Virus record (IMG/VR): IMGVR_UViG_3300009537_002640
Span: 124,001 to 188,000 of that record
Direction: 5' to 3' (one strand)
Length of the DNA: 64,000 bases
Shown here: piece by piece, positions 1 through 64,000 of the stretch
Layout: every line of letters begins with the position of its first letter
Position numbering within the stretch: position 1 is the stretch's first letter
Translations under genes and position numbers: made by a program
The notes under the pieces: model-generated
Told to the model about the DNA's origin: nothing
The model's input: the letters and a program-made list of their open reading frames with translations, nothing else
Database searches by the model: none

Positions 1-2055
1 ATGAATGAATGTTCTGGTTCCATTAATCGGTCGAACAATTTGATCCGGCCAGAAGTAAACAGTACGGAAGCTTGTTCCATAATTGGTAGTTATGTTGTAA
101 TCCTGGAGGTCTTCAATGTTACCAGCCAATACTTCTTCTGGGTCATCACCTTGAACACCTTCGATTACACCAACATCTTCTGCTGCAACCAATTCTCGTC
201 CAACCAAAGCTGCGTTGGTAACGCCTGCTTGCGCACCGATAAACAATATACGCTCACGCTGATTAGCTGTATTACTCATTAGCTCAACGTGACTACGACC
301 TGCTTGCTGAATTGCACTGAAGGCCAAGTTTGGTAGAGGGACAACAATCTGGCAATCAATAGCCTCAAGAGCTTCATATGCAGAAGCCCAGTTGTTATCA
401 AAGAAATCAGCATCATCTATATCAATGTAAGATGCTCTGATACCATCTCTACGACGGATAGCTCCGCTGGTTACCAAGTCCTTAGTGAACAGTACCCTGG
501 CAGACTGGTCAGCATTATCTACTAACTCCCATCTCAAGTTAGATAGGCTTGCAGTGAAAGGCAATGTGCCACCAGCACTTGGGTTGGTAAGAGTAACTAT
601 AGTATCATCACCACTTCCGTCTCCGACAGAGGCAATATCATAAACACCTGCAACATCACTTGCATCATTACCGAATTTATCTCTACTTAGAATTCTAATG
701 GATTTTAGAGTGTCGGCTTCGCCTGCTTCGATATTGAAAGATGAGAATGAAGCAGAGTCGGCTGAAAAGGTACTTCCACCAACAGTAGTGACACCATCAT
801 CACCCTCGTCCTCAACTTCACCATCAAGAATTACAGTGTAACTATAGGTGTAGTCTGGACTGTCTACAAAGTTATTGAACGGGTCAGCAGTAATAACTGA
901 ATCGTAGAAACCAACTTTTGTTGGGAACAGCTGAGTCTCTTCTCCAGAATCTCTATCAATCACGAAGAGATTAACCGCAGTATCAGTATCTGGTCTGCCA
1001 TTATCCAGAGTGTAACGGAAAGCATCTAAGTCATCAGATGCGACCGGAGTTCCAACTGGTGGGAAACCTTCCTGCTCATCTGAAAGAGGATCGTCTCTCT
1101 CAATCACCACTTCGCTTGTACGACGTGGTAGGGGTGGTCTTGCCTGAAGCGCAATCAAACCGAATGCGCCGTTCTCAAATGCCATAGCTGCACCGAGTGA
1201 AAGTGTATTATCCTCAGATGGCTGTCCGTGTTTTGCAAACAATGCGTTTGCATCTACGAAGAACTCTGGGTCATACAAATCTTGTGCCGCTATGTATCGT
1301 GCTTCTAGAGTATCTCCTTGCTGCAGAACACCGCTTGCTACACGAATAGTATAGCGGTCCCCACGCTCATAAGGAGTTACGCCCTCTGTAATAGCGATTC
1401 TTAGAATGCCGTTATCTCTCACAACACCGTCGCTTATAAATACAACTGGTGCGCCATAGGCATCGGTAGGTTGGCCAGACTCTGAACCGACTGCGGTAAA
1501 TACAGCATTACCAGAAACAGGGTCACCGTATGCATCGCGAATTACGCTTGTTACACGAAGGGTCCATGTTTCTGTGGGGGCATTTGCATCAATTAGCTCT
1601 AATGTGGAAACAGAACCGTCACCTACATTACTTGAGCCTGGTGCAGCAAATACACCTCCCTGATCTACCAAAGCAGCCCTTTGCAACTCAAATCGTCCTG
1701 TGGTTGGCTCAAGACGTGCGTCGAACCGTCCATCGAATGCATCAAGGTCAATAGTGTCCTCAAGAATCCTTAGTGGGATTCCGTTCTTTAACAGTGATGT
1801 TCTTCGTGGGGTCAAGCTAGTCTTTGATAAGACAAAGTGACGTCCGTCTGGGGCATTCGCTGCCTGATAATTGGGATTTACACCGTCTGCTCCGCCACCT
1901 TCGGCTTCTAGCACGACGGTTTCTTGGGCTTCACCCAATCCGACAATTGCAGCAATACGAAGTCCACCCGGGATGGAAACTGCTCTGCGGATTGTTCGAA
2001 CCCTAGAAAATACGCCTGGTTGGGTAAAACCAGCAATTCCTGGTATGTTGGCCAT
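1..2055 (-). CDS. Tail sheath protein (contractile tail), runs off the left window edge
   Basis: Missing from the ORF track because it has no stop in the window. Manual translation from ATG 2055 (RBS-like AGAGAGGT upstream) gives MANIPGIAGFTQPGVFSRVRTIRRAV..., open for 685 codons. The N-terminal 'PGVF' motif and later 'ALEAIDCQIVVPL...AIQQAGRSHVELMSNTANQRERILFIG' are typical of sheath proteins. Confidence 0.8.
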   Translation of the reverse strand, partial: MANIPGIAGFTQPGVFSRVRTIRRAVSIPGGLRIAAIVGLGEAQETVVLEAEGGGADGVNPNYQAANAPDGRHFVLSKTSLTPRRTSLLKNGIPLRILEDTIDLDAFDGRFDARLEPTTGRFELQRAALVDQGGVFAAPGSSNVGDGSVSTLELIDANAPTETWTLRVTSVIRDAYGDPVSGNAVFTAVGSESGQPTDAYGAPVVFISDGVVRDNGILRIAITEGVTPYERGDRYTIRVASGVLQQGDTLEARYIAAQDLYDPEFFVDANALFAKHGQPSEDNTLSLGAAMAFENGAFGLIALQARPPLPRRTSEVVIERDDPLSDEQEGFPPVGTPVASDDLDAFRYTLDNGRPDTDTAVNLFVIDRDSGEETQLFPTKVGFYDSVITADPFNNFVDSPDYTYSYTVILDGEVEDEGDDGVTTVGGSTFSADSASFSSFNIEAGEADTLKSIRILSRDKFGNDASDVAGVYDIASVGDGSGDDTIVTLTNPSAGGTLPFTASLSNLRWELVDNADQSARVLFTKDLVTSGAIRRRDGIRASYIDIDDADFFDNNWASAYEALEAIDCQIVVPLPNLAFSAIQQAGRSHVELMSNTANQRERILFIGAQAGVTNAALVGRELVAAEDVGVIEGVQGDDPEEVLAGNIEDLQDYNITTNYGTSFRTVYFWPDQIVRPINGTRTFIH

Positions 2056-2155
2056 TTTTACAACCTCTCTCTTGTTGGTAATTTTACCTAACCAGCTTGA
2101 AATCCTACAGGTTTAGGCATGCTTTGGATATACTACCATCTATATCTAATGGCAG

Positions 2156-2166
2156 AATATTAATAG
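2156..2166 (-). promoter_or_regulatory. Putative late promoter motif CTATTAATATT
   Basis: One of six intergenic copies of TA(C/T)TAATA, about 100 nt upstream of the sheath start. Confidence 0.6.
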
Positions 2167-2169
2167 ATT

Positions 2170-2958
2170 TTATAGGATATCAGCTTGCGTTATTTGTTGG
2201 TTTATTGTTAAACCATCAGCAATAGGACCATTTGGCAACGTCCTGAAAGTTAAGCAGATTCCTATCCTTTCACACACATCATGTATCGGTATGCTGACCT
2301 TGAATTCGCTTCTAGCGCTCACATTTACCGATATCATATATAGGTGGTCATTAGCATATTGTGTCTCAGTTTCTGCACCTGTGGACACATCCTTTATATG
2401 GAGCCCTGCCCGCTCCAAATCAATACGCCGAGTCATCATCAGCGTAGAGGTGACTATATCTGTCAGCTCCTCTCTATCCATCTCATTTTCAGCAATAACC
2501 TTCACCTCGAAAGTCTGATCCCACGCGCCAACTAGAGTGTAGGCGTAAGGTGTGTTTATTATTGCCTTATTTCCATAACCGTCCATTATAAGCTCTTTTC
2601 TATATAGAGTATTAAGACGGTTTTGATTGAAGGAGATAGGAACATATCTACTTCCTGTACTTCTAACTATGATAGAAGGATTGAACTTTATATCGTATCT
2701 ATAGGCTGTTCCAATAAAAATACGAGTTGTTTCCTCGTCATCCAATCCAGCCTCAGGGTCTAAACCCAAATGAGATGGGGTCTTTGGGAAACCAAACACA
2801 TCACTAACATACCTGTACTGACGATCACGCGAAAAAATATCACGCAGTGTATCCACCAAGATATTTTTGCCGTGAACAATGCCCGTCTGCTGAACGACAT
2901 TTTCTAAGTCAAATATGTCAGAGATAGCTCTATGGCTACCAATTGGCCCAAATGACAT
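2170..2958 (-). CDS. Virion structural protein, possible tail terminator/completion protein
   Basis: 262 aa immediately upstream of the sheath gene; alpha/beta pattern ('FEVKVIAENEMDREELTDIV'); one DGY. Confidence 0.45.
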   Translation of the reverse strand: MSFGPIGSHRAISDIFDLENVVQQTGIVHGKNILVDTLRDIFSRDRQYRYVSDVFGFPKTPSHLGLDPEAGLDDEETTRIFIGTAYRYDIKFNPSIIVRSTGSRYVPISFNQNRLNTLYRKELIMDGYGNKAIINTPYAYTLVGAWDQTFEVKVIAENEMDREELTDIVTSTLMMTRRIDLERAGLHIKDVSTGAETETQYANDHLYMISVNVSARSEFKVSIPIHDVCERIGICLTFRTLPNGPIADGLTINQQITQADIL

Positions 2959-3599
2959 TATGCCACCTCAATAAAAGATTGCCCTTTTGGTAAAGAACTC
3001 GGTACCTCGAAGTTCTTATTTATAGGCACCAATGCCTGTCCTTTGAAATCTCCCTCATATGAAACGACATATTGTCCTGGAGGAAGCTGACTCATCCAAT
3101 GTCCAGCCCTATTGGTTTTTGTCTCTTTAACTAACTGATCCTTGGCATCAAAAATCTTAACCGCCAAACCTGGAATCGGAACAGTATCTTCTCCATTCTG
3201 CACCAACATTTTGCCCTTACACATTATAGTTGAAGGTTTAGTAGGTGCCTCTGCTGCCACTGCTCTAGCGCCTCTACGTCGAGCATCGGGAGCTAAACCT
3301 TGCTTAGCGCCATCCGAAGACTCAAAGTTGAATCTCATTTTGCCCTGCGTCTCGCTTCTAACCTTTTCGATTTCTCTCTTTACATCATCGCCAATAGATG
3401 TATTGGCTCTGGCAAAATCATTAAACGGCGTACCAGTTGCGCGAGTAACAAGGTCAGCTATCTTGGCAGAATTAGCAATTCTCTTGAGATTCTGGTCTTG
3501 TACCTTTAGCTGGCTCTCTATTCTGTCGAGCCGTTGCAAAATTTCTTCTAGTAAATCTAACCCACTTCTTTCCGTCATTATCTTTCTCTCCCTAAACAT
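2958..3599 (-). CDS. Hypothetical protein: N-terminal coiled coil plus C-terminal carboxypeptidase-regulatory/prealbumin-like beta-sandwich
   Basis: 'PIPGLAVKIFDAKDQLVKETKTNRAGHWMSQLPPGQYVVSY' matches the typical pattern of this beta-sandwich. Confidence 0.55.
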   Translation of the reverse strand: MFRERKIMTERSGLDLLEEILQRLDRIESQLKVQDQNLKRIANSAKIADLVTRATGTPFNDFARANTSIGDDVKREIEKVRSETQGKMRFNFESSDGAKQGLAPDARRRGARAVAAEAPTKPSTIMCKGKMLVQNGEDTVPIPGLAVKIFDAKDQLVKETKTNRAGHWMSQLPPGQYVVSYEGDFKGQALVPINKNFEVPSSLPKGQSFIEVA

Positions 3600-3610
3600 A
3601 TAGTCTAAAA

Positions 3611-6600
3611 TTAGTATGTAAATCTCACTGTTATGCCATAAACTCGAATATTATCTGGGTTAGGCGGGCTTGTCTCAGTATTGCTTATCTCTAAAAAGTA
3701 TTGCTGGTCAAAGCTATCTACTATTTCCCCATCAGCCTCCAGGGTTGTAACAAAATGAGTGGTATCAGAATTACCAGCAGTAATTGCAGATGCATCAGTC
3801 CCATTAGCCGTATTGCTTGCTACATAAGTAAAAGTGCTAAGTATCGCATCTCCGCCGCCATCAACTTGATTGAGGTCTCTCTTAACTCCCTTTATAGTCC
3901 ATCCAGCCGCAGAGTTACCGGTACCTGTGCGCATCAAAATATCTATTCTGGTTATTTGTGCGCCATTTGGTACACCCACTATAGGGAAGTATAACAATCT
4001 AGCACCAGAAAATGCATCTCTTCCCGCTTCCCAATAACTTCCCCCTGCGGTCTTCATGGCCCAGTGCGGTTCATTCTCCCCTGATAATTCTTCATACGAT
4101 GTAACACCAGATGCTGCTGGAAAACTTCGTCTATCCTTCATTCCTAAGTTAAGGCCCAGTAAGTTCGGATTAGGGGTAGCGGTGCCTATGATATTAGCCT
4201 GAGAATCTGTTTCGTAGAATCTGTTACCAGATAGGAAATTATCTTCTACGCCAGAGTGGTTAAATATGATTGCCGCGCCAAAAATAGAATCTTCAGTAGT
4301 ATGGTTATTAGTAATAGTTAATCCAGTAACTGCGGATGCACCAGAATGAAGCGCCGAACTGATGCTGTTTGTACCACCATCAAATGAGTTGCCATTAATC
4401 AAAGAATCAGTCACCGAGTTTAGAAAAATTCCAAAACTTCCCGTAGAGGTATTTCTAGATTCGTTAAAGAACTTGTTGTTAGAAATCAAATGATTGCTAC
4501 CATATATATCAATGAATTTGTAAACAGCATCTCCTGAAAATGTGTTGCCTGCTATCTTGATTCGGTCGCTGGCTGCATTGGCATTAGTGATACAAATAGA
4601 GCCAACTCCGCCGTCGTATCGCATATCGGTAATAGTGTTATCTAGAACGTCTATATCACTTGTTTGAACAAAAATTGCATGCTCTTCAAATGCATATGTG
4701 CCTGTATTGATAGCATTCATAACGTTATTTGCTATCTTACTTCTAGGCCCAGTCCAACGAATTCCCACCTTACCAGGTCCAGTTAGAGTGTTATTGGTTA
4801 TGTTAGACCATGGGGCACTTCCACGAATGTACTGAGCTTCATCACCTAAGTTGTACATAGTATTGTTAGTTATGTTGATGCGCCCATTGGTATTGTTGAA
4901 GACTATACCTCTCTGAACATCGCCGTTTTTGAATACGTTGTTATCTATCTCTGCAAAGTTAACCCTATCTCCTAAAAATACCATCGCCGTATCAGAGCGG
5001 TTCGCACCAGATACTCCAGTATTTAGGATAGAGTTTCTGTGTGCAGAAACATTATCTATGTCGTTCAGGTAAACCCCATAAACGCCATTATCATCCAAAC
5101 GTATACCAGTGATGTAGTTATCTAGTAAGAACAACTGGTCTATATCATTTCCTGTTCCACCATCCACCTCGCTGGTTATTCTGATACCATTAGACATGGC
5201 ATTTTCTGCTGTATGTATGACGCTATTGGCCTCGACTCTAAGAATCTCTATTCCCTCGCGCACATCTACCGCAATACCTCTTAGGTCAGATGGCTGTACT
5301 ACACTTGGAACCTTTACAGTATTGTTTCGTATTCTAACCGAATCTACAGGTCTGGTTAGAGTGCTCACCACTATGCCTTGAGAAATTCCACCGGTACCAG
5401 ATAGATTGGTAATTAAGTTGTCCTCGATTATCAGATTCTCGCAACCCCATAAACTAGATATGCCAGTAAACACCGTATCTATTCTGTTGTTTACAATTCT
5501 AACTCGGTCTTGAGCAGAATTAGCTACTGTAATCCCTACTATTGTGGCATTGCTAGTTACCGCCTCGCCGTATTTCAGGAAACATTTTTCTACATTAACG
5601 TTACCGCCCTGAATAGTTACCAGCCCAGCCTGTAAAGATATAGACTCGCTCTCTATAGCTAGATTCTCCAGCCTATTATTGCCCTCTAGAGTAATGAAGC
5701 TACTACCGCTAAAACTACCAACGCTGTTAAGGATTCGATGCTTACCATCACCACCAAATGGAGTATCACCTAAAATAGATACGCCCTCTGGCACAATGAT
5801 AGCACGACTAGGGGTAACGGTATTCAAAATCTTTATCGTAAGTTTCTCTTTGTTAGGATACTTTGAAGCATAAAGTAAGGCACCCTCTAGACTCCTAAAG
5901 TTTCCAACAACATTATTGGATTCATCTACTATCAATTCAATTTTATCATCTATGTTGTTAATGAATAGTCTTATGTCAGTTACTTGGCTAATTCCACCAT
6001 TTACAAGCGTTACTTCATACAGGGGTAGTAATTTCCCAAAAGCTGCGCTAGATGCATAGCCGTCAAACAACAATTCGCCTATTTCATCACTTACAGCCAT
6101 AAGCGTGCCGTGGTCGTTTATAGCAATTACTCTACGGACATCATTTAGTATATTGCCATCGGAATCGTGTGACTGAACTACGACCTTCTGCGTTTCTACC
6201 GCTATACGTGCACCATTAACATACGCTATACCACCTTGAATTGGCAGAGCTTCCATATTGGATATAGAGTCATAGTATGGTAAATCTAGGATATCAAATC
6301 CACGTGCGACGCCATTAGACCTCAAATCAGATACTGGCTTCTGGCTGAATATCTCTACGAAATCATCTCTTGCTTCCTGGGAGCTTAGATTTCCAAACTG
6401 CCTAGTGTCTGTTACGCTTGTTATACTTAGCGAGCCGTTGAAATGCACAAGAGCTAATTCCATACACTCATCTGAGTTTAGTGGCTCACTTATGGTGAGT
6501 AACTCTAGTCCACCAGGAATAGAACCCGCGCTAACATCAATAACCAAGTAGTCAAGGTTGTTAGGATGATACAGTTTGAACTTCCCTCTAAAATCCTCGT

Positions 6601-8719
6601 GAATTCTTACTGTCTCACCGGCTACCGTGTCATCTATGATATTGAAATTGATATAGCTACTCTGTAGTCCTACCAAAATAGTTGTATCTCCAACAGGGAA
6701 GTTAGGAGTAAGTCCAACTATCTCTACCCCAGAACCTAAGTTGGTACCATATATTAAGCGCTGGTGGGCCTTTACTTCTCCTCTTTCATTAACCAATATC
6801 TGAACTACACCCTGCGAAGTTTCTACACTTGCCAACTCAGACAATGATACGTTAGAGTTAGTAACCTTCACATTAAAGGTTGTGCCAGCAGATGGTGCAT
6901 CTATAGTTTCAGCGCTAAACAGAGATATGCTACTAGAGTTAGACGAAAATAAAGTGTAGCTACCATTAGTGTCTTTAGTAGGATGCCCGGTTACATGTAT
7001 AACAGAGCCACTGGTAATTCCGTACCTAAGAGGATTGATATGTTGCCCAGAAGTAGTGTACAACATAAATGTAGAAACGGCAGAGTCGACCTTGCCATAA
7101 CCATCGAAGGCATTTGCCAAACTACTACGAGATATGCCATTAACAGAGTAGGAGTTATTTTCATTTCCAACTTGTACAGTGCCAGCTAAATTGGCTCCGT
7201 ATGCATCTAAACCTAATGCAAAGTTGCCGCTATAGCCATCAACTATCTCTAGAGTATAATCCTGTCCAACCAAATTGTGAGCTATGGCCAACTCATTTCC
7301 TATCCTGTATGCCGAAATAGGAAAGTGGTGTCCCAGGTCAGGGTCAGAAACAAAAGCGTTAATTCTCTCTGCTACAGAACGAGAGTCAACTGGTTCAGCC
7401 TGATTGGTTTGTAGTCGTTCAAGATTCAAACCAGATATAATCAAATCTCTGGTCTGTTGATTTCCTATGCCAGCCTTAATGGCTATTTCATAACCATCGC
7501 TATTTAGAATGGCGCCATTAAACCCTAAGCTTACCACTCTGGCAGCATTAGGGGGTAGAATAGAAACTGTATCTACTATAGTTTCGTTATTGCGAACTGA
7601 ACATGCTAAAGGGGCAAATTCACTAGAAACAGATGCGGGCTTATAGATGTTTACAATCACACCATCGTCTTGGGCGCGACTTTCTACGAATGTATGGAAT
7701 ACGGCTATTTGATTTTCATCTAGTTCCGGCAGGTCTCCCAAAGTATCACTAGCTGGAAGAGGGCCTACAGCGCGTATCTGATATGTTCCTAAGTCTGCCA
7801 GGTATGTAGGCAGGGCAAGCTCCAGTATGTCTCCCGGCTCAACTCGATAACCAGTAAAGGTAGTGATTCCAGGTATGGTTACAACGCTTGTTCCTTCTGT
7901 GTAATATGCCCCAACCTCTGAATCTACTAGTTTTCTATTGGCATTGAAAAATGTTCCTGAGTTAATATGCTTTAGAATACCATTGGAGTGGAAGTTATCT
8001 ACGTGAGATACACCTAATGCGCCCTGAGTTGCATCTATACTATCTAATGCCGCCTGAACATTTGTAGCATTCCTATCTATATTGATGAAGCTGATAGAGT
8101 TGACACCTATCTCAGATGCAAGGTGCTTAGTAGTATCTGGTAACCCAGTATTTATGTGGGGCACAATGTTGTCTGTGCCGGAAACTAACAGTCCAGCAAG
8201 CTCATTAATAGCATCGCCAACAGTGGTGGCCTCTAATCCAGCTACCCCGACATTGCTACCTACATTTATTTTGATATGGTAACCATCATGAAAATTAGCT
8301 TGTCCAAGTATGTGCAAGTTGAATCCTGCGGTTTGAGAAGATAGCCCCGCAGCAATACCACCGAGGTCTGTAGCCAACGAGCTAATCCTGCCAAACAAAT
8401 ACGATGTTCCATAGTCAAGGTCGAGTTTAGATTCTTTTACACCAGCATTAGCACCAACATGTCTATCAACTACAGGTAATGAAAGTAGTCCTATGTTATC
8501 TAGAGCGCTCTTCTTTATGAAACCATTGGCATCTATAGATACATTGATGCGATCAACAAGACTTGGCTTGTTGCCTTGTATCTTCAATCCCAGTGCACGC
8601 TGAATAGCGAAAACCGCGTCTCTAAGCGAGTTTATAGAATCTCCGCTTATTTCGGTTACGTTTTTATCAACTCTAGGTATTTCAAGATCGCTGTCAAAAT
8701 CATCAGGAAAAACTGTCAT
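3611..8719 (-). CDS. Large virion protein (baseplate/spike) with a C-terminal parallel beta-helix (pectin-lyase-like) region
   Basis: 1702 aa; N-terminal domain paralogous to the 1040-aa and 888-aa proteins; repeated 'IxxNxI' beta-helix coils in the C-terminal half. Confidence 0.7.
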   Translation of the reverse strand: MTVFPDDFDSDLEIPRVDKNVTEISGDSINSLRDAVFAIQRALGLKIQGNKPSLVDRINVSIDANGFIKKSALDNIGLLSLPVVDRHVGANAGVKESKLDLDYGTSYLFGRISSLATDLGGIAAGLSSQTAGFNLHILGQANFHDGYHIKINVGSNVGVAGLEATTVGDAINELAGLLVSGTDNIVPHINTGLPDTTKHLASEIGVNSISFINIDRNATNVQAALDSIDATQGALGVSHVDNFHSNGILKHINSGTFFNANRKLVDSEVGAYYTEGTSVVTIPGITTFTGYRVEPGDILELALPTYLADLGTYQIRAVGPLPASDTLGDLPELDENQIAVFHTFVESRAQDDGVIVNIYKPASVSSEFAPLACSVRNNETIVDTVSILPPNAARVVSLGFNGAILNSDGYEIAIKAGIGNQQTRDLIISGLNLERLQTNQAEPVDSRSVAERINAFVSDPDLGHHFPISAYRIGNELAIAHNLVGQDYTLEIVDGYSGNFALGLDAYGANLAGTVQVGNENNSYSVNGISRSSLANAFDGYGKVDSAVSTFMLYTTSGQHINPLRYGITSGSVIHVTGHPTKDTNGSYTLFSSNSSSISLFSAETIDAPSAGTTFNVKVTNSNVSLSELASVETSQGVVQILVNERGEVKAHQRLIYGTNLGSGVEIVGLTPNFPVGDTTILVGLQSSYINFNIIDDTVAGETVRIHEDFRGKFKLYHPNNLDYLVIDVSAGSIPGGLELLTISEPLNSDECMELALVHFNGSLSITSVTDTRQFGNLSSQEARDDFVEIFSQKPVSDLRSNGVARGFDILDLPYYDSISNMEALPIQGGIAYVNGARIAVETQKVVVQSHDSDGNILNDVRRVIAINDHGTLMAVSDEIGELLFDGYASSAAFGKLLPLYEVTLVNGGISQVTDIRLFINNIDDKIELIVDESNNVVGNFRSLEGALLYASKYPNKEKLTIKILNTVTPSRAIIVPEGVSILGDTPFGGDGKHRILNSVGSFSGSSFITLEGNNRLENLAIESESISLQAGLVTIQGGNVNVEKCFLKYGEAVTSNATIVGITVANSAQDRVRIVNNRIDTVFTGISSLWGCENLIIEDNLITNLSGTGGISQGIVVSTLTRPVDSVRIRNNTVKVPSVVQPSDLRGIAVDVREGIEILRVEANSVIHTAENAMSNGIRITSEVDGGTGNDIDQLFLLDNYITGIRLDDNGVYGVYLNDIDNVSAHRNSILNTGVSGANRSDTAMVFLGDRVNFAEIDNNVFKNGDVQRGIVFNNTNGRINITNNTMYNLGDEAQYIRGSAPWSNITNNTLTGPGKVGIRWTGPRSKIANNVMNAINTGTYAFEEHAIFVQTSDIDVLDNTITDMRYDGGVGSICITNANAASDRIKIAGNTFSGDAVYKFIDIYGSNHLISNNKFFNESRNTSTGSFGIFLNSVTDSLINGNSFDGGTNSISSALHSGASAVTGLTITNNHTTEDSIFGAAIIFNHSGVEDNFLSGNRFYETDSQANIIGTATPNPNLLGLNLGMKDRRSFPAASGVTSYEELSGENEPHWAMKTAGGSYWEAGRDAFSGARLLYFPIVGVPNGAQITRIDILMRTGTGNSAAGWTIKGVKRDLNQVDGGGDAILSTFTYVASNTANGTDASAITAGNSDTTHFVTTLEADGEIVDSFDQQYFLEISNTETSPPNPDNIRVYGITVRFTY

Positions 8720-8732
8720 TTAGTATCACCTT

Positions 8733-11700
8733 TTATAAAACATCACCTACTGATGCCGAAAGTGGAGTGCTCGTGCCATCCACATTAGATATATTACCTG
8801 CTATAGAATAGCTGGAAGTTACAACTCTTACATGATTGAATGATATGGTGGGATTAACTCCTTGCCCAGTGCCACCATCCACAGATGTAGAGTTTAGTAT
8901 TCTTACTCTAGGAACAAAATCGAAAAGTCCATTGTTAGTTATGTGAAGTTGCCCTATTGGAATGGAGACAACATATCTTTCTACCACAGAATTAGATGGC
9001 AAAACGCCTGTAAAAATAGTCTTCACTCGTGCATATTCTTCAGACACGGTTGTGGTAGAGGTTCCTGACTCCACCGCTATTCCTAATTCCACATGCACGG
9101 TACCACTTACTCCAAATGGCTGTGTGCCGGTTGCATCAGCGTACTCTGCTTCAGCAAAAACATTAATGTGAGTCATGCCTACAGATTTAAAAACAGAAGT
9201 CTTTATGGTGTCTGGGTCACTAAACTCAAATCGCCTACTGGAGATGAATGGATTAAGCCCTCCACTAAATCCTCTGGCATGTAGCGTGGTAGTGTCACCA
9301 GCCAGTCCGGTTGGTATGTAAACAAACCCGTCATTGTTTCCAGGGTCGAGGCTTGCTAAATATCCATCGCCATTTGAACTAGATGCGGTGGCTTCTGTGA
9401 AACCCCACATACTGCCTGAAACAGATTCTTCAACCCTATCTATTCTCGCATTCAAGTCTGTTTGTAGGTCTAGAACCCTCTTATCAAGCTTTCCTACAAT
9501 CAGCCGTCTGTCTGTGAAGTAACCATCAAGCTCTGTTCCGGTAGTTTCAAATTGAACTAATGGAACCAGGCCGCGATTATCTCCATACGAATCACCCTCT
9601 GTTAAGTCCTCAAAAGTAAATCCTGGGTCAAACTCATGCTTTAATATGAACTTGCCGTTTCTATCTAATAATAACAAACGAGATGCTGCGCTTAAGTTAT
9701 GTAGTTCTAGTGTTTGAGTTTCTACTTCTACTATGCGCCCGTCGACTAAAGCCCTACCACCCCTAATCCTAAAAGATGTTTGGTCATAATCTACAACGGT
9801 AAAGCCATCTATAACCCCATTGTTTCTGATATATGAAAGAGCCTTTTCCAATGGAGTCTTTGCCAGTGCGTCTTCGGTGCTATTATCAAGTGCGGCACCT
9901 TGAAGGCGTTTGTCTACTACAAACTTCAGCTGTGGTCTATTGCTAGAGATGAAGTTTCCGGCGTGATGCACAGAACCCACATGTAATCTATCTGCCTCTT
10001 TTCCTGAAGTTAATACGTTGAAATTCTCTCTAGCTGTGGATGGTACGTCATGGACTTCAAAAATAGCACTGTGCTTATTGTCAGGAGCATATACTTTCAG
10101 CTGACCCCTATATGTGGCTGACGGAATGGCAACCGGTAGGCCACCAAAGTTATTTTCGTGGAACTGTATCTCGCTATTATCAGTGACTTGCCATTCTACG
10201 TTTGCTGTAGGGAAACCGTCCGACACAGATATAGGTGTAACGCCACTTATGGGCTGATATGAAACCCTCCTACTTTTGGTTACTTTTCCGTAGCCGTCGC
10301 CAACATACTCTACAAAGATATCGAATATTTCTCCATTAGCTGTATTTTCAAAGTTAACAGAGTCGGCTACTATTTCCAGATCGAACTCTCCATTTTGAAT
10401 ATCAGCACTAAGAGTAATAGACTGATTGTTTGGGTAACCTATGATATAGTGAGTTCCGTTATCTGTAGGAGTAGTACTGTGGTTTGTGATGTTAACTAAA
10501 ACCCTACCTTCGTTTCCTATAGTAAGGCCATAGTCAGCCAGGTTGCCCAAGCCTAAAGCCAAAGTGTTTAGTGGCTTAACTATGTGTGAGTGTTTTATTT
10601 TCACCAATGATTGTAAGTCGGTTACCTTAGCACCACCAACAAATCCAGCATGTGCCCCGCCTGGCCATGTAAATACGGTAGATGTGACATCTCCGAAACC
10701 TAACGCTGTAGCAGCTGAGAACTGAACAGTGTTATCTATTTGTATAGTGAACTCTTCACCAGGAATAGTATGAGCTATAGTTAACTGTCCGTTGGTGTTG
10801 TAAGCAGATATTGGGTAGTGGTCTTCACAACCCTGGGCCTTGATGTTAATTGCTTCTACTACTTGGTCTAATGTAATCTCATTTGCTAACAACGCTGATT
10901 CAGACGAGCTGGGTATTAAGGCAGAGAAGTTGACATCTAGAGGGCCGCGATCGACGCCTCCTGCTTGTATCCTTAAAACATTGCTCTGGCCAACTCGCAT
11001 AGCTCTGAAGTCTATGCCTTTACTGGTAACCCTGGCAACATTAGGTCTCATAACCTGCATTACCTGGGTAGATTTGCTCAGTTCAGTTTGGAATATGGTA
11101 GGAGCCAAAGTCGTGTGAGCGAGGTTTCCTTGGTCACCAACTTCTCCTCGGTCATTCAAGCCTATTCCATTTTGATGAAGATTATCTTGGTGGTCTTCTG
11201 AAGTTCCGCTACTCAAGACGTCTAATTCTACCAAAGCCTCTTGAACGTCATCGGCACTGAAATTAATGAACTCATCATTTACAGATATGCCTGATGCCCT
11301 GTGTGCTCCAGTAGTTGATTCTTCGTGTGCAGTGAAAGCATTGTTAACTACGTGTAAGGCTGTTTCTACATCGTCACTACTACGAATAGGGTCCACAAGG
11401 TCAATCATGTAACCATCGTGCCTGTTTCCTAGACCCAAAAAGTGATTAATAGTTTGCGCAGTGAAAGCATTGAATGCTGTACGAAGAGCATCTATGTCAA
11501 TTACATTTGATGTTATTCTTCCACTTAAAGATGCTGTAGAGTAATCCAAATCCAGCTTGCTCTCTAAAACCCCGGCGTTGCTTCCTATATGTACATTCGT
11601 AATTGGAAGTGTAACCAGTCCTCGTTTAGATAATGCTGATGCTTTAATATCACCATTAGCATCTAGAGAACGATTAATACGGTCAACTAAAGTTGCAGTA

Positions 11701-11855
11701 TTGCCTTGTGGGTTTTTCCCCAATGTGCGTTCAATTGCGAACACAGCATCACGCAAGGAGTTTATTGCATCTCCGCCAATTTCGGTTACATTATTATCTA
11801 CGCGAGGGAGTTCGACATCGCTATCAAACTCGCCAGGATAAGAGGATTTACTCAT
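8733..11855 (-). CDS. Virion structural (baseplate-associated) protein, paralog of the 1702-aa protein
   Basis: 1040 aa; shares 'FDSDxExPRVDxNVTEIxGDxINSLRDAVFAI', 'PNxARV', 'PISAY...LxIAH' and 'RxNGVxxGF' blocks with 3611..8719. Confidence 0.7.
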   Translation of the reverse strand: MSKSSYPGEFDSDVELPRVDNNVTEIGGDAINSLRDAVFAIERTLGKNPQGNTATLVDRINRSLDANGDIKASALSKRGLVTLPITNVHIGSNAGVLESKLDLDYSTASLSGRITSNVIDIDALRTAFNAFTAQTINHFLGLGNRHDGYMIDLVDPIRSSDDVETALHVVNNAFTAHEESTTGAHRASGISVNDEFINFSADDVQEALVELDVLSSGTSEDHQDNLHQNGIGLNDRGEVGDQGNLAHTTLAPTIFQTELSKSTQVMQVMRPNVARVTSKGIDFRAMRVGQSNVLRIQAGGVDRGPLDVNFSALIPSSSESALLANEITLDQVVEAINIKAQGCEDHYPISAYNTNGQLTIAHTIPGEEFTIQIDNTVQFSAATALGFGDVTSTVFTWPGGAHAGFVGGAKVTDLQSLVKIKHSHIVKPLNTLALGLGNLADYGLTIGNEGRVLVNITNHSTTPTDNGTHYIIGYPNNQSITLSADIQNGEFDLEIVADSVNFENTANGEIFDIFVEYVGDGYGKVTKSRRVSYQPISGVTPISVSDGFPTANVEWQVTDNSEIQFHENNFGGLPVAIPSATYRGQLKVYAPDNKHSAIFEVHDVPSTARENFNVLTSGKEADRLHVGSVHHAGNFISSNRPQLKFVVDKRLQGAALDNSTEDALAKTPLEKALSYIRNNGVIDGFTVVDYDQTSFRIRGGRALVDGRIVEVETQTLELHNLSAASRLLLLDRNGKFILKHEFDPGFTFEDLTEGDSYGDNRGLVPLVQFETTGTELDGYFTDRRLIVGKLDKRVLDLQTDLNARIDRVEESVSGSMWGFTEATASSSNGDGYLASLDPGNNDGFVYIPTGLAGDTTTLHARGFSGGLNPFISSRRFEFSDPDTIKTSVFKSVGMTHINVFAEAEYADATGTQPFGVSGTVHVELGIAVESGTSTTTVSEEYARVKTIFTGVLPSNSVVERYVVSIPIGQLHITNNGLFDFVPRVRILNSTSVDGGTGQGVNPTISFNHVRVVTSSYSIAGNISNVDGTSTPLSASVGDVL

Positions 11856-11859
11856 TCAT

Positions 11860-12870
11860 TCACCATAAGTAGAATAGTAGGTCAATATTAAATGACCACT
11901 GGCTGCCAAAATATGCAAAGGGAGTTCCTGCTGAGGCGCCTATAGCAAAATTAAGCTCTCTGTCAAAGAAGGTAGGATTATATGATATGCCTATCCTTTG
12001 CTCCCATTTCTTAATGTCTTCAAAAGAAAACCCTGTATGGGTATTTATCCCTAAACCATTCCAGTTGAAAAACTCTACACCCAATCCCAACTTAAGATTC
12101 CCACTATCAGGAAATGCAGCAACAGACCCCAACACCACAGGCCGTAGTGTAAACAGGTCCGTCCAATTCCATTCTTCTTCAATTGAGGGTGGGTTTGAGT
12201 AGGTAAAGTCTGAATCTACGATATCAGCCTTCGCATTAGGAATGGGCTCGTATTCGCCTTGTTCGTTCTGTGTAACTTCACGTAAAACGAGGCGGCGAGT
12301 TTGCAGCGAGCCATCTTCTTGTTCGTAGACCTCACCATAGATCTTAAACACTTGCTCACTCTCGAATACTTCATCGCCCTCTTTGAAAATATTGGGGTCC
12401 TTTAGTCGAAACCTCTTAAGAGTATCCTCCCAGTTATAACTGATAATACAATTGTCAGATACACCCTGACATTTATCGCCTTCAGTTTCAACTACTACAG
12501 TTGTTGTACCTCCCTGCAACTGTTGTCGTAAATCAGCTATAGTTCGGTCCATACTCTTAATCTTTAGCTTGTGGTCTTTAACGAACTTATCAAAATCTTT
12601 ATCTCGCTCTTCTTTAGCCTGTTTCCATTTTTCGGCAAGGTCTTCTTGAGTAACTAGTTTTGATTTCATTACTCCAAGTTCGTGTTTAGCTTCTTGTAGC
12701 TCACGTTCTTTATCAGAAAGCTGCCCCTGTACTTGTCTCTGGTATGTTTCCCACTTTTCATTGGTTCTTCTATTTTCACAATCACGGGCCCAGAGACCTC
12801 CACCGAGCATGATTGCCATTAGTGCATATAGGAAGTATTTATTTCCTAAAGCAGTCAATAAAGCTTGCAT
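11860..12870 (-). CDS. Membrane-anchored coiled-coil protein with C-terminal amphipathic beta-strands (spanin-like candidate)
   Basis: N-terminal hydrophobic helix (YFLYALMAIMLGGGLW), about 90-aa coiled coil, about six alternating beta-strands ending in the aromatic FYLW. Confidence 0.5.
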   Translation of the reverse strand: MQALLTALGNKYFLYALMAIMLGGGLWARDCENRRTNEKWETYQRQVQGQLSDKERELQEAKHELGVMKSKLVTQEDLAEKWKQAKEERDKDFDKFVKDHKLKIKSMDRTIADLRQQLQGGTTTVVVETEGDKCQGVSDNCIISYNWEDTLKRFRLKDPNIFKEGDEVFESEQVFKIYGEVYEQEDGSLQTRRLVLREVTQNEQGEYEPIPNAKADIVDSDFTYSNPPSIEEEWNWTDLFTLRPVVLGSVAAFPDSGNLKLGLGVEFFNWNGLGINTHTGFSFEDIKKWEQRIGISYNPTFFDRELNFAIGASAGTPFAYFGSQWSFNIDLLFYLW

Positions 12871-12891
12871 AATCTTTCTCCTTAATCATTC

Positions 12892-15800
12892 TTAATAGTT
12901 ACTACCAACAGTAGTGCCTGTATTTGCTCCCGATGCATTGCCCCAACCTATAGCATGGTTAGTGAAGGTTATGCCTGAATATGAACTAAACAGGTTTAGT
13001 GCAACCAACAGTTCGGATTCGATTCCACCTCCGTGACCACTTGTAGGCACAGAGAATGAGTCTAGTAAGCTTAGCCCACCAGTCATAGCATTACCTACAA
13101 TAACAACGCCATCCAATTCAGAAGAACCTGAAGAGGTATCTAGAGTGAGTGAACCAGGACCAGAGTTTCCAGTGAACATCAGGCCCTGCATTTCATTTGC
13201 AGATGTGCCGCCGACAGTTAGACTTGTTGCAATAACGTTCCCTACCCAAGATGAATAGGTGAAGTTATCAGTTCCACCAGATGCTGTCCTGGTAAATGTT
13301 ACCGCTCCCTGGCATACATTACCATTGAAAGCTATTCTATTGAGAGCAGGATTGTCGCTCGTGCTAAGCGTAAATGTACTTAGAAAAGTATTATTTGAGC
13401 AGTTAATATCTAGCCACCCCTCAGTCGTAACAGTTCCCTCAAACACATTGGAGTTAATCAATGTATCAGACAACATATCTGAGAATATAGTAGTGGACGC
13501 CGCATGATTGTCAGAAAACCTAGAAGTAGTTAATGAACCAATAGTGACGGTACTGAGACTATTACTAGTTATATTAGAATCGGTGCTATTGCCGCGCAAG
13601 GTGCATGCCCCCGATATCCTGTTACCAGTTATTGTACTGCTCAGAATTGTCAATGTAGCGGCATTACGACCAGCGCTAGCTACTAACAGATCTGAAGCTA
13701 TTGCATTGTTGCTTATAGATGAAGCTTCTATTGCCCTAACTCCAGTAGTACCAGTAAGCGAGGACGCTATAATCATATCCGCACCTATCGTGTTGTCATT
13801 GATAGTGCTACGTATTACAGAACCGGTGGTGCCTGTAGTGTTATTTATGGTTAGATCTATACCTATATGGTTGCCAGTTATAGTGCTATCAGTTACTGAT
13901 ACAATATTATCGCCACTAGTTATAGTTACATTGCCACCGAAAGTATTGTGTGACACTATGCTATCTAACATAGCATAATCGTCTAAAGTAGTGAAAGAGG
14001 CGGCACTAGTAATCCTATTATTGGAAACCACAGAATATATCAAACATCCGGATGAGCCACTACCTGTACCGGCAGTATTAGATACTGTGAGAGTGCTTAC
14101 AAATGTATTATTAGACATAACTGATTCATACAAGTTACCCAACGAGCCGAAAGCGGTAGAAAATGATGCAGTGCTTTCGCATGTATTCCCTATAAAGCCA
14201 GACCTGTATAACACACCGCCAAATGTAAATGTACCTGAAAACACATTGTTAGCAATCTTAACCGCATTGTAAGTATAGCTACCAGATGAGGAGCCAAATG
14301 TGCCCCCAACATTATTGTTGGCTATAATAGTGTCATCTACATTAGACGTAGCTAAACCAAAATTACCAATTATGGTATTTCCATTTATTACTGAATCAGC
14401 AATAGTGCTACTGAAAGTTAAAGATGCCAATGAATTAGATGATAGCGTTAGATAACTAGATGCACCTAAAGACAAGCTCGTAGGAAAATCGTTCCCGCTT
14501 ATATTAGCACGAGTCAATGTCCCAAAGCTTGTAGCGGTAACAAAATTATTACCTCCTATATTAGCATCGGTTAAAGTACCAGTGATACTTGTGGTACCAG
14601 TTTCAATCTCATTGCCTATAAACACCAAATAGTCAATAGCGGTGCCTATAGTGAGACCGTCCATATTGTTGCCCACTACAACAACATTATCTTGGCTAAT
14701 GGTAGCACTCAAAGTCATAGTGCCATCTATGTTGTTATTGCTGAGAACTGTGTTGTTCTGGGAAGACCCATCAATCACCAAATCAGTACCTATTCTGTTG
14801 TTAGTTATAGATACAGCAGTTAAGGTGCTACCGGTACTAAAATCAAGAGTCAATATATCATTGCTATCAAATACTGTATCACTAATAGCCCCAGTTAATG
14901 TTGCAGATGACATTAACCTATTGTTAGAGAATACAATGTCATCCATAGCCTGAGATGTAGAAAATGCGGTCGAAATAGAGTTACCTTCAAACACAGATGA
15001 TGTCATACCACCATTAACTGTTAAAGTCCCAAGTATTATATTGTTCGCAAATGTAGTTCCCTGGGTAATACCGCCATCTAAAACCAATGTGCCCGCGCCA
15101 TCAGCACCTATCATGTTACCTACACATACCGAACCTCTGAGTTCACCAAGTGTGCTTGTGCCATCAGTTGTATTTCCTTCTATAATAGAACCTACCAAAG
15201 TACCATTAGCTGTAAACGAATCGCACACATTGTTTACAATTTCAATCTTATTGTAGGTAACCTGGTCATCAGGTCTTCCGGTAGGAGCTACAACAATAGC
15301 ACTGCTAACCCTGTTATTAGATATAGTACTATCTGTCACAAAGTATGCTGGATCACTTGCTACATTAGTCATACCTTGTGCTATCAACATACTTCCGCCA
15401 ATAACGTTCCCATCTATCAATGAATCGTCAATTAAGGTCTCAGGAGTAGCTGAGCTAACGCCATAATCTATATCAAAGTTTCCAGACACATAGTTACTAG
15501 ACAGGGTTGATTCTTTAAGAGCCAAACTACTCAATGAATTATCGCTAGCCTCTATAAAAAAGTTTCCTGTTATAATGTTGTCAGAGATGTGCGATTTTTG
15601 TAAAACGGCATGTGAAGCATCTGATGTTCCACTTATCACCACAACATTATTTGGGGCACCAGCATTGTCTCCTATCATATTACCAGATATAGAGGAATTA
15701 AGTATAGTATCGTTAGTACTGGTACAATTTATATCTAGTACTCCGCTTACATGACAATTGCGGAAGTGAGAATTTGTCATTACAGTTGTTGATGCAGTAA

Positions 15801-18800
15801 AATCTACTTCGGTCACATCTAATTCGCAATTCTCAACAGTAGAGTCTGTTAAGGAAGTAAAAGTAATCAAATCTCCGCTACCCCATGCGACATTGGTATC
15901 CATTACACAATCTGACACTTTTGATCTATTTAGGGTAGAGAAATTAATACTTTGCCCAGAACCTATAAGAAGACGATTGTCAGTAAACAAAACGTCAGTA
16001 AATGAACCGAAATTCATATCAGTTGTAGCGGAAGTAGACTCGAATACATTAGAGGATATAGCTGAACTAGTAATAGCTCCAGCAAAATTGATTGCCGGAG
16101 TGCTACCACTATTTATTCCAGTATTTCCAGTAATTGTACTATTATCTACAATACTACCAAAACTCATGCTCTCTACAACATTATTGTTAACTGTAGAACT
16201 AGTAACACCATCACCTAAAGTCATGCTAGAGCGAGAGATGTTATCATTCACGTGTGATGTGGTTATAGTACCACTTAATGAAACGGTGCCAGCATCATTA
16301 GATGTAACCTCTGAATCTAATAAGGTGCTAGATGATAGAGTATCAGATACTACGTTGTTTGATAATTTACTATCAGTCAGGGTACCAAGGGCTAAGTTTC
16401 CACCCACAGAGCAGTTTGATATAACTGAATCAGTGAGATTACTAACAGTCATGGTGCCACCAACTTGATTGCCAATAGCTGTAGATTTATTCCATGTTGT
16501 GTTATTCCAAGTACCACCTATAGTGTTGTTAGACATGGTACTTTGGTTAGAAGTAGTGAAAGAAAGGGCACCTGTGATGGCATTTCCATTTAGTGTAGAG
16601 TCATCAAATGATGAATTAAATGTTAAATAACCATCAATATTATTATCAGACATAACCACATTAGTAAAGTCTGAGTTCATCAACATGCCAAATGCATAAA
16701 CATTATTATCATTAAGAACGCTCTGAGTTAGGTCTCCATCAAACTCTATAAAAGGAGCAGAGTTATTTGCAAAAATCAAATTATCGGAAACAGGAGTAAT
16801 CTGAATAGACTCATAAGCCTTGTTGCCAAGAACACTAGAGTCGGTAATAGGACCACCTCCGACGAACAAAATATCAGTTGCATTATTTTCTACTACCAAT
16901 TTAGTAGTAGAAGCTTGTGCCCCCAGCGTGCCTGTACCAAATACTCTAATATAACTGCCGCTATATTTAAGCTCATTGTCTGTAATAGAGACACCATCTA
17001 GACGATAATTTTGTCCACCGGCATCTGAATCCAAGAAACCAATATGCCCAACATCTTCGAAAACATTACCTGACACAATCACATTCTGTAAAGTTAAAGT
17101 TCCAGAGACAACATCGGTAGGCATAAATTGAATATCTCCGTTGCCAGTTATTATGTTGCCACTCACAACTATATTTCTTGTAACAAAATCGGTCGCTATA
17201 GATACTTCTGGTTTCAATATTCGAATATGATTGGTGCGATTCTCGTTAAATCTTATGTTGTTGAGGAACCAAGACGACTCCAATCTAACGCCTCTAGCTC
17301 CAACAAACTTATTATTGCTGAAATCTATATTACTAAATGTGGCCCAATTTGGAGGATCAGCTTGGTCATGGAACAATACATTTCCATGGAGCAAGTTACC
17401 TGAAACATTTAGATGATTAACATGCAATACCGCATTGCCACCTACAGTTCCAAATACTACAGCATTATCAGGATGACTAAAAGAATTTCCTACTATGGTG
17501 GCGTCCACGACATCAATATCACTAACAGCAGCAGTAGCATCTGTACCAATCAATACTGGTTGCTCACAAATATTATTCTCTAGGTGTAATCCTTTAACAA
17601 CATATCCGCCTGTACCAGTTAAATTACATGCTATTTGCAAATCATTGAAGAATTGATTGTTAGTCAAACGAAGATTAAGGATATTTTCTCCTACAGATGT
17701 TCCGTTTCCATTAACAGTAACTGGGCCAGAAAATGTGCTTCCATCTACCGATGTATTGCTAACACTATTAGGGATGCTCAATTTACCAGCTGAAATGTGA
17801 CTAAGTGAAGAATCTTCTACATACCCATCCAGGGTAATGTCTCCCAACATATCGCCAGAAAAACTACATCCGGTTAGTCCTTCATATGCAATTAGTGTAT
17901 CTATAGCATTTCCTCTAAAGACAGAATCGGTCATATGATAAACTTCAAGAGTACCAACACCGCTGTTATCTACAAATCTAGCCTGGTGCATTCCATCTTG
18001 AGCACGAACCCTGATGTCTTGCTCATTGCTCATAACATTGTTCGATACACTAAGCTTCTCTATCAATTTAGCTCGATTACTAGAAAGATATATAGCATAT
18101 CCGTCGTGAGTGCCAAAATCGTTATGCTCTACTTTAAAATCGTCCAAACTGTATTGCCCATTAATTCCAGACCACAAGCTCTCAGTTATATAAGTAACCC
18201 TGTTGCCAGTAGAATATGGTCTAAAGACATTGTTTTTGATTAGGAAGTTGCGATATACTGCTGTGCTACCCAATGTACTCACTGGGTCAAGCTCTATAGC
18301 AGATTCAGTTTGAGTTGATACGTAGAAATAGTTGTCGGATATATCTACACTCTCTAGAAGCTCGTTTGATGTATCGACATTGATTCGAATCATGCCACGA
18401 GTACCAGTAGTGGGCACCCCATATATAGTCAGTCCTTTGATAGCTGATGAACCACCAAAGATACGGAAAGCTGCTGCGGTTTCTGGTTTGGTAATGCGAG
18501 CACGGTGACTCAAACCAACAACTCTTACATTTGCAGGAATATGCACGGTGGATTCATAGGTATAGTTTCCTTCTTTGACGTATACAGTTCCGCCAAGTGT
18601 AGCTAATGAATCTACAGCCATTTGCATAACAGAGCTGGTTGGCCCATAGTAGTTACCGTAACTGTCTGTACCATCTCCAACTGTAACAATATTTACATCA
18701 TCTGCATCGACCAGGGTTGGGCCAGTGTATCTATAGAAAGTAGCGAATAGGCTGAACCTACCGCTTGCATTTGTTGTACCATCTCTGTCGCCGAACACAT

Positions 18801-19434
18801 TAAATGGATTAAATACACTACCCTCCCCGCTTATTGGTGAACCAGTTAGTCTAACTATACCATTTGCATAGTCAACAGTCCAACGTGCGTCACTACCAAT
18901 TCCATTTTGAGCTGTAGGGTCAGCAGTGATTGGAATAGCTCCATAGCCTACGTATGCATCTAGAGTTCCACCATTATCATAAGCGGGGAATAATGCCAGT
19001 TCGAAACCACGAGTTGTGACGTCATCATCGGCTGCGTGACCTCTGCCGGGAGACAAATCAGGTGGCACCAAATGCTTTATGCGCACTCGTTCTACATCTA
19101 CCGGGTCATCAGACTCGGGAACGGAATGAACTGCCATGAATGTTTGTGAACTTTGAGTATCATCTATACTTGAAGATGGGACAGAATACAGTAATGTTTT
19201 ATTGTGACGAGTTGCAACAGCACCGCCACCGTATCCATCGTCGCCGTAATCAGGAGAGGCAAAATTACTTAGAGCAGTAGGGGTCTCACTGAAGATATCA
19301 TCTCTTAGTACAATAGTAGATGTACCAAAAGGCTCTTCGTGAACGGAGTAATCAGGACCCAGCGTATTTGCTTTACGCTGAGCAAGCTTATCTGCTAAAG
19401 CAATTTTTTCCTTTTCCAAGTCAGTAGTTGACAT
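12892..19434 (-). CDS. Giant right-handed beta-helix tailspike/fibre protein
   Basis: 2180 aa; 'MQMAVDSLATLGGTVYVKEGNY' beta-helix cap followed by dozens of about 21-aa 'SxIxxNxIxG' coils. Confidence 0.75.
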   Translation of the reverse strand: MSTTDLEKEKIALADKLAQRKANTLGPDYSVHEEPFGTSTIVLRDDIFSETPTALSNFASPDYGDDGYGGGAVATRHNKTLLYSVPSSSIDDTQSSQTFMAVHSVPESDDPVDVERVRIKHLVPPDLSPGRGHAADDDVTTRGFELALFPAYDNGGTLDAYVGYGAIPITADPTAQNGIGSDARWTVDYANGIVRLTGSPISGEGSVFNPFNVFGDRDGTTNASGRFSLFATFYRYTGPTLVDADDVNIVTVGDGTDSYGNYYGPTSSVMQMAVDSLATLGGTVYVKEGNYTYESTVHIPANVRVVGLSHRARITKPETAAAFRIFGGSSAIKGLTIYGVPTTGTRGMIRINVDTSNELLESVDISDNYFYVSTQTESAIELDPVSTLGSTAVYRNFLIKNNVFRPYSTGNRVTYITESLWSGINGQYSLDDFKVEHNDFGTHDGYAIYLSSNRAKLIEKLSVSNNVMSNEQDIRVRAQDGMHQARFVDNSGVGTLEVYHMTDSVFRGNAIDTLIAYEGLTGCSFSGDMLGDITLDGYVEDSSLSHISAGKLSIPNSVSNTSVDGSTFSGPVTVNGNGTSVGENILNLRLTNNQFFNDLQIACNLTGTGGYVVKGLHLENNICEQPVLIGTDATAAVSDIDVVDATIVGNSFSHPDNAVVFGTVGGNAVLHVNHLNVSGNLLHGNVLFHDQADPPNWATFSNIDFSNNKFVGARGVRLESSWFLNNIRFNENRTNHIRILKPEVSIATDFVTRNIVVSGNIITGNGDIQFMPTDVVSGTLTLQNVIVSGNVFEDVGHIGFLDSDAGGQNYRLDGVSITDNELKYSGSYIRVFGTGTLGAQASTTKLVVENNATDILFVGGGPITDSSVLGNKAYESIQITPVSDNLIFANNSAPFIEFDGDLTQSVLNDNNVYAFGMLMNSDFTNVVMSDNNIDGYLTFNSSFDDSTLNGNAITGALSFTTSNQSTMSNNTIGGTWNNTTWNKSTAIGNQVGGTMTVSNLTDSVISNCSVGGNLALGTLTDSKLSNNVVSDTLSSSTLLDSEVTSNDAGTVSLSGTITTSHVNDNISRSSMTLGDGVTSSTVNNNVVESMSFGSIVDNSTITGNTGINSGSTPAINFAGAITSSAISSNVFESTSATTDMNFGSFTDVLFTDNRLLIGSGQSINFSTLNRSKVSDCVMDTNVAWGSGDLITFTSLTDSTVENCELDVTEVDFTASTTVMTNSHFRNCHVSGVLDINCTSTNDTILNSSISGNMIGDNAGAPNNVVVISGTSDASHAVLQKSHISDNIITGNFFIEASDNSLSSLALKESTLSSNYVSGNFDIDYGVSSATPETLIDDSLIDGNVIGGSMLIAQGMTNVASDPAYFVTDSTISNNRVSSAIVVAPTGRPDDQVTYNKIEIVNNVCDSFTANGTLVGSIIEGNTTDGTSTLGELRGSVCVGNMIGADGAGTLVLDGGITQGTTFANNIILGTLTVNGGMTSSVFEGNSISTAFSTSQAMDDIVFSNNRLMSSATLTGAISDTVFDSNDILTLDFSTGSTLTAVSITNNRIGTDLVIDGSSQNNTVLSNNNIDGTMTLSATISQDNVVVVGNNMDGLTIGTAIDYLVFIGNEIETGTTSITGTLTDANIGGNNFVTATSFGTLTRANISGNDFPTSLSLGASSYLTLSSNSLASLTFSSTIADSVINGNTIIGNFGLATSNVDDTIIANNNVGGTFGSSSGSYTYNAVKIANNVFSGTFTFGGVLYRSGFIGNTCESTASFSTAFGSLGNLYESVMSNNTFVSTLTVSNTAGTGSGSSGCLIYSVVSNNRITSAASFTTLDDYAMLDSIVSHNTFGGNVTITSGDNIVSVTDSTITGNHIGIDLTINNTTGTTGSVIRSTINDNTIGADMIIASSLTGTTGVRAIEASSISNNAIASDLLVASAGRNAATLTILSSTITGNRISGACTLRGNSTDSNITSNSLSTVTIGSLTTSRFSDNHAASTTIFSDMLSDTLINSNVFEGTVTTEGWLDINCSNNTFLSTFTLSTSDNPALNRIAFNGNVCQGAVTFTRTASGGTDNFTYSSWVGNVIATSLTVGGTSANEMQGLMFTGNSGPGSLTLDTSSGSSELDGVVIVGNAMTGGLSLLDSFSVPTSGHGGGIESELLVALNLFSSYSGITFTNHAIGWGNASGANTGTTVGSNY

Positions 19435-19448
19435 TTACACTCTCTCCA

Positions 19449-22115
19449 TTACGGTAACAACTGTAACAAAGTCATTATCTTTTGTTTTGAAACTTCTCTT
19501 TCTTCTTCGTGCTGTCCAAAGTATGTAACTTTAACAGCAATCTTATTTTCGGTATTAGCGTTATTTCTAGGGCCAAAAGTAAAAGGCACGGTAAAATCAC
19601 CGGCAGTTCCAGTTACTGCTCCTGCCAATGCCCCATCACCATTTTTATAATGTCCGGTTCTAAACAAACGCCCTATATCAAGCCAACCAGTGCTATTAGA
19701 ATCCCATCCAGGAATCTTTACTTCGATTTTTCCAAACCTATCTCTTTCGTTAGCTTGTTTGTACCTAATGTCCTCAAAAGATATTAGTGAATTACCATCG
19801 CTCATAATTCTTAATTTACCACCGCTTATAGCATAACCTAAGCTAAATGTTCTGCGATAAGTTCTGTCACCAGTAAGAGCACTGTAGTCTCTGGTGGTGG
19901 AAGAATTATTGGGGACAATACCGTTGCCCACTGTGTAATCATCCTGTGGATAAATCAACCCAGGAATATGTGCTTCATCTGGCACAAATCTACCCCCGCA
20001 CTGTAGACTGGGGGTTGATGCTATACTGTCTGTACTAGTTATCACAGTCGCAGCATATCCATCTGTAGGACCTAAAAACTCATGTGTGTCTACAACCCTA
20101 TAGCTTTCGTCTGTAAACCACTCAGTCGTATCTGTAGATCTGCTACTACTATATCCATTAACCAATATTCTGTTTACAAAATCCACGCCATACGCATCAT
20201 AACCATCGCCAGGGCCAAAAGGATAGTATATAGTTGCCCTAATATATCCCCTTGTAGAAAATACATTGGGAGCTGGATGCAACCTGGTATCTATTGATGG
20301 AATGCCGATAGCTACATCACCAGCATCTTTAGCAAAATAAAATGCCTGGTCGTTGTGATCAGGAAGATTTGATGCGGAATATTTAGTGTATCCATCGTCA
20401 AGCAATTCGCTAGCGTCAACTTGGGCACCGAAGACACCTGCATCAGTACCATGCGGAAAATTAAACACATTGGTGTCGAATTTTAATATCTCTTCCCGCA
20501 AATATGTTTTGTTAAACACATTATTGTCAGAACGTAATTCCACTTCAAACTTATTATTATCTGTTACTATAGAAGTATAATAGGCAATTCCAGAAAGAAA
20601 TACTAAATCGCTAGTGGGAGATATTGGATTATGAGCATCATTAATATCCGTTCTAACAGGAATTAAGTTTACATGTTCTATTCCTGGCCTAGTAGGACTG
20701 TTATCTACATAAAAATTAACTATGCGGGTATAGTTCTGCGGGTCCTCATTAAAGTCCGGAACTGAAGTTTCTAAATTGCTGTATACTTCAGCTAGTGCGG
20801 GTTCTCCTCCAAAATCGCCAGCAGTATCTTCAGTCACATAATGAACTATACGGTAAGCTGATAGATTATCGTTTGCGTCTGTTTCCGTGATACCTTCTGG
20901 GGAAGTTAGCTCCCCACCAACAATGTCAGGGTTTGAAAGTGGAATTAGATATCTAGCCATTTGGAGACGGCTAAAGTCATTCTCATAATCATCGAAAATG
21001 TTTTCTCCGCTAGCATTAATGTTAGAGCTATAATCTTCAAACACCGGTTTTCGATCGTAAAGCAATATACTATCGAAATTGGTTAATGTAGGGGTATAAA
21101 CCTGTTGTCCTGCAGCACGTATGTTTTCGTTAAATATATTCTTTAGGTTCAAGACTGCTATTGGGAAAAACTCAGACGCACCACGCAATTTACGCTGAAG
21201 TACCAAAGTTCCACGGTCAGCAGGGAAAATTATTCCGCTCATCATTGCCTGAAGTCTACTAGTACTATCTTTGTCAATTGCAGTCCTAGTAATAAACTTA
21301 GTCTCTTTAAATCCAACCGATGGTAGGGAAAAGAATCCTGGAACAGCATCCATCCTGTATACTTCAAACTCATCTTCTTTAGGCGGAACCCGTAATGGAT
21401 CCGACGTTCTAGCTATTCGAATTTTTTTAGTTGTATCTCCACCAGATGATATAGTTTCTATATCACCAGCATCTAGTCCAGAAATATCTACAGGCGTGCC
21501 ATCAGATTCTCCGGGTGCTCTCCAGGTTAGTGTTTCTGTTCCTACACCGCCTCCCATTTTGAGAAAGGCTCCAGTGCCAGGGTCGGTGTTGCTACTTACG
21601 TCAATAATTTGAATTCCGCGAATACCAGCATTTCTTGGCTGAGTTTTCTTCATAACATTCTCGCCATTTCCGCCAGTGGTATTGAAAACATGCAAGCGTC
21701 CATAACCATCATACCAGTCAGGAATGCCATCGTTAGGAACTTTAGAATTGTCGAATCCTATTTGATCAGGACGAGGAGGAACTAGAGAGCCTAATTCTGA
21801 AAGAACGCCCTCGACATCATCTTCGAAATAGTTGTCATCTGAGTCTAGCACAGAAATGGCACTTGCATCGTGAGCATCTTCTGGGTCAGCTTCGTGTGCT
21901 AAAATCAAGGCACGCACATCACCGATTTCATCCAGTCGGGCCCTAACGGTCGCAAATGTACCCGAAGGCTGAATGCCCAATTCCTGCTCGATTTTTACAA
22001 TCGCGTCTCGCAGTCTATTGGGGACCTCAGCCCGAATTTCATCAATCTGATTACGGACCAGTGGTAAGGTCGCGTAACCATCAATTGCCTCGGGATATAC
22101 AGAAAAATTAGCCAT
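19449..22115 (-). CDS. Virion structural protein (baseplate/tail-associated)
   Basis: 888 aa; N-terminal 'NRLRDAIVKIEQELG' domain related to the 1702/1040-aa proteins; 'AHDASAIS...VEGVLSEL' fibre motif. Confidence 0.6.
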   Translation of the reverse strand: MANFSVYPEAIDGYATLPLVRNQIDEIRAEVPNRLRDAIVKIEQELGIQPSGTFATVRARLDEIGDVRALILAHEADPEDAHDASAISVLDSDDNYFEDDVEGVLSELGSLVPPRPDQIGFDNSKVPNDGIPDWYDGYGRLHVFNTTGGNGENVMKKTQPRNAGIRGIQIIDVSSNTDPGTGAFLKMGGGVGTETLTWRAPGESDGTPVDISGLDAGDIETISSGGDTTKKIRIARTSDPLRVPPKEDEFEVYRMDAVPGFFSLPSVGFKETKFITRTAIDKDSTSRLQAMMSGIIFPADRGTLVLQRKLRGASEFFPIAVLNLKNIFNENIRAAGQQVYTPTLTNFDSILLYDRKPVFEDYSSNINASGENIFDDYENDFSRLQMARYLIPLSNPDIVGGELTSPEGITETDANDNLSAYRIVHYVTEDTAGDFGGEPALAEVYSNLETSVPDFNEDPQNYTRIVNFYVDNSPTRPGIEHVNLIPVRTDINDAHNPISPTSDLVFLSGIAYYTSIVTDNNKFEVELRSDNNVFNKTYLREEILKFDTNVFNFPHGTDAGVFGAQVDASELLDDGYTKYSASNLPDHNDQAFYFAKDAGDVAIGIPSIDTRLHPAPNVFSTRGYIRATIYYPFGPGDGYDAYGVDFVNRILVNGYSSSRSTDTTEWFTDESYRVVDTHEFLGPTDGYAATVITSTDSIASTPSLQCGGRFVPDEAHIPGLIYPQDDYTVGNGIVPNNSSTTRDYSALTGDRTYRRTFSLGYAISGGKLRIMSDGNSLISFEDIRYKQANERDRFGKIEVKIPGWDSNSTGWLDIGRLFRTGHYKNGDGALAGAVTGTAGDFTVPFTFGPRNNANTENKIAVKVTYFGQHEEEREVSKQKIMTLLQLLP

Positions 22116-22159
22116 TTATGATCCTCTAGATATAGGTGTAGCGTTCAAATTAATGTGAA

Positions 22160-22170
22160 TTTATTAGTAT
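22160..22170 (-). promoter_or_regulatory. Putative late promoter motif ATACTAATAAA
   Basis: TA(C/T)TAATA copy about 45 nt upstream of ATG 22115. Confidence 0.55.
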
Positions 22171-22178
22171 ATTCATAG

Positions 22179-23891
22179 TTATAAGCCGCTAGGATATTGA
22201 TATATAACATCCGTCTTATCGTGCCTTCTCATACGAAATTGCTGTCTTCCTGAGTCGCCCAAAACCAAAATGTTTCTGGTAACATCCAGCACTTCATACC
22301 TAAATTCCTCAAAGAATTCACCGGTATTCTTATCTCTATTAAATAGTATGATTAAATCTCTGTCTTTTAGTGTAGGAATAGTGATTGTCCATGCTGTCAG
22401 TTCACTTGGGTGTGTAAGTCCTTGGTCTCCTTTGATTTCAAGGTCATCTGTGTATGGATGAACCCTTACCATTATCATTCCAAACACATTACGCCAGTGC
22501 TCTGAAATTGGACGGGTATTGTTATAACGGTCATATCCGCCGTCAAAACCTACACCATAACAATATGCACATCTGGTACGCTGGTGCTCCCGGCGCATAC
22601 TGATACAAGCACAGCGTTTTCCTGTCCATTTTCTCTTCAATAAAATAGCAGGCATTCCGGTTACTTGTAGCTGTAGGTCTAGTCGAGCAAGATTTCTTTC
22701 CTGCAGGTCTAAACCGCGCACACCATTAAATTCGCCGCCTACATAGCTGTTTACACATCGCCCATCCAGCGTGTCTTGTAGGCTGGGGCGATGATATCCT
22801 TTAAAATCGTACGCAGGGAAATCTTCATTCTCAGCATCCGATATAGAAAAATCTGGGGTTATATCGTCGGCATTAGCTGCCCTATAACCATCCTCGTCTA
22901 CATTGTAATCTCCAATAGCGTCGACATTGCGAGGAGTTCCATTATCTTCATGCCACGCCGCCGTATCGTTCAGTATTACAGTATTACCGTCCTCAATACC
23001 TCTAAACAATTGAATGGCTGAACCAATTGCGTGGGTAGAGATTAAAGTAGTGAATGCGCCTCTTCCGGTGTCCTCTATATAGAAGTTCTCGCCATCCTTA
23101 GATTCATATTGGATTACTTCGGAGCCAATATGTAAAAATCCTTTCTCAGGATATCCATTAGTGGTACTAACATTAATAGTTGCCCCGTAAGCATCAATGT
23201 CATTCTCTAGAGTTAAAACCTCTGGGTACTGATATAAATCCTCGCCTATTTGCTCAAGCTGAGTTAAGTCAAAATCGTTAGGGTCGTATTCAACCGCTCT
23301 TACTGCAAAGTATCTTAGTTTACCAGGCGGGACATTGATAACAACCTGGCGGGCTGTAGTAATTGCCCTTGGACCAGAATTAAAAACACCAAATCGAGTA
23401 GATGATACATAAATGTTGTAATGTATTTGTTTATTAGAGTCAGCAGGAACAGCCTCGCCCCAAGTTAGACGAAGCCCCATTCCATTTCCAACGTCTTCAA
23501 TTCTACGCACTCCCACCAAATGCAACCAGGTAGGTTTTTCACGACAGCCAACATGTGCTGATGCTGCTTGCCCACCTGATGCTCCTGATGGAATACCCGC
23601 TGGAGCCATTGTGAAACTATAGCGCTGAGTATTAGAGGTCATACCATCTTCAGCGACCCACTCCCATTGGTCATAATAAACGCCTGCATCTAGTGTTTTT
23701 GGAGAATCCCACGTAGCTTGATAAAAACCAGTGGACAAACGAGTAACTGGCAGTACGGCAATTAAGTTCCCACCAGACGCAGCATCATATATTCTAACCG
23801 CATTCACTGTGAATGGGTCGAACAAAGAGCCGTTCTCGTAGAACTTTATGCCGACATCTATTTCTTGTCCTATTAGACCACTGCGTGCCAT
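22179..23891 (-). CDS. Neck/head-closure-like protein with N-terminal Ig/FN3-like domains and a Cys4 zinc finger
   Basis: 'KRKWTGKRCAC...RCAYCYGVGFDGGY' then beta-strand pattern 'TAWTI..PTLKDRDLII...RYEVLDVTR'; FN3-like 'LTWGEA...YNIYVS...YFAVRA'. Confidence 0.55.
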   Translation of the reverse strand: MARSGLIGQEIDVGIKFYENGSLFDPFTVNAVRIYDAASGGNLIAVLPVTRLSTGFYQATWDSPKTLDAGVYYDQWEWVAEDGMTSNTQRYSFTMAPAGIPSGASGGQAASAHVGCREKPTWLHLVGVRRIEDVGNGMGLRLTWGEAVPADSNKQIHYNIYVSSTRFGVFNSGPRAITTARQVVINVPPGKLRYFAVRAVEYDPNDFDLTQLEQIGEDLYQYPEVLTLENDIDAYGATINVSTTNGYPEKGFLHIGSEVIQYESKDGENFYIEDTGRGAFTTLISTHAIGSAIQLFRGIEDGNTVILNDTAAWHEDNGTPRNVDAIGDYNVDEDGYRAANADDITPDFSISDAENEDFPAYDFKGYHRPSLQDTLDGRCVNSYVGGEFNGVRGLDLQERNLARLDLQLQVTGMPAILLKRKWTGKRCACISMRREHQRTRCAYCYGVGFDGGYDRYNNTRPISEHWRNVFGMIMVRVHPYTDDLEIKGDQGLTHPSELTAWTITIPTLKDRDLIILFNRDKNTGEFFEEFRYEVLDVTRNILVLGDSGRQQFRMRRHDKTDVIYQYPSGL

Positions 23892-23902
23892 AAGTTACTC
23901 CA

Positions 23903-24283
23903 TTAAACTGGTTCTGACTCGTAGACTCTCACATCTTGTTCACGTGAAGTGTGTATATCTACATCTATTCCTTCTGCTGTGGGAAAGTTTTCTATGCGAT
24001 AAAACATCACATACCTGTCTTCTCTCGTGTTACCTGTGTTTCCTGGAAGATTATATGTGTATCTTCCAGGCTCATTAGTAGAGTCCACCTCGAAAACATC
24101 CAATTCTGTGCGAGCTGATACCCAAGCAGTACCGCTCCAATACTTAGTATCAGAATCTCTTTTTATCGTAAGAGTGATATACGGAATCTGCCCAGTTATA
24201 CCATCGCCAGTAGTCGCGTCTAGTATGAGCAATTCAGTTATTATATCATCTCCAACATTCCAAATGTGCGGTCCACCACTCAT
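23903..24283 (-). CDS. Small Ig-like virion protein
   Basis: 126 aa, beta-rich, with 'EVDSTNEPGRYTY' resembling the Ig-like N-termini of neighbouring neck proteins. Confidence 0.5.
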   Translation of the reverse strand: MSGGPHIWNVGDDIITELLILDATTGDGITGQIPYITLTIKRDSDTKYWSGTAWVSARTELDVFEVDSTNEPGRYTYNLPGNTGNTREDRYVMFYRIENFPTAEGIDVDIHTSREQDVRVYESEPV

Positions 24284-24295
24284 ATATCAAACTCC

Positions 24296-27200
24296 TTAGT
24301 AGAAATCGTTCCAGGTTGTACCATCCCAACCCTGATGCTTCTTAGTAGATGTATTGAAAATTACCATGCCCTCAATTGGCTCTAGAGCGTCTCTTTCAGT
24401 TGTAGTAAGTCTTGGTGGTAAGAAGACACTCCCAACTGTTAGCTCATTACCCACATCTAGATTGCCATCGATGCCAGAATCTCCACCAACACTAATTCCT
24501 GATGAGAAAGTTGTATAACCGTCAGAAGCTATATTGACTTGCTCTGCACCAGCTGTAATTAATGACAACTCATTTGCGCCAGCAGAACCTATTCCAGTGT
24601 CATAGTCAGACCAAGCAGGAACTAATGTAGGATTAGTTGCACTGGCTGCCTCATTCATTACTGTTCCAGAGCCACTTGTTGCGCCCGATATCTGAGATGC
24701 ATTAATGAAGAATGCATTTATGCCCAGAGCAGCTATTCCTATCGTATCATCTTGAGTTTCATAAAACCCTGTATCGCCATCTCCAAATGATATTGTTGGA
24801 GTAGCAGCATCATTTTCTGAAGGTAGGGATAGTTTAGAACCTGTAACTGGAGCTTGTCCAATACCTATATTGCCAGATGTATCTATGGTTAAATGTGTAT
24901 TAGTTCCTACTGTTGCATTGCTACCAATTTTGAATGCCTCGGAATCATCATTGTCAATACCTACAGTCCAATCCTGTGTAGCAGAAACACTCAGTTCTAG
25001 CTTGGGATCGCCGCCAGCTGATTGTGCCTCAGCCAAAAATACTGAATCGCTTCCAGCAGTAGAATTAGTGTTGTATACTCGAATGTCTGTATAGGCGCCA
25101 TCATTAGCTTGTTGTACATCCCAAGTGGCAGCAGGAGCGGCAGCTATACCGGCATCACCACCAGTAGGGCCAATGCGCATACGAATATTACCACCAGGTA
25201 TACTGCTATCCCCTATTACAAACTCTCCACCCAAAGATCTATCTAGCCCAACATACCATAAATCTCCTCCGCTTAGAGAGATATATGGGTCGCCACCAGA
25301 AGTAGCTAAATCAAGTCTGGCATGACTACTGCTGCCTGAATCCAAATTGGCTATATTGGCAACTACAGATCCTACTGTGGTTTTGCGCATCGACCAATCC
25401 CAAATACCAGTAGTAGTGTGGCCTATTGCAATAAACCCTAGAGAGTCAATACGCATTACCTCACTACCAGCTGTTGATAGTGCTAGTACATCATCAGATG
25501 CCTCCCACCAGCCAGTATCACCGTCACCTAAATTTAATAGAGGAGTTGTTTCGCTTCCGGCGCCTGGTATATTTACAGCTGTAGCCCCACCAGTTTCAGT
25601 GATAGTCAGTCCTTCTACTCCGCCAGCTATTAGAGATATCGCGTCCGCTGCTCCTGAACCCACACCGGTATCCAAATCAAATCTAAAACAATATACTGGA
25701 TTGGTTGCAGTGCTTATTTCGTTACGCATATGCCAGCCACGAGTAGATTGCGCTGCGGCTAAGTCATCAAAACTAGCCCACCATCTAGATGTACCAACGG
25801 AACTGAAGTACACAGCATCGTCGGTAAGTTCGAAGAATCCAGTGTCACCATCACCAAAAGCTATAGTCGGTATCGCCTCGTTGTTCACAGACGGCACTAT
25901 TAAACGACTGCCACCCTGTACTTGTAAATCACCATAAGCATCAATTGTTGGTTGACCCGAGCCACTTGTAATGCGCAATCCTTCAATAGAATTACCTATT
26001 AGGCTTACAGAACCTCCAGCGTCTATGTTTATATCACGAGTACCTAGAGCTTTTACTACACCAGGATCTGGCCATAACACAATGCCCTCTGAATCTACTT
26101 CTGCTTTAACTCCGGAGCCTGTACTAAATCCTAATCTATTGGATCCGATTCTGTATATTCCTGTATCTGTATCAGATAGGAATGAAATGCTAGGCAATAC
26201 AGAGGTTCCATCTGCTACAAATAAACGCCCACCACCCTGAATATTGACATCGCCATAAGCATCTACGGTTGAATTATCGCCTTCAGTATTTCTAGTGAAA
26301 CGCAAAGCCTCTTGCCCATCTACTATAGCAGATAGATTATATATACTTCCACCAGCACCTAGACCGGAATTTATACCGCTACCAGTTCTTACACTAGCAT
26401 TAGTGTCTGATGGCGAACTAGCTGACAAATTACCACCACCAGCTGCAGAACCAAATTCTGATGATGTAAATGACCAAGCATTCGAACCACTTATAGATAC
26501 ACCTATTACGGTATCACTAAATGCATTAAATCCAGTATTTCCAGAGCTGCCGAAACCTATAGTTGGTGAAGAGAACCCTTCGACACCAGTTGTATTCGGA
26601 AATATCAATCGATGATTCAATTGTAGGTTGTTGTTAACCCTATCAAAGTACAAGTCATTATCGCCAGCCAAAGTGCCGGAACTAGTAAAGAATGCCACAT
26701 AGCCATCAGCACCTTCTTCTGCCGTAAGTCCACCACCTCCGCCGTAACCATCTAGAGCCTGTAGAATGACCTGAAATGTTTCTGATAGGTCATCGTTATT
26801 TATGGCTCCAGCTACATTTAGATCTCCATTAACATTTATGAATGGTGACCCAGTAGCATCAATTCTTATGCCCTCAATATTATTGGCGATGAGTGAAAGT
26901 TGACTTGTGCCAGCCGTACCAATACCAGTGCCAGAATCCAATGCATCTGGATTGAACGTAGGGGTGGTAGCAGTGGCATCAAAACCACGCATACTTGGGC
27001 CACCCGAAACAGTAGACGAATAATTGACACCGCTCCACGTAAATCTAGCAAAACCACCAAGAGATATTTGTATAGTGTCATCAGCAGATTCATAGAAGCC
27101 AGAATCACCATCACCAAATGTTATTGTAGGCGTTGATGGAGCATTTATCTGTGGGACAAAAAATCTGCTTCCAGTATTAACATGTAGTCCTGTGCTACTA

Positions 27201-30200
27201 ACATAAGCTCGGGTACTTCCGGCTGTACCAATCTCTAGCTGATTAGTACTATGGTCGAAAATTATGTTTCCGCTCCAAGTTGAATCGGCATCAGCAAAAA
27301 GCAATGCTCCAAACCCAGTAGTGCTAGAGCCTATAGTAATTCCAACATTACTACCACCCTGGACAGTAAGATCATCATACAGAGCAGACGGAGTGCCACC
27401 ATAGCTTGCACCCATAGTAACAGTAGTGGCACTACCTGATTCTGTTATTCGTATGCCTTCAACGCCACCAGCTACCAAGGACAATTGATTAGCAGCAGCT
27501 GAACCTATGCCAGTATCGGTATCGTTTCTACGCGGTACTAGTGTAGGATTGGTAGCGCTAGATATTTCATTCAATATACCTGGACCACCAGTATTGACAT
27601 TTTCCATACCTATGCTAGAAAAATCGAATATCTTACTTCCACCAGTAGCAAGGCTTAGAACATTATCTAGAGCAGCATAAAAGCCAGTATCTCCATCACC
27701 AAAATTTATGGTTGGTGTACTTGCAGTCCCACCAGTTGGAAAATTAACATCAGTTGATCCACCCGATTCAGTAATACGAAATGCCTCAACACCACCAGCT
27801 GCAAAACCCAATATATCTGCACCGGCTCTAAACATACCAGTATCAAAATCTGATGCAGTGGCAAACGAGTATCCAGGAGTAGATGCAGAGCCACCAGCTG
27901 ATGCTACAACGCCACTACTGGAGAACCATCTATCTGATGAATCTATTGTCCATTTCAAATTGCCAGATACGGAAAATGCAAGACTGGTAGAACCAAACGG
28001 AATGCCCATACCAGTTCCAGTGGCTGTATGAAACGAATACCCTGGAGTTGCTACTCCGCCACCACCACCAGCAAATAGACGACCCTCGACATGCAACCCA
28101 TCAGTAGGAGCAGTATCAACACCGGCATCTCCACTACCAATAACTACACCGCCAGCAACATCGAGTTTATTTAGTGGAGCAGTAGTTCCTATACCTAGTC
28201 GGTTATTAGGTCTATCCCAGAATAAATCGTTATCACCAGCTATACTATCACTACCAGTAAAGAAAGCAATATACCCATCAGCACCTTCGGTAGCTGATAT
28301 GCCACCACCTCCGCCTCCACCAGCAGGGAAAGATGCTCCAGTACTAGAATTAAATTCAGCTACTGGGACACCATCATCGCTTAAGCACAAAGAGCCATCT
28401 TCAGTGACACTCCAAGTGAATGTGCGATTCGGCCTTCCTTCAGCAGTAGTAGAAACTATGTGCAATGATTCTGGTCCGAGATACAAGTCACGCCAACGCA
28501 AATCAGGAGTGCCCAATCCCCACATATTATCCGTATGGGGCATCAAGTAACCATCAAAGTATCCATCGCCAGCTACATGCAGCTTAGCTTCAGGAGACCC
28601 AGTGCCAATGCCAACCTCTCCAGTAGTAGATAGCGTCATATTAACAACGCCACCAGAACGGAATCTTAGTTCTTCGTTAACATCGGCTGTTCCATATTGT
28701 ACATAGTTGCCGGAATTTCTTAATAATACGGAGGAGGTGCCTATACGATAGTCAGAAGCTGTATTAATAGCGCCAGTAGTGGTAATTGAATGATTAGCTA
28801 ATGCTACTGTTGGATCTTCGCCAAAACCTACTCTTCTGGCATCTGGACTTATAGATATTACTGGAGTACTACCAGCATATAGTCGCAAGAAACCTTGTGT
28901 GGTCCCGGGTGTCTTTTCAATCTTCCAGGAATAGTCCCGGCCAGTAGTTGTTTCAGCGTCAGTAGATATTATATGTATTGAATCCGTACCAAGATATAAG
29001 TCTCTCCATCGCAAATCAGGAGTACCTAATCCCCACATATCATCGGTACGTGGCATCAAGTAGCCGTCGAAATAACCATCGCCAGCTACATGTAAAAGTG
29101 CATCTGGAGCGTTAGTACTAATACCAACTCTCTGGGTATCTGTTATTCGTATAGCCTCTGTTCCACCAGTAACAAATCCTAATTGATTAATGGTAGCGCG
29201 ATACATACCAGTATCGCCATCATTATTAAAGCCATAACTTACTACACTAGTGCTTCCAAAACCACTCTGTATTCTTGCTCCAGAATCAGCTGCGCTAAAT
29301 ATAGACGAGCTATTGGATATAGACCAAGCAGCCTGATTGTTTGTGGCAAAACGTAATGTTGCTCCGCTAGCATATATTCCAGTTCCATTACTAAACGTAA
29401 TTGCAGGATTGGTTGGTTCATCTAATGTTGGTAGAACTATTTGTTGTGCATAAACAGATCCAGTGATAGTAGAATCTCCAACCAAACTAGTGTCACCATT
29501 TACAGTTACATACCCATCTTCAACACGGATGCTCTCAACTCCACCGGCAATCATAGATAATTGATCAGCACCAGATGAACCAATTCCAGTATTAGAGTCT
29601 GATTTATTAGGGACCAATGTAGGATTTGTAGCTGCAGCATTTTCACGCAAAAGTGCTGGTCCACTAGTTAAATCTGCTTGTATGCTAACATATGTGGTAT
29701 ACTGACCAGCGTCCCATGAGCCTCTAATAGACCCAAGGGTAGAAACAGCCAGGACATCATCACTACTTTCATAAAAGCCGGTATCAGTATCTCCAAAATT
29801 AATCGCAGGAAGACTGGCGGTTCCAGCAGACGAAAATGTAGTGTCTTGACTTATTACAACTGCAGCAGAGTATGCAGCAATTTTAGATCCTCCTCCAACA
29901 ATAATAGCTACCTCTCCTGCGGCCCCGCCAATACCATTGCCGAAAGAACCCTTTCTGGGTATTATTGTCGGATTAGTACTTGATGAAGTCTCGTTTAGAA
30001 GCTGAGCCCCTACACTAAATGCAGAAAAGGAGCCACCTGACATCCTCCATGCTTCTGTACCATTAAAAGTGAACACAAAATCCGTAGTATCTAAATCAAT
30101 ATTGTATGTAGAAGCAGAATCAAAAGATAATAAATCAACGTTAACTATGCTATTGCTGCCCATATCCAAGGAGTTACCCATAGTTAGGGTGCCAGATATT

Positions 30201-33200
30201 GCAGTTTGTCCTATAACCCCTAGTCCTGCACCAACACTTAGGTATCCATCTGTACTAACAGTTATATTACCACTAGATTCAGATATTCTTAACCCCTCTA
30301 CCCCGCCAGCAATTAGGGATAGTTGGTCAGCACCAGCACGGCCAAGCCCAGTATCAAGATCTTGTTTATGCGGAGTGATTGTAGGAACGGTGCTTGTGGC
30401 CTCCACATGTCTTATAACAGGACCGCCCGATAATGCAGAAAGTAAACCAAGTCCGGTATTTATTCCGAAAGCCCATGTGCCACCAGATGTAAATCCAATC
30501 GTGTTTGTAGTAACATGATAAATACCAGTATCAGTATCAGAGGCAAAAGTAAATCCTGGTTCTGATACTGACCCCGGCGAGACGGTTATTTGTCCGGCTA
30601 CTTCCAAAAGCGTAGACGGAGATGTAGTTCCGATACCCAATCGATTATTTGTTCTGTCAAAGAATAAATCATTGTCCCCAGCTATTGAGTTGGCACTAGT
30701 AAAGAATGCTACATATCCATCAGCGCCTTCAGACGCTGTAATGCTGCCACTACCATACCCATCAAGAGCCTGTGTGATAACTTGTAGCGTTTCAGATAAG
30801 TCGTTATTTAATATTGCACCGCCGATGCTTAAATCACCGCCAACACTAGCATCATACAGGAGATTGATATCTGTAGTCCCATCCGCAACTGTTAAAAGAA
30901 GCGTGTCTGTACCACCACCATCACCATCAGTTGTCCAGAGTTCTAATTCGCTAGATGAAGAGTTATATATCCACCAATATCTTGTGATAAATCCAGCACC
31001 AACATTTTGTCCAATACCAAGTCTTCTATCATCATACGCAACCGAATTGCTAATAAAGGTTATGGTAGTGGCGTTAGCCTGAAAAGCAAGAGAATTATGG
31101 TGGTAAAATTGCATATTACCACCAGTGTCTTTTATATAGGTGTCTGCTGTTGTATCTAGATTAAGGATAAATCTAGCATTTTCTTGCATTTGTAAATTAC
31201 CATAGGCATCTATAGTTCCACCACCGCTGCCATCACCAGTAATGCGTAGTCCTTCCCAGCCACCAGCTATAAGTGAAAGTTGATCAGTAGCAGCAGCTCC
31301 AATACCGGTATTTGAATCTATCCACATTGGAAGAAGAGTTGGAACAGTACTGCTGGCATTTACTCTTGAAAGAGCTGGTTGGGAACTATTGGAAGAGCCT
31401 AAGTAACTGCCATTTGCAAGCCAGAGAGAAGTTCCAGCAATTGCTATTCTAAGATTATCATCGGATGTTTCATAAAAACCAGTATCTCCATCACCAAATG
31501 CTATTGTTGGCATAGAAGCATTATTTACAGATGGTACTATAAGCCTACTATTTCCATGTACTTGTAAATCACCATAAGCATCTACTGTTGCTCCAGCTAC
31601 ATCTAAGTCGCCAGTTATTCGTAAACCTTCATAGCCACCAACTATAAGAGATAATTGATCTTGAGTAGGAAACCCACCATGACCAATGCCAGTATTGCTA
31701 TCGAACCTTGATGGTAATAAGGTTGGTGTAGTTGGGCCTGCACCAGTATCAGGAAAACCTGCCGCAGTAGATGTAGACGGACCAGATTGCCCGTTTGATT
31801 GAAATACCCAGCGTCTATTTCCTGCCACTGCTACATCTAGTTCATCATCTACTCTTTCATAGAATCCAGTATCGCCATCACCAAAGGCGATGGTAGGCAT
31901 AGTGGCATCATTAATCTGTGAAACTATTAGGCGACCATTGCCTTGTACCTGCAAATCACCATAAGCGTCTATAGTTCCGCCACTATCACCATTTGGTGTC
32001 ACATACAATAGATAATTGTTAGCCGCAGCGAGCGCTAAACTCCCCAACCCAGTATTTACTATGCCTTCAGACTGATTATGTGTTAGTAACAAATATTCAT
32101 TAGGGTTAACACTAGTGTCATTATTGCTATGTATAATAACCGTAGGATCTGCAAAAGCTCCATGTCCATGATCGACAGCTGTATTTGCGTGAGTGGTGAA
32201 TATCATGCTTTTGGCAGTATCACCAAGTGCCCATACCATTGTTGGTTCTGTTTGCTGAGTAGACCAATCTATGAACACATCATCATCAGAACCAAATGTG
32301 AAATTAACATTATCTTGGGTTACTGGTCTAGCATAAAACCTAGAGATAGCATCAAAATGTACCTCACCATCGACTTCAAGTGCCCCACCTATAATAACAC
32401 TGCCACTTGTAAGACTATGACTAGAACTTGCGCTGGTTCCTAATTGAAGTGCAACAGCGCTATCTGTGATTAGATTGCCATTGAAATCCAGGTCGGTTGT
32501 TCCATCTGTCACTGATAGTAGAAGGGTATCTGTACCTCCGCCATCTCCATCAGTTGTCCATAGCTCAAATTGGGTTCCACCAGAATTATATTCGAACCAA
32601 TAAACCGGGGCTGCTGATACAATACCTACCCCTAGTGGCATATCATTTGATGTTTTTAAGCCAGTTGTAAATGTTGCTGAATTACCGCCAGCAGCTTGAA
32701 AAACATTAGCGCCATTATGTACAAATTGAAGGGTGGAGCCAGTAGAATGAATATAAGTATCAGAATCATCATTGGAATTAAGTATGAGTCGCTGATTATC
32801 TCTTAGACTAATATTACCATCGACAATTAGATTATCTTGTATTCCAACACTATTGTGAACAGCTAAATATCCATCAACTATTAAGTCACCATAAATATTG
32901 GTGACAATTGTGCCACTTTCTGTAATACGTATGCCTTCAACTCCACCCGCAATTAGAGATAAAATATCACCTGTAGTGGTATCTGCACCTAAACCGGTAT
33001 CATTATCTAAACTAAAGGCGTAAACAGGGCTAGTCGTTGATGCGGGCTGGTTTCGCATCTGGGGTCCGTTTGAAGTTGTTCCAGAAAATGCATTTCCTAC
33101 TATTTTGAATCGTGCGCCACCACCCGTAGCAAAACCAATCTGATCAGCTGAAAGATTAAATATACCAGTATTGGGATCAGATATAAATGCTATACCTGGT

Positions 33201-35731
33201 AACGATTGAGAGCCATCTGCCACTAATAATTGCCCAGGAACTCCTACTTCACCAGTATCAGTAATAGACAGATATTCATCAGCAGCTTGTCGTATTCGCA
33301 ATGTGCCTTGCGATGTAACGCCAAAGTTCCAATCTCGCAATTCCCCCACATCAGTTTCATCAGGATTGGTTCTGATATGAAGTGAGCCTGGGCCTAGAAA
33401 TATGTCTTTCCATCGTAAGTCTTCGGTGCCTAATCCGTAAGCATCGTCTTGCACAGGATTCACATAACCATCAACGAGATTTTCTACTGTATTAGATATT
33501 AGATATCCATCTACCTCTAGAACCCCAACTATAAGCCTACCCGTTACAAAAGCGTCACCAGAAACAGAAAGTTCATATTCAGGGTTATCGAAACCTATCC
33601 CTATACGACCATTATCTACATATAATGAGCCTTCTGCAACATGTAATCGTGTTGCAGGAGAAGAAGTTCCTAAGCCAAGGCGATTATTCATTCTATCCCA
33701 ATAGAAGTCATTATCACCAGCAAGAGCCCTGGTTCCAGTAAAAAATGCTACATAGCCGTCAGCACTTTCGGTGGCGGTAGTATATCCATCTAGGTCTTTG
33801 GTTATAGTTTGAAGAGATTCGGTTAGGGCGCTGTTTATTAGGTCTCCACCAACACTTAGGTCACCAGCTATATCAACAGAATTATCGAAAAACGATTGCC
33901 CGCTTACAGCTAAAACATAGGGGGAAATAGTAGCACCACCAATACCCACTCGTTGGAAGTTGTCTATTCTAACTGCCTCGCTGCCACTAGTTATTAGAGA
34001 TATTTGGTTGGTAGTGTTAGCACCTATACCAGTTGTGGGATTATTGCGTCTAGGCAATAGGGTGGGATTCGTGCTAGATGCAGCCTCATTTAGTATAGAA
34101 CCACCTGTTGTTGTGGAACTTTGTATATAGCCAGCACCTATTATCCAGCTTTCGGACCCAGCGAATGTTAAGCTTATAAGGTCATCTGATGATTCATGTA
34201 TTCCAGTGTCGCCATCACCAAACACTATCGTTGGCTCATTTACAGCGGTTCCGCCAGGCACCAATATTCTATGACCAATAACCAAATTATTATTGGCTCG
34301 ATCAAAGTATAAATCATTGTCTCCACCTATAGTACCGTCACCAGTGAAGAAAGCCACATAACCATCCGCCCCTGCTGATGAAGTTACATATCCATCTAGA
34401 CCTTTAACTATAGTTTGTAATGCATCAGAGTGTTGTGTGTAGTGCTCAGATTCAGTAGACACCAGTCCTTGTAAATCAGACGATAGGGCATAACCATCCA
34501 GGGCGTCACGGATTTCCTGGCGCTGTTGTGAGCTATCAACCCAACGCTGGTCTTCTACCGTCGATAAAGCATATCCATCTAAATCCTTAGTTATAGATTC
34601 AATTGCACCAGCATGTTGTTGATAATGCTCTTGTTCTGTTTGATAAATACCCTGTAAGCTAAATGCATATCCGTCAGACGCATCGCGCAAATCCTGCAAT
34701 TGTTGACTACTATCAGACCACCTTTGGTCCTCAATAGAAGTCAGTGCATACCCATCAAGGTCACTTAATATAGTTTGAATGGCGACTGAAACTTGAGTAT
34801 GGTGTTCTTGCTCTGTTTGACCATAGCCATCTAGGTCTTTAAGTATAGTTTGTATGGTCTCAGCAATTTGTTGCTTATGTTCTTCTACAGTTTGAGCCAA
34901 TCCAGTGTCCGAAGAGTATCCGTCCAAGTTGGATATAATTGTTTGAATTGCTTCTGAATGCTGAGAATAGTGTTCTTGTTCTGTAGTAACCAATCCTTGC
35001 AGATCAGTATCTAAAGCATAGCCATCTAGAGAGTCTCTAATCTCTTGTAATTGTTGTGATGAATCAATCCATCTTTGATCTTCCACCACAACAGACGCAT
35101 AACCGTCTAGATCTTTACGAATAGTCTGCACTACATCACTGTGTTGTAAATAATGCTCTAATTCTGTTTGCACTTGTCCCTGTAGGTCAGATGCCAGAGC
35201 ATAACCATCTAATGCTGTTCGTATATCTTGTAATTGTTGTGAGGAATCAATCCAACGTTGATTCTCTATGGTGAGAATTGCATAACCATCTAAATCAGAT
35301 AAAATGATTTGCAATGCTTGTGAAAATTGTGTGTAATGTTCGCTTACAGTTTGATCTGACGCATAACCATCCAAAGCTCCGGGAGGGATTTCTGCTGTGC
35401 CATAACCATCTAGGTCTTTAAGTATAGTTTGGATTGCGCTAGATAATTGAGAATAGTGTTCACTTTCAGTTTGGTCAGTAGCGTATCCGTCTAATGCACC
35501 GCCAAAGTCCACATTAGTTTGGGTAATATCCTTAATGGTTCTTATGCCAGTAGAATCTTTGAAGACAATATTTTTGTCTTCATCGACAGTAATGTATACC
35601 TCGTCGCTACCCAGTCCTAACAGTCCTGCTGGGTTGTCCGTACCAATACCAACATAGCCATCAAGCCTATAAATATCACCCTGACTATTTATGGCCCATC
35701 TGGTAATACCTATAGCAGGAATAGTAGCCAT
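24296..35731 (-). CDS. Giant mosaic tail fibre protein (3811 aa)
   Basis: Recurrent fibre modules ('GIGTxxP..LxVxG', 'PTIxFGDGDTGFYE', 'DTGIG..ADQLSLIAGG.EG.RI') and C-terminal 'PRLTTTERDAL...GMVIFNT....QGWDGTTW'. Confidence 0.75.
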   Translation of the reverse strand: MATIPAIGITRWAINSQGDIYRLDGYVGIGTDNPAGLLGLGSDEVYITVDEDKNIVFKDSTGIRTIKDITQTNVDFGGALDGYATDQTESEHYSQLSSAIQTILKDLDGYGTAEIPPGALDGYASDQTVSEHYTQFSQALQIILSDLDGYAILTIENQRWIDSSQQLQDIRTALDGYALASDLQGQVQTELEHYLQHSDVVQTIRKDLDGYASVVVEDQRWIDSSQQLQEIRDSLDGYALDTDLQGLVTTEQEHYSQHSEAIQTIISNLDGYSSDTGLAQTVEEHKQQIAETIQTILKDLDGYGQTEQEHHTQVSVAIQTILSDLDGYALTSIEDQRWSDSSQQLQDLRDASDGYAFSLQGIYQTEQEHYQQHAGAIESITKDLDGYALSTVEDQRWVDSSQQRQEIRDALDGYALSSDLQGLVSTESEHYTQHSDALQTIVKGLDGYVTSSAGADGYVAFFTGDGTIGGDNDLYFDRANNNLVIGHRILVPGGTAVNEPTIVFGDGDTGIHESSDDLISLTFAGSESWIIGAGYIQSSTTTGGSILNEAASSTNPTLLPRRNNPTTGIGANTTNQISLITSGSEAVRIDNFQRVGIGGATISPYVLAVSGQSFFDNSVDIAGDLSVGGDLINSALTESLQTITKDLDGYTTATESADGYVAFFTGTRALAGDNDFYWDRMNNRLGLGTSSPATRLHVAEGSLYVDNGRIGIGFDNPEYELSVSGDAFVTGRLIVGVLEVDGYLISNTVENLVDGYVNPVQDDAYGLGTEDLRWKDIFLGPGSLHIRTNPDETDVGELRDWNFGVTSQGTLRIRQAADEYLSITDTGEVGVPGQLLVADGSQSLPGIAFISDPNTGIFNLSADQIGFATGGGARFKIVGNAFSGTTSNGPQMRNQPASTTSPVYAFSLDNDTGLGADTTTGDILSLIAGGVEGIRITESGTIVTNIYGDLIVDGYLAVHNSVGIQDNLIVDGNISLRDNQRLILNSNDDSDTYIHSTGSTLQFVHNGANVFQAAGGNSATFTTGLKTSNDMPLGVGIVSAAPVYWFEYNSGGTQFELWTTDGDGGGTDTLLLSVTDGTTDLDFNGNLITDSAVALQLGTSASSSHSLTSGSVIIGGALEVDGEVHFDAISRFYARPVTQDNVNFTFGSDDDVFIDWSTQQTEPTMVWALGDTAKSMIFTTHANTAVDHGHGAFADPTVIIHSNNDTSVNPNEYLLLTHNQSEGIVNTGLGSLALAAANNYLLYVTPNGDSGGTIDAYGDLQVQGNGRLIVSQINDATMPTIAFGDGDTGFYERVDDELDVAVAGNRRWVFQSNGQSGPSTSTAAGFPDTGAGPTTPTLLPSRFDSNTGIGHGGFPTQDQLSLIVGGYEGLRITGDLDVAGATVDAYGDLQVHGNSRLIVPSVNNASMPTIAFGDGDTGFYETSDDNLRIAIAGTSLWLANGSYLGSSNSSQPALSRVNASSTVPTLLPMWIDSNTGIGAAATDQLSLIAGGWEGLRITGDGSGGGTIDAYGNLQMQENARFILNLDTTADTYIKDTGGNMQFYHHNSLAFQANATTITFISNSVAYDDRRLGIGQNVGAGFITRYWWIYNSSSSELELWTTDGDGGGTDTLLLTVADGTTDINLLYDASVGGDLSIGGAILNNDLSETLQVITQALDGYGSGSITASEGADGYVAFFTSANSIAGDNDLFFDRTNNRLGIGTTSPSTLLEVAGQITVSPGSVSEPGFTFASDTDTGIYHVTTNTIGFTSGGTWAFGINTGLGLLSALSGGPVIRHVEATSTVPTITPHKQDLDTGLGRAGADQLSLIAGGVEGLRISESSGNITVSTDGYLSVGAGLGVIGQTAISGTLTMGNSLDMGSNSIVNVDLLSFDSASTYNIDLDTTDFVFTFNGTEAWRMSGGSFSAFSVGAQLLNETSSSTNPTIIPRKGSFGNGIGGAAGEVAIIVGGGSKIAAYSAAVVISQDTTFSSAGTASLPAINFGDTDTGFYESSDDVLAVSTLGSIRGSWDAGQYTTYVSIQADLTSGPALLRENAAATNPTLVPNKSDSNTGIGSSGADQLSMIAGGVESIRVEDGYVTVNGDTSLVGDSTITGSVYAQQIVLPTLDEPTNPAITFSNGTGIYASGATLRFATNNQAAWSISNSSSIFSAADSGARIQSGFGSTSVVSYGFNNDGDTGMYRATINQLGFVTGGTEAIRITDTQRVGISTNAPDALLHVAGDGYFDGYLMPRTDDMWGLGTPDLRWRDLYLGTDSIHIISTDAETTTGRDYSWKIEKTPGTTQGFLRLYAGSTPVISISPDARRVGFGEDPTVALANHSITTTGAINTASDYRIGTSSVLLRNSGNYVQYGTADVNEELRFRSGGVVNMTLSTTGEVGIGTGSPEAKLHVAGDGYFDGYLMPHTDNMWGLGTPDLRWRDLYLGPESLHIVSTTAEGRPNRTFTWSVTEDGSLCLSDDGVPVAEFNSSTGASFPAGGGGGGGISATEGADGYIAFFTGSDSIAGDNDLFWDRPNNRLGIGTTAPLNKLDVAGGVVIGSGDAGVDTAPTDGLHVEGRLFAGGGGGVATPGYSFHTATGTGMGIPFGSTSLAFSVSGNLKWTIDSSDRWFSSSGVVASAGGSASTPGYSFATASDFDTGMFRAGADILGFAAGGVEAFRITESGGSTDVNFPTGGTASTPTINFGDGDTGFYAALDNVLSLATGGSKIFDFSSIGMENVNTGGPGILNEISSATNPTLVPRRNDTDTGIGSAAANQLSLVAGGVEGIRITESGSATTVTMGASYGGTPSALYDDLTVQGGSNVGITIGSSTTGFGALLFADADSTWSGNIIFDHSTNQLEIGTAGSTRAYVSSTGLHVNTGSRFFVPQINAPSTPTITFGDGDSGFYESADDTIQISLGGFARFTWSGVNYSSTVSGGPSMRGFDATATTPTFNPDALDSGTGIGTAGTSQLSLIANNIEGIRIDATGSPFINVNGDLNVAGAINNDDLSETFQVILQALDGYGGGGGLTAEEGADGYVAFFTSSGTLAGDNDLYFDRVNNNLQLNHRLIFPNTTGVEGFSSPTIGFGSSGNTGFNAFSDTVIGVSISGSNAWSFTSSEFGSAAGGGNLSASSPSDTNASVRTGSGINSGLGAGGSIYNLSAIVDGQEALRFTRNTEGDNSTVDAYGDVNIQGGGRLFVADGTSVLPSISFLSDTDTGIYRIGSNRLGFSTGSGVKAEVDSEGIVLWPDPGVVKALGTRDINIDAGGSVSLIGNSIEGLRITSGSGQPTIDAYGDLQVQGGSRLIVPSVNNEAIPTIAFGDGDTGFFELTDDAVYFSSVGTSRWWASFDDLAAAQSTRGWHMRNEISTATNPVYCFRFDLDTGVGSGAADAISLIAGGVEGLTITETGGATAVNIPGAGSETTPLLNLGDGDTGWWEASDDVLALSTAGSEVMRIDSLGFIAIGHTTTGIWDWSMRKTTVGSVVANIANLDSGSSSHARLDLATSGGDPYISLSGGDLWYVGLDRSLGGEFVIGDSSIPGGNIRMRIGPTGGDAGIAAAPAATWDVQQANDGAYTDIRVYNTNSTAGSDSVFLAEAQSAGGDPKLELSVSATQDWTVGIDNDDSEAFKIGSNATVGTNTHLTIDTSGNIGIGQAPVTGSKLSLPSENDAATPTISFGDGDTGFYETQDDTIGIAALGINAFFINASQISGATSGSGTVMNEAASATNPTLVPAWSDYDTGIGSAGANELSLITAGAEQVNIASDGYTTFSSGISVGGDSGIDGNLDVGNELTVGSVFLPPRLTTTERDALEPIEGMVIFNTSTKKHQGWDGTTWNDFY
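34360..35510 (-). repeat. Tandem coding repeats (about 25-35 aa) each ending in LDGY
   Basis: Alternating 'TExEHYxQHSxAIQTIxKDLDGY' and 'EDQRWxDSSQQLQExRxALDGY' units; about 14 units. Confidence 0.9.
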
Positions 35732-35745
35732 GTATATTAAGTCTC

Positions 35746-36258
35746 CTAATCAGTTTCCATTAATTCCTCTTTCTTGTCTTTACGGTCCTTTCCATCTATA
35801 TCGTGATAGTCTAATAAACCATCAACATAATCTTCAGCCTTTGCAGGAGACTCGTCGCGCTTTTTATAATCCACCTGAGACTGAAATGCTTCCATTTCTG
35901 TTTCTCTATCTAAATATTCTTTTTCCCCTTTATTAGGGTCAACATTGTCAGTGAATTGCTGAAGGAAGTGCACCAGTTCGTGCACCAGATAGTGAGTAGG
36001 ATCCTGTCCCTTTTCTACTAGCTTCTTATTAATGTAAATCTTCTTGTCTTTAGTTTTTGCTGATACATCTAAATCAGCAAATTCTACAGGCACATCATCT
36101 ATCTTGGATAGCGGGACATTATACTTGTCAAATTTTTCTTTAACCTCAGGATCAGATTTTATCTTATCTTTCATCTTCTGAACCAGCTTGGTCCAATCCG
36201 GTCCCGCCCTCTTCGAGATTCTGGTTATTGTCTGGTGTCTCTTCGACAGTTTGCGCAT
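35746..36258 (-). CDS. Zinc metallopeptidase-like protein (HExxH)
   Basis: 'KIYIN...YLVHELVHFLQ...EYLDRETEMEAF' gives HExxH plus a downstream Glu. The likely start is ATG 36258 (alternative GTG 36267). Confidence 0.65.
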   Translation of the reverse strand: MRKLSKRHQTITRISKRAGPDWTKLVQKMKDKIKSDPEVKEKFDKYNVPLSKIDDVPVEFADLDVSAKTKDKKIYINKKLVEKGQDPTHYLVHELVHFLQQFTDNVDPNKGEKEYLDRETEMEAFQSQVDYKKRDESPAKAEDYVDGLLDYHDIDGKDRKDKKEELMETD

Positions 36259-36427
36259 CTTTTTCACCCATCAAGTATAGTTGTCTGCTTTGCTCTAAGC
36301 TAGCTATTCGAGATTGGGCTGCCGCAACTGCTGTCTTTAATCCCAAAATCTCTAACTCTAATTCATCCATTGTTTCTGGTTGGCGATAACCTACATATTC
36401 TACAAAAACTTTCTCTGGCTTTCTCAT
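36164..36427 (-). CDS. Hypothetical coiled-coil protein
   Basis: 87 aa with GGAG RBS; its acidic tail overlaps the next gene by about 95 nt. Confidence 0.5.
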   Translation of the reverse strand: MRKPEKVFVEYVGYRQPETMDELELEILGLKTAVAAAQSRIASLEQSRQLYLMGEKDAQTVEETPDNNQNLEEGGTGLDQAGSEDER

Positions 36428-36437
36428 TACTTACTCC

Positions 36438-36902
36438 TTATTCGCCAAGAAAAAACTTGGCTAAAACTAGACCTAACGCCAATAAGCCCGGAACTATAGT
36501 TGCCACAAGCTTTAAGAACCCAAGAGTTTTTTCTCTCTTAAATTCAGCTTCGGTCTTCTTATCCTGATTTACTAGATTTTTTACACCACTAACTCTTTCG
36601 TGTAGTGATTTTTCCATCTCTTTATCGTCTTTAGTATGTTCCTCTAACTCTTTCTCCAAGTCAGATAGGTCTTTCTCCAATAATGCTAGTCGAGTGATAA
36701 TAGATTTTTCTCCATTACCATCTCTAACTACGTGAGACAAATACTGAACTTTTTCCTCTATGCCATCCAGCTTTCCTTTGAGCACAGCCATAGCTGTAGC
36801 ATTCTCTCGCAATTCTCCCAGCAACGTTTGCACTAATGACGTAGTGGCCTGTAAGCTTTTTGCAAGATCTTCAGCGAGCGCATTATTCTCCGAGGTGCTC
36901 AT
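36438..36902 (-). CDS. Coiled-coil protein with C-terminal transmembrane helix (holin/XhlA-like candidate)
   Basis: Long heptad region followed by 'FLKLVATIVPGLLALGLVLAKFF'. Confidence 0.5.
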   Translation of the reverse strand: MSTSENNALAEDLAKSLQATTSLVQTLLGELRENATAMAVLKGKLDGIEEKVQYLSHVVRDGNGEKSIITRLALLEKDLSDLEKELEEHTKDDKEMEKSLHERVSGVKNLVNQDKKTEAEFKREKTLGFLKLVATIVPGLLALGLVLAKFFLGE

Positions 36903-37077
36903 GTAATTCTCCAGCCCTCTTAGCCATTTCCTTACAGTGTTCCTTGTTCTCCTTTAGTTTGGAAAGGGTGCCGTTACCTAATTCATGGGTAAGCTCTTTA
37001 AGATACTCTATTAGTTCTGCCAAGGTCTTATCTTTGGTATTTTCGCTAAGTAGTTCATCAAGTGATTTGTTGCTCAT
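36883..37077 (-). CDS. Hypothetical protein (64 aa)
   Basis: Start reassigned to ATG 37077, which overlaps the upstream TAA (TAATG coupling). Confidence 0.5.
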   Translation of the reverse strand: MSNKSLDELLSENTKDKTLAELIEYLKELTHELGNGTLSKLKENKEHCKEMAKRAGELHEHLGE

Positions 37078-37310
37078 TATGCCTGTGCTCCTATTACGCC
37101 CCAATCACCCCCGCTAGCTGAAACATAAACGATAGACGTTGGTCCTATTTTGATACTGTATAATCCAGGCGGTACCGGCACAAAATTAACCCCATCTAAG
37201 CTAAAGGCAAATGTGACGCCGGAATCTACCCCAATATTAAGTTGTCCGATGGGACGGTCAAACTCAAGAGTAGCATCGGTTGTTCCTGAAAAAGATGTAT
37301 TGGCTGCCAT
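37077..37310 (-). CDS. Small beta-rich virion protein
   Basis: 77 aa, GGAG RBS, all-beta pattern. Confidence 0.5.
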   Translation of the reverse strand: MAANTSFSGTTDATLEFDRPIGQLNIGVDSGVTFAFSLDGVNFVPVPPGLYSIKIGPTSIVYVSASGGDWGVIGAQA

Positions 37311-37320
37311 TGGTTTCTCC

Positions 37321-38226
37321 TTAGATAATTTGCCGTTGTCTCAGATGGCGTAGTCTTAAGAAATTAGGACTCACGGCGGTAACCCTAAATGTTCCCAATC
37401 CTAATGGCCCAGGCTTCATATTTACCTTAATGAACTTAAGCTTTTCTCTGTAAGCCTGCATCTGGGTACTAAATTGACTATTAAGAAGTTCAGATACTTG
37501 CGGTGGTTGGTAACTCACCCCATTATCTGTAATAGTAAACTCGCGGCCCCGTTCAATAAGGGCTTGTGCTGCGAGTGCTAAAATTAACGCCCCCTGAATC
37601 AGTATGTCCATAAATTGGTTAACAAACATATCATCAGCGAACGTAAAATGTGTAAAGTGCGGGGTTTGGTTAAATTCAGACAGGCTGTTTATCAAAAAAC
37701 AGATAAGCTCGTTGTTGCTAAAAATAGGACAATCAACAAGCTCATATCCACCGGCTCCATCAGGAACCTTAACTTTGCCATCACTTTTTAATCTCTTTTT
37801 AAGAACAGCAAGAAGTTTGTTTATATTACACACTTCTGCCTTACTGAAAATGAAATCATATTCATCTCCTGGCTCGTGGTCAGGAGCATCTGCTTGTTCC
37901 ATAGAGCCAGAGGACAATACCAAAAACTCGAATTCATGTTCGACTTCTTCGTTGCCTATTAACGCAACCCACCTGTCTGCCCAGTAACCATCTGGCGCAG
38001 TTAGGGGAACTTCATACGAAAAATGATACAACCCTGGATCGTCGGCAAGAGATATGCCGATATTTGTAAGTGCCTGTCTAACTGTGCCAGTCGAATCTCG
38101 AATCTCAACCCTGGGAATATTGTCAGCATTAACTGGCTCGCCCAATTGGTTTAAGAATCTAACGTATAGGTCTACTACCTGCCCTCGTAATGCGATACGA
38201 CTGATAGGTTTGATATCCGTTGACAA
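37321..38226 (-). CDS. Head-tail connector/neck protein with N-terminal Ig-like domain
   Basis: TTG start with GGAGG RBS; Ig-like 'PGLYHFSYEVP...YWADRW', then helical 'FSNNELICFL..SLSEFN..P' and 'FTITDNGVSY' as in adaptor-type proteins. Confidence 0.55.
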   Translation of the reverse strand: MSTDIKPISRIALRGQVVDLYVRFLNQLGEPVNADNIPRVEIRDSTGTVRQALTNIGISLADDPGLYHFSYEVPLTAPDGYWADRWVALIGNEEVEHEFEFLVLSSGSMEQADAPDHEPGDEYDFIFSKAEVCNINKLLAVLKKRLKSDGKVKVPDGAGGYELVDCPIFSNNELICFLINSLSEFNQTPHFTHFTFADDMFVNQFMDILIQGALILALAAQALIERGREFTITDNGVSYQPPQVSELLNSQFSTQMQAYREKLKFIKVNMKPGPLGLGTFRVTAVSPNFLRLRHLRQRQII

Positions 38227-38253
38227 GAAAATCCTCCAGGATTAAAGTACTCA

Positions 38254-39204
38254 TTAGGAGGCGTCTTCCTCACCAACCTCCTTAATCTTCATCACAGTAG
38301 CGCCTTCAGCAGTTTTGGTGGCCACCTGAGAATCAAATCTTTCCTCGGCTTCGTCCTCTATGATTTTATCACCAATGACTTGTGCCTCAACTTCAATGAC
38401 GGTAGCCTCGGGCAAATCATCCACTTTTACACCCAGCTCTTCTGCCCTTTTGTTAAGAGCCTGAATTAAATCCATATCCCGTTCCGCTAAAAATGTACCC
38501 TCTTGCGGAGTTATTACATTTCCTCGAACACTAGGCTTAATTTCTTGCTGAACTGGTGGAATTGGCAAATCCTCAGGTTCATCAGCTGGTGGCTTTGTTA
38601 CCACAAACGGCTGCGACTGATTAACTTGATTAGCTGGTTGTGCCACTTTGCCCATCGGATGACTTAGTGCTGCCTGCTGTGCTTGCATAGTAACTACAGA
38701 CTGCTTGCTGATTGGGTTAGTAGTCCCAACAGGTTCTGCTTGTGCCTCAGCAGGTGGAGCAGGTTCTTCGTCCTGCTTAGCTGATACTACAACTGCAGCA
38801 CCAACTCTTTCCTGCGACACGGCCTCACCCAAGTCATTAATCCCATAATCGGCGAACCCAAAACCTTCAGAGCTTTCTTCCTCCTCAAGCTTAGGATTTC
38901 CTGGCTCTACCACTACCGAAGTATTGGTCTTCTTAACTAGAACAGGCTCATTGCTCTGCTTAATATGATCCAATGTTGCAGGACGTGGAGTGCTTGGCCC
39001 CTCTACAGGAACAAGAACGCCACTGCTCAGTCTTTTTGCCAAAGAACCACTTTCTAGCGAAGCCTTAACCTTATCTTGAGTTAGATAAGGATTAACCTTG
39101 AACACATTAACTGTCTTGCCACGAGGAACCTTGACACCCAAATCACTGAGACTAACATCGGACGCACTATCATTTCTTAACCACAGCGTTGCTTCCTTAG
39201 TCAT
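38254..39204 (-). CDS. Hypothetical protein, small N-terminal domain plus acidic/Pro-rich low-complexity region
   Basis: 316-aa ORF with GGAG RBS. Confidence 0.6.
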   Translation of the reverse strand: MTKEATLWLRNDSASDVSLSDLGVKVPRGKTVNVFKVNPYLTQDKVKASLESGSLAKRLSSGVLVPVEGPSTPRPATLDHIKQSNEPVLVKKTNTSVVVEPGNPKLEEEESSEGFGFADYGINDLGEAVSQERVGAAVVVSAKQDEEPAPPAEAQAEPVGTTNPISKQSVVTMQAQQAALSHPMGKVAQPANQVNQSQPFVVTKPPADEPEDLPIPPVQQEIKPSVRGNVITPQEGTFLAERDMDLIQALNKRAEELGVKVDDLPEATVIEVEAQVIGDKIIEDEAEERFDSQVATKTAEGATVMKIKEVGEEDAS

Positions 39205-39206
39205 AC

Positions 39207-39452
39207 TTACTCTCCTTGATCTTCTGGTGCTTCTTCGGTAACCTTAACTTGCTCTGCCTGCTCTCCGTGATGGTTAGCGCCTAGAACATAGGATACCTTC
39301 TGTCCGGGCTTTAGGGTCTTGAAACCGCCCATATCTATATTGCTCCAGTGTACAAATAAATCACCGGAACCGTCATCCTTGGTTATAAAACCAATACCCT
39401 TTTTTGGGTCGAACCAGCACACTTTGCCGGTCAATACTGTATTATCTGACAT
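39207..39452 (-). CDS. csp: Cold-shock domain protein
   Basis: 'GKVCWFDPKKGIGFI' (RNP1), 'DLFVHWSNI' (RNP2), 'GFKTLKPGQKVSY'. Confidence 0.95.
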   Translation of the reverse strand: MSDNTVLTGKVCWFDPKKGIGFITKDDGSGDLFVHWSNIDMGGFKTLKPGQKVSYVLGANHHGEQAEQVKVTEEAPEDQGE

Positions 39453-39554
39453 CTTCTGTCTCCTCTTTATTTCTTCATAAAATGCGCGGATTTATATACC
39501 GCGCTGAAGCTTAATTGTGGCAGAATATACACCTCTGCCTACACTAATATGAGA

Positions 39555-39565
39555 AATATTAGTAG
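39555..39565 (-). promoter_or_regulatory. Putative late promoter motif CTACTAATATT, part of inverted repeat ACTAATAT-N5-ATATTAGT
   Basis: TA(C/T)TAATA copy about 100 nt upstream of the csp start. Confidence 0.55.
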
Positions 39566-39566
39566 T

Positions 39567-39866
39567 TTACTCGTCGCTATTATTTGAATCAGTGGAATCC
39601 TGTTCAGGCTGTGGAGGAGGAGCGATTAGCCCTTCTTCCTCGGCTGCCAGCTCCAGCACAACAGAAATAGCGCCTCGGGTTCTGAGTAGGTCTTCTTCTA
39701 TGCCCTTAAGCCTCAGACGAAGCGATTTCAGCTCTTCCTGCTGTATATTTTGGAGGGTTTCTAGCTCTTTCAACTTCTTCACATACTTCCTGGTAGAGTC
39801 CTTTAATGCGCTATCTTCTCCTGCACGTTCATTCAAGTACCCTATTACATCTTGCTCTGTAACCAT
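39567..39866 (-). CDS. Hypothetical coiled-coil protein
   Basis: 99 aa, heptad pattern, GGAG RBS. Confidence 0.6.
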   Translation of the reverse strand: MVTEQDVIGYLNERAGEDSALKDSTRKYVKKLKELETLQNIQQEELKSLRLRLKGIEEDLLRTRGAISVVLELAAEEEGLIAPPPQPEQDSTDSNNSDE

Positions 39867-39869
39867 ATC

Positions 39870-40517
39870 TTACTCTCCTATAATCTTATGGTAAACCTTA
39901 CCATCTTCAATTATCAGGTAAGTTCCATCCAGCATTATGCTACCGCTATCATGGATGTGCTTACCGTCCTTATATTGGGTTCCTGTTAAGTGTGTATGTC
40001 CCATAAGGATATTGTCGCCAGGATTCCCAAAATTGTCTATGATTTCCTCTCGTTTTCTTCTGGTTCTTTCTTCGTATAAGGGGTTATCTCTCATCATCGT
40101 CTGAAAGTCTAACTTGAACAAACGATGGCCCCAAGAATGGATATTCGCTAGAATTTTAGAATACCACGCTTGGTCATAAAATGGATACACCTGATGCCCA
40201 TGCAGAGCCAAAAAGTGCTTATCGAATCTATACATATTAAACACTTTAGCGCCAGGAATATAGTGTTGGTCAGCCTTTACTGGGTCGTGATTTCCTGCGA
40301 CCCAGATGACCGGAATATCTCTTGCTATATCGACTATCGCATCTATCACCTTGCTTTCTCTAACTGCTCGACGATAACCTAACATCCAACAGTCCACTAT
40401 ATCACCATTTAGGAGTAGTCTATCATAGTCTTCTTTCTTCAACAACTCAACAATGTCGTCTTCGTTTCTTAGACGTGCATCACCAACATGCAGGTCAGAA
40501 AAGACTAATGTTCTCAT
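39870..40517 (-). CDS. Calcineurin-like metallophosphoesterase (LpxH/UDP-2,3-diacylglucosamine hydrolase-like)
   Basis: All five motifs present: SDLH, GDIVD, GNHD, HGH, GHTH. Confidence 0.85.
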   Translation of the reverse strand: MRTLVFSDLHVGDARLRNEDDIVELLKKEDYDRLLLNGDIVDCWMLGYRRAVRESKVIDAIVDIARDIPVIWVAGNHDPVKADQHYIPGAKVFNMYRFDKHFLALHGHQVYPFYDQAWYSKILANIHSWGHRLFKLDFQTMMRDNPLYEERTRRKREEIIDNFGNPGDNILMGHTHLTGTQYKDGKHIHDSGSIMLDGTYLIIEDGKVYHKIIGE

Positions 40518-40518
40518 T

Positions 40519-41379
40519 TTACTGTGCCTTTTTAGCCACCATATAACCGTGAGAAATCATCTTCTGGATTTCGTCCGGATTGAATTCCAGTAGGCTTTCG
40601 CTTAGGATTTTCTCGGGACGATAAACATTAATCTTCACATACTTTTTGTCAGGACGCGCCCCTACTTTAACTAGCTCATTTATTAGTAGAGCAATCCTAA
40701 CATCATTTTGTGCAGTTTCGTCTGACATGATAGACACGCTTCGGAGTGCAACTTCCAAAGTGTTTCCTGGATTAGCTTGAATCTGATCCATGCTTTCTGT
40801 TGAGCAAAGAATAACATCTACTTCGTCTGCACCCAAACCAATAACATTACCAAGAGGAGTAACATCACGAACTCCGCCATCTGTATAAAGTTCGCCCTCT
40901 AGCTCGACAGGTAAAAGCATTCCTGGAAAAGCTGCACTACCAAGAACAGCATCTGCTAAACGTGGGTAATCTTCGCCAAACATCCTATAATCTCCAGACT
41001 TCAAAGATACCGCGCCAACTCGTAATGTGTTGCCAGATGCTAAAATTTTCTTTTGGTCAAGGGTTCTATATATCATTTCTTGTAAAGGCTTCGAGTTGAA
41101 AAGTGCATTTTTCCAAAGCCCATGCAGTTTTCCAAAAGGACACCATCTCTTATAGACACTTTTAGTATCTATTTTAGACCACAAACCCTCAAGACCAGCA
41201 ATAGCCTGACCCTTTTGTTCTGGCTTAAACATGGCTAGATAGGCGGCGTTAATAGCGCCTACCGAAACCCCCAAATAAGTATCGTACTGTAATCCTTTGT
41301 CACCCATAAGGTGCTTCAATACTCCAACTTGAAACGCGCCGAACTGTCCCCCGCCGCTCAATATCAGTGCTCTTTTCAT
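40519..41379 (-). CDS. Patatin-like phospholipase
   Basis: 'LILSGGGQFGAFQVGVL' oxyanion loop, GVSVG nucleophile elbow, 'SAAFP' and 'TDGG' catalytic Asp motif. Confidence 0.92.
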   Translation of the reverse strand: MKRALILSGGGQFGAFQVGVLKHLMGDKGLQYDTYLGVSVGAINAAYLAMFKPEQKGQAIAGLEGLWSKIDTKSVYKRWCPFGKLHGLWKNALFNSKPLQEMIYRTLDQKKILASGNTLRVGAVSLKSGDYRMFGEDYPRLADAVLGSAAFPGMLLPVELEGELYTDGGVRDVTPLGNVIGLGADEVDVILCSTESMDQIQANPGNTLEVALRSVSIMSDETAQNDVRIALLINELVKVGARPDKKYVKINVYRPEKILSESLLEFNPDEIQKMISHGYMVAKKAQ

Positions 41380-42239
41380 TATTCATCCTCCGATGTTCCA
41401 TAGAAAGTTGCTACCGCTATATCTCCAGTAAAAGCCATATCATTTTCAAGTTTAATCCTAATCTCCATTCCGTACGACGACACTAAGTCTGTAGTTCCGC
41501 GATCTTTGTAGTGCCATCTAAATATGTGTATAGGGCCCTTCATTGCCCTCCATCCGGACCCACCCATTTGCGGAATATTTGGATAAGCCAGTTGTGCATC
41601 GTTTATGTAATCTTGCATGGTCTGATAATAGGTTGCGCTACCTATTGGTATCTTTGTCCCAGACGGTATTCCGGGCATTAGCTGTGGTGCGAATACATCT
41701 ACAAACCCATAGGCTTGGAATACCACAGTATCGGTAAGTACTATTGTTTCAGCACTAAACTGAACTTCTACTTCAGTCACCCTTAATACCTTGCCACTAT
41801 CCGGTGCAATAGTCCAAGAAGAACCAGTCTCATAATAATAGGTCATTAGCACCTCTGGGTCTCCGACCAACGCTGAGTTGAAAATTACCTGACCATTGTC
41901 GTAGTCTATAGTGTAATCACCATCATAGGCATCCGGGCTGTTTTCAGTTTTAGCATATCCGTCAACTGTTATGGTTGGACTATATTGTGCACGTAGCTTT
42001 CGCTCACCAGTTATTTTGCCGTGATTGACATCAATAAGATAATCGTTCGCTATAGAAAAAGTGGTAGCATCACCATCATCGGTAAGAACTTCATCTTCTA
42101 CCAGTGTAGAAGAAGGATACCAGGTTGTACGATCGCACCAGTTTACTGATATAATATCCACCCTTTTTTCTTCGGGCGCAGATATATCAATTTTAGGATA
42201 CCCCCTAGTAGAGGTAGGAGTTTTTCTAAAGTCTGTCAT
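41379..42239 (-). CDS. Virion structural protein
   Basis: 286 aa; 'DYTIDYDNGQVIF' motif common in tail/baseplate proteins; DGY and DAY present. Confidence 0.5.
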   Translation of the reverse strand: MTDFRKTPTSTRGYPKIDISAPEEKRVDIISVNWCDRTTWYPSSTLVEDEVLTDDGDATTFSIANDYLIDVNHGKITGERKLRAQYSPTITVDGYAKTENSPDAYDGDYTIDYDNGQVIFNSALVGDPEVLMTYYYETGSSWTIAPDSGKVLRVTEVEVQFSAETIVLTDTVVFQAYGFVDVFAPQLMPGIPSGTKIPIGSATYYQTMQDYINDAQLAYPNIPQMGGSGWRAMKGPIHIFRWHYKDRGTTDLVSSYGMEIRIKLENDMAFTGDIAVATFYGTSEDE

Positions 42240-43498
42240 TATGTTAGATCCTCCTTGCCATAATGAATGAATGCTCTAAATCTGGTTAGACTTGATAAAT
42301 CATCTTTTATAACTATGTCCAACCTCTTATTACCATCTATTCTTATAGATGCTGGTTCTGGCTCTAGCTTAAAGGTTACCATCTTTTCATTGTCAAAAAA
42401 GTCTATTATGTTTTTGGCATCAAATCTTCCAAATAAATCAGTGTTATCCTTTATAGTTATCGACCATCTTACTGGAGAAGATTCATACGCATCAGGATTG
42501 TATTGTCTTATGATAATTCCGTTTTCTAGTCCACCAGCGATGTTAGCAAATGCCGTAGAACTCCACCCTGAGTCACCAGTAGCTATAACAAAACATATGG
42601 ACCCTACATGCCAAGCCTCATACGCATCGGGTGTTACGGAAAAAGTGTATGGCCCATTTGCTGCTCCGCTATCAAGCAACTCTATGTCGTCAAAGTAAAA
42701 GTGTTGTCCGCCCTTGCTCGCGTACTTAAAATGTAGTTTTTGAACCAAATTACTACCTAGTTCAAAATCAGCAATAGGGATTGTTACTTTCTGCCAAACA
42801 TCTAAATCAAAATCAGCAACATAATCGGCCACACTTAAAGCAGTGCCTTTGGTTGAACCGCCTGATGCTTTCCATAATACCTGTAAGTCAGAGCCAGCAG
42901 GATAAGCCTTAGGTTGCATCCAGAAAGACAAGGTAGAGTAGTTGGCAGCAATATCTAGTTCACTTCCATTATCTAGTTTAGTCTGATTGCCTGCCGAAGT
43001 GGTGGTTGAGTCTAATCCATCTGTTCCACTATGTGCTGCTGAAGCCGAGTTCTCTCCCTGTCCAGTTAGCTCCCAATCATCACCAGCATCAGCGGTTCCA
43101 TTCCATACTACTGTAGCTGAGCCAGACAAACTAGCATCCATTGCCAACTCTTCATATCCATCAGGGGTTTGTAAGAATTTCGCTTGGCTTAAACATAACT
43201 CTCTATGTGCGGTTACAGGGGTGTTATTAGAGGTTACTGGTTTTGGACGAATATTCTCAAGCCCAACTATTGTGGCTATAGCATCATCCCTGCGTCCAAC
43301 CTCAATAACATCATCATAAAAATTAGCCTCAAAGTCGCCCCAGGTGTCAGCAACTACCCGTGTCTCATAAACAGTATCGCGGTTACCTGCCCAAAGAGTG
43401 CCCTTTTGATAGCCGTCCTCCCAGAAGTATACCTGGAAGCTATTGTTTTGAACTACTTGTTTCCAAACAGAGTAGCTGGTATGAAGTATATCTGTCAT
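42239..43498 (-). CDS. Virion protein with a carbohydrate-binding-module-like (galactose-binding jelly-roll) domain
   Basis: 'YSTLSFWM...WQKVTIPIADF...FYFDDIEL' CBM-like signature. The likely start is ATG 43498 (track gives 43510). Confidence 0.55.
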   Translation of the reverse strand: MTDILHTSYSVWKQVVQNNSFQVYFWEDGYQKGTLWAGNRDTVYETRVVADTWGDFEANFYDDVIEVGRRDDAIATIVGLENIRPKPVTSNNTPVTAHRELCLSQAKFLQTPDGYEELAMDASLSGSATVVWNGTADAGDDWELTGQGENSASAAHSGTDGLDSTTTSAGNQTKLDNGSELDIAANYSTLSFWMQPKAYPAGSDLQVLWKASGGSTKGTALSVADYVADFDLDVWQKVTIPIADFELGSNLVQKLHFKYASKGGQHFYFDDIELLDSGAANGPYTFSVTPDAYEAWHVGSICFVIATGDSGWSSTAFANIAGGLENGIIIRQYNPDAYESSPVRWSITIKDNTDLFGRFDAKNIIDFFDNEKMVTFKLEPEPASIRIDGNKRLDIVIKDDLSSLTRFRAFIHYGKEDLT

Positions 43499-44076
43499 AG
43501 AGCCCTCCAAACTATAATGCCACTTTGTATATCTCGGCTAGTACTATTATCTGTAGATTTCATTTTGACTTGTAATGATGTATCTATGCACAATGGGTCA
43601 GGCGGCACCCACATCCAACGATTAGGTGCATATTGAAAAATATCAAAATTGCTTGTCGAATTACCGGAGCTACCATAACTATAATAGCCACTGTTACCGC
43701 CGGTTCCTAACTGCATATCCTCTAACTCCTCTAAATCAAATCCATCACCTGTTGGAAACACATCTGTGCCATCAATGGTTACTTGAATATATATGTGGTC
43801 TGAGTCTACCTCAAATAGCAACTTGTAAAATATAGCTGGACCGTTAATAGTATGAACAACATCAAACCCGCTACTGTATTTGGGTAAATCATGATCATCC
43901 AATCGTTCGTATTTGAGGTTTTCTACACACCCTCCTCCATCACTACCAGGAAAAGGCCGCGTTTTGGCAGAGACAAGCACCCTATTAGCATCTATAGCTG
44001 CATCTCTCTCTACACTAATGGGATTCCCATATCCATCAGTAGCTGTAACTGGATTTAATACTACTACTCCGCTCAT
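43495..44076 (-). CDS. Virion structural protein
   Basis: 193 aa, beta-rich, DGY near the N-terminus, coupled to neighbours. Confidence 0.5.
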   Translation of the reverse strand: MSGVVVLNPVTATDGYGNPISVERDAAIDANRVLVSAKTRPFPGSDGGGCVENLKYERLDDHDLPKYSSGFDVVHTINGPAIFYKLLFEVDSDHIYIQVTIDGTDVFPTGDGFDLEELEDMQLGTGGNSGYYSYGSSGNSTSNFDIFQYAPNRWMWVPPDPLCIDTSLQVKMKSTDNSTSRDIQSGIIVWRAL

Positions 44077-44900
44077 GTTAATGTCCTCGTGATACTAGTG
44101 ATTCTGTTGCCTTGATAAGTAAACGTCTCAGTTAGAGTTTCAACTGCAACCCCGCTAGAGTTATATTGGATTGTTACAGCCTGAGATACACGGTTACCGT
44201 TTGTGTAGCTAAACTGCTCCTCTCTTATCTTGGTGGTTTTTCCTACGTCAGTCCAAACTGTAATGTTTGATACTTTGTTGCCGTTTACATAGGTAATTTC
44301 TTCAAAAGAATCTTCGGCTATGTTGTGAACTAGCTCATCCAAACCTCTATGATTAGTAGTTTGTAAATATCCATCCAGTGTTCCAGGGGGTAATCCAGAA
44401 CCTCCTGAATACCCGTCTAGTGCATTCTGTAAGACGGTGAGCTGGTTGCTTAATATATTTACGTCAGAGACAAGCGCGTATCCATCCAGCAGCGCTTGAG
44501 ATATGTATCCATCTAACAAAGCAGAAGATAGGTATCCATCCAGGAAATTCTGAACAAAAGTTACCTGTTGTCTTAGTGCTCTACCAGCATAGCCATCTAG
44601 GTCTCTTAGAGGAATTCGTTTATGTGTGCCAGTACTCGCATCATAAATCGGTATAAGATGAATGTTTTCATCTGACTCTTGGGTTATTGGAAGACTAGAT
44701 AAATCTAATACTATTTGCACACTGCCTAAAGAGTAGTCTGGCCTAGCATCTCTCCAATCTAAAGAGAGTTGAGAGTAGCCGTCAGTTAGCTCATAATCCC
44801 CTTGTATGCGCACACCCTCACCAGCTTCCAATGTAGGGCTATCGGGGGTTTGGCCAATGATAATCTCATCAGTTATTGTAGCAGGGTTTGTAACAGCCAT
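44073..44900 (-). CDS. Fibre-like virion protein with LDGY repeats
   Basis: 275 aa, 7 DGY including 'LDGYLSSALLDGYISQALLDGY'; C-terminal beta-meander. Confidence 0.55.
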   Translation of the reverse strand: MAVTNPATITDEIIIGQTPDSPTLEAGEGVRIQGDYELTDGYSQLSLDWRDARPDYSLGSVQIVLDLSSLPITQESDENIHLIPIYDASTGTHKRIPLRDLDGYAGRALRQQVTFVQNFLDGYLSSALLDGYISQALLDGYALVSDVNILSNQLTVLQNALDGYSGGSGLPPGTLDGYLQTTNHRGLDELVHNIAEDSFEEITYVNGNKVSNITVWTDVGKTTKIREEQFSYTNGNRVSQAVTIQYNSSGVAVETLTETFTYQGNRITSITRTLT

Positions 44901-44903
44901 GAT

Positions 44904-45893
44904 TTATGCCACCCTCGACATCTGAAACGTTAGCCTATAAATACCACCAAAAAAACTAACAGCAGAACCATTGCCATTGTAAACTCTCATTGTCATATAG
45001 TCGTTCGCAGATAATTGAACCATCCTAGAGTGTTCTCCGTTCAACTCAATCACATCACCCTGATGCTCATAATGAAGAGAATGAAATGCATCATTCTTGT
45101 AAAAATATATACCCACAACACTTGCTGTATAGGATATAGAACAATGACCAGTAACCTGATATATACCATCTACAGGGGCCACAAGTTTATGAGAATTTGC
45201 GCGAATTTCATAAGTAGTAGTTCCATCCGGAGTCGTGTCCCATGCATTTCCAACGGTCAAAGTATCAGATGTATTACTAGAAACCTTTCTCCATTGGCCG
45301 GAACCAGTGCCGCCTGTTAGTAAAACTATATAGCCTGTATATGCATTAACAGTCCAAGTTTGGGTTGTATCCTGCAGAGTGGTAGAGGTTTGAGTTCCAG
45401 TAGCCGTTCCACTATCAGTAAGAGACGGATCATGCATCGAAGATTCAGTTTCAAACTCAGTACTATTAAACGGAATATCAGTTGACGCACCAGATTTAGT
45501 TACTAGTGAAAAAAAATCACTATAAGCACCTACAGCATATGACAGACTCTTCCACGTGCCCACCCCTGTACTATCAGCAGTTAAGACGTACCCATCCTGT
45601 GCCCCAGGAGGAAGCTGGAAGCCTTGGACTTTAGCTAGCCCATCTACATCCAATTTTTCAGTAGGGGATTCAGTTCCGACACCAAGATTTCCGGCCACAT
45701 AACCATCGCCATCACTCTTGGCAAAAAAGGTAACGCCACCAGTGGAGTTGACAGCTCTAACCCCACTGGTGCCATCGTTTGTTGTGACTGCCAGAAAGAC
45801 ATTATAACCATCAACACCTAACTCATCATTGTCATCACGGATCCACCCTTCGCGGACCCCATCTTCGGGGTCTATTTTACCAAAGGTGCCCAT
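44904..45893 (-). CDS. Fibre protein with C-terminal C1q/TNF-like domain
   Basis: 'GNLGVGTESPTEKLDVDG' fibre motif; 'IPFNST...LVAPVDGIYQV...FYKN...VQLSANDYMTMRVY' C1q-like signature. Confidence 0.65.
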   Translation of the reverse strand: MGTFGKIDPEDGVREGWIRDDNDELGVDGYNVFLAVTTNDGTSGVRAVNSTGGVTFFAKSDGDGYVAGNLGVGTESPTEKLDVDGLAKVQGFQLPPGAQDGYVLTADSTGVGTWKSLSYAVGAYSDFFSLVTKSGASTDIPFNSTEFETESSMHDPSLTDSGTATGTQTSTTLQDTTQTWTVNAYTGYIVLLTGGTGSGQWRKVSSNTSDTLTVGNAWDTTPDGTTTYEIRANSHKLVAPVDGIYQVTGHCSISYTASVVGIYFYKNDAFHSLHYEHQGDVIELNGEHSRMVQLSANDYMTMRVYNGNGSAVSFFGGIYRLTFQMSRVA

Positions 45894-45906
45894 TAGTTAT
45901 AGCCTC

Positions 45907-48798
45907 TTATACTATATTTTGTGCTACATAACAAACCTTAACTAGATGCACATTAGCATCCTTAGGATATGTATCTGTTCCAGCATCACCCCTACGTACC
46001 AGGTTGACCACTATCAGGTCATCAGTGAGGCTTACATCTCCTGCTGATATCGCAAGGTTGTCTTCTGTACTTTGTAATTCATCAGCTGTTCCTGCCGCAG
46101 TTTGCAGATAATCAACATTTGTAGATGCTGAGGAAGCTAATTCGGTCAAAGCAAGAGATTTGTATTCAAGTCTCCACTCAACATCTCCAGCATCAGCAGT
46201 CTCTGGAGACCATATTACTTCTAGCTCGATGTCACTCAACCCATCCCAATCTGCAGGAACAGGCATTGTCCATTGAGTCCTAGAAGTACTCTTTTCTTTG
46301 TATGCCAGTCCGGGTGTGCCAGAAATATTGGTAACGTTAACTACACCGTTCTTTACGCCGCCGTCTATATCTAGCCACAAGCACTTCTTATATGTAGTGT
46401 CTAGGTTTTCCAGGCTTAGGTCACTTAGATAGCCATCAATTGCCTCAAGGGCAGATTGAACAGTATCATCTGTCATGTCTGGGCCAAACGTTGTGAACAC
46501 AAGGTTGTTAGTTCCAACCAAGTCAGCACCTGCAGTAGCATTGTGCTTTGTAGTTCCACCGGCATCACTCAAGGCAATAACTGTTCCGCCATGGTTCGCA
46601 TTATTTAGGTAGATGTCTGTCCAACCATTAGTTGCATTACCAAGTGAATCAGTGTTATCTGTAGCAGGTATAACATCTGAGCCATTGCCGTCTAGAACAA
46701 CTCCGCCAGCACCATCTAGTGTTAGCGCACCAACCGAAGTGCTGAAGTTTGAAGCAGCATCAGCATCGATACTAACTGGGCCTATGGTATCAACATCCAT
46801 ACCGCCGTCAGCAGTTACTCGGAATTGCTCAGTACCAGCTATAACCACATCGCCATCTACAGCGTTGGTTGTTATTGTTGCATCTCCACCGTCTGCATCA
46901 TTATCATATGCAGTCTGGAGTGTTGTTGCCTGTGATACACCAACTGATAAATACTGGAGATAACCATCAATAGCCTCAAGAGCAGATTGTACTGTATTGT
47001 CAACCATGTCTAATCCGAAGGTCAGACTAAAGTTTTCAAAATTTGTGCCTACTAGATCAGCACCAGCGGTAGTATTATGAGTAGTAGTACTACCAGCTGC
47101 ACTTAGGGCTATAACAGCTCCACCATGTAGCGCATTGTTTAGATATATATCAGTCCAACCATTAGTTGCACTACCCAGGGAATCTGTATTGTCTGATGCA
47201 GGGATTACATTAGAGCCATTGCCGTCTAGAACAACTCCACCGGCACCATCTATAGTGACCGTACCAGCTGTGGTTGTAATATCAGAAGAAGCACCGGCAT
47301 TTACAGTGAATGCGCCAGATAAGCTTGCATCAAATGTTGCACCGTCTTGGTCAAAGTCGCTATCCAAGTCTATACCGCCTGTAGCAGTTACTTGGAACGC
47401 CTCGGTACCAGCTATTACAACATTACCATCTGTAGCATTAGTTGTAATAGTAGCATCCGAACCATTTGGATCATTATCGTATGCCCGCTGTAGTGTTACA
47501 GCATCAACCTCAGCATTGATGAAATCGCTAAAGTCGCTAAAATAAGCATCAATTGCCTCAAGAGCAGACTGGACGGTGTTGTCAAACATATCACCGCCAA
47601 AAGTCTCGAAATTGGTATAATTGGTACCAATCATATCGGCACCAGAGTAATCATTATGTATCTCTGGTCCACCTGTACCAATATCACTCAAATCTAGAGT
47701 CGCCGCATCTTCTGCAAGATATGGCAACGGTCTAAAGGTTTGAGCCTCTGGGGTTACATTGCGGTCTATAGAAATTTCCCATCTGCCCTGAGTATCATCC
47801 CAGTGAAACTCTACGTAACCATCTGAGCCTACTTCCATCTCTATACCGGTTGTGCCAGAGAATGAGGGCTCGGTACCAACATTCAATCGCACTAATCGGT
47901 CTTCAACGAATAGGTCTTCAGTGTTTACTGTAGTGGTGGTACCTTGAACTGTAAGGTCACCATCAATAACCATATCGGAAAGAACTCGAACATCAATTTG
48001 TTCGGGGGAAAGATCACCAAGACGAAGTTCATTAACGCTTGTCTCGGCTCGTAAGAATTCAGAACCAGCTCCTTGGTCAACTACGAAGTCTGAACCAGGA
48101 GATTCTAGTCTGTTTATGATATCACCAGAACTGGTAACCTCAAAAGTAAGATTAGCACTATCTACGGTGAAGTTTGAGTCTAGGTCAGCAGCTATTGTTA
48201 CTGCGCCTACGGTATCTACATCAACACCACTATCAGCTGTAACCCTAAATGCCTCGCTACCAGCGATTACAACGTCGCCGTCTAGTGCATTGGTGGTGAT
48301 TGTTGCATCTCCACCATCATCATCGTTATCATAGGCTTGTTGTAGAGTAGTTGCGCTTAGAGCTGCTACTTGGGAAGCAAACGCGACACGCTCCCATGCA
48401 AAAGCGCCATCAGAGTTTACGTAGAGATAACCATCGTTGTAGTTTGTACCAAATGAACCTTGATTTCCGGCTATAGTGCCATCTGGATTAACATTGAACA
48501 TATGAATATCAATGCCAGTTACCTCATCCTCTAGACTTACAAATGCCTCATTAGCTTTGCTTTCACCTCTAACTAGAACATTGCCGCCATGAACTTCAGC
48601 ATTACCAGCTATGGACAAGTATCCGTCACTGGTGCCTACTATAACGCCAACGTTGTCAGAGTCCAAGACACGAAATTCGGTGCCGCCGCCCGAGTCGCCG
48701 AGTTTTATCTCAATATTTTGGACTTCAACATTCCAATCATTGGTTTCTACGTCGCGGTTAAAACCCTGTTGTACCGCATTTTCATAATCAAAAGCCAT
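45907..48798 (-). CDS. Repeat-containing fibre protein
   Basis: 963 aa; three repeats starting 'TLQxAYDND..G.DATITTNA.DG.VVIAG' and ending 'TVQSALEAID(G/A)Y'; 'GDLTVQGTTTTVNTEDLFVEDRLVRLN' fibre motif. Confidence 0.65.
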   Translation of the reverse strand: MAFDYENAVQQGFNRDVETNDWNVEVQNIEIKLGDSGGGTEFRVLDSDNVGVIVGTSDGYLSIAGNAEVHGGNVLVRGESKANEAFVSLEDEVTGIDIHMFNVNPDGTIAGNQGSFGTNYNDGYLYVNSDGAFAWERVAFASQVAALSATTLQQAYDNDDDGGDATITTNALDGDVVIAGSEAFRVTADSGVDVDTVGAVTIAADLDSNFTVDSANLTFEVTSSGDIINRLESPGSDFVVDQGAGSEFLRAETSVNELRLGDLSPEQIDVRVLSDMVIDGDLTVQGTTTTVNTEDLFVEDRLVRLNVGTEPSFSGTTGIEMEVGSDGYVEFHWDDTQGRWEISIDRNVTPEAQTFRPLPYLAEDAATLDLSDIGTGGPEIHNDYSGADMIGTNYTNFETFGGDMFDNTVQSALEAIDAYFSDFSDFINAEVDAVTLQRAYDNDPNGSDATITTNATDGNVVIAGTEAFQVTATGGIDLDSDFDQDGATFDASLSGAFTVNAGASSDITTTAGTVTIDGAGGVVLDGNGSNVIPASDNTDSLGSATNGWTDIYLNNALHGGAVIALSAAGSTTTHNTTAGADLVGTNFENFSLTFGLDMVDNTVQSALEAIDGYLQYLSVGVSQATTLQTAYDNDADGGDATITTNAVDGDVVIAGTEQFRVTADGGMDVDTIGPVSIDADAASNFSTSVGALTLDGAGGVVLDGNGSDVIPATDNTDSLGNATNGWTDIYLNNANHGGTVIALSDAGGTTKHNATAGADLVGTNNLVFTTFGPDMTDDTVQSALEAIDGYLSDLSLENLDTTYKKCLWLDIDGGVKNGVVNVTNISGTPGLAYKEKSTSRTQWTMPVPADWDGLSDIELEVIWSPETADAGDVEWRLEYKSLALTELASSASTNVDYLQTAAGTADELQSTEDNLAISAGDVSLTDDLIVVNLVRRGDAGTDTYPKDANVHLVKVCYVAQNIV
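46420..48355 (-). repeat. Three imperfect tandem coding repeats inside the 963-aa fibre
   Basis: Near-identical DNA blocks, e.g. 'gagccattgccgtctagaacaactcc' near 46680 and 47212. Confidence 0.85.
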
Positions 48799-48817
48799 TT
48801 GAAAGCCTCCGTTGAGT

Positions 48818-49756
48818 TTACTCTATTCCTCTTCCTGTGTATTCCATTCTAACCAAGCCCACTTGTGCTGCAGCTCCGTATGTATCGCTGCCATCGTGTA
48901 CTCTCTCTACGTTTATTATTAGAATGTCACCAGCATTTATATCTAATGATGATATAGCTAAATTTTGCCCCGTATCGGTTAGCCTATTTGCTACTCCCGG
49001 GGACGCTTGAACAAATGAAACCGAAGTCATAGTGCTATCTACATCATCAGAATCACTTGTAAGGGATCTATATCGGATATTCCAGTGTACATCTCCTGCG
49101 CTTGCATTTCTCGGAGACCAGAATACCTTGACGACTATATCTGTCCCGAACACATAATCCTCTGGAACAGATGCAGAGTATCTCACTCTGCCTACGCCGC
49201 TGGGTTTGTCTAAAAATCCAAGAACTGGGGAATCATTTACATGGCCTATTTGAACATTGCCATTTTTCATGCCTCCAAATATATCAAAATCCTTATATTT
49301 GGAGAGGTCTTGACCAACACTAAAGCTGAGGTTTGCTACATATGCATCTAGTGACTCCAGGGCCTCTTGAACCGTATCTCCTTCTGCAAGGAAAGAGTTA
49401 GAGTCGTCATAGAGTACCTGGTAGCCATCTATCAGTCCATTTATAGATGCCCGCTCATCAATAACTTCCAGCACTATGCCGCTTGCTATTTCTACCCGAG
49501 CTATCTTGGTGCTGAGAGTAGGAAAACCAGTGGTATTATCTAATACCAGCTGGTCATACTCATCTAGATAAACATAAAATGTAGCCGTTGCCCCGACCCA
49601 GCTCGGATCAGACACATTCACAATGCCAGCAAAAGTCTTCCCGCTAGCGTAATTGCCGCCAGCGATATTTATCGCGTCGGCGCTAGCGTAGGACTTGGTA
49701 GCACGGAGGGCATCAAAATGCCCCTGTAACTGTCCTGAAGTGGGTTTATTGGTCAT
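48818..49756 (-). CDS. Virion protein whose C-terminal beta-sandwich is paralogous to that of the 963-aa fibre
   Basis: Shared 'VPxD...WSP...AGDVxW...YxSL...NLAIS..D...D...NxxR...DTY' pattern. Confidence 0.6.
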   Translation of the reverse strand: MTNKPTSGQLQGHFDALRATKSYASADAINIAGGNYASGKTFAGIVNVSDPSWVGATATFYVYLDEYDQLVLDNTTGFPTLSTKIARVEIASGIVLEVIDERASINGLIDGYQVLYDDSNSFLAEGDTVQEALESLDAYVANLSFSVGQDLSKYKDFDIFGGMKNGNVQIGHVNDSPVLGFLDKPSGVGRVRYSASVPEDYVFGTDIVVKVFWSPRNASAGDVHWNIRYRSLTSDSDDVDSTMTSVSFVQASPGVANRLTDTGQNLAISSLDINAGDILIINVERVHDGSDTYGAAAQVGLVRMEYTGRGIE

Positions 49757-49794
49757 AGATTCGCCTTAGACCACGGCCCTTATCTATACCGTGG

Positions 49795-49805
49795 ATTATT
49801 AATAG
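49795..49805 (-). promoter_or_regulatory. Putative late promoter motif CTATTAATAAT followed by a CCACGG/CCGTGG leader hairpin
   Basis: TA(C/T)TAATA copy about 40 nt upstream of ATG 49756; inverted repeat at 49771-49794. Confidence 0.55.
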
Positions 49806-49836
49806 AATTATCCCTGTATTAAATTGTACTTAGGCA

Positions 49837-50052
49837 TTATGAGATGCCTTCAATGCTCTTAATTGCTGTCACGTAGCCATCAAAAAAATCATCTACAGTA
49901 TCAGTAAAAACCGGTGTATCTACATTGAGATGAACTGTCTTAGCTAACGCCGGGTCACCATCATCACAAACCCTGTATACAAATTTCGCTGAATTGGCGC
50001 CATTTTCATCGCCCAATATAACCAATCTTACTGATTCTAGTTGCTTAGCCAT
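49837..50052 (-). CDS. Small virion protein
   Basis: 71 aa, GGAGG RBS, contains DGY. Confidence 0.55.
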   Translation of the reverse strand: MAKQLESVRLVILGDENGANSAKFVYRVCDDGDPALAKTVHLNVDTPVFTDTVDDFFDGYVTAIKSIEGIS

Positions 50053-50075
50053 CGCTTAAATCCTCCTGATATTTA

Positions 50076-51869
50076 TTATGTTAATGTAGTGGAATATGTA
50101 GTTCCACTAATCCTTACTTTTAACTCCCGTGTTCCGCCGTTATCTGTTATCCAAACATCGCCGTCTTCTAGCGTTGTTGGGTCAGAAGCAAAAACTGGGA
50201 CATTGAGTGGGGCCAATTCTGTATCAGCTCCTGCTCGAATCTTATTAGCTACCTCAAACTCCTCAGCTACATATCCATCTCCCTGCACATATAGCTTGGC
50301 GCTTGGGTTATTTACGCCTATACCCAAATTGCCAACACTGGTTAGGCGTATATGCTCAGTAAAAACACCATCGTCCATCAGCTCAATTGCCAGATAGGTA
50401 TTCTCTGACGAATCGGTAGCATCCTCTGTGCCTGAAGTAATCCTACTGGCATTAAACAAGGCACCACCAGTATTCTCCAATCTGGTGAGTATGCCTGAGC
50501 CAATCCCGGTTAAAGCACCTATAGGGTGAGAGGTAGTTCTCTCTACAATGGTAGAATCTACTACTGTGCTTCTACTTGCTGTATCTTTCTGTATCAACAG
50601 AGTAGACTTAGTTTCATCGATTGATTTAACCCTCAATCCCTCTGCAGCTCCCTCATGATTCACATCCAGGGTGGGAGTTGGGTTGGTGCCTGCACTTGTT
50701 CTCAATCTTAATGCAGAGCCAGTTGTTAAAGTCTGAGTAAACCTTATTTGGCCGTCGTCTACTGTTATGTTTTTAGCACCACTTGGACTATTATCGTAAG
50801 CGTTCTGTAGGTTGGTTGTTCCTCCACCTCCTCCGCCTAGAGAGCCGGGAAGAATCATAACATCAACTACAGCATCATAATCTACATTATCGGCGAACTC
50901 TATACTGGTAGTATCTCTTTCCACATAACATTGTGGAGAGAACTGAGCGACACCATTCAGGAAGACCAATAACCTATCTTTGCCTAATGGATATTCATAG
51001 CCGTCCAGAGTGTATACTGTATTAAATGGAGTATTATCTGCATCGGAACCATACTTTCTGATATGGTATACTTGTCCAGTAATCCCTATGCTCTGCAGAT
51101 ACCCATCAATCTCTGTTATGGCATCCTGGACATTGTTGGCAAAGATAATGCTGTTGCCAGAATCATCATAACCTATTTGATACGCATCTATATCTACTCT
51201 AAGCTCAGGACAATCTTCAGTTGGTACAACTATCAGACCGTCGCCAGCTATACTCTGAATATCCAGAGATACCTGAGTATATCCTTCAACCGTCTCTACG
51301 TTTATATTACATCCAGCTATAACTTCGTAGCCATCCCCACTGCCTCCTTGGTGAGGGCCTACTCCGAACGCTACCAAATCTGGGTCTAAGTCTTCAGGAG
51401 CAAACTTAAGGAACTCTCTGATGGGCGCCCAGGCATAAGTTATTTGAGTCCTAAACCCAGGAGTGGTTACAACCGGTGTATAGGTCTTAATCTGAAATGT
51501 CTTATAGTTTATAGCATACTGGCCAGCAGAAGTAAGTGTTGTAGCAAAATCTACTTCGGTGGCAAATATAGCTGCTGCAGTAACACCAGCATCTTCGCTG
51601 GTAAACGTAACAGATGTGGTTTGTCCACCAGTAGCACCGCCTATATCATCTCTAGCAGCATTTAACACGCTGCCTTCTTCAGTTAGGCCAGCTCCCGGGC
51701 CGCGCTGTAGGGTTATCAATGAACCAGGTGGCAAGGATACAATATCAGCGGCAGTGACTAATTCAAGAGTCACTTCCTCTACGATACGCTCATCACCACT
51801 ATGTTGGTGTCCGGTTCGAGCAGCAACTCGCTCTAAACGAACAACCCTGGTATCATTAATAACGGTCAT
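50076..51869 (-). CDS. Fibre/structural protein
   Basis: 597 aa; 'NVQDAITEIDGY', 'LLVFLNGVAQ', 'TNLQNAYDN', 'GNLGIGVNNPSAKLYVQG' and C-terminal 'SDPTTLEDGDVW'. Confidence 0.6.
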   Translation of the reverse strand: MTVINDTRVVRLERVAARTGHQHSGDERIVEEVTLELVTAADIVSLPPGSLITLQRGPGAGLTEEGSVLNAARDDIGGATGGQTTSVTFTSEDAGVTAAAIFATEVDFATTLTSAGQYAINYKTFQIKTYTPVVTTPGFRTQITYAWAPIREFLKFAPEDLDPDLVAFGVGPHQGGSGDGYEVIAGCNINVETVEGYTQVSLDIQSIAGDGLIVVPTEDCPELRVDIDAYQIGYDDSGNSIIFANNVQDAITEIDGYLQSIGITGQVYHIRKYGSDADNTPFNTVYTLDGYEYPLGKDRLLVFLNGVAQFSPQCYVERDTTSIEFADNVDYDAVVDVMILPGSLGGGGGGTTNLQNAYDNSPSGAKNITVDDGQIRFTQTLTTGSALRLRTSAGTNPTPTLDVNHEGAAEGLRVKSIDETKSTLLIQKDTASRSTVVDSTIVERTTSHPIGALTGIGSGILTRLENTGGALFNASRITSGTEDATDSSENTYLAIELMDDGVFTEHIRLTSVGNLGIGVNNPSAKLYVQGDGYVAEEFEVANKIRAGADTELAPLNVPVFASDPTTLEDGDVWITDNGGTRELKVRISGTTYSTTLT

Positions 51870-51875
51870 CTAAGT

Positions 51876-52085
51876 TTACACCTTTTTCAGAACACTGCAG
51901 TTTATCTTTATCATCTCCCCGCAGTCAAACCTAACGCGAGTCCAACTTCTTTTGTCTCCCATGAGATTTAATACTATACTGCTGCACTCACAAAAACATC
52001 TATGTCTGTGTAGTTCAACATACTTCTCCTCTGTTATTTCCACAGGAGCATTCTTTTTCATTTCTACAAGAGGATGCTTAGACAT
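51876..52085 (-). CDS. Small Cys-rich (putative zinc-binding) protein
   Basis: 69 aa, 'HRCFCEC...DCG...NC', GGAG RBS. Confidence 0.5.
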   Translation of the reverse strand: MSKHPLVEMKKNAPVEITEEKYVELHRHRCFCECSSIVLNLMGDKRSWTRVRFDCGEMIKINCSVLKKV

Positions 52086-52094
52086 AGTAACTCC

Positions 52095-55000
52095 TTATGT
52101 TAAGTACGCCAATGCAATCATATCTACCTGTGGCGCCTTACCAGATGCATTGGTTGTTAACGTTATCTCTATATAGATGTCTTTATCTATAATATCTGTA
52201 GCTGGAGGGTCGAACGCTATGTTGATATCCTTATTCTTGCCAAACTTAAAACCAGATTGAGGGGATACTTCGAAGTCAGTGGTTAAGTACCAGTTGGCAT
52301 TTGTGTGTGGAGGAATAGCTGCATAAGGATCATCTGTGCTTATACGAATATCTATCTGGCTACTATTATTACCCAAGTCAAATCTAGTGGAATTTTGGTC
52401 CCAGTCAGCAGGAGCTGTAATATTAACATTCCTATACGATGTACCAGCAGCAAATCCAAAGACCATAAATCGTATATTGGACCCCTGAACTCCTGTAGGA
52501 TTAGTGGTCAGTCTTATCCTCTTGCTGCGCCACACATATTTGGCAGTGCTAGCTCCAGTAGGATTAGCTTCAGTTCCCCCGTGTGAATTAGGAACACTTA
52601 TTTTAGAGCCCCAGAAGTTTGCAGCGAACAAATCAACTCCAACCGTACCAGTATTGTTCTCTGTAAGCTGGTCATTAGATAGGTGCTGCGAAAAAGCCTC
52701 TGGATTAGCCAGATCTATAAGCGTCAAGTTAGTAAAAGCACCATCGTTCACATAGGCCACAATACCATTGTTGGCATCCCAAGCTTGTATTTCAGCGTCT
52801 GTAACTCCTAAAGGAACAGCACGGGCATTTTGAGCGACAGTAAATTGAGATAAACTACCTCCGTCACAGAATATAGTGCCATTAGAGCCGTCTACCTCAG
52901 AGCCACGAACAGTTCTATATACAGCTGAAGAGTTATCATCTACAATGCGAATCCTTCTGTTTATCATAAACGCTCTAAATGAATCAGAAGATACCTGAAA
53001 TGCACCACCTGAAGTTCCATCAGTAATAAATGCAATCTCACTAGCAATGTTATCTATACCATTTGCTGATAATACATCTTCATTAGTTGCCTCGTCGTAA
53101 CAGGTTGAGGCTTCAGTAACAGTGGCATCATTTCCAGTAGCATGGAAAATGGACGCTCTGCCGATAGCTCTTCCTTGGTCATCATTTCTGGTACTTCCAA
53201 GATTGGTAACAAATGGGCCTCTATACTGAAAAGTATCTAGCTGTGGAATAGCTACAGCCGAACTCGCTCCCCAAGGAGAGGCATCAAAGGTACACGAATC
53301 TCCTGCGTCTATAGGGGCATTCATTCTGACCGTGACGTATACGTTTTCTCCATGCCTTGTAAGAATATCATTGGCTGTTATGCTCTGAACACCGGAACTA
53401 AAGTTATGTTCGCATGCTTGTTCAGTATTGTCCTGGTTGTCTGCATCGTCATCCATTACATTGTAGCCGTCGTAACCGTCGTTCAGATATCCATCGATAA
53501 TATCTACGTCTATTTGAACATCTAAGATTTCTGGCGGAACTACATCTATACAGAACTCCTCATCATTATTATCAATAGGGTCTGCATCCAGCGGCAACTT
53601 ATGGCTACAGTTTATAGCGGTATGCAAAATAAACTCTGTGCACCCACTTGTATCAGGAGGATTGCTCACTGTCAAAGTAGCTGTAAACGTATCACCTGGA
53701 AGTGAGCCACTTAATGGAGACAGAGTTCCTTTATTTGGGTCGGCTATAGTTATTTCTGGAAGCTCACTCAAACAATCATTAAAAATGAATCTTACTCCAT
53801 GAGTTCCATCACATAGAATTGGAGAGGTTAGGTTGTATGCACCCGTATTATCTCTTCGCCATCTAATAGAACTAATCCTAGGCGGCGTATCATCTAATCT
53901 AATCTGTAAGTTTCTGGTAGTTTCTGAACAGTTAGATTGCTTTCTCGCCCTAATTCTAAAATTGGTAGTTGTGAGAGAAGTGCACCCCTGGTTTTCTTCA
54001 ATGCCAGAGGCGCCTAGATCCCACGTTATCTTCTTATTCACCGCATAAACGGTAGGGTCAGGAATAGTGAACCTACCGTTCGGCGAGGAATAAAGAATTT
54101 CGGTGAAGTCAGAGACATCCATGTAGGCATCTACTGACTCCCCGAACTTAAGGCAGAACTGGCCAGCTGGGTAAATTAAGTCGAGGCTCTCATCAAATGA
54201 TTCGATTACGGGAAAATCGTTATCAAATAATACTAGAGCATCGCCCACTGTAGAAGTACTTTCATTGGCTATATTGCCAAGGAAATCTTCAGCGGTTACA
54301 TTAATGTCGGCGTACCCATTGGGCTGGCCAGTTCTTGCCACAACTGTCCCCGTCCAGATGCCCGAGCCAGGAGAAGTCTCGGTTAAGGCAACAGTTGATT
54401 GTATTGCATCACCTGCATCGACATCTACAGATGTAGCTAATGCGTATCCATCCGTGCTGGTTGTGACGGTGACGTCAAAGCTTTGTCCAGCTCGCACGGC
54501 GGTTTGTTGAGTACCTGTAAAAGCACAAATGGGGTACTCGAATGTTATGCTTATTATATTAGGCCCTAAGGTGCGTCTCTCTACTACGATGGTCTTAGTG
54601 TCATTAGTGTGACTTCCCCCAAATATGAAATAGAAATATCCATCAGGGAAACCATCTACAGAATCAAATTCTGGGTCATCGAAACTAAATACTCCGGTAG
54701 TAAATTGAACCTCGCCATCCTTGCGATTGCCAGAGATAAATGTCTCGGTAGCAGTCGCGACCTCTTCAAATAAAAATTCGCCCTCAGTCAACACGGTGGT
54801 CGGCTGAAGGCTGTCGATTAGTGTAGCGTTCTTAAGAACGGTATATGTAATTGTGGGAAGAGGCTCACCGTCTATGGTGTGCCTTAGAGTTACGCCCCTT
54901 ATTTCTAGGTCGCCTGAACCCATAACAAATTGGTTAAAGCCATACCTTGTGATGGAGCCGGAAGTTGCTGGGCCCGCAACATTGCCTAAGGTTCCTGAGC

Positions 55001-55682
55001 CTGCGCCAGAAACCTCTAATTCATCTACTTCTATAAAGGGATAGTAGCCATCTCCGGAAGAGACAACTATTGTGTCGCCGTCACCATCTGTTAACTCAGT
55101 CCAACTGCGCTCTACACCAAACGGATCTACAAAGTAGAACTCGTCATTCTTGATATAGATACCACCTTTACCAAGTTCAAATGGGTTGGTGTCAAGGTTA
55201 GGAAGAACTAGACCATCGCCTAATTCTAATTGACAGGCGATATAAGCATCGCCTAATACCTGGAGCGCAAGTCCACAAGGGCTCGCATGCTCTACAGATA
55301 GAACGGGCTCGTCAAAGAATTCGTCTGATACACTAAATTGCACTAGAGGAAGCGCAGGAGAAGGGTTGGAAGAGAACACACTAAGGCCCCTTCCGATGTT
55401 TTCGGAATTATCAATATCTACTGCAGCATCAGCGGTAGATGTATTTCCAGTTTGTTGTACGAAAAGAGCAGAGCCAGTGCCTGCGTTGATAAGAGTAAAG
55501 ACATCTCCAGCACCAGTGCCGGTCTTATTAATACCAGACGCAGGAGATGTTAAAGTACGAATCGCCGTAGTGATCAGATACTGTGGATGGTCATCATCCA
55601 ATAATCCCGTCAGTAAACCATGATCATTATAACCGTCACCGCCCGTGCCTCCCGTAAAACGTCTGCCGACAAACTTAGACAC
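52095..55682 (-). CDS. Large virion protein with Ig-like domains
   Basis: 1195 aa, GTG start with GGAG RBS; 'DHGLLTGLLDDDHPQY' motif; Ig-like linkers 'DNDFPVI', 'DDTPPRI', 'DVVPPEI'. Confidence 0.6.
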   Translation of the reverse strand: MSKFVGRRFTGGTGGDGYNDHGLLTGLLDDDHPQYLITTAIRTLTSPASGINKTGTGAGDVFTLINAGTGSALFVQQTGNTSTADAAVDIDNSENIGRGLSVFSSNPSPALPLVQFSVSDEFFDEPVLSVEHASPCGLALQVLGDAYIACQLELGDGLVLPNLDTNPFELGKGGIYIKNDEFYFVDPFGVERSWTELTDGDGDTIVVSSGDGYYPFIEVDELEVSGAGSGTLGNVAGPATSGSITRYGFNQFVMGSGDLEIRGVTLRHTIDGEPLPTITYTVLKNATLIDSLQPTTVLTEGEFLFEEVATATETFISGNRKDGEVQFTTGVFSFDDPEFDSVDGFPDGYFYFIFGGSHTNDTKTIVVERRTLGPNIISITFEYPICAFTGTQQTAVRAGQSFDVTVTTSTDGYALATSVDVDAGDAIQSTVALTETSPGSGIWTGTVVARTGQPNGYADINVTAEDFLGNIANESTSTVGDALVLFDNDFPVIESFDESLDLIYPAGQFCLKFGESVDAYMDVSDFTEILYSSPNGRFTIPDPTVYAVNKKITWDLGASGIEENQGCTSLTTTNFRIRARKQSNCSETTRNLQIRLDDTPPRISSIRWRRDNTGAYNLTSPILCDGTHGVRFIFNDCLSELPEITIADPNKGTLSPLSGSLPGDTFTATLTVSNPPDTSGCTEFILHTAINCSHKLPLDADPIDNNDEEFCIDVVPPEILDVQIDVDIIDGYLNDGYDGYNVMDDDADNQDNTEQACEHNFSSGVQSITANDILTRHGENVYVTVRMNAPIDAGDSCTFDASPWGASSAVAIPQLDTFQYRGPFVTNLGSTRNDDQGRAIGRASIFHATGNDATVTEASTCYDEATNEDVLSANGIDNIASEIAFITDGTSGGAFQVSSDSFRAFMINRRIRIVDDNSSAVYRTVRGSEVDGSNGTIFCDGGSLSQFTVAQNARAVPLGVTDAEIQAWDANNGIVAYVNDGAFTNLTLIDLANPEAFSQHLSNDQLTENNTGTVGVDLFAANFWGSKISVPNSHGGTEANPTGASTAKYVWRSKRIRLTTNPTGVQGSNIRFMVFGFAAGTSYRNVNITAPADWDQNSTRFDLGNNSSQIDIRISTDDPYAAIPPHTNANWYLTTDFEVSPQSGFKFGKNKDINIAFDPPATDIIDKDIYIEITLTTNASGKAPQVDMIALAYLT

Positions 55683-55702
55683 GCTATTTTCTCCTGTTTA
55701 TA

Positions 55703-56014
55703 TTATGCCTGGTGTCTCCATGCCTCTACTCTAACGAGTACAGGATCGCCTGGTGTAGCCCTCCGAAACCACACTTTGTTTTGAAATCTGTTATCAAAGA
55801 CTATCCCTTCGCTGGGCCTGAGCGGAGTCATATCTCCGTGTACAGTTGTCCCATCGAAAGAATATTGAATTACATCAGCCTGGTTATCACTTTCTACCAT
55901 CAGTGCTATTCCCACCGAGGTAAAATTCCAACCAACTCTGTGGTCAGAAAATGAAGTTGAGCTGACGTATAGTTTGTCAAAGAAATTGATGTCTTTGCGC
56001 CGATTAGTCGCCAT
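55703..56014 (-). CDS. Small beta-rich virion protein
   Basis: 103 aa, 'IQYSFDGTTVHG...KVWFR', GGAGG RBS. Confidence 0.55.
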   Translation of the reverse strand: MATNRRKDINFFDKLYVSSTSFSDHRVGWNFTSVGIALMVESDNQADVIQYSFDGTTVHGDMTPLRPSEGIVFDNRFQNKVWFRRATPGDPVLVRVEAWRHQA

Positions 56015-56068
56015 TGACTAAACCTCCTGTAAAAGCTGGACACACTTATAGGGTTCAATAAAGGCGAA

Positions 56069-56079
56069 AATATTAGTAT
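56069..56079 (-). promoter_or_regulatory. Putative late promoter motif ATACTAATATT
   Basis: TA(C/T)TAATA copy about 55 nt upstream of ATG 56014, where structural genes resume. Confidence 0.6.
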
Positions 56080-56125
56080 ATGCGGGAAGGTAAAATAAGG
56101 TAGGACGAGCCACAAAGACTCGTTA

Positions 56126-56449
56126 TTATTGAGGTAATTGGGATATTTTAGCTATTAAATAGTCTTCATAAAACTGCTCTAATCTGGTAGGTTTGTATAT
56201 TTGTCCGGTCTCGGCAAACCCTAAACCCATATCGGTAGTTATAGACTTTTCGACTAAATAACTATCTATTGGCTTGCTGTAGTCTATAAAATCGATGGAG
56301 TTTAACTGTTTGAACCAAGGATACATGTTTATAACTACTCTCATACTCAGTGATGACTCTAGGCTTACCACAACCCTGGTGCTTGTGTCCAGCTCTACAC
56401 GCCACCAGTGCAAATCGGTGCACTTCTCTAGGATATCAGATGCCCTCAT
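56126..56449 (-). CDS. Hypothetical protein
   Basis: 107-aa ORF overlapping the upstream gene by 14 nt. Confidence 0.5.
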   Translation of the reverse strand: MRASDILEKCTDLHWWRVELDTSTRVVVSLESSLSMRVVINMYPWFKQLNSIDFIDYSKPIDSYLVEKSITTDMGLGFAETGQIYKPTRLEQFYEDYLIAKISQLPQ

Positions 56450-56963
56450 TGTTTAATCCAGACAGTTTGTAGGCGAGCCAGTCGTGCTTTAGATCATGGA
56501 GATGGCTGTATACCGTTCCAGTACACATAAGCTTCAGGGTATGTTGATAACTCTCACCTATAAGCTCTATTTCTGATGGCTTGGTAAGCTCCTTGAATTG
56601 CTTGGGATGCTTGTCAATAATAGTTGCTTCCTGTTCAGTTAGAAACAATATGGGGTCTGAAGAGTAAATGTCATCGCAATAGCACCTTAAGCCCTCTATT
56701 CCGAGCCGTTTCTTGATATTCTCTAGCTCTTTGGCCTCTTCCAAAGCCTGTTCTAGCTCCAAAACGTCGCCAGTGGGAGCTAAATTGTGCTGAATGTACT
56801 CTATTTCGTCGAGTAACTTATTCAGGAAGTCGTAGTCTCTCCCCCGCAAACTTTGGAGAAGCTTATCCTTAAACGTGGGAGAGAGATGCTGCGTGAACAT
56901 ATCATTAGAATATTCTAATGCATCAATAAACTCTTGTCTTAAATCAGTATGTCTAAAATCCAT
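56436..56963 (-). CDS. Hypothetical protein
   Basis: 175-aa helical ORF. Confidence 0.55.
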   Translation of the reverse strand: MDFRHTDLRQEFIDALEYSNDMFTQHLSPTFKDKLLQSLRGRDYDFLNKLLDEIEYIQHNLAPTGDVLELEQALEEAKELENIKKRLGIEGLRCYCDDIYSSDPILFLTEQEATIIDKHPKQFKELTKPSEIELIGESYQHTLKLMCTGTVYSHLHDLKHDWLAYKLSGLNNEGI

Positions 56964-56977
56964 ATCTTACTCTTTCT

Positions 56978-57331
56978 TTAGTATTCTGCTGTCACAGCGA
57001 AGCCATTTTTAACCAGGTATTCATTTAGTGTTTCTGAGCTATCTGCTAAATATATGTAGGCGATATAGCGTCCGTATTTGCCAGTTTTATCTTTCTCAGT
57101 TTGCACGACAACATCCTTGTTCAATATCAATCGCTTAACTTCTTCTGTAGCAGCTATGCCCTTTTTGTACTCTTCAGAATCCTTTTTAACGCCATGAGTT
57201 TCAGGAGTATTTATTCCAGCAAGCCTAACCCTTTCTTTCACATAGACTTTTAGCCCCAAATCTAAATCTAGGTCTACAGTGTCTCCGTCGACTACATTAT
57301 AGCAATGCGCTTTATAAGTATAGAAATCCAT
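56978..57331 (-). CDS. Thermonuclease (staphylococcal nuclease-like)
   Basis: 'VVDGDT', 'RVRLAGINTPE', 'GKYGRYIAYIY', 'LNEYLVKNGFA' SNase motifs; no signal peptide. Confidence 0.9.
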   Translation of the reverse strand: MDFYTYKAHCYNVVDGDTVDLDLDLGLKVYVKERVRLAGINTPETHGVKKDSEEYKKGIAATEEVKRLILNKDVVVQTEKDKTGKYGRYIAYIYLADSSETLNEYLVKNGFAVTAEY

Positions 57332-57348
57332 AGTAATCCTCCTATTAC

Positions 57349-57354
57349 ATTATA
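57349..57354 (-). promoter_or_regulatory. Possible sigma70-type -10 box (TATAAT) for the nuclease island
   Basis: TATAAT-gtaata-GGAGG-attact-ATG; no good -35 element. Confidence 0.3.
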
Positions 57355-57370
57355 CCCCGTCCACGATCAT

Positions 57371-57399
57371 AAAAAAAGGAGCCACGAGGACTCCTTTTT
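57371..57399 (-). terminator. Rho-independent terminator after the major capsid gene
   Basis: Minus strand AAAAAGGAG-TCCTCGTGG-CTCCTTTTTTT; stem flanked by A and T tracts, so potentially bidirectional. Confidence 0.85.
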
Positions 57400-57429
57400 C
57401 GTTTTATGGGTTGTTACCGTCAGCTAGAA

Positions 57430-58455
57430 TTAGCCTGCTGCTACATCCTTACGGCCAACTGCTACACCACGTGGGTTGACAATACCGATTCCGATATTTT
57501 CGTTCACGACCCAACCTAGCTTGAGCTGCTTGGGCTCATCAGCTGGGAGAACTTCAATATCTTGACGGATTGGCATTACACCAACGAACTCAGGGTCAGC
57601 AACACCGAAGATAGTTCCAACAGGAACAATCTTAGAAACGATGATGTCTGCGCCCCAAAGGTGTGCAAAAAGACCAGTCTGTAGGATTTCACGCTGAGTG
57701 ACCATATCTACCTCTCCACCAGTGCCAGCTGCCTGACCACCGCCAGAGCCCCAGTTTAGAATATCGTTGAACTCAACGATGTTCATTAGGAACTTGGTAG
57801 TTACTAGGTCCCAACGGTCTACCTGAACTTTAATCTCAGAGAGATCGCGCTTTAGAAGACCTGCATCCGCGATATCCTGTGCAGTATTCTCGCCACCGAG
57901 AGAATCATCACCTGCGAAATCCAGAGCTGCGAAGATGTTGGCATCCTCTTGTGCCTGAATTTCCTGACGTGCTTTCTGCTGGGCACGGTCGATGACGTTA
58001 AATCTACGACGCTTCACCTCAGAAATACGTACAGTTGGGTTTGAAACAATCTCAAACTCAGGGACTGTTACACGGTCTGCGAAGACACGAGACTCGGGTG
58101 CGGAGCCGTTGCTAGAAATAACAACTGCGCTCACATCGATATCACGGTCATACACAGGCAGTGCACCTTGTGGTAGGGGGTCTACGACTAGAACTCGACG
58201 ACCGACGCCTTGGTAATCCAAGTTACGACGAATTGGGTTCGCCATAGCCTGACCAAGAGCAACCTTTCCTTCCTGAGTCATAAGAGCACGACGAACTAGC
58301 TCGTCCTTCTGCTCCTCTGTGAAAGAAGGCTGACCAGCAAGATTCTGGTTAGCCGATTGGTTCTGCTGGATGATAGACGCAAACTTTACAATCTGCGCTA
58401 ACGCATCACGACTATCAACTGCGTTCAACTCCCCATGTGTATTAAACATACTCAT
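57430..58455 (-). CDS. Major capsid protein (HK97-fold, encapsulin-like)
   Basis: 'LGQAMANPIRRNLDYQGVGRRVLVVDPLPQGALPVYDRD', 'PEFEIVSNPTVRISEVKRRRFNVIDRAQQKARQEIQAQED', 'GWVVNENIGIGIVNPRGV'. Start reassigned to ATG 58455 (GGAGGT RBS); followed by a terminator. Confidence 0.85.
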   Translation of the reverse strand: MSMFNTHGELNAVDSRDALAQIVKFASIIQQNQSANQNLAGQPSFTEEQKDELVRRALMTQEGKVALGQAMANPIRRNLDYQGVGRRVLVVDPLPQGALPVYDRDIDVSAVVISSNGSAPESRVFADRVTVPEFEIVSNPTVRISEVKRRRFNVIDRAQQKARQEIQAQEDANIFAALDFAGDDSLGGENTAQDIADAGLLKRDLSEIKVQVDRWDLVTTKFLMNIVEFNDILNWGSGGGQAAGTGGEVDMVTQREILQTGLFAHLWGADIIVSKIVPVGTIFGVADPEFVGVMPIRQDIEVLPADEPKQLKLGWVVNENIGIGIVNPRGVAVGRKDVAAG

Positions 58456-58659
58456 GAAAGTACCTCCAAAAATTAACCTACGGCTCTTCTGGTCGTATAT
58501 TGGTCCGTCCCATAAGAGTCCATAGAGTATCAATTAGTTTTGATTTTCTTCGTCGGTATAACCGACAGGTGCACAACGAAGTCAAATCAGGTCTTACAGA
58601 GAATCGAAATGTGGGGCCGGGCAATACCAGCCCCACAATCGTATTTAGCTTAAGCTATG

Positions 58660-59373
58660 TTATGCGTTGTGAGTTGCACCGAGATACTGGAACTTAACTC
58701 GGTCAAATGTCTCAGCAGCACCAACTAGCTTGCCAGGGGTGGTTACTAGAGATCCACTACCTGAGGTTTCTACAAACATACCGATTTTGTCAGCTGCCGC
58801 GACTGCCGCAGTAGACACGCTGAGCTTACCTGAAGTAGGCTCACGGTATAGTAGGTCACCTGGTAGAGGAGTATCATTTAGGCCACCGGGTCCACCTGGG
58901 CTACCAGATGTATTTGGGTCTAGTGATGCATGTAGAGCATCGCTAGAAACCGCGTACAATCCTGGCTTGTCCCACGCTGTCACCTTACCAGAACCTGCTG
59001 CAGTGTGAGGTCCTAGCAAAGAACCGCCACTGGAAGTTGTGGTAGCAAGACCAACCGGCGTACCGATTAGCTCACCAAACAAGGTGCCATAGTGTGCCTG
59101 ACCGTCGTCTAGCAAGTAGAAAAGCTTACGAGTCTCAGTTGCAGTATCGGCGATACGAAGCACTGGACGACTTGCAGTAGGGGTACCTACGTCAACTTCG
59201 TCTGCAACGTAACCGTCGAGAACATCTGATGCTGCCTTTTCGCTTGCACTGTTGGTGCGAGATGCCTCGTCTAGAGTACCAACCTCACCGCCAAGGACGT
59301 TTGCTAGATCTGTGTCTAGGCAGTCAAACTGACCCAAAGGCTGAAGACCTGGCTGTAATAGATATAATGCCAT
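58660..59373 (-). CDS. Capsid accessory/decoration protein
   Basis: Directly upstream of the MCP; Gly-rich beta protein with 'AAGSGKVTAWDKPGLYAV'; start reassigned to ATG 59373 (GGAGG RBS). Confidence 0.6.
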   Translation of the reverse strand: MALYLLQPGLQPLGQFDCLDTDLANVLGGEVGTLDEASRTNSASEKAASDVLDGYVADEVDVGTPTASRPVLRIADTATETRKLFYLLDDGQAHYGTLFGELIGTPVGLATTTSSGGSLLGPHTAAGSGKVTAWDKPGLYAVSSDALHASLDPNTSGSPGGPGGLNDTPLPGDLLYREPTSGKLSVSTAAVAAADKIGMFVETSGSGSLVTTPGKLVGAAETFDRVKFQYLGATHNA

Positions 59374-59464
59374 TTTGTTATCCTCCAAATTAGTTTTTGG
59401 GTGGTAAATTCTCACTGACGAAGCAAATTCGATATAGAGAACAACCTTCTTATACTTACATCTA

Positions 59465-59475
59465 AATATTAGTAG
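59465..59475 (-). promoter_or_regulatory. Putative late promoter motif CTACTAATATT
   Basis: TA(C/T)TAATA copy about 90 nt upstream of the decoration-MCP unit. Confidence 0.6.
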
Positions 59476-59489
59476 ATTTCTTTCGCGAC

Positions 59490-61010
59490 TTAGTAGTTAT
59501 TTACTATGTTAAATGCTTCAATTAGGGTATTTCGGTCGGTTATTCGGCCATCTGGGGCTACTAAGGCACCAGTCCATTCGTCGGTTTTTGACCTTTTATT
59601 GAAGTCTTGCTCTAATCTTTTCAGGGTCTGTATCGTATTTCGGTCTACTCGTCCAGTTTGCTGTATACCCAAAAGACCTTGTATCTCAGAAACCTCATTC
59701 TTACCAGGCTCTTTAATGGTCATGCCAGGAGTCTTGGATATATCGGCTGAAACACCCAGTCGTTCTGCTAATCCTACCAAAGTATTAGTTGATTCTTGAA
59801 CAAAAGTAGTTATCTTCTGACCTAATTGTTTGGCTAATTCTGGATTATCGCTACCCTCTACAACCGTCTGCCAATCTCCAAGAGCGCCGTTGATGTCATT
59901 TATTTCTTTAGACATCTTAGTTACATACATCTGGATTGCCCTTTCTGCATTTTCGCCTTTCAGAGCACTATCTACACCTGCAGAAAGTCTTGCCATATCG
60001 GATAAGGAGCCTTTAGCTTCATTAACCACTACCCTTCCTCTACCAGATACTTCTAACCTGGATAATTCAGAGGAAAGCCCATTGCTTGCTTTGCTATTTT
60101 CTGCTGGAGGGTTATCGTCAAACCAACTATATATCTTTAACAACGCTGCCCCACCTGCCAATGCTGCAGCGGACAACCCTAATCTCCTTGCAGTATCACC
60201 CACAGTTAGACCCATAATTTTCTGTCGAGTGGTTAGCTTTCCACCGCCTGCAATTAGGTCTGCTATTTTGTCTTTTGACATTAGCTTACTTAGTCGAGCG
60301 TTATTCTGAGGATTAGCCAGCCACAATTCCAATTGACGAGATGCCGCAGGATTCCTCTTAAGAGCTATATATTTTCTCACGAATGCCGTGTCAGAACCAG
60401 ATGTGGTTTGCTTCATAATATTCTGTGTCAGATTGAAAGCCTCTTCGTATTTTCCTCGTGCTTGTGCAACACCAGGATGAGTCATTGGGGCATCTGAGGA
60501 GCGTAATACATCAAGAGCACCTCTTACATTACCACTATTAGCATTTTGCCATGCACCAGATAGAGTTTCCATCAACTTTTGATTCTCAGTCACTCTACCC
60601 TGCAAGTCCATCAGCATCTGTTCTGCTTGTTCATGTGCAACTTGGTCTAATTGTTGTGGGTCTACTTTTTTCGTAGGATAAACAGTTCTAGTAAGCCTTT
60701 GAATTTCTCGCTGGTCTTCTAGAATTTCAGCCCTAAGTCTTTGCAAAGCTTTAGATAAGTCGCCGTGTCCAGAGCGAACAAGCTTTGTAACCTCTGCTCC
60801 AGCTTTTTCTCCGAGGTCACTAACCTGTTTAAAATCAGTCACAAGCTTTTCAGCCATTCGGGCAGCACCCTCTGCACTTTCTTCAACTGCTTCTTTTCCA
60901 GCGCGAGCCCACCATTTAGCAGATGCACGAGCAAGATCATCGCTGGCACTACCAAATGCTTTAGCAACAGCTTTAGCTACTGGGCTTACCAACTTTCTAA
61001 GTAGGCCCAC
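59490..61010 (-). CDS. Putative internal head/ejection protein with a C-terminal peptidoglycan-binding-like domain; probably made as a -1 frameshift fusion with the upstream ORF
   Basis: Helical protein with hydrophobic 'LGLSAAALAGGAALL' and 'VSEIQGLLGIQQTGRVDRNTIQTL'; the GTG start has no SD, and the frame stays open upstream through a slippery site. Confidence 0.55.
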   Translation of the reverse strand: MGLLRKLVSPVAKAVAKAFGSASDDLARASAKWWARAGKEAVEESAEGAARMAEKLVTDFKQVSDLGEKAGAEVTKLVRSGHGDLSKALQRLRAEILEDQREIQRLTRTVYPTKKVDPQQLDQVAHEQAEQMLMDLQGRVTENQKLMETLSGAWQNANSGNVRGALDVLRSSDAPMTHPGVAQARGKYEEAFNLTQNIMKQTTSGSDTAFVRKYIALKRNPAASRQLELWLANPQNNARLSKLMSKDKIADLIAGGGKLTTRQKIMGLTVGDTARRLGLSAAALAGGAALLKIYSWFDDNPPAENSKASNGLSSELSRLEVSGRGRVVVNEAKGSLSDMARLSAGVDSALKGENAERAIQMYVTKMSKEINDINGALGDWQTVVEGSDNPELAKQLGQKITTFVQESTNTLVGLAERLGVSADISKTPGMTIKEPGKNEVSEIQGLLGIQQTGRVDRNTIQTLKRLEQDFNKRSKTDEWTGALVAPDGRITDRNTLIEAFNIVNNY

Positions 61011-61051
61011 AGGTATAGCTGTTTTATGTAGTGGACTTACCCGACTGCTGA

Positions 61052-61582
61052 TTACCCTTCGTCTGTCGGTGCCTCGTCGAAAGGGGGGCCAGCCTCCTCT
61101 GCAAGTAGAGCTTCTAGTTCAGCATCTATGTTGTCTGCAGAATCATTCATGGCACTCAGTGTATCAGACATCTGGGTCACAACTCTTTTCGCTGCATCAG
61201 TTAGAGAGTTAGCTACATCAGTTGCACCAACTTCTTCTGCAGCTTCAGCCATTTTTACTAGACGAACAACAGTATGAGCATATCTACCCACCAAGGAGCC
61301 GGTTGGGCTTTTATTCAACATTTCTATGAGCTTCTTCTGCTGCTCTACTTGATTTTCTACCAAGCCACCATCACCGCGAGCTTCTGCAACATAGACTGGC
61401 TCTGGATGAGCCTCCTCTATTATGCTCTTCTCTGGCTGGTCTAGTCTCTTCTTTCGGATAGTTTCTACATCCTCTTGGTAAGGATTAGGCTCTGGTAATG
61501 CGGTCTTCTTAAGACCTAAGACATTAGTTTCAGAAGCAATCTTTAGAAACTCTATCATAACCTCGGAATTTTCCCAATTCAT
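61052..61582 (-). CDS. Putative internal head/scaffold-like protein
   Basis: 176 aa; N-terminal 'WENSEVMIEFLKIA' leader; motifs LKKTA and LVKMA. Confidence 0.55.
   Translation of the reverse strand: MNWENSEVMIEFLKIASETNVLGLKKTALPEPNPYQEDVETIRKKRLDQPEKSIIEEAHPEPVYVAEARGDGGLVENQVEQQKKLIEMLNKSPTGSLVGRYAHTVVRLVKMAEAAEEVGATDVANSLTDAAKRVVTQMSDTLSAMNDSADNIDAELEALLAEEAGPPFDEAPTDEG
61079..61085 (-). other. Putative -1 ribosomal frameshift heptamer C CCT TTC
   Basis: X XXY YYZ in the frame of 61052..61582; the -1 frame is that of 59490..61010; internal GGAGG at 61097-61093. Confidence 0.6.
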
Positions 61583-61584
61583 AT

Positions 61585-62193
61585 TTAGCTCCTTGGCCCC
61601 ATATATCCTTGGGGACCATAATTTTTCGGGTCTAGCGATGGGTCTTTTGGAAGAAACTGAAAAGCACCAGCCATCTCTTCACCCTTCTCTCTGGCACCCT
61701 CTTCATTTCCACTAGTAAACATATCGTAAATTTCGCCTATCTTGGTAAAGCCAAAAGCAAACAGTAGATACTTAGCTGCACGCCAAAGATTCTTTAGTAG
61801 TGCTCGTGGACTTATAACATATTTCCATATGAACTTAAGCACCACACTTGCGAACGCTTCCTTTACTATCTGGTTTTCCATAGAACTAGCGATTTTGTTT
61901 ATTCGTTCATCGTTTAGGTTGGCTGTTGCTGGCATTCCAAAAAGCTGTGTAGTAACACCTTGTTCATCGAGCCATCTACCAAAGTCCTCTAACCCATATC
62001 CGTAATTAGATAAAACTTTATCAAGGGCAGTTATCATCATTCCGCTCCAACCGAAAACAGATGGGGCGTATGATATCAATCTAAAAAGATTTTGCCCGGG
62101 GCCTTGATCGGTTCTCCACATACCTTGAACCATTTTCTTTATGCCTTCTGCAACAAATGCTCGTTTTGAAATATATCGCATAGCTTTGTCCAT
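61585..62193 (-). CDS. Putative internal head protein with hydrophobic helices
   Basis: Start reassigned to ATG 62193 (TAATG coupling); motifs ISKRA and IVKEA, each followed by an amphipathic/hydrophobic segment. Confidence 0.55.
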   Translation of the reverse strand: MDKAMRYISKRAFVAEGIKKMVQGMWRTDQGPGQNLFRLISYAPSVFGWSGMMITALDKVLSNYGYGLEDFGRWLDEQGVTTQLFGMPATANLNDERINKIASSMENQIVKEAFASVVLKFIWKYVISPRALLKNLWRAAKYLLFAFGFTKIGEIYDMFTSGNEEGAREKGEEMAGAFQFLPKDPSLDPKNYGPQGYMGPRS

Positions 62194-63830
62194 TATAGAA
62201 TCGAATTGCGTCCCTGAAAACGGCCATAGTTCCTCTTTACATAATCTTGTAGCATAGGCATGCTCCAATCAGATGGAGGGGGCAGTCCTCTTGGTCCCTT
62301 AAATACCTGTGACACCAGTCGCACTTGATTCTCTCTACTAAAACCCCTATTAGCTAGCCAAGTTTGTGCCGGTGTTCCATCAATAAACTTGTTATTGAGT
62401 GCAGCTAAAATTTCTGCACCTGTAGGGTTCCACTTATGAGGCTGCTCTTCAACATCATAGGTTCCGCCACCATACTGAACTCCAGTCTGTCGCTCTTGTG
62501 GAGCTGCACCAGGCTGAGTACTTTGTTGCACTGTCTGTGACAGAGTATTAACCTTTTGGCTTATAGCATTCAATACAGCAGGATTTTTACCAACTACCCT
62601 ATAGTCTGTTTGTGGCACATTCATCCACTGACGCAAACGAGGAGACGAATTCATAAATGTCTCCAGCGCCTTTTGAGTATTTGGTCCATAAATGCCGTCT
62701 TCATTGATTCTGCTTGCGCCAGTACTATATGCCTGGTTAAGATAGTTCAAAGACTGTTGCATGCTTGTTACGGCTGGATTCCTTCTGGACAATTGTCGCT
62801 GAGTCCTCTCTTTCTTAGCCGCTCCAGCTGGCCCCCTAAGAGTAACTTGAGTTCCGTCGCCAAGTGTTAGAGCGCGTTTAGACAACCGCTCCTTAGAGCT
62901 TGCTGTAGTAGCAGCAGTGCCTAAGGCTTTTTCAAACAAGCCATGAAGCATAACTAAACTCTGAACGTTGTTCTTAACATCTTCAAGAGTTGCACTCTTT
63001 GATGCCAACGCTTCTGCCAAGTTGTATCCTGCTTCTTCGCTCTTATTATCGAATTTAGGAGGTCCGCCAAAGCGCTCAGAAAGCTGGTCATACATAGATT
63101 TTACTTTCTGCCCAAGCTCAGCAAGGTCCTTATTTAAAGTCTGCCCATATTCCTCGACAGCTTTCTGCATAACGGCCTTTTGTTCAGATGCTGCTTTTTC
63201 TTTTAGCTGTAACATAGCAGTTAGTGTCTTATCAATTGCCTGTTCAGCCTGCTCAGCATCACCAGATATCAAACCACCATAACCCCAATCGGTAAGTTTT
63301 GGCTTCAATTGCGTAGGAAACCACTCCTTAAGGCTAACAAGATACTTTGTAAGTTCTGTTAGAGCATTAAGCTTACCTTTGGTTTGTTGAAGTTTCTCTT
63401 CCTCAGACTCAGGAACATCCTGAACGCCCATAGCCGCCTTAAACTCTTTTAGTTTGCCGGTGACTTTTTCTATCTGAGCTTTGGTTTGTTCGTCCTTAGG
63501 ATCTAAGTCCTCAAACCTTTCCACTAAATCATCCAAATTATCATCAGCCAGCTTAGTAGCCTGCCAAACAATAGTAGCTCCAAGAATAAGAGCCATTGCC
63601 GCCCAGCCTGCTGGTCCTGCAGGAGCAAACATTCCAGCTACTGCAGCGGCTTTACCGGTGACACCAAGAGCTAATGCGGCTTTAGCAGCACCAATAACTG
63701 CTGCCTCCGTAGCTACATTGCTTAATATAGCTTCGCCCCAGTCAGAACTAGCGGCTTCTTTCACTATAGCAGGGGCCATAGCAATACGCGCATATTCCTG
63801 CATGATTTCGCTATTTTCAAACTGAGACAT
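62193..63830 (-). CDS. Putative internal head/ejection protein with a Gly/Ala-rich hydrophobic hairpin and a peptidoglycan-binding domain
   Basis: Start ATG 63830 (GGAG RBS); 'VTSMQQSLNYL...EDGIYGPNTQKALETF' is a PG_binding_1-type motif; IVKEA and LSKRA motifs. Confidence 0.65.
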   Translation of the reverse strand: MSQFENSEIMQEYARIAMAPAIVKEAASSDWGEAILSNVATEAAVIGAAKAALALGVTGKAAAVAGMFAPAGPAGWAAMALILGATIVWQATKLADDNLDDLVERFEDLDPKDEQTKAQIEKVTGKLKEFKAAMGVQDVPESEEEKLQQTKGKLNALTELTKYLVSLKEWFPTQLKPKLTDWGYGGLISGDAEQAEQAIDKTLTAMLQLKEKAASEQKAVMQKAVEEYGQTLNKDLAELGQKVKSMYDQLSERFGGPPKFDNKSEEAGYNLAEALASKSATLEDVKNNVQSLVMLHGLFEKALGTAATTASSKERLSKRALTLGDGTQVTLRGPAGAAKKERTQRQLSRRNPAVTSMQQSLNYLNQAYSTGASRINEDGIYGPNTQKALETFMNSSPRLRQWMNVPQTDYRVVGKNPAVLNAISQKVNTLSQTVQQSTQPGAAPQERQTGVQYGGGTYDVEEQPHKWNPTGAEILAALNNKFIDGTPAQTWLANRGFSRENQVRLVSQVFKGPRGLPPPSDWSMPMLQDYVKRNYGRFQGRNSIL

Positions 63831-63841
63831 ATAGCTCTCCA

Positions 63842-64000
63842 TTAGATATTGATGAATTGCTTTATTTGATCAGGGGTTAGGCTTTTAACTGTTCCTGCAA
63901 ACTCCTGCTCTAATTTGCCCATTGCAGCTTCTGGGGTAAAGAAACGAATCATAGATTTATAAGATTCTCTAGCCCTAGTACGCAAAGCTTGTTCTAATTC
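63842..64000 (-). CDS. 3' end of an upstream gene (partial)
   Basis: Open frame ELEQALRTRARESYKSMIRFFTPE...KQFINI* ending at TAA 63844-63842. Confidence 0.6.
   Translation of the reverse strand, partial: ELEQALRTRARESYKSMIRFFTPEAAMGKLEQEFAGTVKSLTPDQIKQFINI

What the first reader, a model, noticed from the sequence alone, without database searches (positions are those of the whole stretch)
11860..12870. Single protein with inner-membrane anchor, coiled coil and outer-membrane-type beta-strands: possible new unimolecular spanin
Seen: an N-terminal TM helix, a long coiled coil, and about six amphipathic strands (RPVVLGSVAAF, NLKLGLGVEFF, GLGINTHTGFSF, WEQRIGISYN, NFAIGASAGT, WSFNIDLLFYLW) ending in an aromatic residue. 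It has no DGY although it is flanked by DGY-rich genes. Known: i-spanins are IM-anchored coiled coils; known u-spanins use an N-terminal OM lipid and a C-terminal TM helix; Bam substrates end in an aromatic beta-signal. Inference: an IM-OM bridge of reversed architecture using a possibly oligomeric barrel, or a phage-encoded OM protein for exclusion.
Basis: inference. Interest (0 to 1): 0.6.

Follow-up and report, generated by a model that had tools for sequence, protein, structure and literature searches.

The report
Membrane-bridging phage lysis protein candidate
This gene of an uncultured giant phage encodes a protein with an inner-membrane anchor at one end and outer-membrane-type beta strands at the other. 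Its distant relatives sit next to cell-wall-degrading enzymes, so it is probably a new single-chain device for breaking the bacterial outer membrane at lysis; this is untested.

Summary
The ORF is real: window 11860-12870, minus strand, 336 aa. It belongs to a conserved, purely metagenomic phage family of about 150 clusters at 50% identity. The family is absent from 50,697 deposited phage genomes and 185,579 prokaryote species genomes.

The observation largely holds. The "long coiled coil" is overcalled. AlphaFold2 gives short broken helices (29-99), then an extended beta-sheet domain without a PDB match (100-235).

In the C-terminal strands the Gly/polar face is conserved and the hydrophobic face is variable. 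That is the pattern of small outer-membrane barrels, not of soluble ones.

Two new lines support a lysis role:
- The N-terminal ~90 residues of 24 of 53 members give weak hits to Rz-like spanin families.
- Distant homologues (hhalign 96-98.5%) lie beside endolysins in four independent contigs.

Against this, the window gene and its close relatives sit inside a giant fibre-gene operon. No localisation or function was tested, and the oligomer prediction gave no verdict.

Best reading (about 0.5): a single-chain, spanin-like outer-membrane disruptor with reversed anchors.

The parts
11860..12870 (-). Gene for the 336-aa protein P0001 (stop codon 11860-11862)
   Evidence: conserved family
12878..12883 (-). 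Shine-Dalgarno AAGGAG, 8 nt before the ATG. No promoter- or terminator-like site of its own stands above chance, so the gene is read as part of the late polycistronic fibre operon.
   Evidence: SD use is general in this genome (56% of genes against 12% background)
12787..12837 (-). Residues ~12-28: N-terminal hydrophobic signal-anchor, with K11 on the N side. It is not a lipobox: Cys31 is absent in 10 of 53 members and the residues before it do not fit.
12574..12786 (-). Residues 29-99: charged helical region with invariant Y43, R45, Q46, L51, E55, Q59 and L78. It is modelled as four helices, not one coiled coil. Together with the anchor it gives weak hits to Rz-like spanin PHROGs in relatives.
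12166..12573 (-). Residues 100-235: middle domain built on an extended sheet of 13- to 18-residue strands. It carries the motif ISYNWED..RF.L.DPNIF. No PDB match was found (best Z 3.8). The only resemblance is to ESM Atlas models of DUF6549 proteins (TM 0.48).
12448..12471 (-). Cys134 and Cys141, invariant in the 53-member alignment and absent in the most distant subfamily. Candidate periplasmic disulfide (inference).
11863..12165 (-). Residues 236-336: six amphipathic Gly-rich strands modelled as a small closed barrel. The Gly/polar face is conserved (G264, G274, N307 invariant; E266, R292, D282, D330, H278). The hydrophobic face is variable. The last strand reads N-x-D/G-L-I-F-Y-L.

Best explanation
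The gene most likely encodes a late-expressed, single-chain envelope-spanning lysis protein. It would do the job of a spanin but is built the other way round from the known unimolecular spanin.

Proposed mechanism (inferred):
1. The N-terminal hydrophobic segment acts as an uncleaved signal-anchor in the inner membrane, N-in and C-out.
2. The helical region and the extended beta-sheet domain cross the periplasm through the peptidoglycan mesh.
3. The last ~100 residues insert into the outer membrane as Gly-rich amphipathic beta strands. They may form a six-stranded mini-barrel or part of a barrel shared between subunits.
4. When the endolysin removes the wall, the tethers are free to cluster or collapse. 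They then rupture or fuse the outer membrane and release progeny.

Shown here: the domain anatomy, its conservation pattern, the weak spanin-like profile hits, and the lysis-cassette position of distant homologues.

Not shown: export, outer-membrane insertion, oligomeric state and any lytic activity.
For: (1) Architecture. There is a hydrophobic anchor with K/R on the N side throughout the family. AF2 (pLDDT 82) gives helices, an extended beta domain and six terminal strands.

(2) C-terminal domain.
- It best matches a designed 6-strand barrel (9xzt: Z 9.9, rmsd 2.4, 85 residues aligned).
- Next come a designed transmembrane barrel (6x9z, Z 5.6) and CarO, NspA, OmpA, PagL and OmpW at Z 4.2-5.0.
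- The Atlas search gives OMP_b-brl and PagL clusters at TM 0.59 by query.

(3) Strand faces. The Gly/polar face is conserved (mean column entropy about 0.95 bits, by my own hand tally of the columns printed). The hydrophobic face varies among L/I/V/F (about 1.5 bits, same tally). This is the reverse of a soluble barrel. The strand number is even, so both ends of the domain face the periplasm.

(4) Spanin-like hits. Scanning all 53 members against PHROGs puts Rz-like spanin families on top:
- phrog_739 in 24 members, best E 7e-5.
- phrog_214 in 16 members, best E 1e-6.
- phrog_89 in 8 members.
- The hits align residues ~9-97 to the start of the profiles.

(5) Lysis-cassette neighbours of distant homologues.
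- P0210 starts 8 nt before the stop of an Amidase_2 endolysin (Pfam E 1e-21).
- P0191 is the last gene after fibre-like genes, a Peptidase_M15_3 endolysin (phrog_894, E 4e-31) and two small membrane-protein genes.
- P0211 follows an Amidase_3 endolysin and three small membrane-protein genes.
- P0164 lies 0.2-1.3 kb from a Peptidase_M15_4 gene and a 381-aa membrane-protein gene.
- Homology of these proteins to the family: hhalign 98.5% (P0191), 96% (P0211) and 96.9% (P0210).

(6) No rival outer-membrane factor nearby. No lipobox ORF that could be an o-spanin lies in those cassettes or around the window gene.

(7) Periplasmic location. The invariant Cys pair fits an oxidising compartment.

(8) Host envelope. 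The genome encodes a lipoprotein with a classical LTGC lipobox and uses Shine-Dalgarno sites. This is consistent with, though no proof of, a diderm SD-using host.
Against: - The window gene and all seven close relatives examined lie between giant fibre-like genes, not beside an endolysin.
- In the complete 187.7-kb relative G003 the T4-lysozyme-like endolysin is 53 kb away.
- G003 also encodes an unlinked Rz-like TM-plus-coiled-coil protein (154 aa) and a 94-aa lipoprotein. These might form a conventional spanin.
- The spanin PHROG hits are sub-threshold and cover a TM-plus-helix region prone to compositional matches.
- Six strands are fewer than any known monomeric outer-membrane barrel.
- I could not read model coordinates, so which face points inward is inferred from conservation only.
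- Most family members do not end in an aromatic residue.
- The family is unusually well conserved for a lysis protein. It is the second-best match between G000 and G003, which share only 16 BLASTP hits.
- Two 186-187-aa members lack the helical region and seem too short to span a periplasm.
- The host is unknown.
Confidence: 0.5

Rival explanations
1. It is a phage-made outer-membrane or trans-envelope protein with a non-lytic role. Examples are superinfection exclusion, or masking of the receptor so that progeny are not lost on cell debris. Lambda Lom and T5 Llp do this kind of job, and both are encoded next to host-recognition genes.
For: The gene sits in the middle of the fibre-like module in the window and in seven close relatives. 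The C-terminus resembles outer-membrane barrels. That lom and llp lie beside tail or receptor-binding genes is from my own knowledge.
Against: - The gene has no promoter or terminator of its own and is tightly coupled in a late operon.
- Receptor-specific maskers should not be conserved between phages that share almost nothing else.
- An uncleaved inner-membrane anchor plus a periplasmic stalk is not needed for such a role.
- Distant homologues lie in lysis cassettes.
Confidence: 0.15
2. It is a lysis timing or regulatory protein rather than the outer-membrane disruptor. It could be a holin or antiholin-type protein with one TM helix and a large periplasmic sensor domain, as in T4 T and RI.
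For: The protein has a single N-terminal TM helix, a large periplasmic part with a conserved Cys pair, and a lysis-cassette position in distant homologues. In G003 an 81-aa protein with two hydrophobic segments overlaps its start by 4 nt.
Against: - There is no Pfam hit to the T holin family or any holin family.
- The cassettes already hold two to three small multi-TM proteins that fit holin and antiholin roles.
- This reading does not explain the outer-membrane-type strands with a conserved Gly/polar face.
Confidence: 0.12
3. It is a virion component or a membrane-tethered assembly factor for the giant fibres. In that case the hydrophobic helix and the barrel would be protein-protein interfaces, not membrane anchors.
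For: Synteny with fibre-like genes is conserved in the core clade. The family is strongly conserved across divergent phages. Gene 22179-23891 of the module hits a baseplate wedge PHROG.
Against: - There is no hit to any structural PHROG.
- The positive-inside pattern at the N-terminus and the invariant Cys pair point to export.
- In G003 and the small-phage relatives the gene is not beside fibres.
- A conserved Gly-rich face opposite a variable hydrophobic face is unusual for a soluble assembly domain.
Confidence: 0.12
4. It is an inner-membrane-tethered pore former. The amphipathic strands would not be pre-inserted by the Bam machinery. They would reach and perforate the outer membrane only after the wall is degraded, as beta pore-forming toxins do.
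For: The best Foldseek rows are lysenin pore protomers with long hairpins (E 2e-3, TM 0.11). The model has long hairpins in the middle domain. The lysis-cassette context is the same as for the main reading.
Against: The lysenin match is very weak. The six strands are short (8-12 residues) and modelled as a compact barrel with high confidence. The data cannot separate this reading from the main one.
Confidence: 0.08

Closest known systems
Lambda Rz/Rz1-type two-component spanins (i-spanin plus o-spanin)
   Same: N-terminal inner-membrane anchor followed by a charged helical periplasmic region. Periplasmic cysteines are present. Several Rz-like PHROG families give weak profile hits to residues ~9-97. 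Distant homologues occupy the spanin position in lysis cassettes.
   Different: No partner lipoprotein gene is embedded, overlapping or adjacent. The chain continues for 240 more residues into a beta domain and an outer-membrane-type barrel. The window gene is not in a lysis cassette. No hit reaches significance.
T1 gp11-type unimolecular spanins (Kongari et al. 2018, PMC6139136)
   Same: A single polypeptide proposed to touch both membranes, with a beta-rich periplasmic domain.
   Different: The anchors are reversed and of another kind. gp11 has an N-terminal lipoylation signal and a C-terminal TM helix. Here there is an N-terminal TM helix, no valid lipobox, no C-terminal TM helix, and beta strands instead of a lipid anchor. 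The 58 known u-spanins have no periplasmic Cys; this family has a conserved pair. There is no sequence similarity.
Small outer-membrane beta-barrels (OmpA/OmpX/PagL/OmpW/NspA type; lambda Lom among phage-encoded ones)
   Same: Short amphipathic Gly-rich strands in an even number, a polar and Gly interior pattern, aromatic residues at strand ends, and weak structural matches (Z 4-5.6; TM 0.59).
   Different: Six strands rather than eight or more. No cleavable signal peptide. No Pfam match to any OMP family. The barrel is attached to an inner-membrane anchor.
OmpM/SLH-type outer-membrane tethers of diderm Firmicutes, Deinococcus and cyanobacteria (from my own knowledge)
   Same: A helical stalk joined to a C-terminal outer-membrane barrel in one chain, linking the outer membrane to an inner layer.
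   Different: Those are host proteins. They bind peptidoglycan through an SLH domain, have large barrels of 16 or more strands, and stabilise rather than disrupt the envelope. No homology was found.
phiKT gp28 'disruptin' (bioRxiv 10.1101/515445)
   Same: A non-spanin solution to outer-membrane disruption in phages without recognisable spanins.
   Different: gp28 is a small cationic amphipathic peptide, not an anchored multi-domain protein.

Membership tests
Two-component i-spanin (Rz-like) | N-terminal TM helix with the bulk of the protein in the periplasm | tested here: met
   A hydrophobic segment at ~12-28 is conserved, with K/R on the N side. Topology is inferred, not measured.
Two-component i-spanin (Rz-like) | Partner o-spanin lipoprotein gene embedded, overlapping or adjacent | tested here: not met
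   A lipobox scan of all ORFs of 30-35 aa or more found none in or beside the gene, nor in the relatives' cassettes.
Two-component i-spanin (Rz-like) | Significant match to a spanin family profile | tested here: inconclusive
   P0001 itself: phrog_739 at E 0.16. Across the family: 24 of 53 members hit phrog_739 (best 7e-5) and 16 of 53 hit phrog_214 (best 1e-6). All hits cover the TM-plus-helix region.
Two-component i-spanin (Rz-like) | Gene in a lysis cassette with holin and endolysin | tested here: not met
   The window gene and its close relatives lie in a fibre operon. The feature is met only by distant homologues.
Unimolecular spanin (T1 gp11-like) | N-terminal outer-membrane lipoprotein signal with a lipobox | tested here: not met
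   The residues before Cys31 are A-R-D here and mostly R/N-S in relatives. The Cys is absent in 10 of 53 members.
Unimolecular spanin (T1 gp11-like) | C-terminal TM helix | tested here: not met
   The C-terminus is beta strands. No hydrophobic helix is present.
Unimolecular spanin (T1 gp11-like) | Complements an Rz/Rz1 lysis defect | not testable with these tools
   Needs an experiment.
Outer-membrane beta-barrel protein | Even number of amphipathic strands with a hydrophobic outer face and a polar/Gly inner face | tested here: inconclusive
   There are six strands. The alternation and conservation asymmetry fit. Face orientation could not be read from coordinates.
Outer-membrane beta-barrel protein | At least eight strands in a closed barrel, alone or by oligomerisation | tested here: not met
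   The monomer model has six strands. No support for an oligomer was obtained.
Outer-membrane beta-barrel protein | C-terminal beta-signal ending in an aromatic residue | tested here: inconclusive
   The last strand, N-x-D/G-L-I-F-Y-L, fits the polar-x-G-x-x-aromatic-x-hydrophobic pattern. Only 11 of 53 members end in W/F.
Outer-membrane beta-barrel protein | Match to an OMP family profile | tested here: not met
   No Pfam hit. Structural matches are only weak.
DUF6549 (PF20186) | Match to the family HMM | tested here: not met
   No hit in the whole genome even at E 10. The only link is a TM 0.48 resemblance between predicted models and a feature score of 0.91.
T4 T-type holin | Match to the Phage_holin_T profile | tested here: not met
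   Absent from the Pfam hits at E up to 1.

The most novel reading that the evidence does not exclude
This would be a new architectural class of outer-membrane disruptor. It is a single polypeptide anchored in the inner membrane by an N-terminal helix and in the outer membrane by a Bam-assembled (possibly oligomeric) mini beta-barrel. It would be used by uncultured large and giant phages, and by some smaller ones, in place of Rz/Rz1 or gp11-type spanins. It would be the first lysis protein with an integral beta-barrel anchor, and the smallest natural outer-membrane barrel unit.
Probability: 0.35. Interest if true: 0.8.

Novelty: new variant of a known kind. Interest (0 to 1): 0.62.

Why it matters
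About 13% of phages of Gram-negative hosts have no recognisable spanin (Kongari et al. 2018, PMC6139136). How giant uncultured phages breach the outer membrane is essentially unknown.

If this family is a single-chain bridge with a beta-barrel anchor, three things follow:
- It adds a third spanin architecture.
- It shows that a lysis protein can depend on the host Bam machinery.
- It gives annotators a marker for lysis genes in huge-phage genomes, where almost nothing is named.

The six-strand unit would also interest people who study the minimum size and assembly of outer-membrane barrels. The claim can be tested directly with a lambda Rz/Rz1 complementation assay and simple fractionation.

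Tried and rejected
- Pfam and PHROG scans of P0001: only coiled-coil noise.
- tblastn of P0001, the G003 homologue, P0191, P0211 and P0210 against 50,697 phage records: no match.
- Scan of 185,579 species genomes: no relative.
- Foldseek against PDB with the whole model: nothing at E <= 1e-3.
- Middle domain folded alone and searched against 48,161 chains: best Z 3.8, no fold assigned.
- DUF6549 lead:
  - The resemblance is structural and feature-based only, with no HMM hit and no literature.
  - The Flavobacterium phage tant8-1 and crAss cr130_1 look-alikes from BFVD could not be fetched, because I had no accession.
- Lipoprotein reading of Cys31: rejected. The lipobox is poor and the Cys is missing in 10 of 53 members.
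- Moron reading: no promoter or terminator of its own above chance.
- Bacteroidota host, suggested by DUF6549 and by the closest terminase (Flavobacterium phage Immutovirus): made unlikely by strong Shine-Dalgarno use. Immutovirus and the 484-kb record LR756508 lack the family.
- Search for the endolysin of this genome:
  - No Phage_lysozyme or SLT hit; only sub-threshold PG_binding_1 hits.
  - The record is a fragment (CheckV 25%), so absence means nothing.
  - The small membrane proteins at genome 87.9-88.6 kb turned out to sit in a glycosyltransferase cluster, not a lysis cassette.
It counts neither for nor against oligomerisation.
- The reads tools were not used.

Full report
**What is there**

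The window is bases 124,001-188,000 of a 206,495-bp IMG/VR virus record, which CheckV rates 25% complete. Nearly all 179 ORFs lie on the minus strand.

The finding is a real ORF at 11860-12870 (-), 336 aa. It has an AAGGAG ribosome-binding site. It starts 21 nt after a 2180-aa gene and ends 4 nt before a 1040-aa gene. No promoter- or terminator-like site of its own stands above chance.

Its neighbours are giant proteins without family matches. One gene of the module (22179-23891) hits a baseplate-wedge PHROG.

**Family**

- Pfam and PHROG scans of the protein itself give only coiled-coil noise.
- The word search finds 73 homologues of about 330 aa at 48-82% identity. All are metagenomic, on contigs up to 481 kb.
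- A profile search of 1.84 billion representatives finds only 152 proteins at E <= 1e-3.
- There is no relative in 50,697 deposited phage genomes or in 185,579 prokaryote species genomes.
- The family is therefore confined to uncultured phages.
- It is the second-best conserved protein (33% identity) between this genome and the complete 187.7-kb T4-like genome G003. Those two genomes share only 16 BLASTP hits.

**Anatomy**

AlphaFold2 on the 53-member alignment gives mean pLDDT 82. The elements are:

| Residues | Element |
|---|---|
| 11-47 | helix: hydrophobic anchor ~12-28 plus an extension |
| 53-59, 75-85, 91-99 | short helices |
| 102-119, 168-184, 190-201, 207-214 | extended sheet of long strands |
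| 243-334 | six strands |

Folded alone, that domain finds no PDB fold (best Z 3.8). It resembles only predicted models of DUF6549 proteins (TM 0.48), with no HMM support.

*N-terminus.* Every full-length member has K/R just before the hydrophobic segment, and longer N-tails are K-rich. This favours an N-in, C-out orientation, as in Rz. Cys31 is not a lipobox cysteine, because it is absent in 10 of 53 members. Cys134 and Cys141 are invariant in the alignment, which fits a periplasmic disulfide.

*C-terminal domain, structural matches.*
- A designed six-strand barrel: 9xzt, Z 9.9, rmsd 2.4, 85 residues aligned.
- A designed transmembrane barrel: Z 5.6.
- CarO, NspA, OmpA, PagL and OmpW: Z 4.2-5.0.
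- OMP_b-brl and PagL clusters in the Atlas: TM 0.59 by query.

*C-terminal domain, conservation.* Column statistics show strict alternation. One face is Gly/polar and conserved: G264, G274 and N307 are invariant, and G262, E266, G272, N276, S313 and G315 nearly so. The other face is always hydrophobic but varies among L, I, V and F. A conserved small/polar face with a variable greasy face is what small outer-membrane barrels show, and it is the opposite of soluble barrels.

The strand number is even. The last strand, N-x-D/G-L-I-F-Y-L, fits the usual beta-signal pattern. However, only 11 of 53 members end in an aromatic residue.

Two limits apply. I could not read the model's coordinates, so the orientation of the faces is inferred. 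Six strands are also fewer than any known monomeric outer-membrane barrel.

**Evidence for function**

*Spanin-like profile hits.* Scanning all 53 members against PHROGs, the families hit by most members are Rz-like spanins:
- phrog_739: 24 members, best E 7e-5.
- phrog_214: 16 members, best E 1e-6.
- phrog_89: 8 members.
- phrog_1152, phrog_8821 and phrog_4297: fewer members.

These outnumber tape-measure, scaffold and SbcC coiled-coil families. The alignments cover residues ~9-97 and begin at the start of the profiles. This shows architectural likeness to i-spanins. It is not proof of homology.

*Lysis-cassette position of distant homologues.*

| Homologue | Context |
|---|---|
| P0210 (186 aa) | starts 8 nt before the stop of an Amidase_2 endolysin (Pfam E 1e-21) |
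| P0191 (323 aa, 52.9-kb contig) | last gene of the rightward operon, after fibre-like genes, a Peptidase_M15_3 endolysin (phrog_894, E 4e-31), a 76-aa protein and a two-TM protein |
| P0211 (259 aa, 119-kb contig) | follows patatin, an Amidase_3 endolysin, two two-TM proteins, a TM-plus-coiled-coil protein and a 61-aa protein |
| P0203 | syntenic with P0211 |
| P0164 | 0.2-1.3 kb from a Peptidase_M15_4 gene and a membrane-protein gene |

hhalign confirms that these proteins belong to the family: 98.5% over 262 columns (P0191), 96% over the barrel (P0211) and 96.9% over the middle domain (P0210). No o-spanin-like lipoprotein ORF lies in those cassettes.

Other remote contexts (P0187, P0212, G003) show no nearby lysin. 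In G003 an 81-aa protein with two hydrophobic segments overlaps the gene start.

**Evidence against**

- In the window and in seven close relatives the gene always lies between giant fibre-like genes. The order is about 2100-2600 aa, this gene, about 1010-1024 aa, about 1650-1700 aa, about 200 aa, about 258 aa.
- G003's T4-lysozyme-like endolysin is 53 kb away from the family gene.
- G003 also has an unlinked Rz-like protein and a small lipoprotein.
- Two 186-187-aa family members lack the helical part.
- The endolysin of the window's own genome was not found, but the record is a fragment.

**Host**

The host is unknown. Strong Shine-Dalgarno use argues against Bacteroidota. A phage-encoded lipoprotein with an LTGC lipobox shows only that the host processes lipoproteins.

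**Verdict**

The best-supported reading is a spanin-like, single-chain envelope bridge with reversed and novel anchors, at confidence about 0.5. The rivals cannot be excluded without experiments:
- an exclusion or masking outer-membrane protein;
- a lysis regulator;
- a fibre-assembly or virion protein;
- a tethered pore former.

It is not a member of the Rz or gp11 families by their defining features, but it plausibly works like them.

Noticed in passing
whole genome; in the window e.g. 24296-35731 (3811 aa, 33 copies), 44073-44900 (275 aa, 7 copies), 52095-55682 (1195 aa, 7 copies): The tripeptide DGY, often as LDGY[AL], occurs 2.4 times per 1000 aa against 0.21 expected. It is concentrated in the giant structural proteins: 57 copies in a 3634-aa protein outside the window. 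It looks like a repeated structural or modification motif.
   Followed up: partly
genome 85,118-93,506 (outside the window; locus L042): Seven glycosyltransferase genes in a row (GT2 and GT1/GT4 families), with two small membrane-protein genes among them. The phage may glycosylate its own proteins or the host surface.
   Followed up: partly
genome 200,045-200,755 (outside the window; L043:3045-3755, minus strand): A 236-aa protein with a classical lipoprotein signal (LTGC) fused to a trypsin-like serine protease domain (Trypsin_2, E 5e-15). G003 carries a homologue.
   Followed up: partly
window 36438-36902 (-): A 154-aa protein with 130 residues of coiled coil, a single C-terminal TM helix and no signal sequence. 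This is a tail-anchored membrane protein of unknown role.
   Followed up: no
window 62193-63842 (-) and 59490-61010 (-): Two ~500-550-aa proteins give sub-threshold PG_binding_1 matches (E 9e-5 and 4e-3). They are possible wall-binding virion or lysis proteins.
   Followed up: partly
L035:2642-3481 and L037:4900-5724: A patatin-like phospholipase gene sits directly upstream of the endolysin in two lysis cassettes that also hold a family member. It may be a lipid-degrading lysis accessory.
   Followed up: no
L013:9642-9887 (G003), also L011:8264-8518: An 81-84-aa protein with two hydrophobic segments and a charged C-terminus overlaps the start of the family gene by 4 nt. It is holin-like in form and has no family match.
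   Followed up: partly
whole record: All but a handful of the 179 ORFs over 206 kb are on one strand, with a steady negative GC skew across the window.
   Followed up: no
window 39870-40517 (-): A 215-aa metallophosphoesterase / DNA-repair-exonuclease-like protein is embedded among otherwise unannotatable genes.
   Followed up: no

What the first reader, a model, noticed from the sequence alone, without database searches (positions are those of the whole stretch)
57430..63830. [ILF]-x-K-x-A motif restricted to head proteins: candidate prohead protease site
Seen: IVKEA and LSKRA (62193..63830); ISKRA and IVKEA (61585..62193); FLKIA, LKKTA and LVKMA (176 aa); LHKTA (frameshift linker); IVKFA near the MCP N-terminus; ISKRA (HExxH protein). 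They tend to sit near N-termini or at domain boundaries, often just before hydrophobic segments. These proteins lack DGY, so the two tags partition inside from outside. Known: T4 and phiKZ prohead proteases cut many internal proteins at short motifs ending in Glu. Inference: an analogous protease cutting after K-x-A and releasing several mature peptides from precursors.
Basis: partly seen in the sequence, partly recalled or inferred. Interest (0 to 1): 0.7.

Follow-up and report, generated by a model that had tools for sequence, protein, structure and literature searches.

The report
Head-protein leader and protease-site motif
A short Ile/Leu/Phe-x-Lys-x-Ala signature, often closing a shared N-terminal leader, marks the head-module proteins of this large uncultured phage and its relatives, and is most likely where the phage's capsid-maturation protease trims them: a new variant of a known phage strategy, not yet shown by experiment.

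Summary
All ten listed motif instances exist at the stated places. "Restricted to head proteins" is wrong: 41 of 68 genome-wide matches lie elsewhere, at chance frequency. The enrichment is real. Head module: 27 hits against 9.6 expected. First 45 residues of head proteins: 10 against about 1. 319 head-module ORFs of related contigs: 148 N-terminal hits against 22. Same-residue patterns in other orders are not enriched.

The motif is kept in 61/61 MCP relatives and 5/5 homologues of the 549-aa protein, as [IL]SKRA in a variable linker. It is also kept in 7/7 versions of a trans-frame linker made by a conserved -1 frameshift.

The protease is the N-terminal domain of a 1342-aa protease-scaffold fusion outside the window. 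It has a T4 gp21/herpesvirus-assemblin fold and 35% identity to phage G gp19.

Three head proteins share an N-terminal leader ending in the motif, like the T4 capsid-targeting sequence.

Best reading (0.6): leader plus protease site, cut probably after Ala. The register is unresolved. The HExxH-protein instance is not conserved. By homology with phage G, the mature MCP may start at residue 69, not 27. No proteomic data exist, as the phage appears uncultured. New variant of a known kind.

The parts
57430..58455 (-). Major capsid protein gene (341 aa from the ATG at 58455; the TTG at 58533 given by the ORF finder is an over-extension)
   Evidence: phrog_2522, E 1e-78. 53% identity to phage G gp27 and PDB 6wkk. 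All relatives start at MS[ML]FNTHGE.
58378..58392 (-). IVKFA, MCP residues 22-26: candidate site ending a 26-aa N-terminal leader
   Evidence: [IL]-x-K-[YFL]-A is kept in 61 of 61 unique aligned relatives, followed by S/A/T/G.
58249..58263 (-). VALG|Q, MCP residues 65-69: position homologous to the phage G mature MCP N-terminus (alternative or additional cut)
   Evidence: Phage G MCP goes from 282 to 255 aa by N-terminal sequencing (PMC5646251, Table 1). Alignment.
59490..61010 (-). 506-aa ORF (GTG start as called), probably made only or mainly as the C-terminal part of a frameshift fusion with the 176-aa protein
   Evidence: Its frame is open upstream to the slippery site. Orthologues L005_6739 and L007_4645 are in-frame fusions.
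61017..61031 (-). LHKTA in the trans-frame linker (VSPLHKTA|IPVGLL)
   Evidence: VSPL-x-K-x-A is conserved in 7 of 7 fused or split relatives. In the split ones it lies upstream of any start codon.
61079..61085 (-). Slippery heptamer C CCT TTC for a -1 programmed frameshift (zero-frame codons cct ttc = Pro-Phe)
   Evidence: Relatives carry C CCT TTA, C CCT TTT, C CCT TTC or T TTT TTC at the aligned place, always with a -1 frame relation.
61052..61582 (-). 176-aa head protein: leader at residues 3-32 (nt 61487..61576), FLKIA (61535..61549), LKKTA (61499..61513), LVKMA (61247..61261)
   Evidence: Leader HMM built from relatives only, E 2e-7. FLKIA kept in 20/37, LVKMA in 21/36 and LKKTA in 5/32 aligned homologues. 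Phage G gp20 has LKKTA|L at residues 8-12.
61585..62193 (-). 202-aa head protein: ISKRA (62158..62172), INKIA (61888..61902), IVKEA (61855..61869)
   Evidence: Homologues keep LSKRA|F and ITKTA; L006 has LIKYA|F at the N-terminus.
62193..63842 (-). 549-aa head protein with a weak C-terminal match to a peptidoglycan-binding domain: leader at residues 8-21 (63780..63821), IVKEA (63753..63767), LSKRA (62871..62885)
   Evidence: Leader HMM, E 3e-4. N-terminal motif kept in 4/4, directly before the conserved W-x-W-x-D. Internal [IL]SKRA[LV] kept in 5/5 at 26-32% overall identity. PG_binding_1 at residues 355-396, E 1e-3 and 19.7 bits, below Pfam's 23-bit cut-off.
63842..64000 (-). 3' end of the 540-aa head-protein gene (63842..65464); its leader and LVKQA/LLKEA lie outside the window
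   Evidence: Leader HMM, E 6e-10. LVKQA kept in 6/13 aligned homologues; LLKEA not conserved.
35746..36267 (-). 173-aa HExxH protein (Pfam Peptidase_M91, E 1e-5, just above the cut-off) with ISKRA at 36205..36219: a weak candidate
   Evidence: Homologues have ISKRD, ISNRE or nothing at this place; only L018 has LVKIA.
58660..59415 (-). 251-aa protein next to the MCP (function unknown): negative control without the N-terminal motif
   Evidence: 2 of 66 unique homologues have the motif in the first 60 aa. It contains one DGY.

Best explanation
The signature [I/L/F]-x-K-x-A is most likely the recognition and cleavage site of this phage's own prohead (capsid-maturation) serine protease.

The protease is the N-terminal domain (about residues 46-255) of a 1342-aa protease-scaffold fusion. 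It is encoded about 5.4 kb to the right of the window (genome 193256..197284).

In several head-interior proteins the site closes a shared 20-30-residue N-terminal leader, x(2-8)-S-E-[IV]-M-x-E-[FY]-x-[KR]-I-A ... [IL]-x-K-x-A. This leader probably acts like the T4 capsid-targeting sequence, carrying the protein into the assembling prohead. The protease then removes it.

The same site separates domains:
- the linker before the (weakly matched) peptidoglycan-binding domain of the 549-aa protein;
- the trans-frame linker of the frameshift fusion of the 176-aa and 506-aa proteins;
- the boundaries of the 1290-aa topoisomerase IB / VanY-like / LigT protein.

It is also frequent in the scaffold part of the protease fusion, which would be degraded. 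The cut is probably after the Ala (P5 hydrophobic, P3 Lys, P1 Ala).

Shown: presence, enrichment, conservation, protease identity and fold, the shared leader, and the frameshift signals. Inferred: that cleavage occurs, by which enzyme, and at which bond.
For: 1. Enrichment that composition does not explain, in the genome itself and in 319 unique head-module ORFs of related contigs: 148 N-terminal hits against 22.3 +- 4.5. Permuted patterns are not enriched. F.K.A and L.K.A are among the top three gapped triplets in an unbiased count; the other top ones come from one conserved family.

2. Conservation of K and A with variable x positions in proteins that are otherwise 25-35% identical. MCP 61/61; 549-aa protein N-terminal 4/4 and internal [IL]SKRA 5/5; protease N-terminus 3/3; F-x-K-x-A in most of the 134 representatives at 50% clustering that could be anchored.

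3. The sites sit where cuts make sense: ends of leaders of varying length, directly before conserved mature starts (W-x-W-x-D), and linkers between domains.

4. The linker motif VSPL-x-K-x-A is encoded in the -1 frame, upstream of any start codon, in 5 split versions. It is in frame in 2 fused orthologues.

5. The protease: phrog_18299 E 1e-15; 35% identity to phage G gp19; AF2 model pLDDT 88, with best Foldseek matches T4 gp21 (5jbl, probability 1.00) and then herpesvirus proteases; invariant His139 and Ser190.

6. The scaffold part of 136 homologous fusions carries 1005 motifs against 326 +- 17 expected. The folded part of the MCP is depleted, 3 against 17.2 +- 4.1.

7. A leader HMM built from relatives alone finds exactly three proteins in the genome, all at their N-termini and all in the head module.

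8. Phage G has the motif near the N-termini of portal gp14, protease gp19 and gp20 (LKKTA|L, identical to the 176-aa protein's).

9. For the register after Ala:
- Phage G's sequenced mature MCP implies a cut after Ala (..VALA|Q) (PMC5646251).
- Ala is replaced only by Ser, while Lys is sometimes V, N or R at aligned sites.
- The residue after Ala is small in all MCPs.
- Herpesvirus assemblins, which have the same fold, cut Ala|Ser. This is established knowledge; the substrate Asn-Ala-Ser-Ser appears in PMC13486704.
Against: - No protein-level data exist. The contig appears to come from a metagenome: only weak partial holders, all labelled metagenome or soil metagenome.
- The docking test of protease and linker peptide gave no answer.
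- The one experimentally anchored site in a relative (phage G MCP) is not a K-x-A site. It aligns to residue 68/69 of this MCP, so Lys at P3 is not obligatory, or a second specificity exists.
- In many leaders and in the protease N-terminus the motif lies in a predicted amphipathic helix (residues 28-41 of the AF2 model). That fits a binding element as well as a cleavage site.
- Several instances are not conserved: LLKEA in the 540-aa protein, FTKVA and IVKGA in the protease fusion, ISKRA in the HExxH protein.
- The relatives are phylogenetically related, so the shuffle statistics overstate independence.
- More distant members of the protease family (mycobacteriophage Myrna) lack the N-terminal motif.
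Confidence: 0.6

Rival explanations
1. The motif is the core of a binding helix. It acts as a capsid-, scaffold- or protease-targeting signal, like an encapsulin cargo-loading peptide or the non-cleaved part of the T4 targeting sequence. It is conserved for docking and is not itself cut; any proteolysis happens elsewhere (for example at small-residue sites such as VALG|Q).
For: - In the leaders the first copy sits in a conserved amphipathic stretch, S-E-[IV]-M-x-E-F-x-K-I-A-x-E-x-G-L.
- In the protease the F-x-K-x-A lies in a predicted helix (residues 28-41) conserved in most of 134 representatives.
- The only sequenced terminus in a relative (phage G MCP) is not at a K-x-A (PMC5646251).
Against: - The internal invariant [IL]SKRA lies in variable, low-complexity linkers.
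- The linker of the frameshift fusion and the domain boundaries of the 1290-aa protein are not natural places for a targeting helix.
- Tandem copies occur.
- There is a threefold excess across the scaffold region and depletion in the folded MCP.
- Both fit a destructive site better than a docking site.
Confidence: 0.2
2. It is the prohead-protease site, but the bond cut is after the Lys: [ILF]-x-K|x-A, with P3 hydrophobic and P1 Lys. This would be a charge-swapped copy of T4's [LI]-x-E| and would match HK97's F-N-K|S. The predicted mature termini would then start two residues earlier (FASIIQ, EAASSD, RAFVAE).
For: - Known prohead and assemblin proteases put a hydrophobic or small residue at P3 and the key residue at P1. 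T4 uses L/I-x-E and phiKZ/SPN3US use S/A/G-x-E (PMC5694885, PMC10052503). HK97 cuts after Lys103 and herpesviruses use V/L-x-A (both from general knowledge).
- The i, i+2, i+4 spacing fits either register.
- Lys is invariant in the best-conserved sites.
Against: - At aligned sites the Lys is sometimes V, N or R while Ala stays: LSVRA here against ISKRA in L084, LMVTA here against MVKTA in L005, and ARIA/ANIA in leaders.
- Ala is replaced only by Ser.
- Phage G's MCP terminus implies P1 = Ala.
- The residue after Lys is large and variable, unlike the small P1' usual in this protease family.
Confidence: 0.2
3. Another enzyme makes the cuts. Candidates are the trypsin-like serine protease encoded in the same module (236 aa, genome 200045..200755) or a host protease, as with the host Prp that trims staphylococcal phage 80alpha head proteins.
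For: A Trypsin_2 domain protein (E 5e-15) sits in the head gene block. A Lys-containing motif would suit a trypsin-like S1 pocket.
Against: - The 236-aa protein starts with a lipoprotein-type signal (hydrophobic stretch, then LTGC), so it should be exported rather than act in cytoplasmic proheads (read directly from the sequence).
- The motif extends to phage G, whose fetched head block (gp13-gp34) has no annotated trypsin-like protease (not searched for).
- The motif co-occurs with the assemblin-fold protease-scaffold family and is enriched inside that very protein.
Confidence: 0.05
4. There is no function: the pattern is a by-product of Lys/Ala-rich helical composition in head proteins.
For: The head proteins are rich in K, A, E and L. 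Low-complexity K/D/E triplets top the unbiased list in this genome.
Against: - Whole-protein and N-terminal-only shuffles.
- Permuted-order controls.
- Column-wise conservation in distant homologues, with variable x positions.
- Exact [IL]SKRA occurs six times; I estimate about 0.2 expected from rough residue frequencies, a hand calculation not run in a tool.
- Conservation in a trans-frame linker.
Confidence: 0.03

Closest known systems
Phage T4 prohead protease gp21 with the capsid-targeting sequence of internal proteins IPI-III (cut at [L/I]-x-E)
   Same: - A head-module serine protease of the same fold (best structural match 5jbl).
- Several internal head proteins share a short N-terminal leader that ends in the protease motif.
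- The scaffold is riddled with sites.
- The motif has a hydrophobic residue two positions before a charged one.
   Different: - The motif uses Lys and Ala instead of Glu.
- The leader is longer (20-30 aa) and unrelated in sequence.
- The protease is fused to a >1000-aa scaffold.
- Cleavage here is inferred, not shown.
phiKZ gp175 and SPN3US gp245 prohead proteases of giant phages (S/A/G-x-E motif; many head and ejection proteins processed)
   Same: A large phage with many head-interior proteins carrying N-terminal propeptides defined by one short motif, with multiple motif copies in propeptides (PMC10052503, PMC5694885).
   Different: - A different motif.
- An MCP of the phage G lineage of the HK97 fold (PMC5646251) rather than the phiKZ capsid proteins.
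- No sequence similarity between the substrates.
- Here the enzyme is part of a protease-scaffold fusion.
Herpesvirus pUL26 (assemblin fused to scaffold; R-site and M-site, cut at (V/L/I)-x-Ala|Ser)
   Same: - Architecture: an N-terminal protease fused in frame to the scaffold, self-released and degrading the scaffold (PMC4498786).
- Same fold.
- If the register after Ala is right, the same P1 = Ala with a small P1' residue.
   Different: - The herpes triad is Ser-His-His, and P3 is hydrophobic rather than Lys.
- The third catalytic residue was not identified here.
- Herpesviruses have no cargo leaders.
Bacillus phage G head module (gp14 portal, gp19 protease, gp20, gp27 MCP)
   Same: - The closest characterised relative: MCP 53% and protease 35% identical.
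- The motif lies near the N-termini of gp14, gp19 and gp20.
- The MCP loses an N-terminal propeptide (282 to 255 aa, PMC5646251).
   Different: - The G protease is a separate 300-aa protein, not fused to the scaffold.
- The G MCP lacks the 41-residue N-terminal extension that carries IVKFA, and its sequenced cut is not at a K-x-A.
- No shared leader was seen in G.
HK97 gp4 protease / gp5 delta-domain processing; P2 gpO protease-scaffold fusion
   Same: HK97-fold MCP lineage, an N-terminal MCP propeptide removed by a head-module serine protease, and an HK97 cut after F-N-K that fits [ILF]-x-K (general knowledge). P2 gpO is also a protease-scaffold fusion.
   Different: - No Pfam Peptidase_S78 match at E <= 0.01.
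- The MCP propeptide here is short (26 or 68 aa) and scaffolding is supplied in trans.
- Many cargo proteins are processed.

Membership tests
Prohead (capsid-maturation) serine proteases of the assemblin / T4 gp21 / HK97 gp4 fold | Assemblin-type fold | tested here: met
   AF2 model of residues 1-261: pLDDT 88, pTM 0.76. The top Foldseek PDB matches are T4 gp21 5jbl (E 7e-4, probability 1.00), then the EBV, HSV-2, PRV and KSHV proteases. TM-scores are modest (0.3-0.48).
Prohead (capsid-maturation) serine proteases of the assemblin / T4 gp21 / HK97 gp4 fold | Conserved catalytic His and Ser | tested here: inconclusive
   His139 (in C-K-D-H) and Ser190 (in V-S-M-G) are invariant in 37 sequences at 47-73% identity. 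They were not superposed on the gp21 or assemblin catalytic residues, and the third residue was not assigned.
Prohead (capsid-maturation) serine proteases of the assemblin / T4 gp21 / HK97 gp4 fold | Encoded in the head module near the scaffold and upstream of the MCP | tested here: met
   Genome 193256..197284, about 10.7 kb upstream of the MCP on the same strand and fused to a charged, coiled-coil-like C-terminal region. Homologues are annotated as head or capsid maturation protease and match phrog_18299.
Prohead (capsid-maturation) serine proteases of the assemblin / T4 gp21 / HK97 gp4 fold | Cleaves MCP, scaffold and internal proteins at a short motif | not testable with these tools
   Only sequence statistics and conservation are available. 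The complex prediction gave no answer.
T4-type capsid-targeting sequence (cleavable N-terminal leader of internal head proteins) | A short N-terminal sequence shared by several head-interior proteins of one phage | tested here: met
   An HMM built from relatives' leaders hits only the 540-, 176- and 549-aa proteins (E 6e-10, 2e-7, 3e-4), each at residues 3-36. The 130-aa protein has a similar G-[DN]-E-M-M leader.
T4-type capsid-targeting sequence (cleavable N-terminal leader of internal head proteins) | The leader ends in the prohead-protease motif | tested here: met
   The leaders end in [IL]-x-K-x-A in this phage and in most relatives, at variable distance. That this motif is the protease site remains the hypothesis under test.
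T4-type capsid-targeting sequence (cleavable N-terminal leader of internal head proteins) | The leader is sufficient to load a protein into proheads and is removed on maturation | not testable with these tools
   This needs fusion-protein packaging and virion proteomics.
T4 / phiKZ cleavage motif class (x-x-Glu|) | Glu at P1 | tested here: not met
   The conserved positions are Lys and Ala. [ILF].E.A is not enriched in relatives (157 against 404 for the K version).
-1 programmed ribosomal frameshift (176-aa / 506-aa pair) | X XXY YYZ slippery heptamer in the zero frame before the upstream stop, with the downstream ORF in the -1 frame | tested here: met
   C CCT TTC at 61079..61085. Four split relatives have C CCT TTA, C CCT TTT, C CCT TTC or T TTT TTC, all in the -1 relation.
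-1 programmed ribosomal frameshift (176-aa / 506-aa pair) | Coding conservation of the overlap, or fused orthologues | tested here: met
   Two orthologues are single ORFs of 751 and 643 aa. P-F-[DR]-[RS]-G-T and VSPL-x-K-x-A are conserved across fused and split forms.
-1 programmed ribosomal frameshift (176-aa / 506-aa pair) | Downstream stimulatory RNA structure | tested here: inconclusive
   The MFE of the 94 nt downstream is not different from shuffles (z = -0.32). Pseudoknots were not tested.

The most novel reading that the evidence does not exclude
A large, mostly uncultured clade of phage-G-like large phages may use a portable cargo-loading system. A 20-30-residue N-terminal leader plus a [ILF]-x-K-x-A site would be attached to varied cargo: peptidoglycan-binding proteins, a topoisomerase IB / VanY / LigT polyprotein, and a frameshift-made fusion that hitch-hikes a 500-aa protein on a small leader-bearing one.

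A protease-scaffold fusion built like herpesvirus pUL26, cutting after Ala as herpesvirus assemblins do, would release the cargo and destroy its own scaffold.

That would be a third, independent 'motif dialect' of prohead proteolysis beside the T4 and phiKZ classes. It would give a sequence rule for predicting the packaged proteome of hundreds of metagenomic large phages.
Probability: 0.35. Interest if true: 0.7.

Novelty: new variant of a known kind. Interest (0 to 1): 0.55.

Why it matters
If the motif is the protease site, it gives a simple rule for reading which proteins are packaged and processed in the heads of a very large, mostly uncultured phage clade. The protease family has 2156 representatives at 50% clustering (E <= 0.001), and the 150 best, nearly all protease-scaffold fusions, were examined. 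The rule would also predict the mature ends of those proteins.

It would extend the known 'leader plus short cleavage motif' logic of T4 and phiKZ to the phage G lineage with a different chemical code (Lys/Ala instead of Glu). It would also tighten the parallel between phage and herpesvirus protease-scaffold fusions.

The leader could serve as a tag for loading foreign proteins into large capsids.

The idea is directly testable in the cultivable relative phage G.

Tried and rejected
- **Complex prediction.** Protease domain (residues 46-261) with the 549-aa protein's linker peptide (306-337): verdict 'no answer', score 0.02. Not used as evidence either way.
- **Homologue searches in GenBank phages.** The 549-aa protein gave no tblastn match. 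Phage G head proteins other than gp19 and gp27 gave no match in this genome.
- **Phage G cryo-EM paper.** PMC7316594 is not held. The PDB entry 6wkk carries the near full-length sequence, so it does not show the mature terminus.
- **Solved structures and Pfam for the protease.** No meaningful sequence match in the PDB, and no Pfam family at E <= 0.01. Identity rests on PHROGs, homologues and fold.
- **Literature.** A search for a described K-x-A prohead motif found nothing.
- **Looking for the portal.** The ORF at the contig start is not a portal. The portal-like ORF of L084 has no counterpart in the held contig.
- **Identifying the phage from sequencing runs.** Only weak partial holders, in runs labelled metagenome or soil metagenome.
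- **Rejected readings.** Signal-peptidase or lipobox site: no hydrophobic H-region precedes the motif. Prp-type host cleavage (F|A in an L27-like leader): the pattern differs. Compositional artefact: see the controls.
- **More distant family member.** Mycobacteriophage Myrna was checked for the motif in its MCP, gp98 and protease fusion; it is absent at the N-termini.
- **Technical note.** A first alignment attempt timed out, and a gappy one was discarded.

Full report
**Setting**

The window is bases 124001-188000 of a single 206,495-bp contig. The contig has 42% G+C, and almost every gene is on the minus strand.

The flagged region (57430..63830) is the distal part of a head-gene block that runs rightwards out of the window.
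- The 341-aa ORF at 57430..58455 is the major capsid protein (MCP): phrog_2522, E 1e-78.
- Its nearest characterised relative is Bacillus phage G gp27 (53% identity; PDB 6wkk).
- The TTG start at 58533 reported by the ORF finder is an over-extension. All 80 related contigs begin at MS[ML]FNTHGE.
- Sequencing-run look-ups found only weak partial holders, labelled metagenome or soil metagenome, so the phage appears uncultured.
- The held contig seems incomplete. No portal gene was found, whereas a relative (L084) has a portal-like ORF directly upstream of the homologue of the last gene on the contig.

**Observation**

The claim of restriction to head proteins is not correct: the loose pattern [ILF]-x-K-x-A occurs 68 times in 66,308 residues, and 41 of these lie outside the head block.

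The two parts of the genome behave very differently.

| Region | Observed | Shuffle expectation |
|---|---|---|
| Outside the head block | 41 (0.70 per 1000 aa) | 34.3 +- 5.6 |
| Head block, MCP to contig end (21 proteins as called, 7905 aa) | 27 (3.42 per 1000 aa) | 9.6 +- 3.0 |
| First 45 residues of head-block proteins | 10 | 0.95-1.17 |

- For the N-terminal count, no shuffle among 2000-5000 reached 10, even when only the N-terminal residues were shuffled.
- Eight of 21 head proteins against five of 153 others have an N-terminal copy (Fisher 1e-5).
- Patterns with the same three residues in other orders or spacings occur 4-14 times in the head set, against 28 for the motif.
- The exact pentamer [IL]SKRA occurs six times. 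I estimate about 0.2 expected from rough residue frequencies; this is a hand calculation, not a tool result.

**Relatives**

A scan of viral contigs with the MCP gave 80 loci with 70-93% MCP identity, on contigs of up to 480 kb.
- In 319 unique ORFs upstream of the MCP (the head block) there are 148 motif hits in the first 60 residues, against 22.3 +- 4.5 after local shuffling.
- Beyond residue 60 the density is 2.9 per 1000 aa, against 0.71 in ORFs downstream of the MCP.
- The smaller downstream excess comes mostly from one conserved 236-aa family with two N-terminal copies.
- In an unbiased count of all X.Y.Z triplets in those N-termini, F.K.A and L.K.A rank second and third. The other top triplets all come from one conserved family.

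These sequences are related to each other, so the shuffle statistics overstate independence. The column-wise picture below is the more telling evidence.

**Conservation**

*MCP.* [IL]-x-K-[YFL]-A is kept in 61 of 61 unique aligned relatives. The x position varies (V, T, S, A) and a small residue follows.

*549-aa protein family* (26-32% identity overall).
- The N-terminal copy is kept in 4/4, directly before the conserved W-x-W-x-D, although the leader length varies.
- The internal copy is an island of identity, [IL]SKRA[LV], in 5/5. It lies in an otherwise unalignable low-complexity linker. That linker precedes a region with a weak, below-cut-off match to a peptidoglycan-binding domain (Pfam PG_binding_1, E 1e-3, 19.7 against 23 bits, residues 355-396).

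*202-aa protein.* ISKRA is matched by LSKRA|F and LIKYA|F in its two homologues.

*176-aa protein.* FLKIA is kept in 20/37, LVKMA in 21/36 and LKKTA in 5/32 aligned homologues.

*Not conserved:*
- LLKEA in the 540-aa protein;
- FTKVA and IVKGA in the protease fusion;
- ISKRA of the HExxH protein, whose homologues read ISKRD or ISNRE.

The HExxH protein (Pfam Peptidase_M91, E 1e-5) is therefore a weak candidate.

*Negative controls.* The 251-, 231- and 103-aa families lack an N-terminal copy in 64/66, 28/28 and 22/22 homologues.

**A shared leader**

The 176-, 540- and 549-aa proteins begin with the same kind of sequence. After two to eight residues comes S-E-[IV]-M-x-E-[FY]-x-[KRN]-I-A, then a short spacer, then [IL]-x-K-x-A. 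Many head-block ORFs of relatives start the same way.

An HMM built only from the relatives' leaders finds exactly these three proteins in the genome's ORF set. Each hit is at residues 3-36 (E 6e-10, 2e-7, 3e-4), and nothing else scores below E = 2. The 130-aa protein has a similar G-[DN]-E-M-M leader, whose closing site reads LMVTA here and MVKTA or LDKTA in relatives.

This mirrors the layout of the T4 internal proteins, whose capsid-targeting sequence ends in the gp21 site.

**The frameshift linker**

LHKTA (61017..61031) lies upstream of the first start codon of the 506-aa ORF, in the -1 frame relative to the 176-aa gene.
- The zero-frame codons ccc-cct-ttc contain the canonical heptamer C CCT TTC (61079..61085). 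A -1 slip there gives P-F-R-R-G-T ... V-S-P-L-H-K-T-A-I-P-V-G-L-L and a fusion of about 697 aa.
- In two relatives the two parts are one ORF (751 and 643 aa), with P-F-D-[RS]-G-T ... V-S-P-L-[HY]-K-E-A.
- In four others they are split, always in the -1 relation. Each has C CCT TTA, C CCT TTT, C CCT TTC or T TTT TTC just before the upstream stop, and VSPL-x-K-x-A encoded where no start codon precedes it.
- No significant downstream RNA structure was found (z = -0.32).

A plausible logic is that the small leader-bearing protein carries the 506-aa part into the prohead and the linker site releases it. That logic is inference.

**The protease**

The 1342-aa protein at genome 193256..197284 matches phrog_18299 (head maturation protease, E 1e-15) at residues 119-221. 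Over residues 14-254 it is 35% identical to phage G gp19.
- An exhaustive profile search found 2156 representatives at E <= 0.001. Nearly all of the best 150 are 1000-1600 aa long, so they are also protease-scaffold fusions.
- An AF2 model of residues 1-261 has pLDDT 88. It shows an N-terminal helix (28-41), a lower-confidence loop (42-50), and a beta-rich core.
- Its best PDB matches are T4 gp21 (5jbl, probability 1.00) and then five herpesvirus proteases.
- His139 and Ser190 are invariant. So are C136, C200, C203 and C214; H216 is conserved in the consensus. Together these suggest a zinc-binding insert, C-x-x-C ... C-x-H.
- The N-terminus reads F-V-K-L-A-K-K-L-K-R-I-A-P-R-A-S-D-F-L-Y. The consensus of 134 representatives is F-x-K-x-A-x-x-L-K-x-I-A-P-K-A-x-D-F-L-Y-F, and phage G gp19 has L-V-K-T-A-A-K-V-V-K-I-A-P-K-E-D-D-F-L-Y.
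- In 136 long homologues the region after the protease domain carries 1005 motifs against 326 +- 17 expected. Many have a copy 50-60 residues after the domain end, where a herpesvirus R-site would lie.
- Conversely, the folded part of the MCP is depleted (3 against 17.2 +- 4.1 in 62 relatives). Phylogenetic non-independence applies here too.

**Further cargo**

The 1290-aa protein at the contig end combines three domains:
- a type IB topoisomerase core (Pfam E 7.5e-31, residues 41-242);
- a weak VanY-like match (E 2e-3, below cut-off);
- a 2',5' RNA-ligase/LigT domain (residues 989-1118).

It has LSKRA at residues 4-8, at 1132-1136 (just after the LigT domain) and at 1264-1268.

Its one fetched homologue (43% identity) keeps ISKRA|KV-x-SDKPAY at the N-terminus. 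It also has ISKRA at an internal position, before a repeated segment, where this phage reads LSVRA. This looks like a polyprotein with protease-site separators.

**Phage G**

Besides gp19, the motif is near the N-terminus of portal gp14 (MAKQA|AS, residues 16-20). It is also in gp20, the gene after the protease (LKKTA|L at residues 8-12, identical to the copy in the 176-aa protein).

The G MCP, however, lacks the 41-residue extension that carries IVKFA. N-terminal sequencing gave a mature length of 255 of 282 residues (PMC5646251, Table 1). That implies a cut after ...V-A-L-A, before Q-A-M-A-N-P, which aligns with residues 68/69 of this MCP (V-A-L-G|Q).

Two consequences follow:
- The predicted SIIQQN terminus may be an intermediate only.
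- The best experimental anchor in the lineage has Ala at P1 but no Lys at P3.

**Mechanism and register**

The reading I favour is leader (targeting) plus site (cleavage) by the assemblin-fold protease.

*For a cut after Ala:*
- the phage G terminus;
- Ala is replaced only by Ser (IVKES, ISKRS, MQKIS), whereas Lys can be V, N or R at aligned sites (LSVRA, LMVTA, ANIA, ARIA);
- a small residue follows Ala in all MCPs;
- herpesvirus assemblins cut Ala|Ser (established knowledge; the substrate Asn-Ala-Ser-Ser is used in PMC13486704).

*For a cut after Lys:*
- the general P3-hydrophobic/P1-specific rule of T4 ([LI]-x-E) and HK97 (F-N-K|S, from memory).

I put about 0.55-0.6 on Ala and 0.35 on Lys, given that cleavage occurs at all.

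The main rival is that the motif, at least in the helical leader and the protease N-terminus, is a docking element rather than a scissile site. The linker and polyprotein copies argue against this as the sole function.

The complex prediction gave no answer, and no proteomic data exist.

**Comparison and novelty**

In function this resembles three known systems:
- T4 gp21 with its capsid-targeting sequence;
- the phiKZ/SPN3US system, in which many head proteins are trimmed at one short motif (PMC5694885, PMC10052503);
- herpesvirus pUL26, which it resembles in architecture (PMC4498786).

It fails the defining Glu-at-P1 feature of the T4/phiKZ motif class. It shows no Pfam S78 match. More distant members of the same protease family (mycobacteriophage Myrna gp97, a 1211-aa fusion annotated as tape measure) lack the N-terminal motif.

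I found no description of a K-x-A prohead motif. I rate it a new variant of a known kind: well supported by sequence evidence, unproven biochemically, and testable in phage G.

Noticed in passing
window 61079..61085 (slippery site), 59490..61582 (both ORFs): A conserved -1 programmed frameshift fuses the 176-aa and 506-aa head proteins into a product of about 697 aa. The heptamer is C CCT TTC. Two relatives have in-frame fusions. Four split relatives have their own slippery heptamers and a conserved trans-frame linker.
   Followed up: yes
genome 202093..205965 (L001:15093-18965, -), outside the window: A 1290-aa multi-domain protein in the head block: type IB topoisomerase core (Pfam E 7.5e-31), a weak VanY-like match and a 2',5' RNA-ligase/LigT domain. 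[IL]SKRA sits at the N-terminus and after the LigT domain. It looks like a packaged enzyme polyprotein.
   Followed up: partly
whole genome; e.g. window 24296..35731 (3811 aa) and genome 1490..12394 (3634 aa): The tripeptide DGY occurs 161 times against about 14 expected. There are 57 copies in the 3634-aa protein and 33 in the 3811-aa protein, and the rest are mostly in tail-region proteins. It is nearly absent from head-block proteins (one copy each in the 251- and 231-aa proteins).
   Followed up: partly
genome 193256..197284, protease domain residues 200-216: The protease domain carries an insert, C-x-x-C ... C-x-H. C200, C203, C214 and C136 are invariant and H216 is conserved in 37 homologues. 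This suggests a zinc-binding element that I am not aware of in T4 gp21 or the herpesvirus proteases.
   Followed up: no
genome 200045..200755 (L001:13045-13755, -): A trypsin-like serine protease (Pfam Trypsin_2, E 5e-15) with a lipoprotein-type signal (hydrophobic stretch, then LTGC) is encoded inside the head gene block.
   Followed up: no
contig ends; L084:1-1083: No portal gene is in the held 206-kb contig. In relative L084 a portal-like ORF (phrog_16240, E 8e-14) lies directly upstream of the homologue of the contig's last gene, so the contig is probably incomplete.
   Followed up: partly
L085 (Mycobacterium phage Myrna 46700..50335, gp97): Myrna gp97, annotated 'tape measure', is a 1211-aa protease-scaffold fusion homologous to the protease found here (tblastn E 1e-12).
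   Followed up: partly
L055:12967-13677 and homologues in about 15 related loci: A conserved 236-aa family about 2 kb downstream of the MCP in a subclade carries two N-terminal motif copies (LRKVA, F[TN]K[LM]A|FDTRR). It has no PHROG match and no counterpart was found in this window.
   Followed up: partly
window 57430..58533: The mechanical ORF call (TTG at 58533, 367 aa) over-extends the MCP gene. The conserved start is the ATG at 58455 (341 aa).
   Followed up: yes

What the first reader, a model, noticed from the sequence alone, without database searches (positions are those of the whole stretch)
61535..63830. Shared N-terminal leader (W/F)ENSE(V/I)MxE(F/Y)x(K/R)IA: candidate capsid-targeting sequence
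Seen: MNWENSEVMIEFLKIA (start 61582) and MSQFENSEIMQEYARIA (start 63830) begin two otherwise dissimilar proteins, each followed within about 10 aa by a KxA motif (LKKTA, IVKEA). Known: T4 internal proteins use a short cleavable N-terminal capsid-targeting sequence. Inference: an equivalent packaging signal, potentially usable to load cargo.
Basis: partly seen in the sequence, partly recalled or inferred. Interest (0 to 1): 0.6.

Follow-up and report, generated by a model that had tools for sequence, protein, structure and literature searches.

The report
Shared cleavable leader on phage head-core proteins
Three otherwise different proteins in the head-assembly gene block of a 206-kb jumbo phage begin with the same conserved ~16-residue helix followed by a conserved Lys-x-Ala site, which most likely is a removable N-terminal propeptide that brings them into the assembling capsid, like the T4 capsid-targeting sequence but unrelated to it in sequence and not yet shown by experiment.

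Summary
Both genes lie on the minus strand, two and four genes upstream of the major capsid gene of a 206,495-bp jumbo phage.

- **Not chance:** a profile built only from P0001-family N-termini finds three places in the whole genome. All are N-termini: P0001, P0002, and a third 540-aa protein (P_A) just past the window edge.
- **Conservation:** the leader is kept in about 100 metagenomic P0001 homologues and in most P_A and P0002 orthologues. It was lost or shortened in three P0002 orthologues.
- **Paralogy:** P0002 shares only the leader. P0001 and P_A also share an internal "AHP…LVE(N/T)" module, which recurs near the C-terminus of the giant prohead protease.
- **Likely cleavage site:** the motif [ILVMF]-x-K-x-A is five-fold enriched in the head-core block. 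It is invariant at several poorly conserved positions and falls in predicted disordered linkers.

My best reading is a cleavable N-terminal assembly or targeting propeptide (confidence about 0.55). It is a functional analogue of the T4 capsid-targeting sequence (CTS), not a sequence relative. Cleavage, packaging and the binding partner are untested. The single complex prediction gave no verdict.

The parts
61052..61582 (-). P0001, 176 aa. It has the leader, a K-x-A site, a disordered conserved 'AHPEPVYVAEARGDGGLVEN' core and a C-terminal helical hairpin. Probably a scaffold-type head-core protein.
   Evidence: 108 homologues, aligned as A1. AF2 model: helix 7-19, low-confidence 30-77, hairpin 97-163 with pLDDT above 90. 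AAGGAG lies 6 nt upstream of the ATG.
61535..61582 (-). Leader of P0001, residues 1-16 (M-N-W-E-N-S-E-V-M-I-E-F-L-K-I-A).
   Evidence: Family consensus W-E-K-S-E-V-M-x-E-F-L-K-I-A. E, F, I and A are 92-97% conserved in 96 members.
61499..61513 (-). LKKTA, P0001 residues 24-28: putative prohead-protease site.
   Evidence: K-x-A is present 6 or 9 residues after '..IA' in 80 of the 85 family members that carry it, out of 96. A28 is at least 90% conserved.
62193..63830 (-). P0002, 545 aa. Order of elements: leader, K-x-A, Gly/Ala-rich hydrophobic stretch, helical bundle, linker with a second K-x-A (LSKRA), C-terminal helical domains with a weak peptidoglycan-binding signal. Candidate internal or ejection protein.
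   Evidence: Homologues P0113-P0116. 13-member alignment A3. AF2 model. PG_binding_1 E=9.7e-4, below the Pfam cut-off, and phrog_1512 E=6e-5.
63780..63830 (-). Leader of P0002, residues 1-17 (M-S-Q-F-E-N-S-E-I-M-Q-E-Y-A-R-I-A).
   Evidence: Scored E=2.5e-5 by the HMM built from the P0001 family only. Kept in P0113-P0116, L002, L009, L010, L011 and L013. Reduced or lost in L003, L004 and L008.
63753..63767 (-). IVKEA, P0002 residues 22-26: putative protease site.
   Evidence: K24 is one of 15 invariant columns in an alignment with 29% mean identity. The site lies in a segment with pLDDT below 50.
62871..62885 (-). LSKRA, P0002 residues 316-320: putative internal protease site.
   Evidence: S317, K318 and R319 are at least 90% conserved and A320 is invariant. 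The site lies in the disordered linker, pLDDT below 50 for 308-317.
61585..62193 (-). P0004, 202 aa from the ATG that overlaps the P0002 stop (TAATG). It has no leader but carries conserved K-x-A sites: ISKRA at residues 8-12 (window 62158-62172) and INKIA/IVKEA at 98-113 (window 61855-61902).
   Evidence: Alignment A2: S9, K10, R11, A12, K111 and A113 are invariant at 24-34% identity. Site list.
63842..64000 (-). C-terminal 52 codons of P_A, the third leader protein. The gene is G000 187842-189464 and its leader lies outside the window. It starts M-R-H-N-Y-N-F-D-D-S-E-V-M-R-E-F-A-N-I-A, followed by LVKQA and LLKEA.
   Evidence: HMM E=1.3e-7. Orthologues in 11 loci. It shares the AHP core with P0001.
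57430..58455 (-). Major capsid protein, 341 aa from the ATG. Its N-terminal ~44 residues are absent from the phage G capsid protein and contain IVKFA at residues 22-26 (window 58378-58392).
   Evidence: phrog_2522 E=1.2e-78. 53.5% identity to phage G gp27, beginning at residue 45. The Q-[IL]-V-K-[FY]-A-S motif is conserved in relatives.
59490..61010 (-). P0003, 506 aa: a neighbour in the head-core block without the leader. Listed for context only.
   Evidence: No leader hit and no [ILVMF]-x-K-x-A site.

Best explanation
The shared N-terminus is a two-part propeptide.

- Part one is an acidic helix of about 16 residues, [WF]-[ED]-x-S-E-[VI]-M-x-E-[FY]-x-x-I-A.
- Part two follows after a 5-9-residue spacer and is the site [ILV]-x-K-x-A.

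The propeptide sits on at least three proteins of the head-core block of this jumbo phage:
- P0001, a scaffold-type protein.
- P_A, its larger paralogue.
- P0002, an unrelated protein with a hydrophobic Gly/Ala-rich segment and a weak peptidoglycan-binding signal, likely an internal or ejection protein.

Inferred mechanism: the helix docks these proteins onto a common partner in the assembling prohead core, so they are enclosed by the capsid shell. The prohead protease is the N-terminal domain of the 1342-aa protein encoded about 10 kb upstream. It then cuts at the K-x-A site, and at further K-x-A sites in P0002, P0004, the capsid protein and itself. This removes the leader and frees the mature proteins.

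Shown: the motif, its N-terminal position, its conservation and distribution, the enrichment and conservation of K-x-A, and the presence of the protease.

Inferred: cleavage, the exact scissile bond, packaging, and the identity of the partner.
For: Leader:
- It is specific. There are only three hits in 206 kb, all at N-termini and all in adjacent or near-adjacent head genes.
- Five relatives' whole records, including one complete 441.9-kb genome, show hits only in the same head-module proteins.
- It is conserved over long distances. In 96 P0001-family members, E, F, I and A are 92-97% conserved while the flanking linker varies.
- P_A orthologues in 11 loci and most P0002 orthologues keep it.
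- It sits on non-homologous bodies. P0002 shares nothing else with P0001 or P_A, and three P0002 orthologues have shortened or lost it, so the leader behaves as a module.

Context:
- The carriers lie between a prohead protease and the capsid gene. The protease matches phrog_18299 at E=1.3e-15 and is 35% identical to phage G gp19, E=2e-38. The capsid gene was identified.
- Gene order is conserved in relatives.

K-x-A motif:
- [ILVMF]-x-K-x-A occurs 21 times in 5112 aa of the 13 head-core proteins, against 45 times in 54310 aa elsewhere.
- A site lies within the first 40 residues in 6/13 of these proteins against 6/110 others (Fisher p=2.7e-4).
- K-x-A columns are invariant or nearly so in otherwise poorly conserved alignments (A2; A3).
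- The sites fall in low-pLDDT linkers.
- An aligned FVKLA/LVKTA precedes the catalytic domain in this protease and in phage G gp19.

Precedent: T4 internal proteins use a 10-residue cleaved N-terminal targeting sequence (PMC9026906, PMC10229621), and the first 30 residues of P1 DarB direct packaging (PMC9024508).
Against: - There is no virion proteome and no N-terminal mapping, so neither packaging nor cleavage is shown.
- The one complex prediction, P0001 with P0002 residues 1-50, gave no verdict.
- P0001 and P_A also share the 'AHP…LVE(N/T)' module with the protease C-terminus. That module could be the real capsid-docking element, leaving the leader with another role.
- Three P0002 orthologues lack most of the leader, so it is not indispensable for that family.
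- The leader set is small and closed, unlike the varied cargo carried by T4-like phages.
- Eisenberg hydrophobic moments are only moderate, 0.25-0.33.
Confidence: 0.55

Rival explanations
1. Processing-only propeptide. The leader is an exosite or recognition element for the prohead protease, or a mask that keeps the hydrophobic N-terminal part of P0002 and the scaffold paralogues inactive until they are inside the prohead. Incorporation is achieved by other parts, for example the AHP core or the C-terminal hairpin.
For: - The distance from the leader to K-x-A is nearly constant, with spacers of 6 or 9 residues in 80 of 85 P0001-family members that carry the site and total propeptide lengths of 26-29 residues.
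- P0001 and P_A have an additional shared module that also sits at the protease C-terminus.
- The mature N-terminus of P0002 would begin directly before a conserved W-x-W-x-D and a Gly/Ala-rich hydrophobic stretch.
Against: - Other conserved K-x-A sites (P0004 ISKRA, P0002 LSKRA, capsid IVKFA) have no leader, so the leader is not needed for site recognition as such.
- P0002 has no other module in common with the core proteins that could explain its incorporation.
Confidence: 0.2
2. Permanent co-assembly helix. The leader is an oligomerisation or partner-binding helix that stays on the mature proteins, and the K-x-A motif has a structural or binding role rather than being a cleavage site.
For: - K-x-A also occurs inside predicted helices: FLKIA within the leader, and LVKMA in the hairpin of P0001, where L108, K110 and A112 are at least 90% conserved.
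- No cleavage data exist.
Against: - The K-x-A sites after the leader and in P0002 residues 316-320 lie in disordered linkers.
- Enrichment is confined to the protease-to-capsid block and to N-termini.
- The capsid protein has a ~44-residue N-terminal extension, absent from phage G, that contains such a site.
Confidence: 0.1
3. Relic of common ancestry or local gene conversion between neighbouring genes, with no function of its own.
For: - P0001 and P_A are domain-level paralogues.
- P0002 is directly adjacent to P_A, and its leader in this subclade (EYARIA) is identical to that stretch in some P_A orthologues.
Against: - The leader is among the best conserved parts of a family that has diverged to 43-60% identity.
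- It is kept in three families across relatives whose capsid-block proteins are only 24-40% identical.
- Serine codon families differ between the two copies, which argues against recent DNA-level conversion.
Confidence: 0.05
4. A nucleotide-level signal, such as a translation-initiation or regulatory element at the 5' ends of the two genes, rather than a peptide signal.
For: Both copies are at gene starts.
Against: - The DNA of the two leaders differs at synonymous positions and in codon family, while the peptide is kept.
- In P_A the motif starts at residue 7, not at the start codon.
Confidence: 0.02

Closest known systems
T4 capsid targeting sequence (CTS) of internal proteins IPI, IPII and IPIII
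   Same: - A short N-terminal peptide shared by otherwise dissimilar head-internal proteins.
- It is followed by, or contains, a prohead-protease site.
- The genome encodes a prohead protease and core proteins.
- By eye both have an acidic-aromatic-hydrophobic core (T4 Q-E-F-I-A-E; here x-E-F-L-K-I-A).
   Different: - No detectable sequence relationship: the leader HMMs give negative bit scores on T4 IPI-III read from NC_000866.
- The leader is longer here, about 16 residues plus a spacer.
- The putative site is [ILV]-x-K-x-A, separate from the helix. In T4 the L/I-x-E site lies within the CTS (PMC9026906).
- The scaffold-type protein itself carries the leader.
- The carriers are clustered next to the capsid gene instead of scattered.
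- Function is untested here.
Phage P1 DarB N-terminal packaging signal
   Same: An N-terminal stretch of up to 30 residues directs a large internal or ejected protein into the head (PMC9024508).
   Different: In P1 no consensus is shared among the Dar proteins (PMC9024508). Here the signal is a clear, shared, conserved motif. No experimental test exists here.
N-terminal propeptides of phiKZ/SPN3US-type jumbo-phage head proteins, removed by the prohead protease
   Same: Many head and ejection proteins of a jumbo phage carry N-terminal propeptides that end at a simple protease motif (PMC10052503, PMC7411985).
   Different: - From my own knowledge, not checked here: those propeptides end at A/S/G-x-E motifs and are not reported to share a common leader sequence.
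- This phage is a phage-G-type relative by capsid protein, not phiKZ-like.
Encapsulin cargo-loading peptides
   Same: A short terminal peptide shared by unrelated cargo proteins, which docks onto the inside of an HK97-fold shell. This is a functional analogy from my own knowledge.
   Different: - Encapsulin peptides are usually C-terminal, unrelated in sequence and not cleaved.
- Binding of this leader to the capsid protein was not tested.
Helical phage scaffolding proteins (P22 and phi29 type)
   Same: P0001 is small, acidic and mostly helical, with a confident C-terminal helical hairpin. It is encoded just upstream of the capsid gene.
   Different: - No sequence or structural match to any solved scaffold.
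- It carries an N-terminal leader and an unusually conserved disordered core motif.

Membership tests
T4-type capsid targeting sequence | Located at the extreme N-terminus of proteins encoded with, or acting in, the head core | tested here: met
   All three hits start at residues 3-7 of proteins encoded between the prohead protease and the capsid gene.
T4-type capsid targeting sequence | Shared by proteins whose mature parts are unrelated | tested here: met
   P0002 shares only the leader with P0001 and P_A. P0001 and P_A, however, are domain-level paralogues.
T4-type capsid targeting sequence | Sequence similarity to the T4 IP leaders (M-K-T-Y-Q-E-F-I-A-E) | tested here: not met
   Leader HMMs score T4 IPI, IPII and IPIII at -0.2 to -1.1 bits.
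T4-type capsid targeting sequence | Removed by the prohead protease at a defined site | tested here: inconclusive
   - A conserved, enriched [ILVMF]-x-K-x-A motif follows the leader and lies in disordered linkers.
- A protease is encoded nearby.
- There are no cleavage data.
T4-type capsid targeting sequence | Necessary and sufficient to bring a protein, including a foreign one, into the capsid | not testable with these tools
   This needs virion proteomics and reporter fusions.
Phage scaffolding protein (for P0001) | Small helical protein encoded next to the capsid gene, present in proheads and absent from or degraded in virions | tested here: inconclusive
   The helical hairpin and gene position fit. 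There is no match to solved scaffolds. Presence in particles is not testable here.
Encapsulin cargo-loading peptide | Terminal peptide that binds the inner face of the HK97-fold shell protein | not tested
Sec/Tat-type signal peptide | Basic N-region followed by a hydrophobic core of 10 or more residues | tested here: not met
   The leader has a net charge of -2 to -3, no hydrophobic run, and mean hydrophobicity close to 0.

The most novel reading that the evidence does not exclude
The leader and the 'AHP…LVE(N/T)' module are the two halves of a head-to-tail docking system.

- The protease carries the core module only.
- P_A and P0001 carry both leader and core.
- P0002 carries the leader only.

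Together they would polymerise into a self-organising prohead core, which the protease dissolves by cutting every K-x-A linker. The ~28-residue leader would then be a portable tag for loading foreign proteins into the very large capsids of a widespread, uncultivated jumbo-phage clade.
Probability: 0.15. Interest if true: 0.7.

Novelty: new member of a known kind. Interest (0 to 1): 0.5.

Why it matters
If confirmed, this would be a second clear case after T4 of a consensus N-terminal capsid-targeting propeptide. It would occur in a phage-G-related clade of jumbo phages known almost only from metagenomes.

It would provide:
- A predicted protease specificity (Lys-x-Ala) that allows mature head proteins to be annotated across that clade.
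- A short list of likely internal or ejected proteins.
- A candidate tag for loading proteins into very large capsids.

It also shows how scaffold paralogues, a giant protease and an ejection-type protein may be tied together by two short shared modules.

Tried and rejected
Searches that found nothing:
- Nucleotide search of window 57000-64000 against phage records: no match.
- tblastn of P0001 and P0002 against phage records: no match.
- Pfam and PHROGs give nothing for P0001, P0003, P0004 or P_A, and only sub-threshold PG_binding_1 and endolysin-family hits for P0002.
- Foldseek of the P0001 and P0002 models against the PDB: nothing significant.
- Profile searches of A1 and A4 against PDB sequences: nothing.
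- Pfam and PDB sequence searches of the protease domain: nothing. Its assignment rests on PHROGs and on phage G gp19.
- The look-up of sequencing runs: none was listed.

No verdict:
- Complex prediction of P0001 (A1) with P0002 residues 1-50 (A3) scored ipSAE 0.00. This is no support and no evidence against binding.

Considered and rejected or downgraded:
- Leader and core HMM scans within ±16 kb of the capsid gene in phage G, Tunturi_5, Rctr197k and LR745208 found no leader or core. The leader is therefore restricted to a subclade.
- The K/D-rich 115-aa protein and the orthologues of the 462-aa protein have leader-like N-termini by eye. They score only E=4-6 with the HMM, so I do not count them as carriers.
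- The eye-level resemblance to the T4 CTS was tested and rejected as homology.

Not used:
- The large representative-protein search: a 27-position profile cannot reach significance against that library, and no claim here rests on absence of relatives.
- No genetic code other than table 11.
Full report
**What is at the site**

The window is part of a single 206,495-bp virus record with 42% G+C. Of 179 crude ORFs, 173 lie on the minus strand.

The two proteins in the finding are minus-strand genes:
- P0001 is window 61052-61582, 176 aa.
- P0002 is window 62193-63830, 545 aa.

They lie two and four genes upstream of the major capsid gene at window 57430-58455. That gene matches phrog_2522 at E=1.2e-78 and is 53.5% identical to Bacillus phage G gp27.

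About 10 kb further upstream is a 1342-aa protein. Its N-terminal domain is a head maturation protease: phrog_18299 at E=1.3e-15, and 35% identity to phage G gp19 at E=2e-38. Both leader genes therefore belong to the head-core block between protease and capsid protein.

Yes. The strict pattern occurs only at these two N-termini in the six-frame translation of the genome. BLASTP of the two proteins aligns only the leader, 8 of 14 residues identical.

I built a 29-position HMM from 84 N-termini of P0001 homologues only and scanned all six frames of the genome. It returned P0001 (by construction), then a 540-aa protein (E=1.3e-7), then P0002 (E=2.5e-5). The next hit had E=0.5.

The 540-aa protein, which I call P_A, is the gene immediately upstream of P0002. 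Only its last 52 codons are inside the window (63842-64000). Its leader starts at residue 7 and is followed by LVKQA.

The conserved serine is encoded by TCC in one gene and AGC in the other. This points to selection on the peptide rather than on the DNA.

**Conservation elsewhere**

P0001 has 108 homologues in metagenomes, some on contigs of 289-481 kb. Nearly all start with M-S-W-E-K-S-E-V-M-x-E-F-L-K-I-A. In 96 members with a complete leader, E, F, I and A are 92-97% conserved. A K-x-A follows 6 or 9 residues after "IA" in 80 of the 85 members that have it, out of 96.

Gene order from protease to capsid is the same in the relatives I fetched. P_A orthologues in 11 loci range from 278 to 928 aa. 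They begin M-[RK]-H-I-[GS]-F-[DS]-E-S-[ST]-V-[LM]-x-E-[FY]-A-[RK]-I-A, followed by K-x-A.

P0002 orthologues were aligned as 13 sequences with 29% mean identity:
- Most carry a recognisable, more diverged leader.
- Three (L003, L004, L008) have it shortened or absent.

Searching a three-family leader profile (A4) in five relatives' whole records gave convincing hits only in these same head-block proteins. One of those records is a complete 441.9-kb genome.

More distant capsid relatives have no leader within 16 kb of the capsid gene. These are phage G, Tunturi_5, Rctr197k and LR745208. The leader is thus a feature of one uncultivated subclade.

**Are the carriers paralogues?**

Partly. P0001 and P_A share more than the leader:
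- P0001 residues 54-135 align with P_A residues 165-241 (E=4e-4).
- A profile of the P0001 core finds P_A orthologues at E=1e-5 to 1e-8.
- The same profile finds the C-terminal helix-turn-helix of a small K/D-rich protein in the block.

The heart of this similarity is the motif A-H-P…L-V-E-[NT]…E-Q. It recurs near the C-terminus of the giant protease. In relatives the match has E=1e-7 to 1e-9. In this genome it covers residues 1132-1234 at E=0.03, 42% identity over 105 residues.

P0002 has none of this. The picture is still of a small related set, not of many unrelated cargo proteins.

**Structure**

- *P0001 (AlphaFold2 with 40 homologues, mean pLDDT 75).* The leader is a helix at residues 7-19. 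Residues 30-77 have low confidence and include the almost invariant AHP…GDGGLVEN motif. A confident helical hairpin spans 97-163 with pLDDT above 90. This fits a scaffold-type protein with a linear binding motif.
- *P0002 (13 homologues, mean pLDDT 66).* Residues 1-84 have low confidence, although the leader is still predicted helical. A helical bundle spans 90-304, followed by a disordered linker at 305-350 and helical C-terminal domains.
- Neither model matches a solved structure.
- P0002 has a Gly/Ala-rich hydrophobic stretch after the leader, read directly from the sequence. Its peptidoglycan-binding signals are below threshold. I read it as a candidate internal or ejection protein, and that remains an inference.

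**The K-x-A motif**

The pattern [ILVMF]-x-K-x-A occurs 21 times in the 5112 residues of the 13 proteins from protease to capsid. It occurs 45 times in 54310 residues of the other large ORFs, a five-fold difference. A site lies in the first 40 residues of 6 of 13 block proteins against 6 of 110 others (Fisher p=2.7e-4).

The motif is invariant where little else is:
- K24 and S-K-R-A at 317-320 in the P0002 family.
- I-S-K-R-A at 8-12 and K-x-A at 111-113 in the P0004 family, which is only 24-34% identical.
- Q-[IL]-V-K-[FY]-A-S in the N-terminal extension of the capsid protein, an extension that phage G lacks.
- F-V-K-L-A just before the catalytic domain of the protease, aligned with L-V-K-T-A of phage G gp19.

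Phage G gp20 and Tunturi_5 gp328 also start with short peptides ending in K-[KR]-T-A. In the models the sites after the leader and at P0002 residues 316-320 lie in disordered segments.

I infer that this is the recognition motif of the prohead protease of this lineage, probably with alanine at P1. Herpesvirus assemblin, a structural relative of phage prohead proteases, also cuts after alanine. That statement rests on my own knowledge and was not checked. The scissile bond is not known.

**How it most likely works**

The leader helix is far more conserved than a cleavage site needs. Several conserved K-x-A sites have no leader. P0002 has nothing else in common with the core proteins.

The most economical reading is a common partner in the prohead core that the helix binds, followed by removal of the leader at K-x-A. 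This is the logic of the T4 capsid targeting sequence (PMC9026906, PMC10229621) and of the P1 DarB signal (PMC9024508).

It is not a sequence relative of the T4 signal. I read T4 IPI-III from NC_000866 and the leader profiles score them below zero.

I put about 0.55 on "cleaved leader that mediates incorporation or co-assembly". Cleavage is more likely (about 0.75) than the targeting role.

The main rival (0.2) is that the leader only serves processing or masking, and that the AHP core or the hairpin does the docking. Minor rivals are an uncleaved assembly helix (0.1), a functionless relic (0.05) and a nucleotide-level signal (0.02).

**What I could not settle**

- The partner is unknown. My one complex prediction, P0001 with P0002 residues 1-50, gave no verdict and counts neither way.
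- No sequencing runs were listed for the region.
- No virion proteome is available.
- No published description of this motif turned up in the papers I read. That was not an exhaustive search.

**Verdict**

- The carrier set is small and partly paralogous.
- Nothing has been tested at the bench.
- This is a new member of a known kind of system, of moderate interest.

Noticed in passing
Window 63842-64000 (C-terminal end) and G000 187842-189464 (L001:1843-3465, minus strand): A third leader-bearing protein, P_A (540 aa), lies immediately upstream of P0002.
   Followed up: yes
P0001 residues 58-80 (window about 61343-61411); P_A residues 168-200; protease residues 1132-1234 (within L001:7257-11285): A second shared module, 'AHP…LVE(N/T)…EQ', links P0001, P_A and the C-terminal part of the 1342-aa protease. 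AlphaFold2 predicts it as disordered although it is nearly invariant. It may be the actual capsid-docking or leader-binding element.
   Followed up: partly
Head-core block, window 57430-64000 and L001:1843-11285: [ILVMF]-x-K-x-A is five-fold enriched and locally invariant in these proteins. Five sites lie in the protease itself (residues 34, 636, 646, 706, 1186). This is a candidate protease specificity for the phage-G-related lineage.
   Followed up: partly
Window 57430-58533: The capsid ORF is listed from a TTG at 58533, but orthologues start at the ATG at 58455 (341 aa). This clade's capsid protein has a ~44-residue N-terminal extension that the phage G capsid protein (282 aa) lacks.
   Followed up: partly
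L001:16094-19966 (minus strand; G000 202093-205965): A 1290-aa protein combines a eukaryotic-type topoisomerase IB catalytic core (E=7.5e-31), a weak VanY-like hit and a 2',5' RNA ligase/LigT-type phosphoesterase domain (E=3.5e-10). This is an unusual fusion.
   Followed up: no
L001:14046-14756 (minus strand): A 236-aa trypsin-like serine peptidase (Trypsin_2 E=4.8e-15) with a lipoprotein-like N-terminus is encoded upstream of the head block. It is a second protease that could in principle take part in processing.
   Followed up: no
Window 24296-35731, 12892-19434, 3611-8719 (minus strand): There are very large ORFs of 3811, 2180 and 1702 aa. Their only Pfam hits are a beta-helix region and a weak endosialidase tail-spike match, so they are probably fibre or spike proteins.
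   Followed up: no
L002:3582-4367 and 14334-14924; L004:13193-13945 and 15286-16818: LAGLIDADG and HNH homing-endonuclease genes are inserted inside the head-gene blocks of relatives, including directly next to the capsid gene.
   Followed up: no
L009:1539 onward and L010:9991 onward (652-aa and 754-aa open frames): In two relatives the P0001 homologue, with leader and core, forms the N-terminus of a much longer open frame. The scaffold-type module can therefore be fused to other domains.
   Followed up: no
L001:5245-5592 (minus strand) and its orthologues in L002-L004, L011 and L013: A small K/D/E-rich protein has a leader-like start (M-S-R-x-G-D-E-M-[MI]-L), a [KV]-T-A-A site and a C-terminal helix-turn-helix like that of P0001. 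The leader resemblance is too weak to count (E=4-6).
   Followed up: partly
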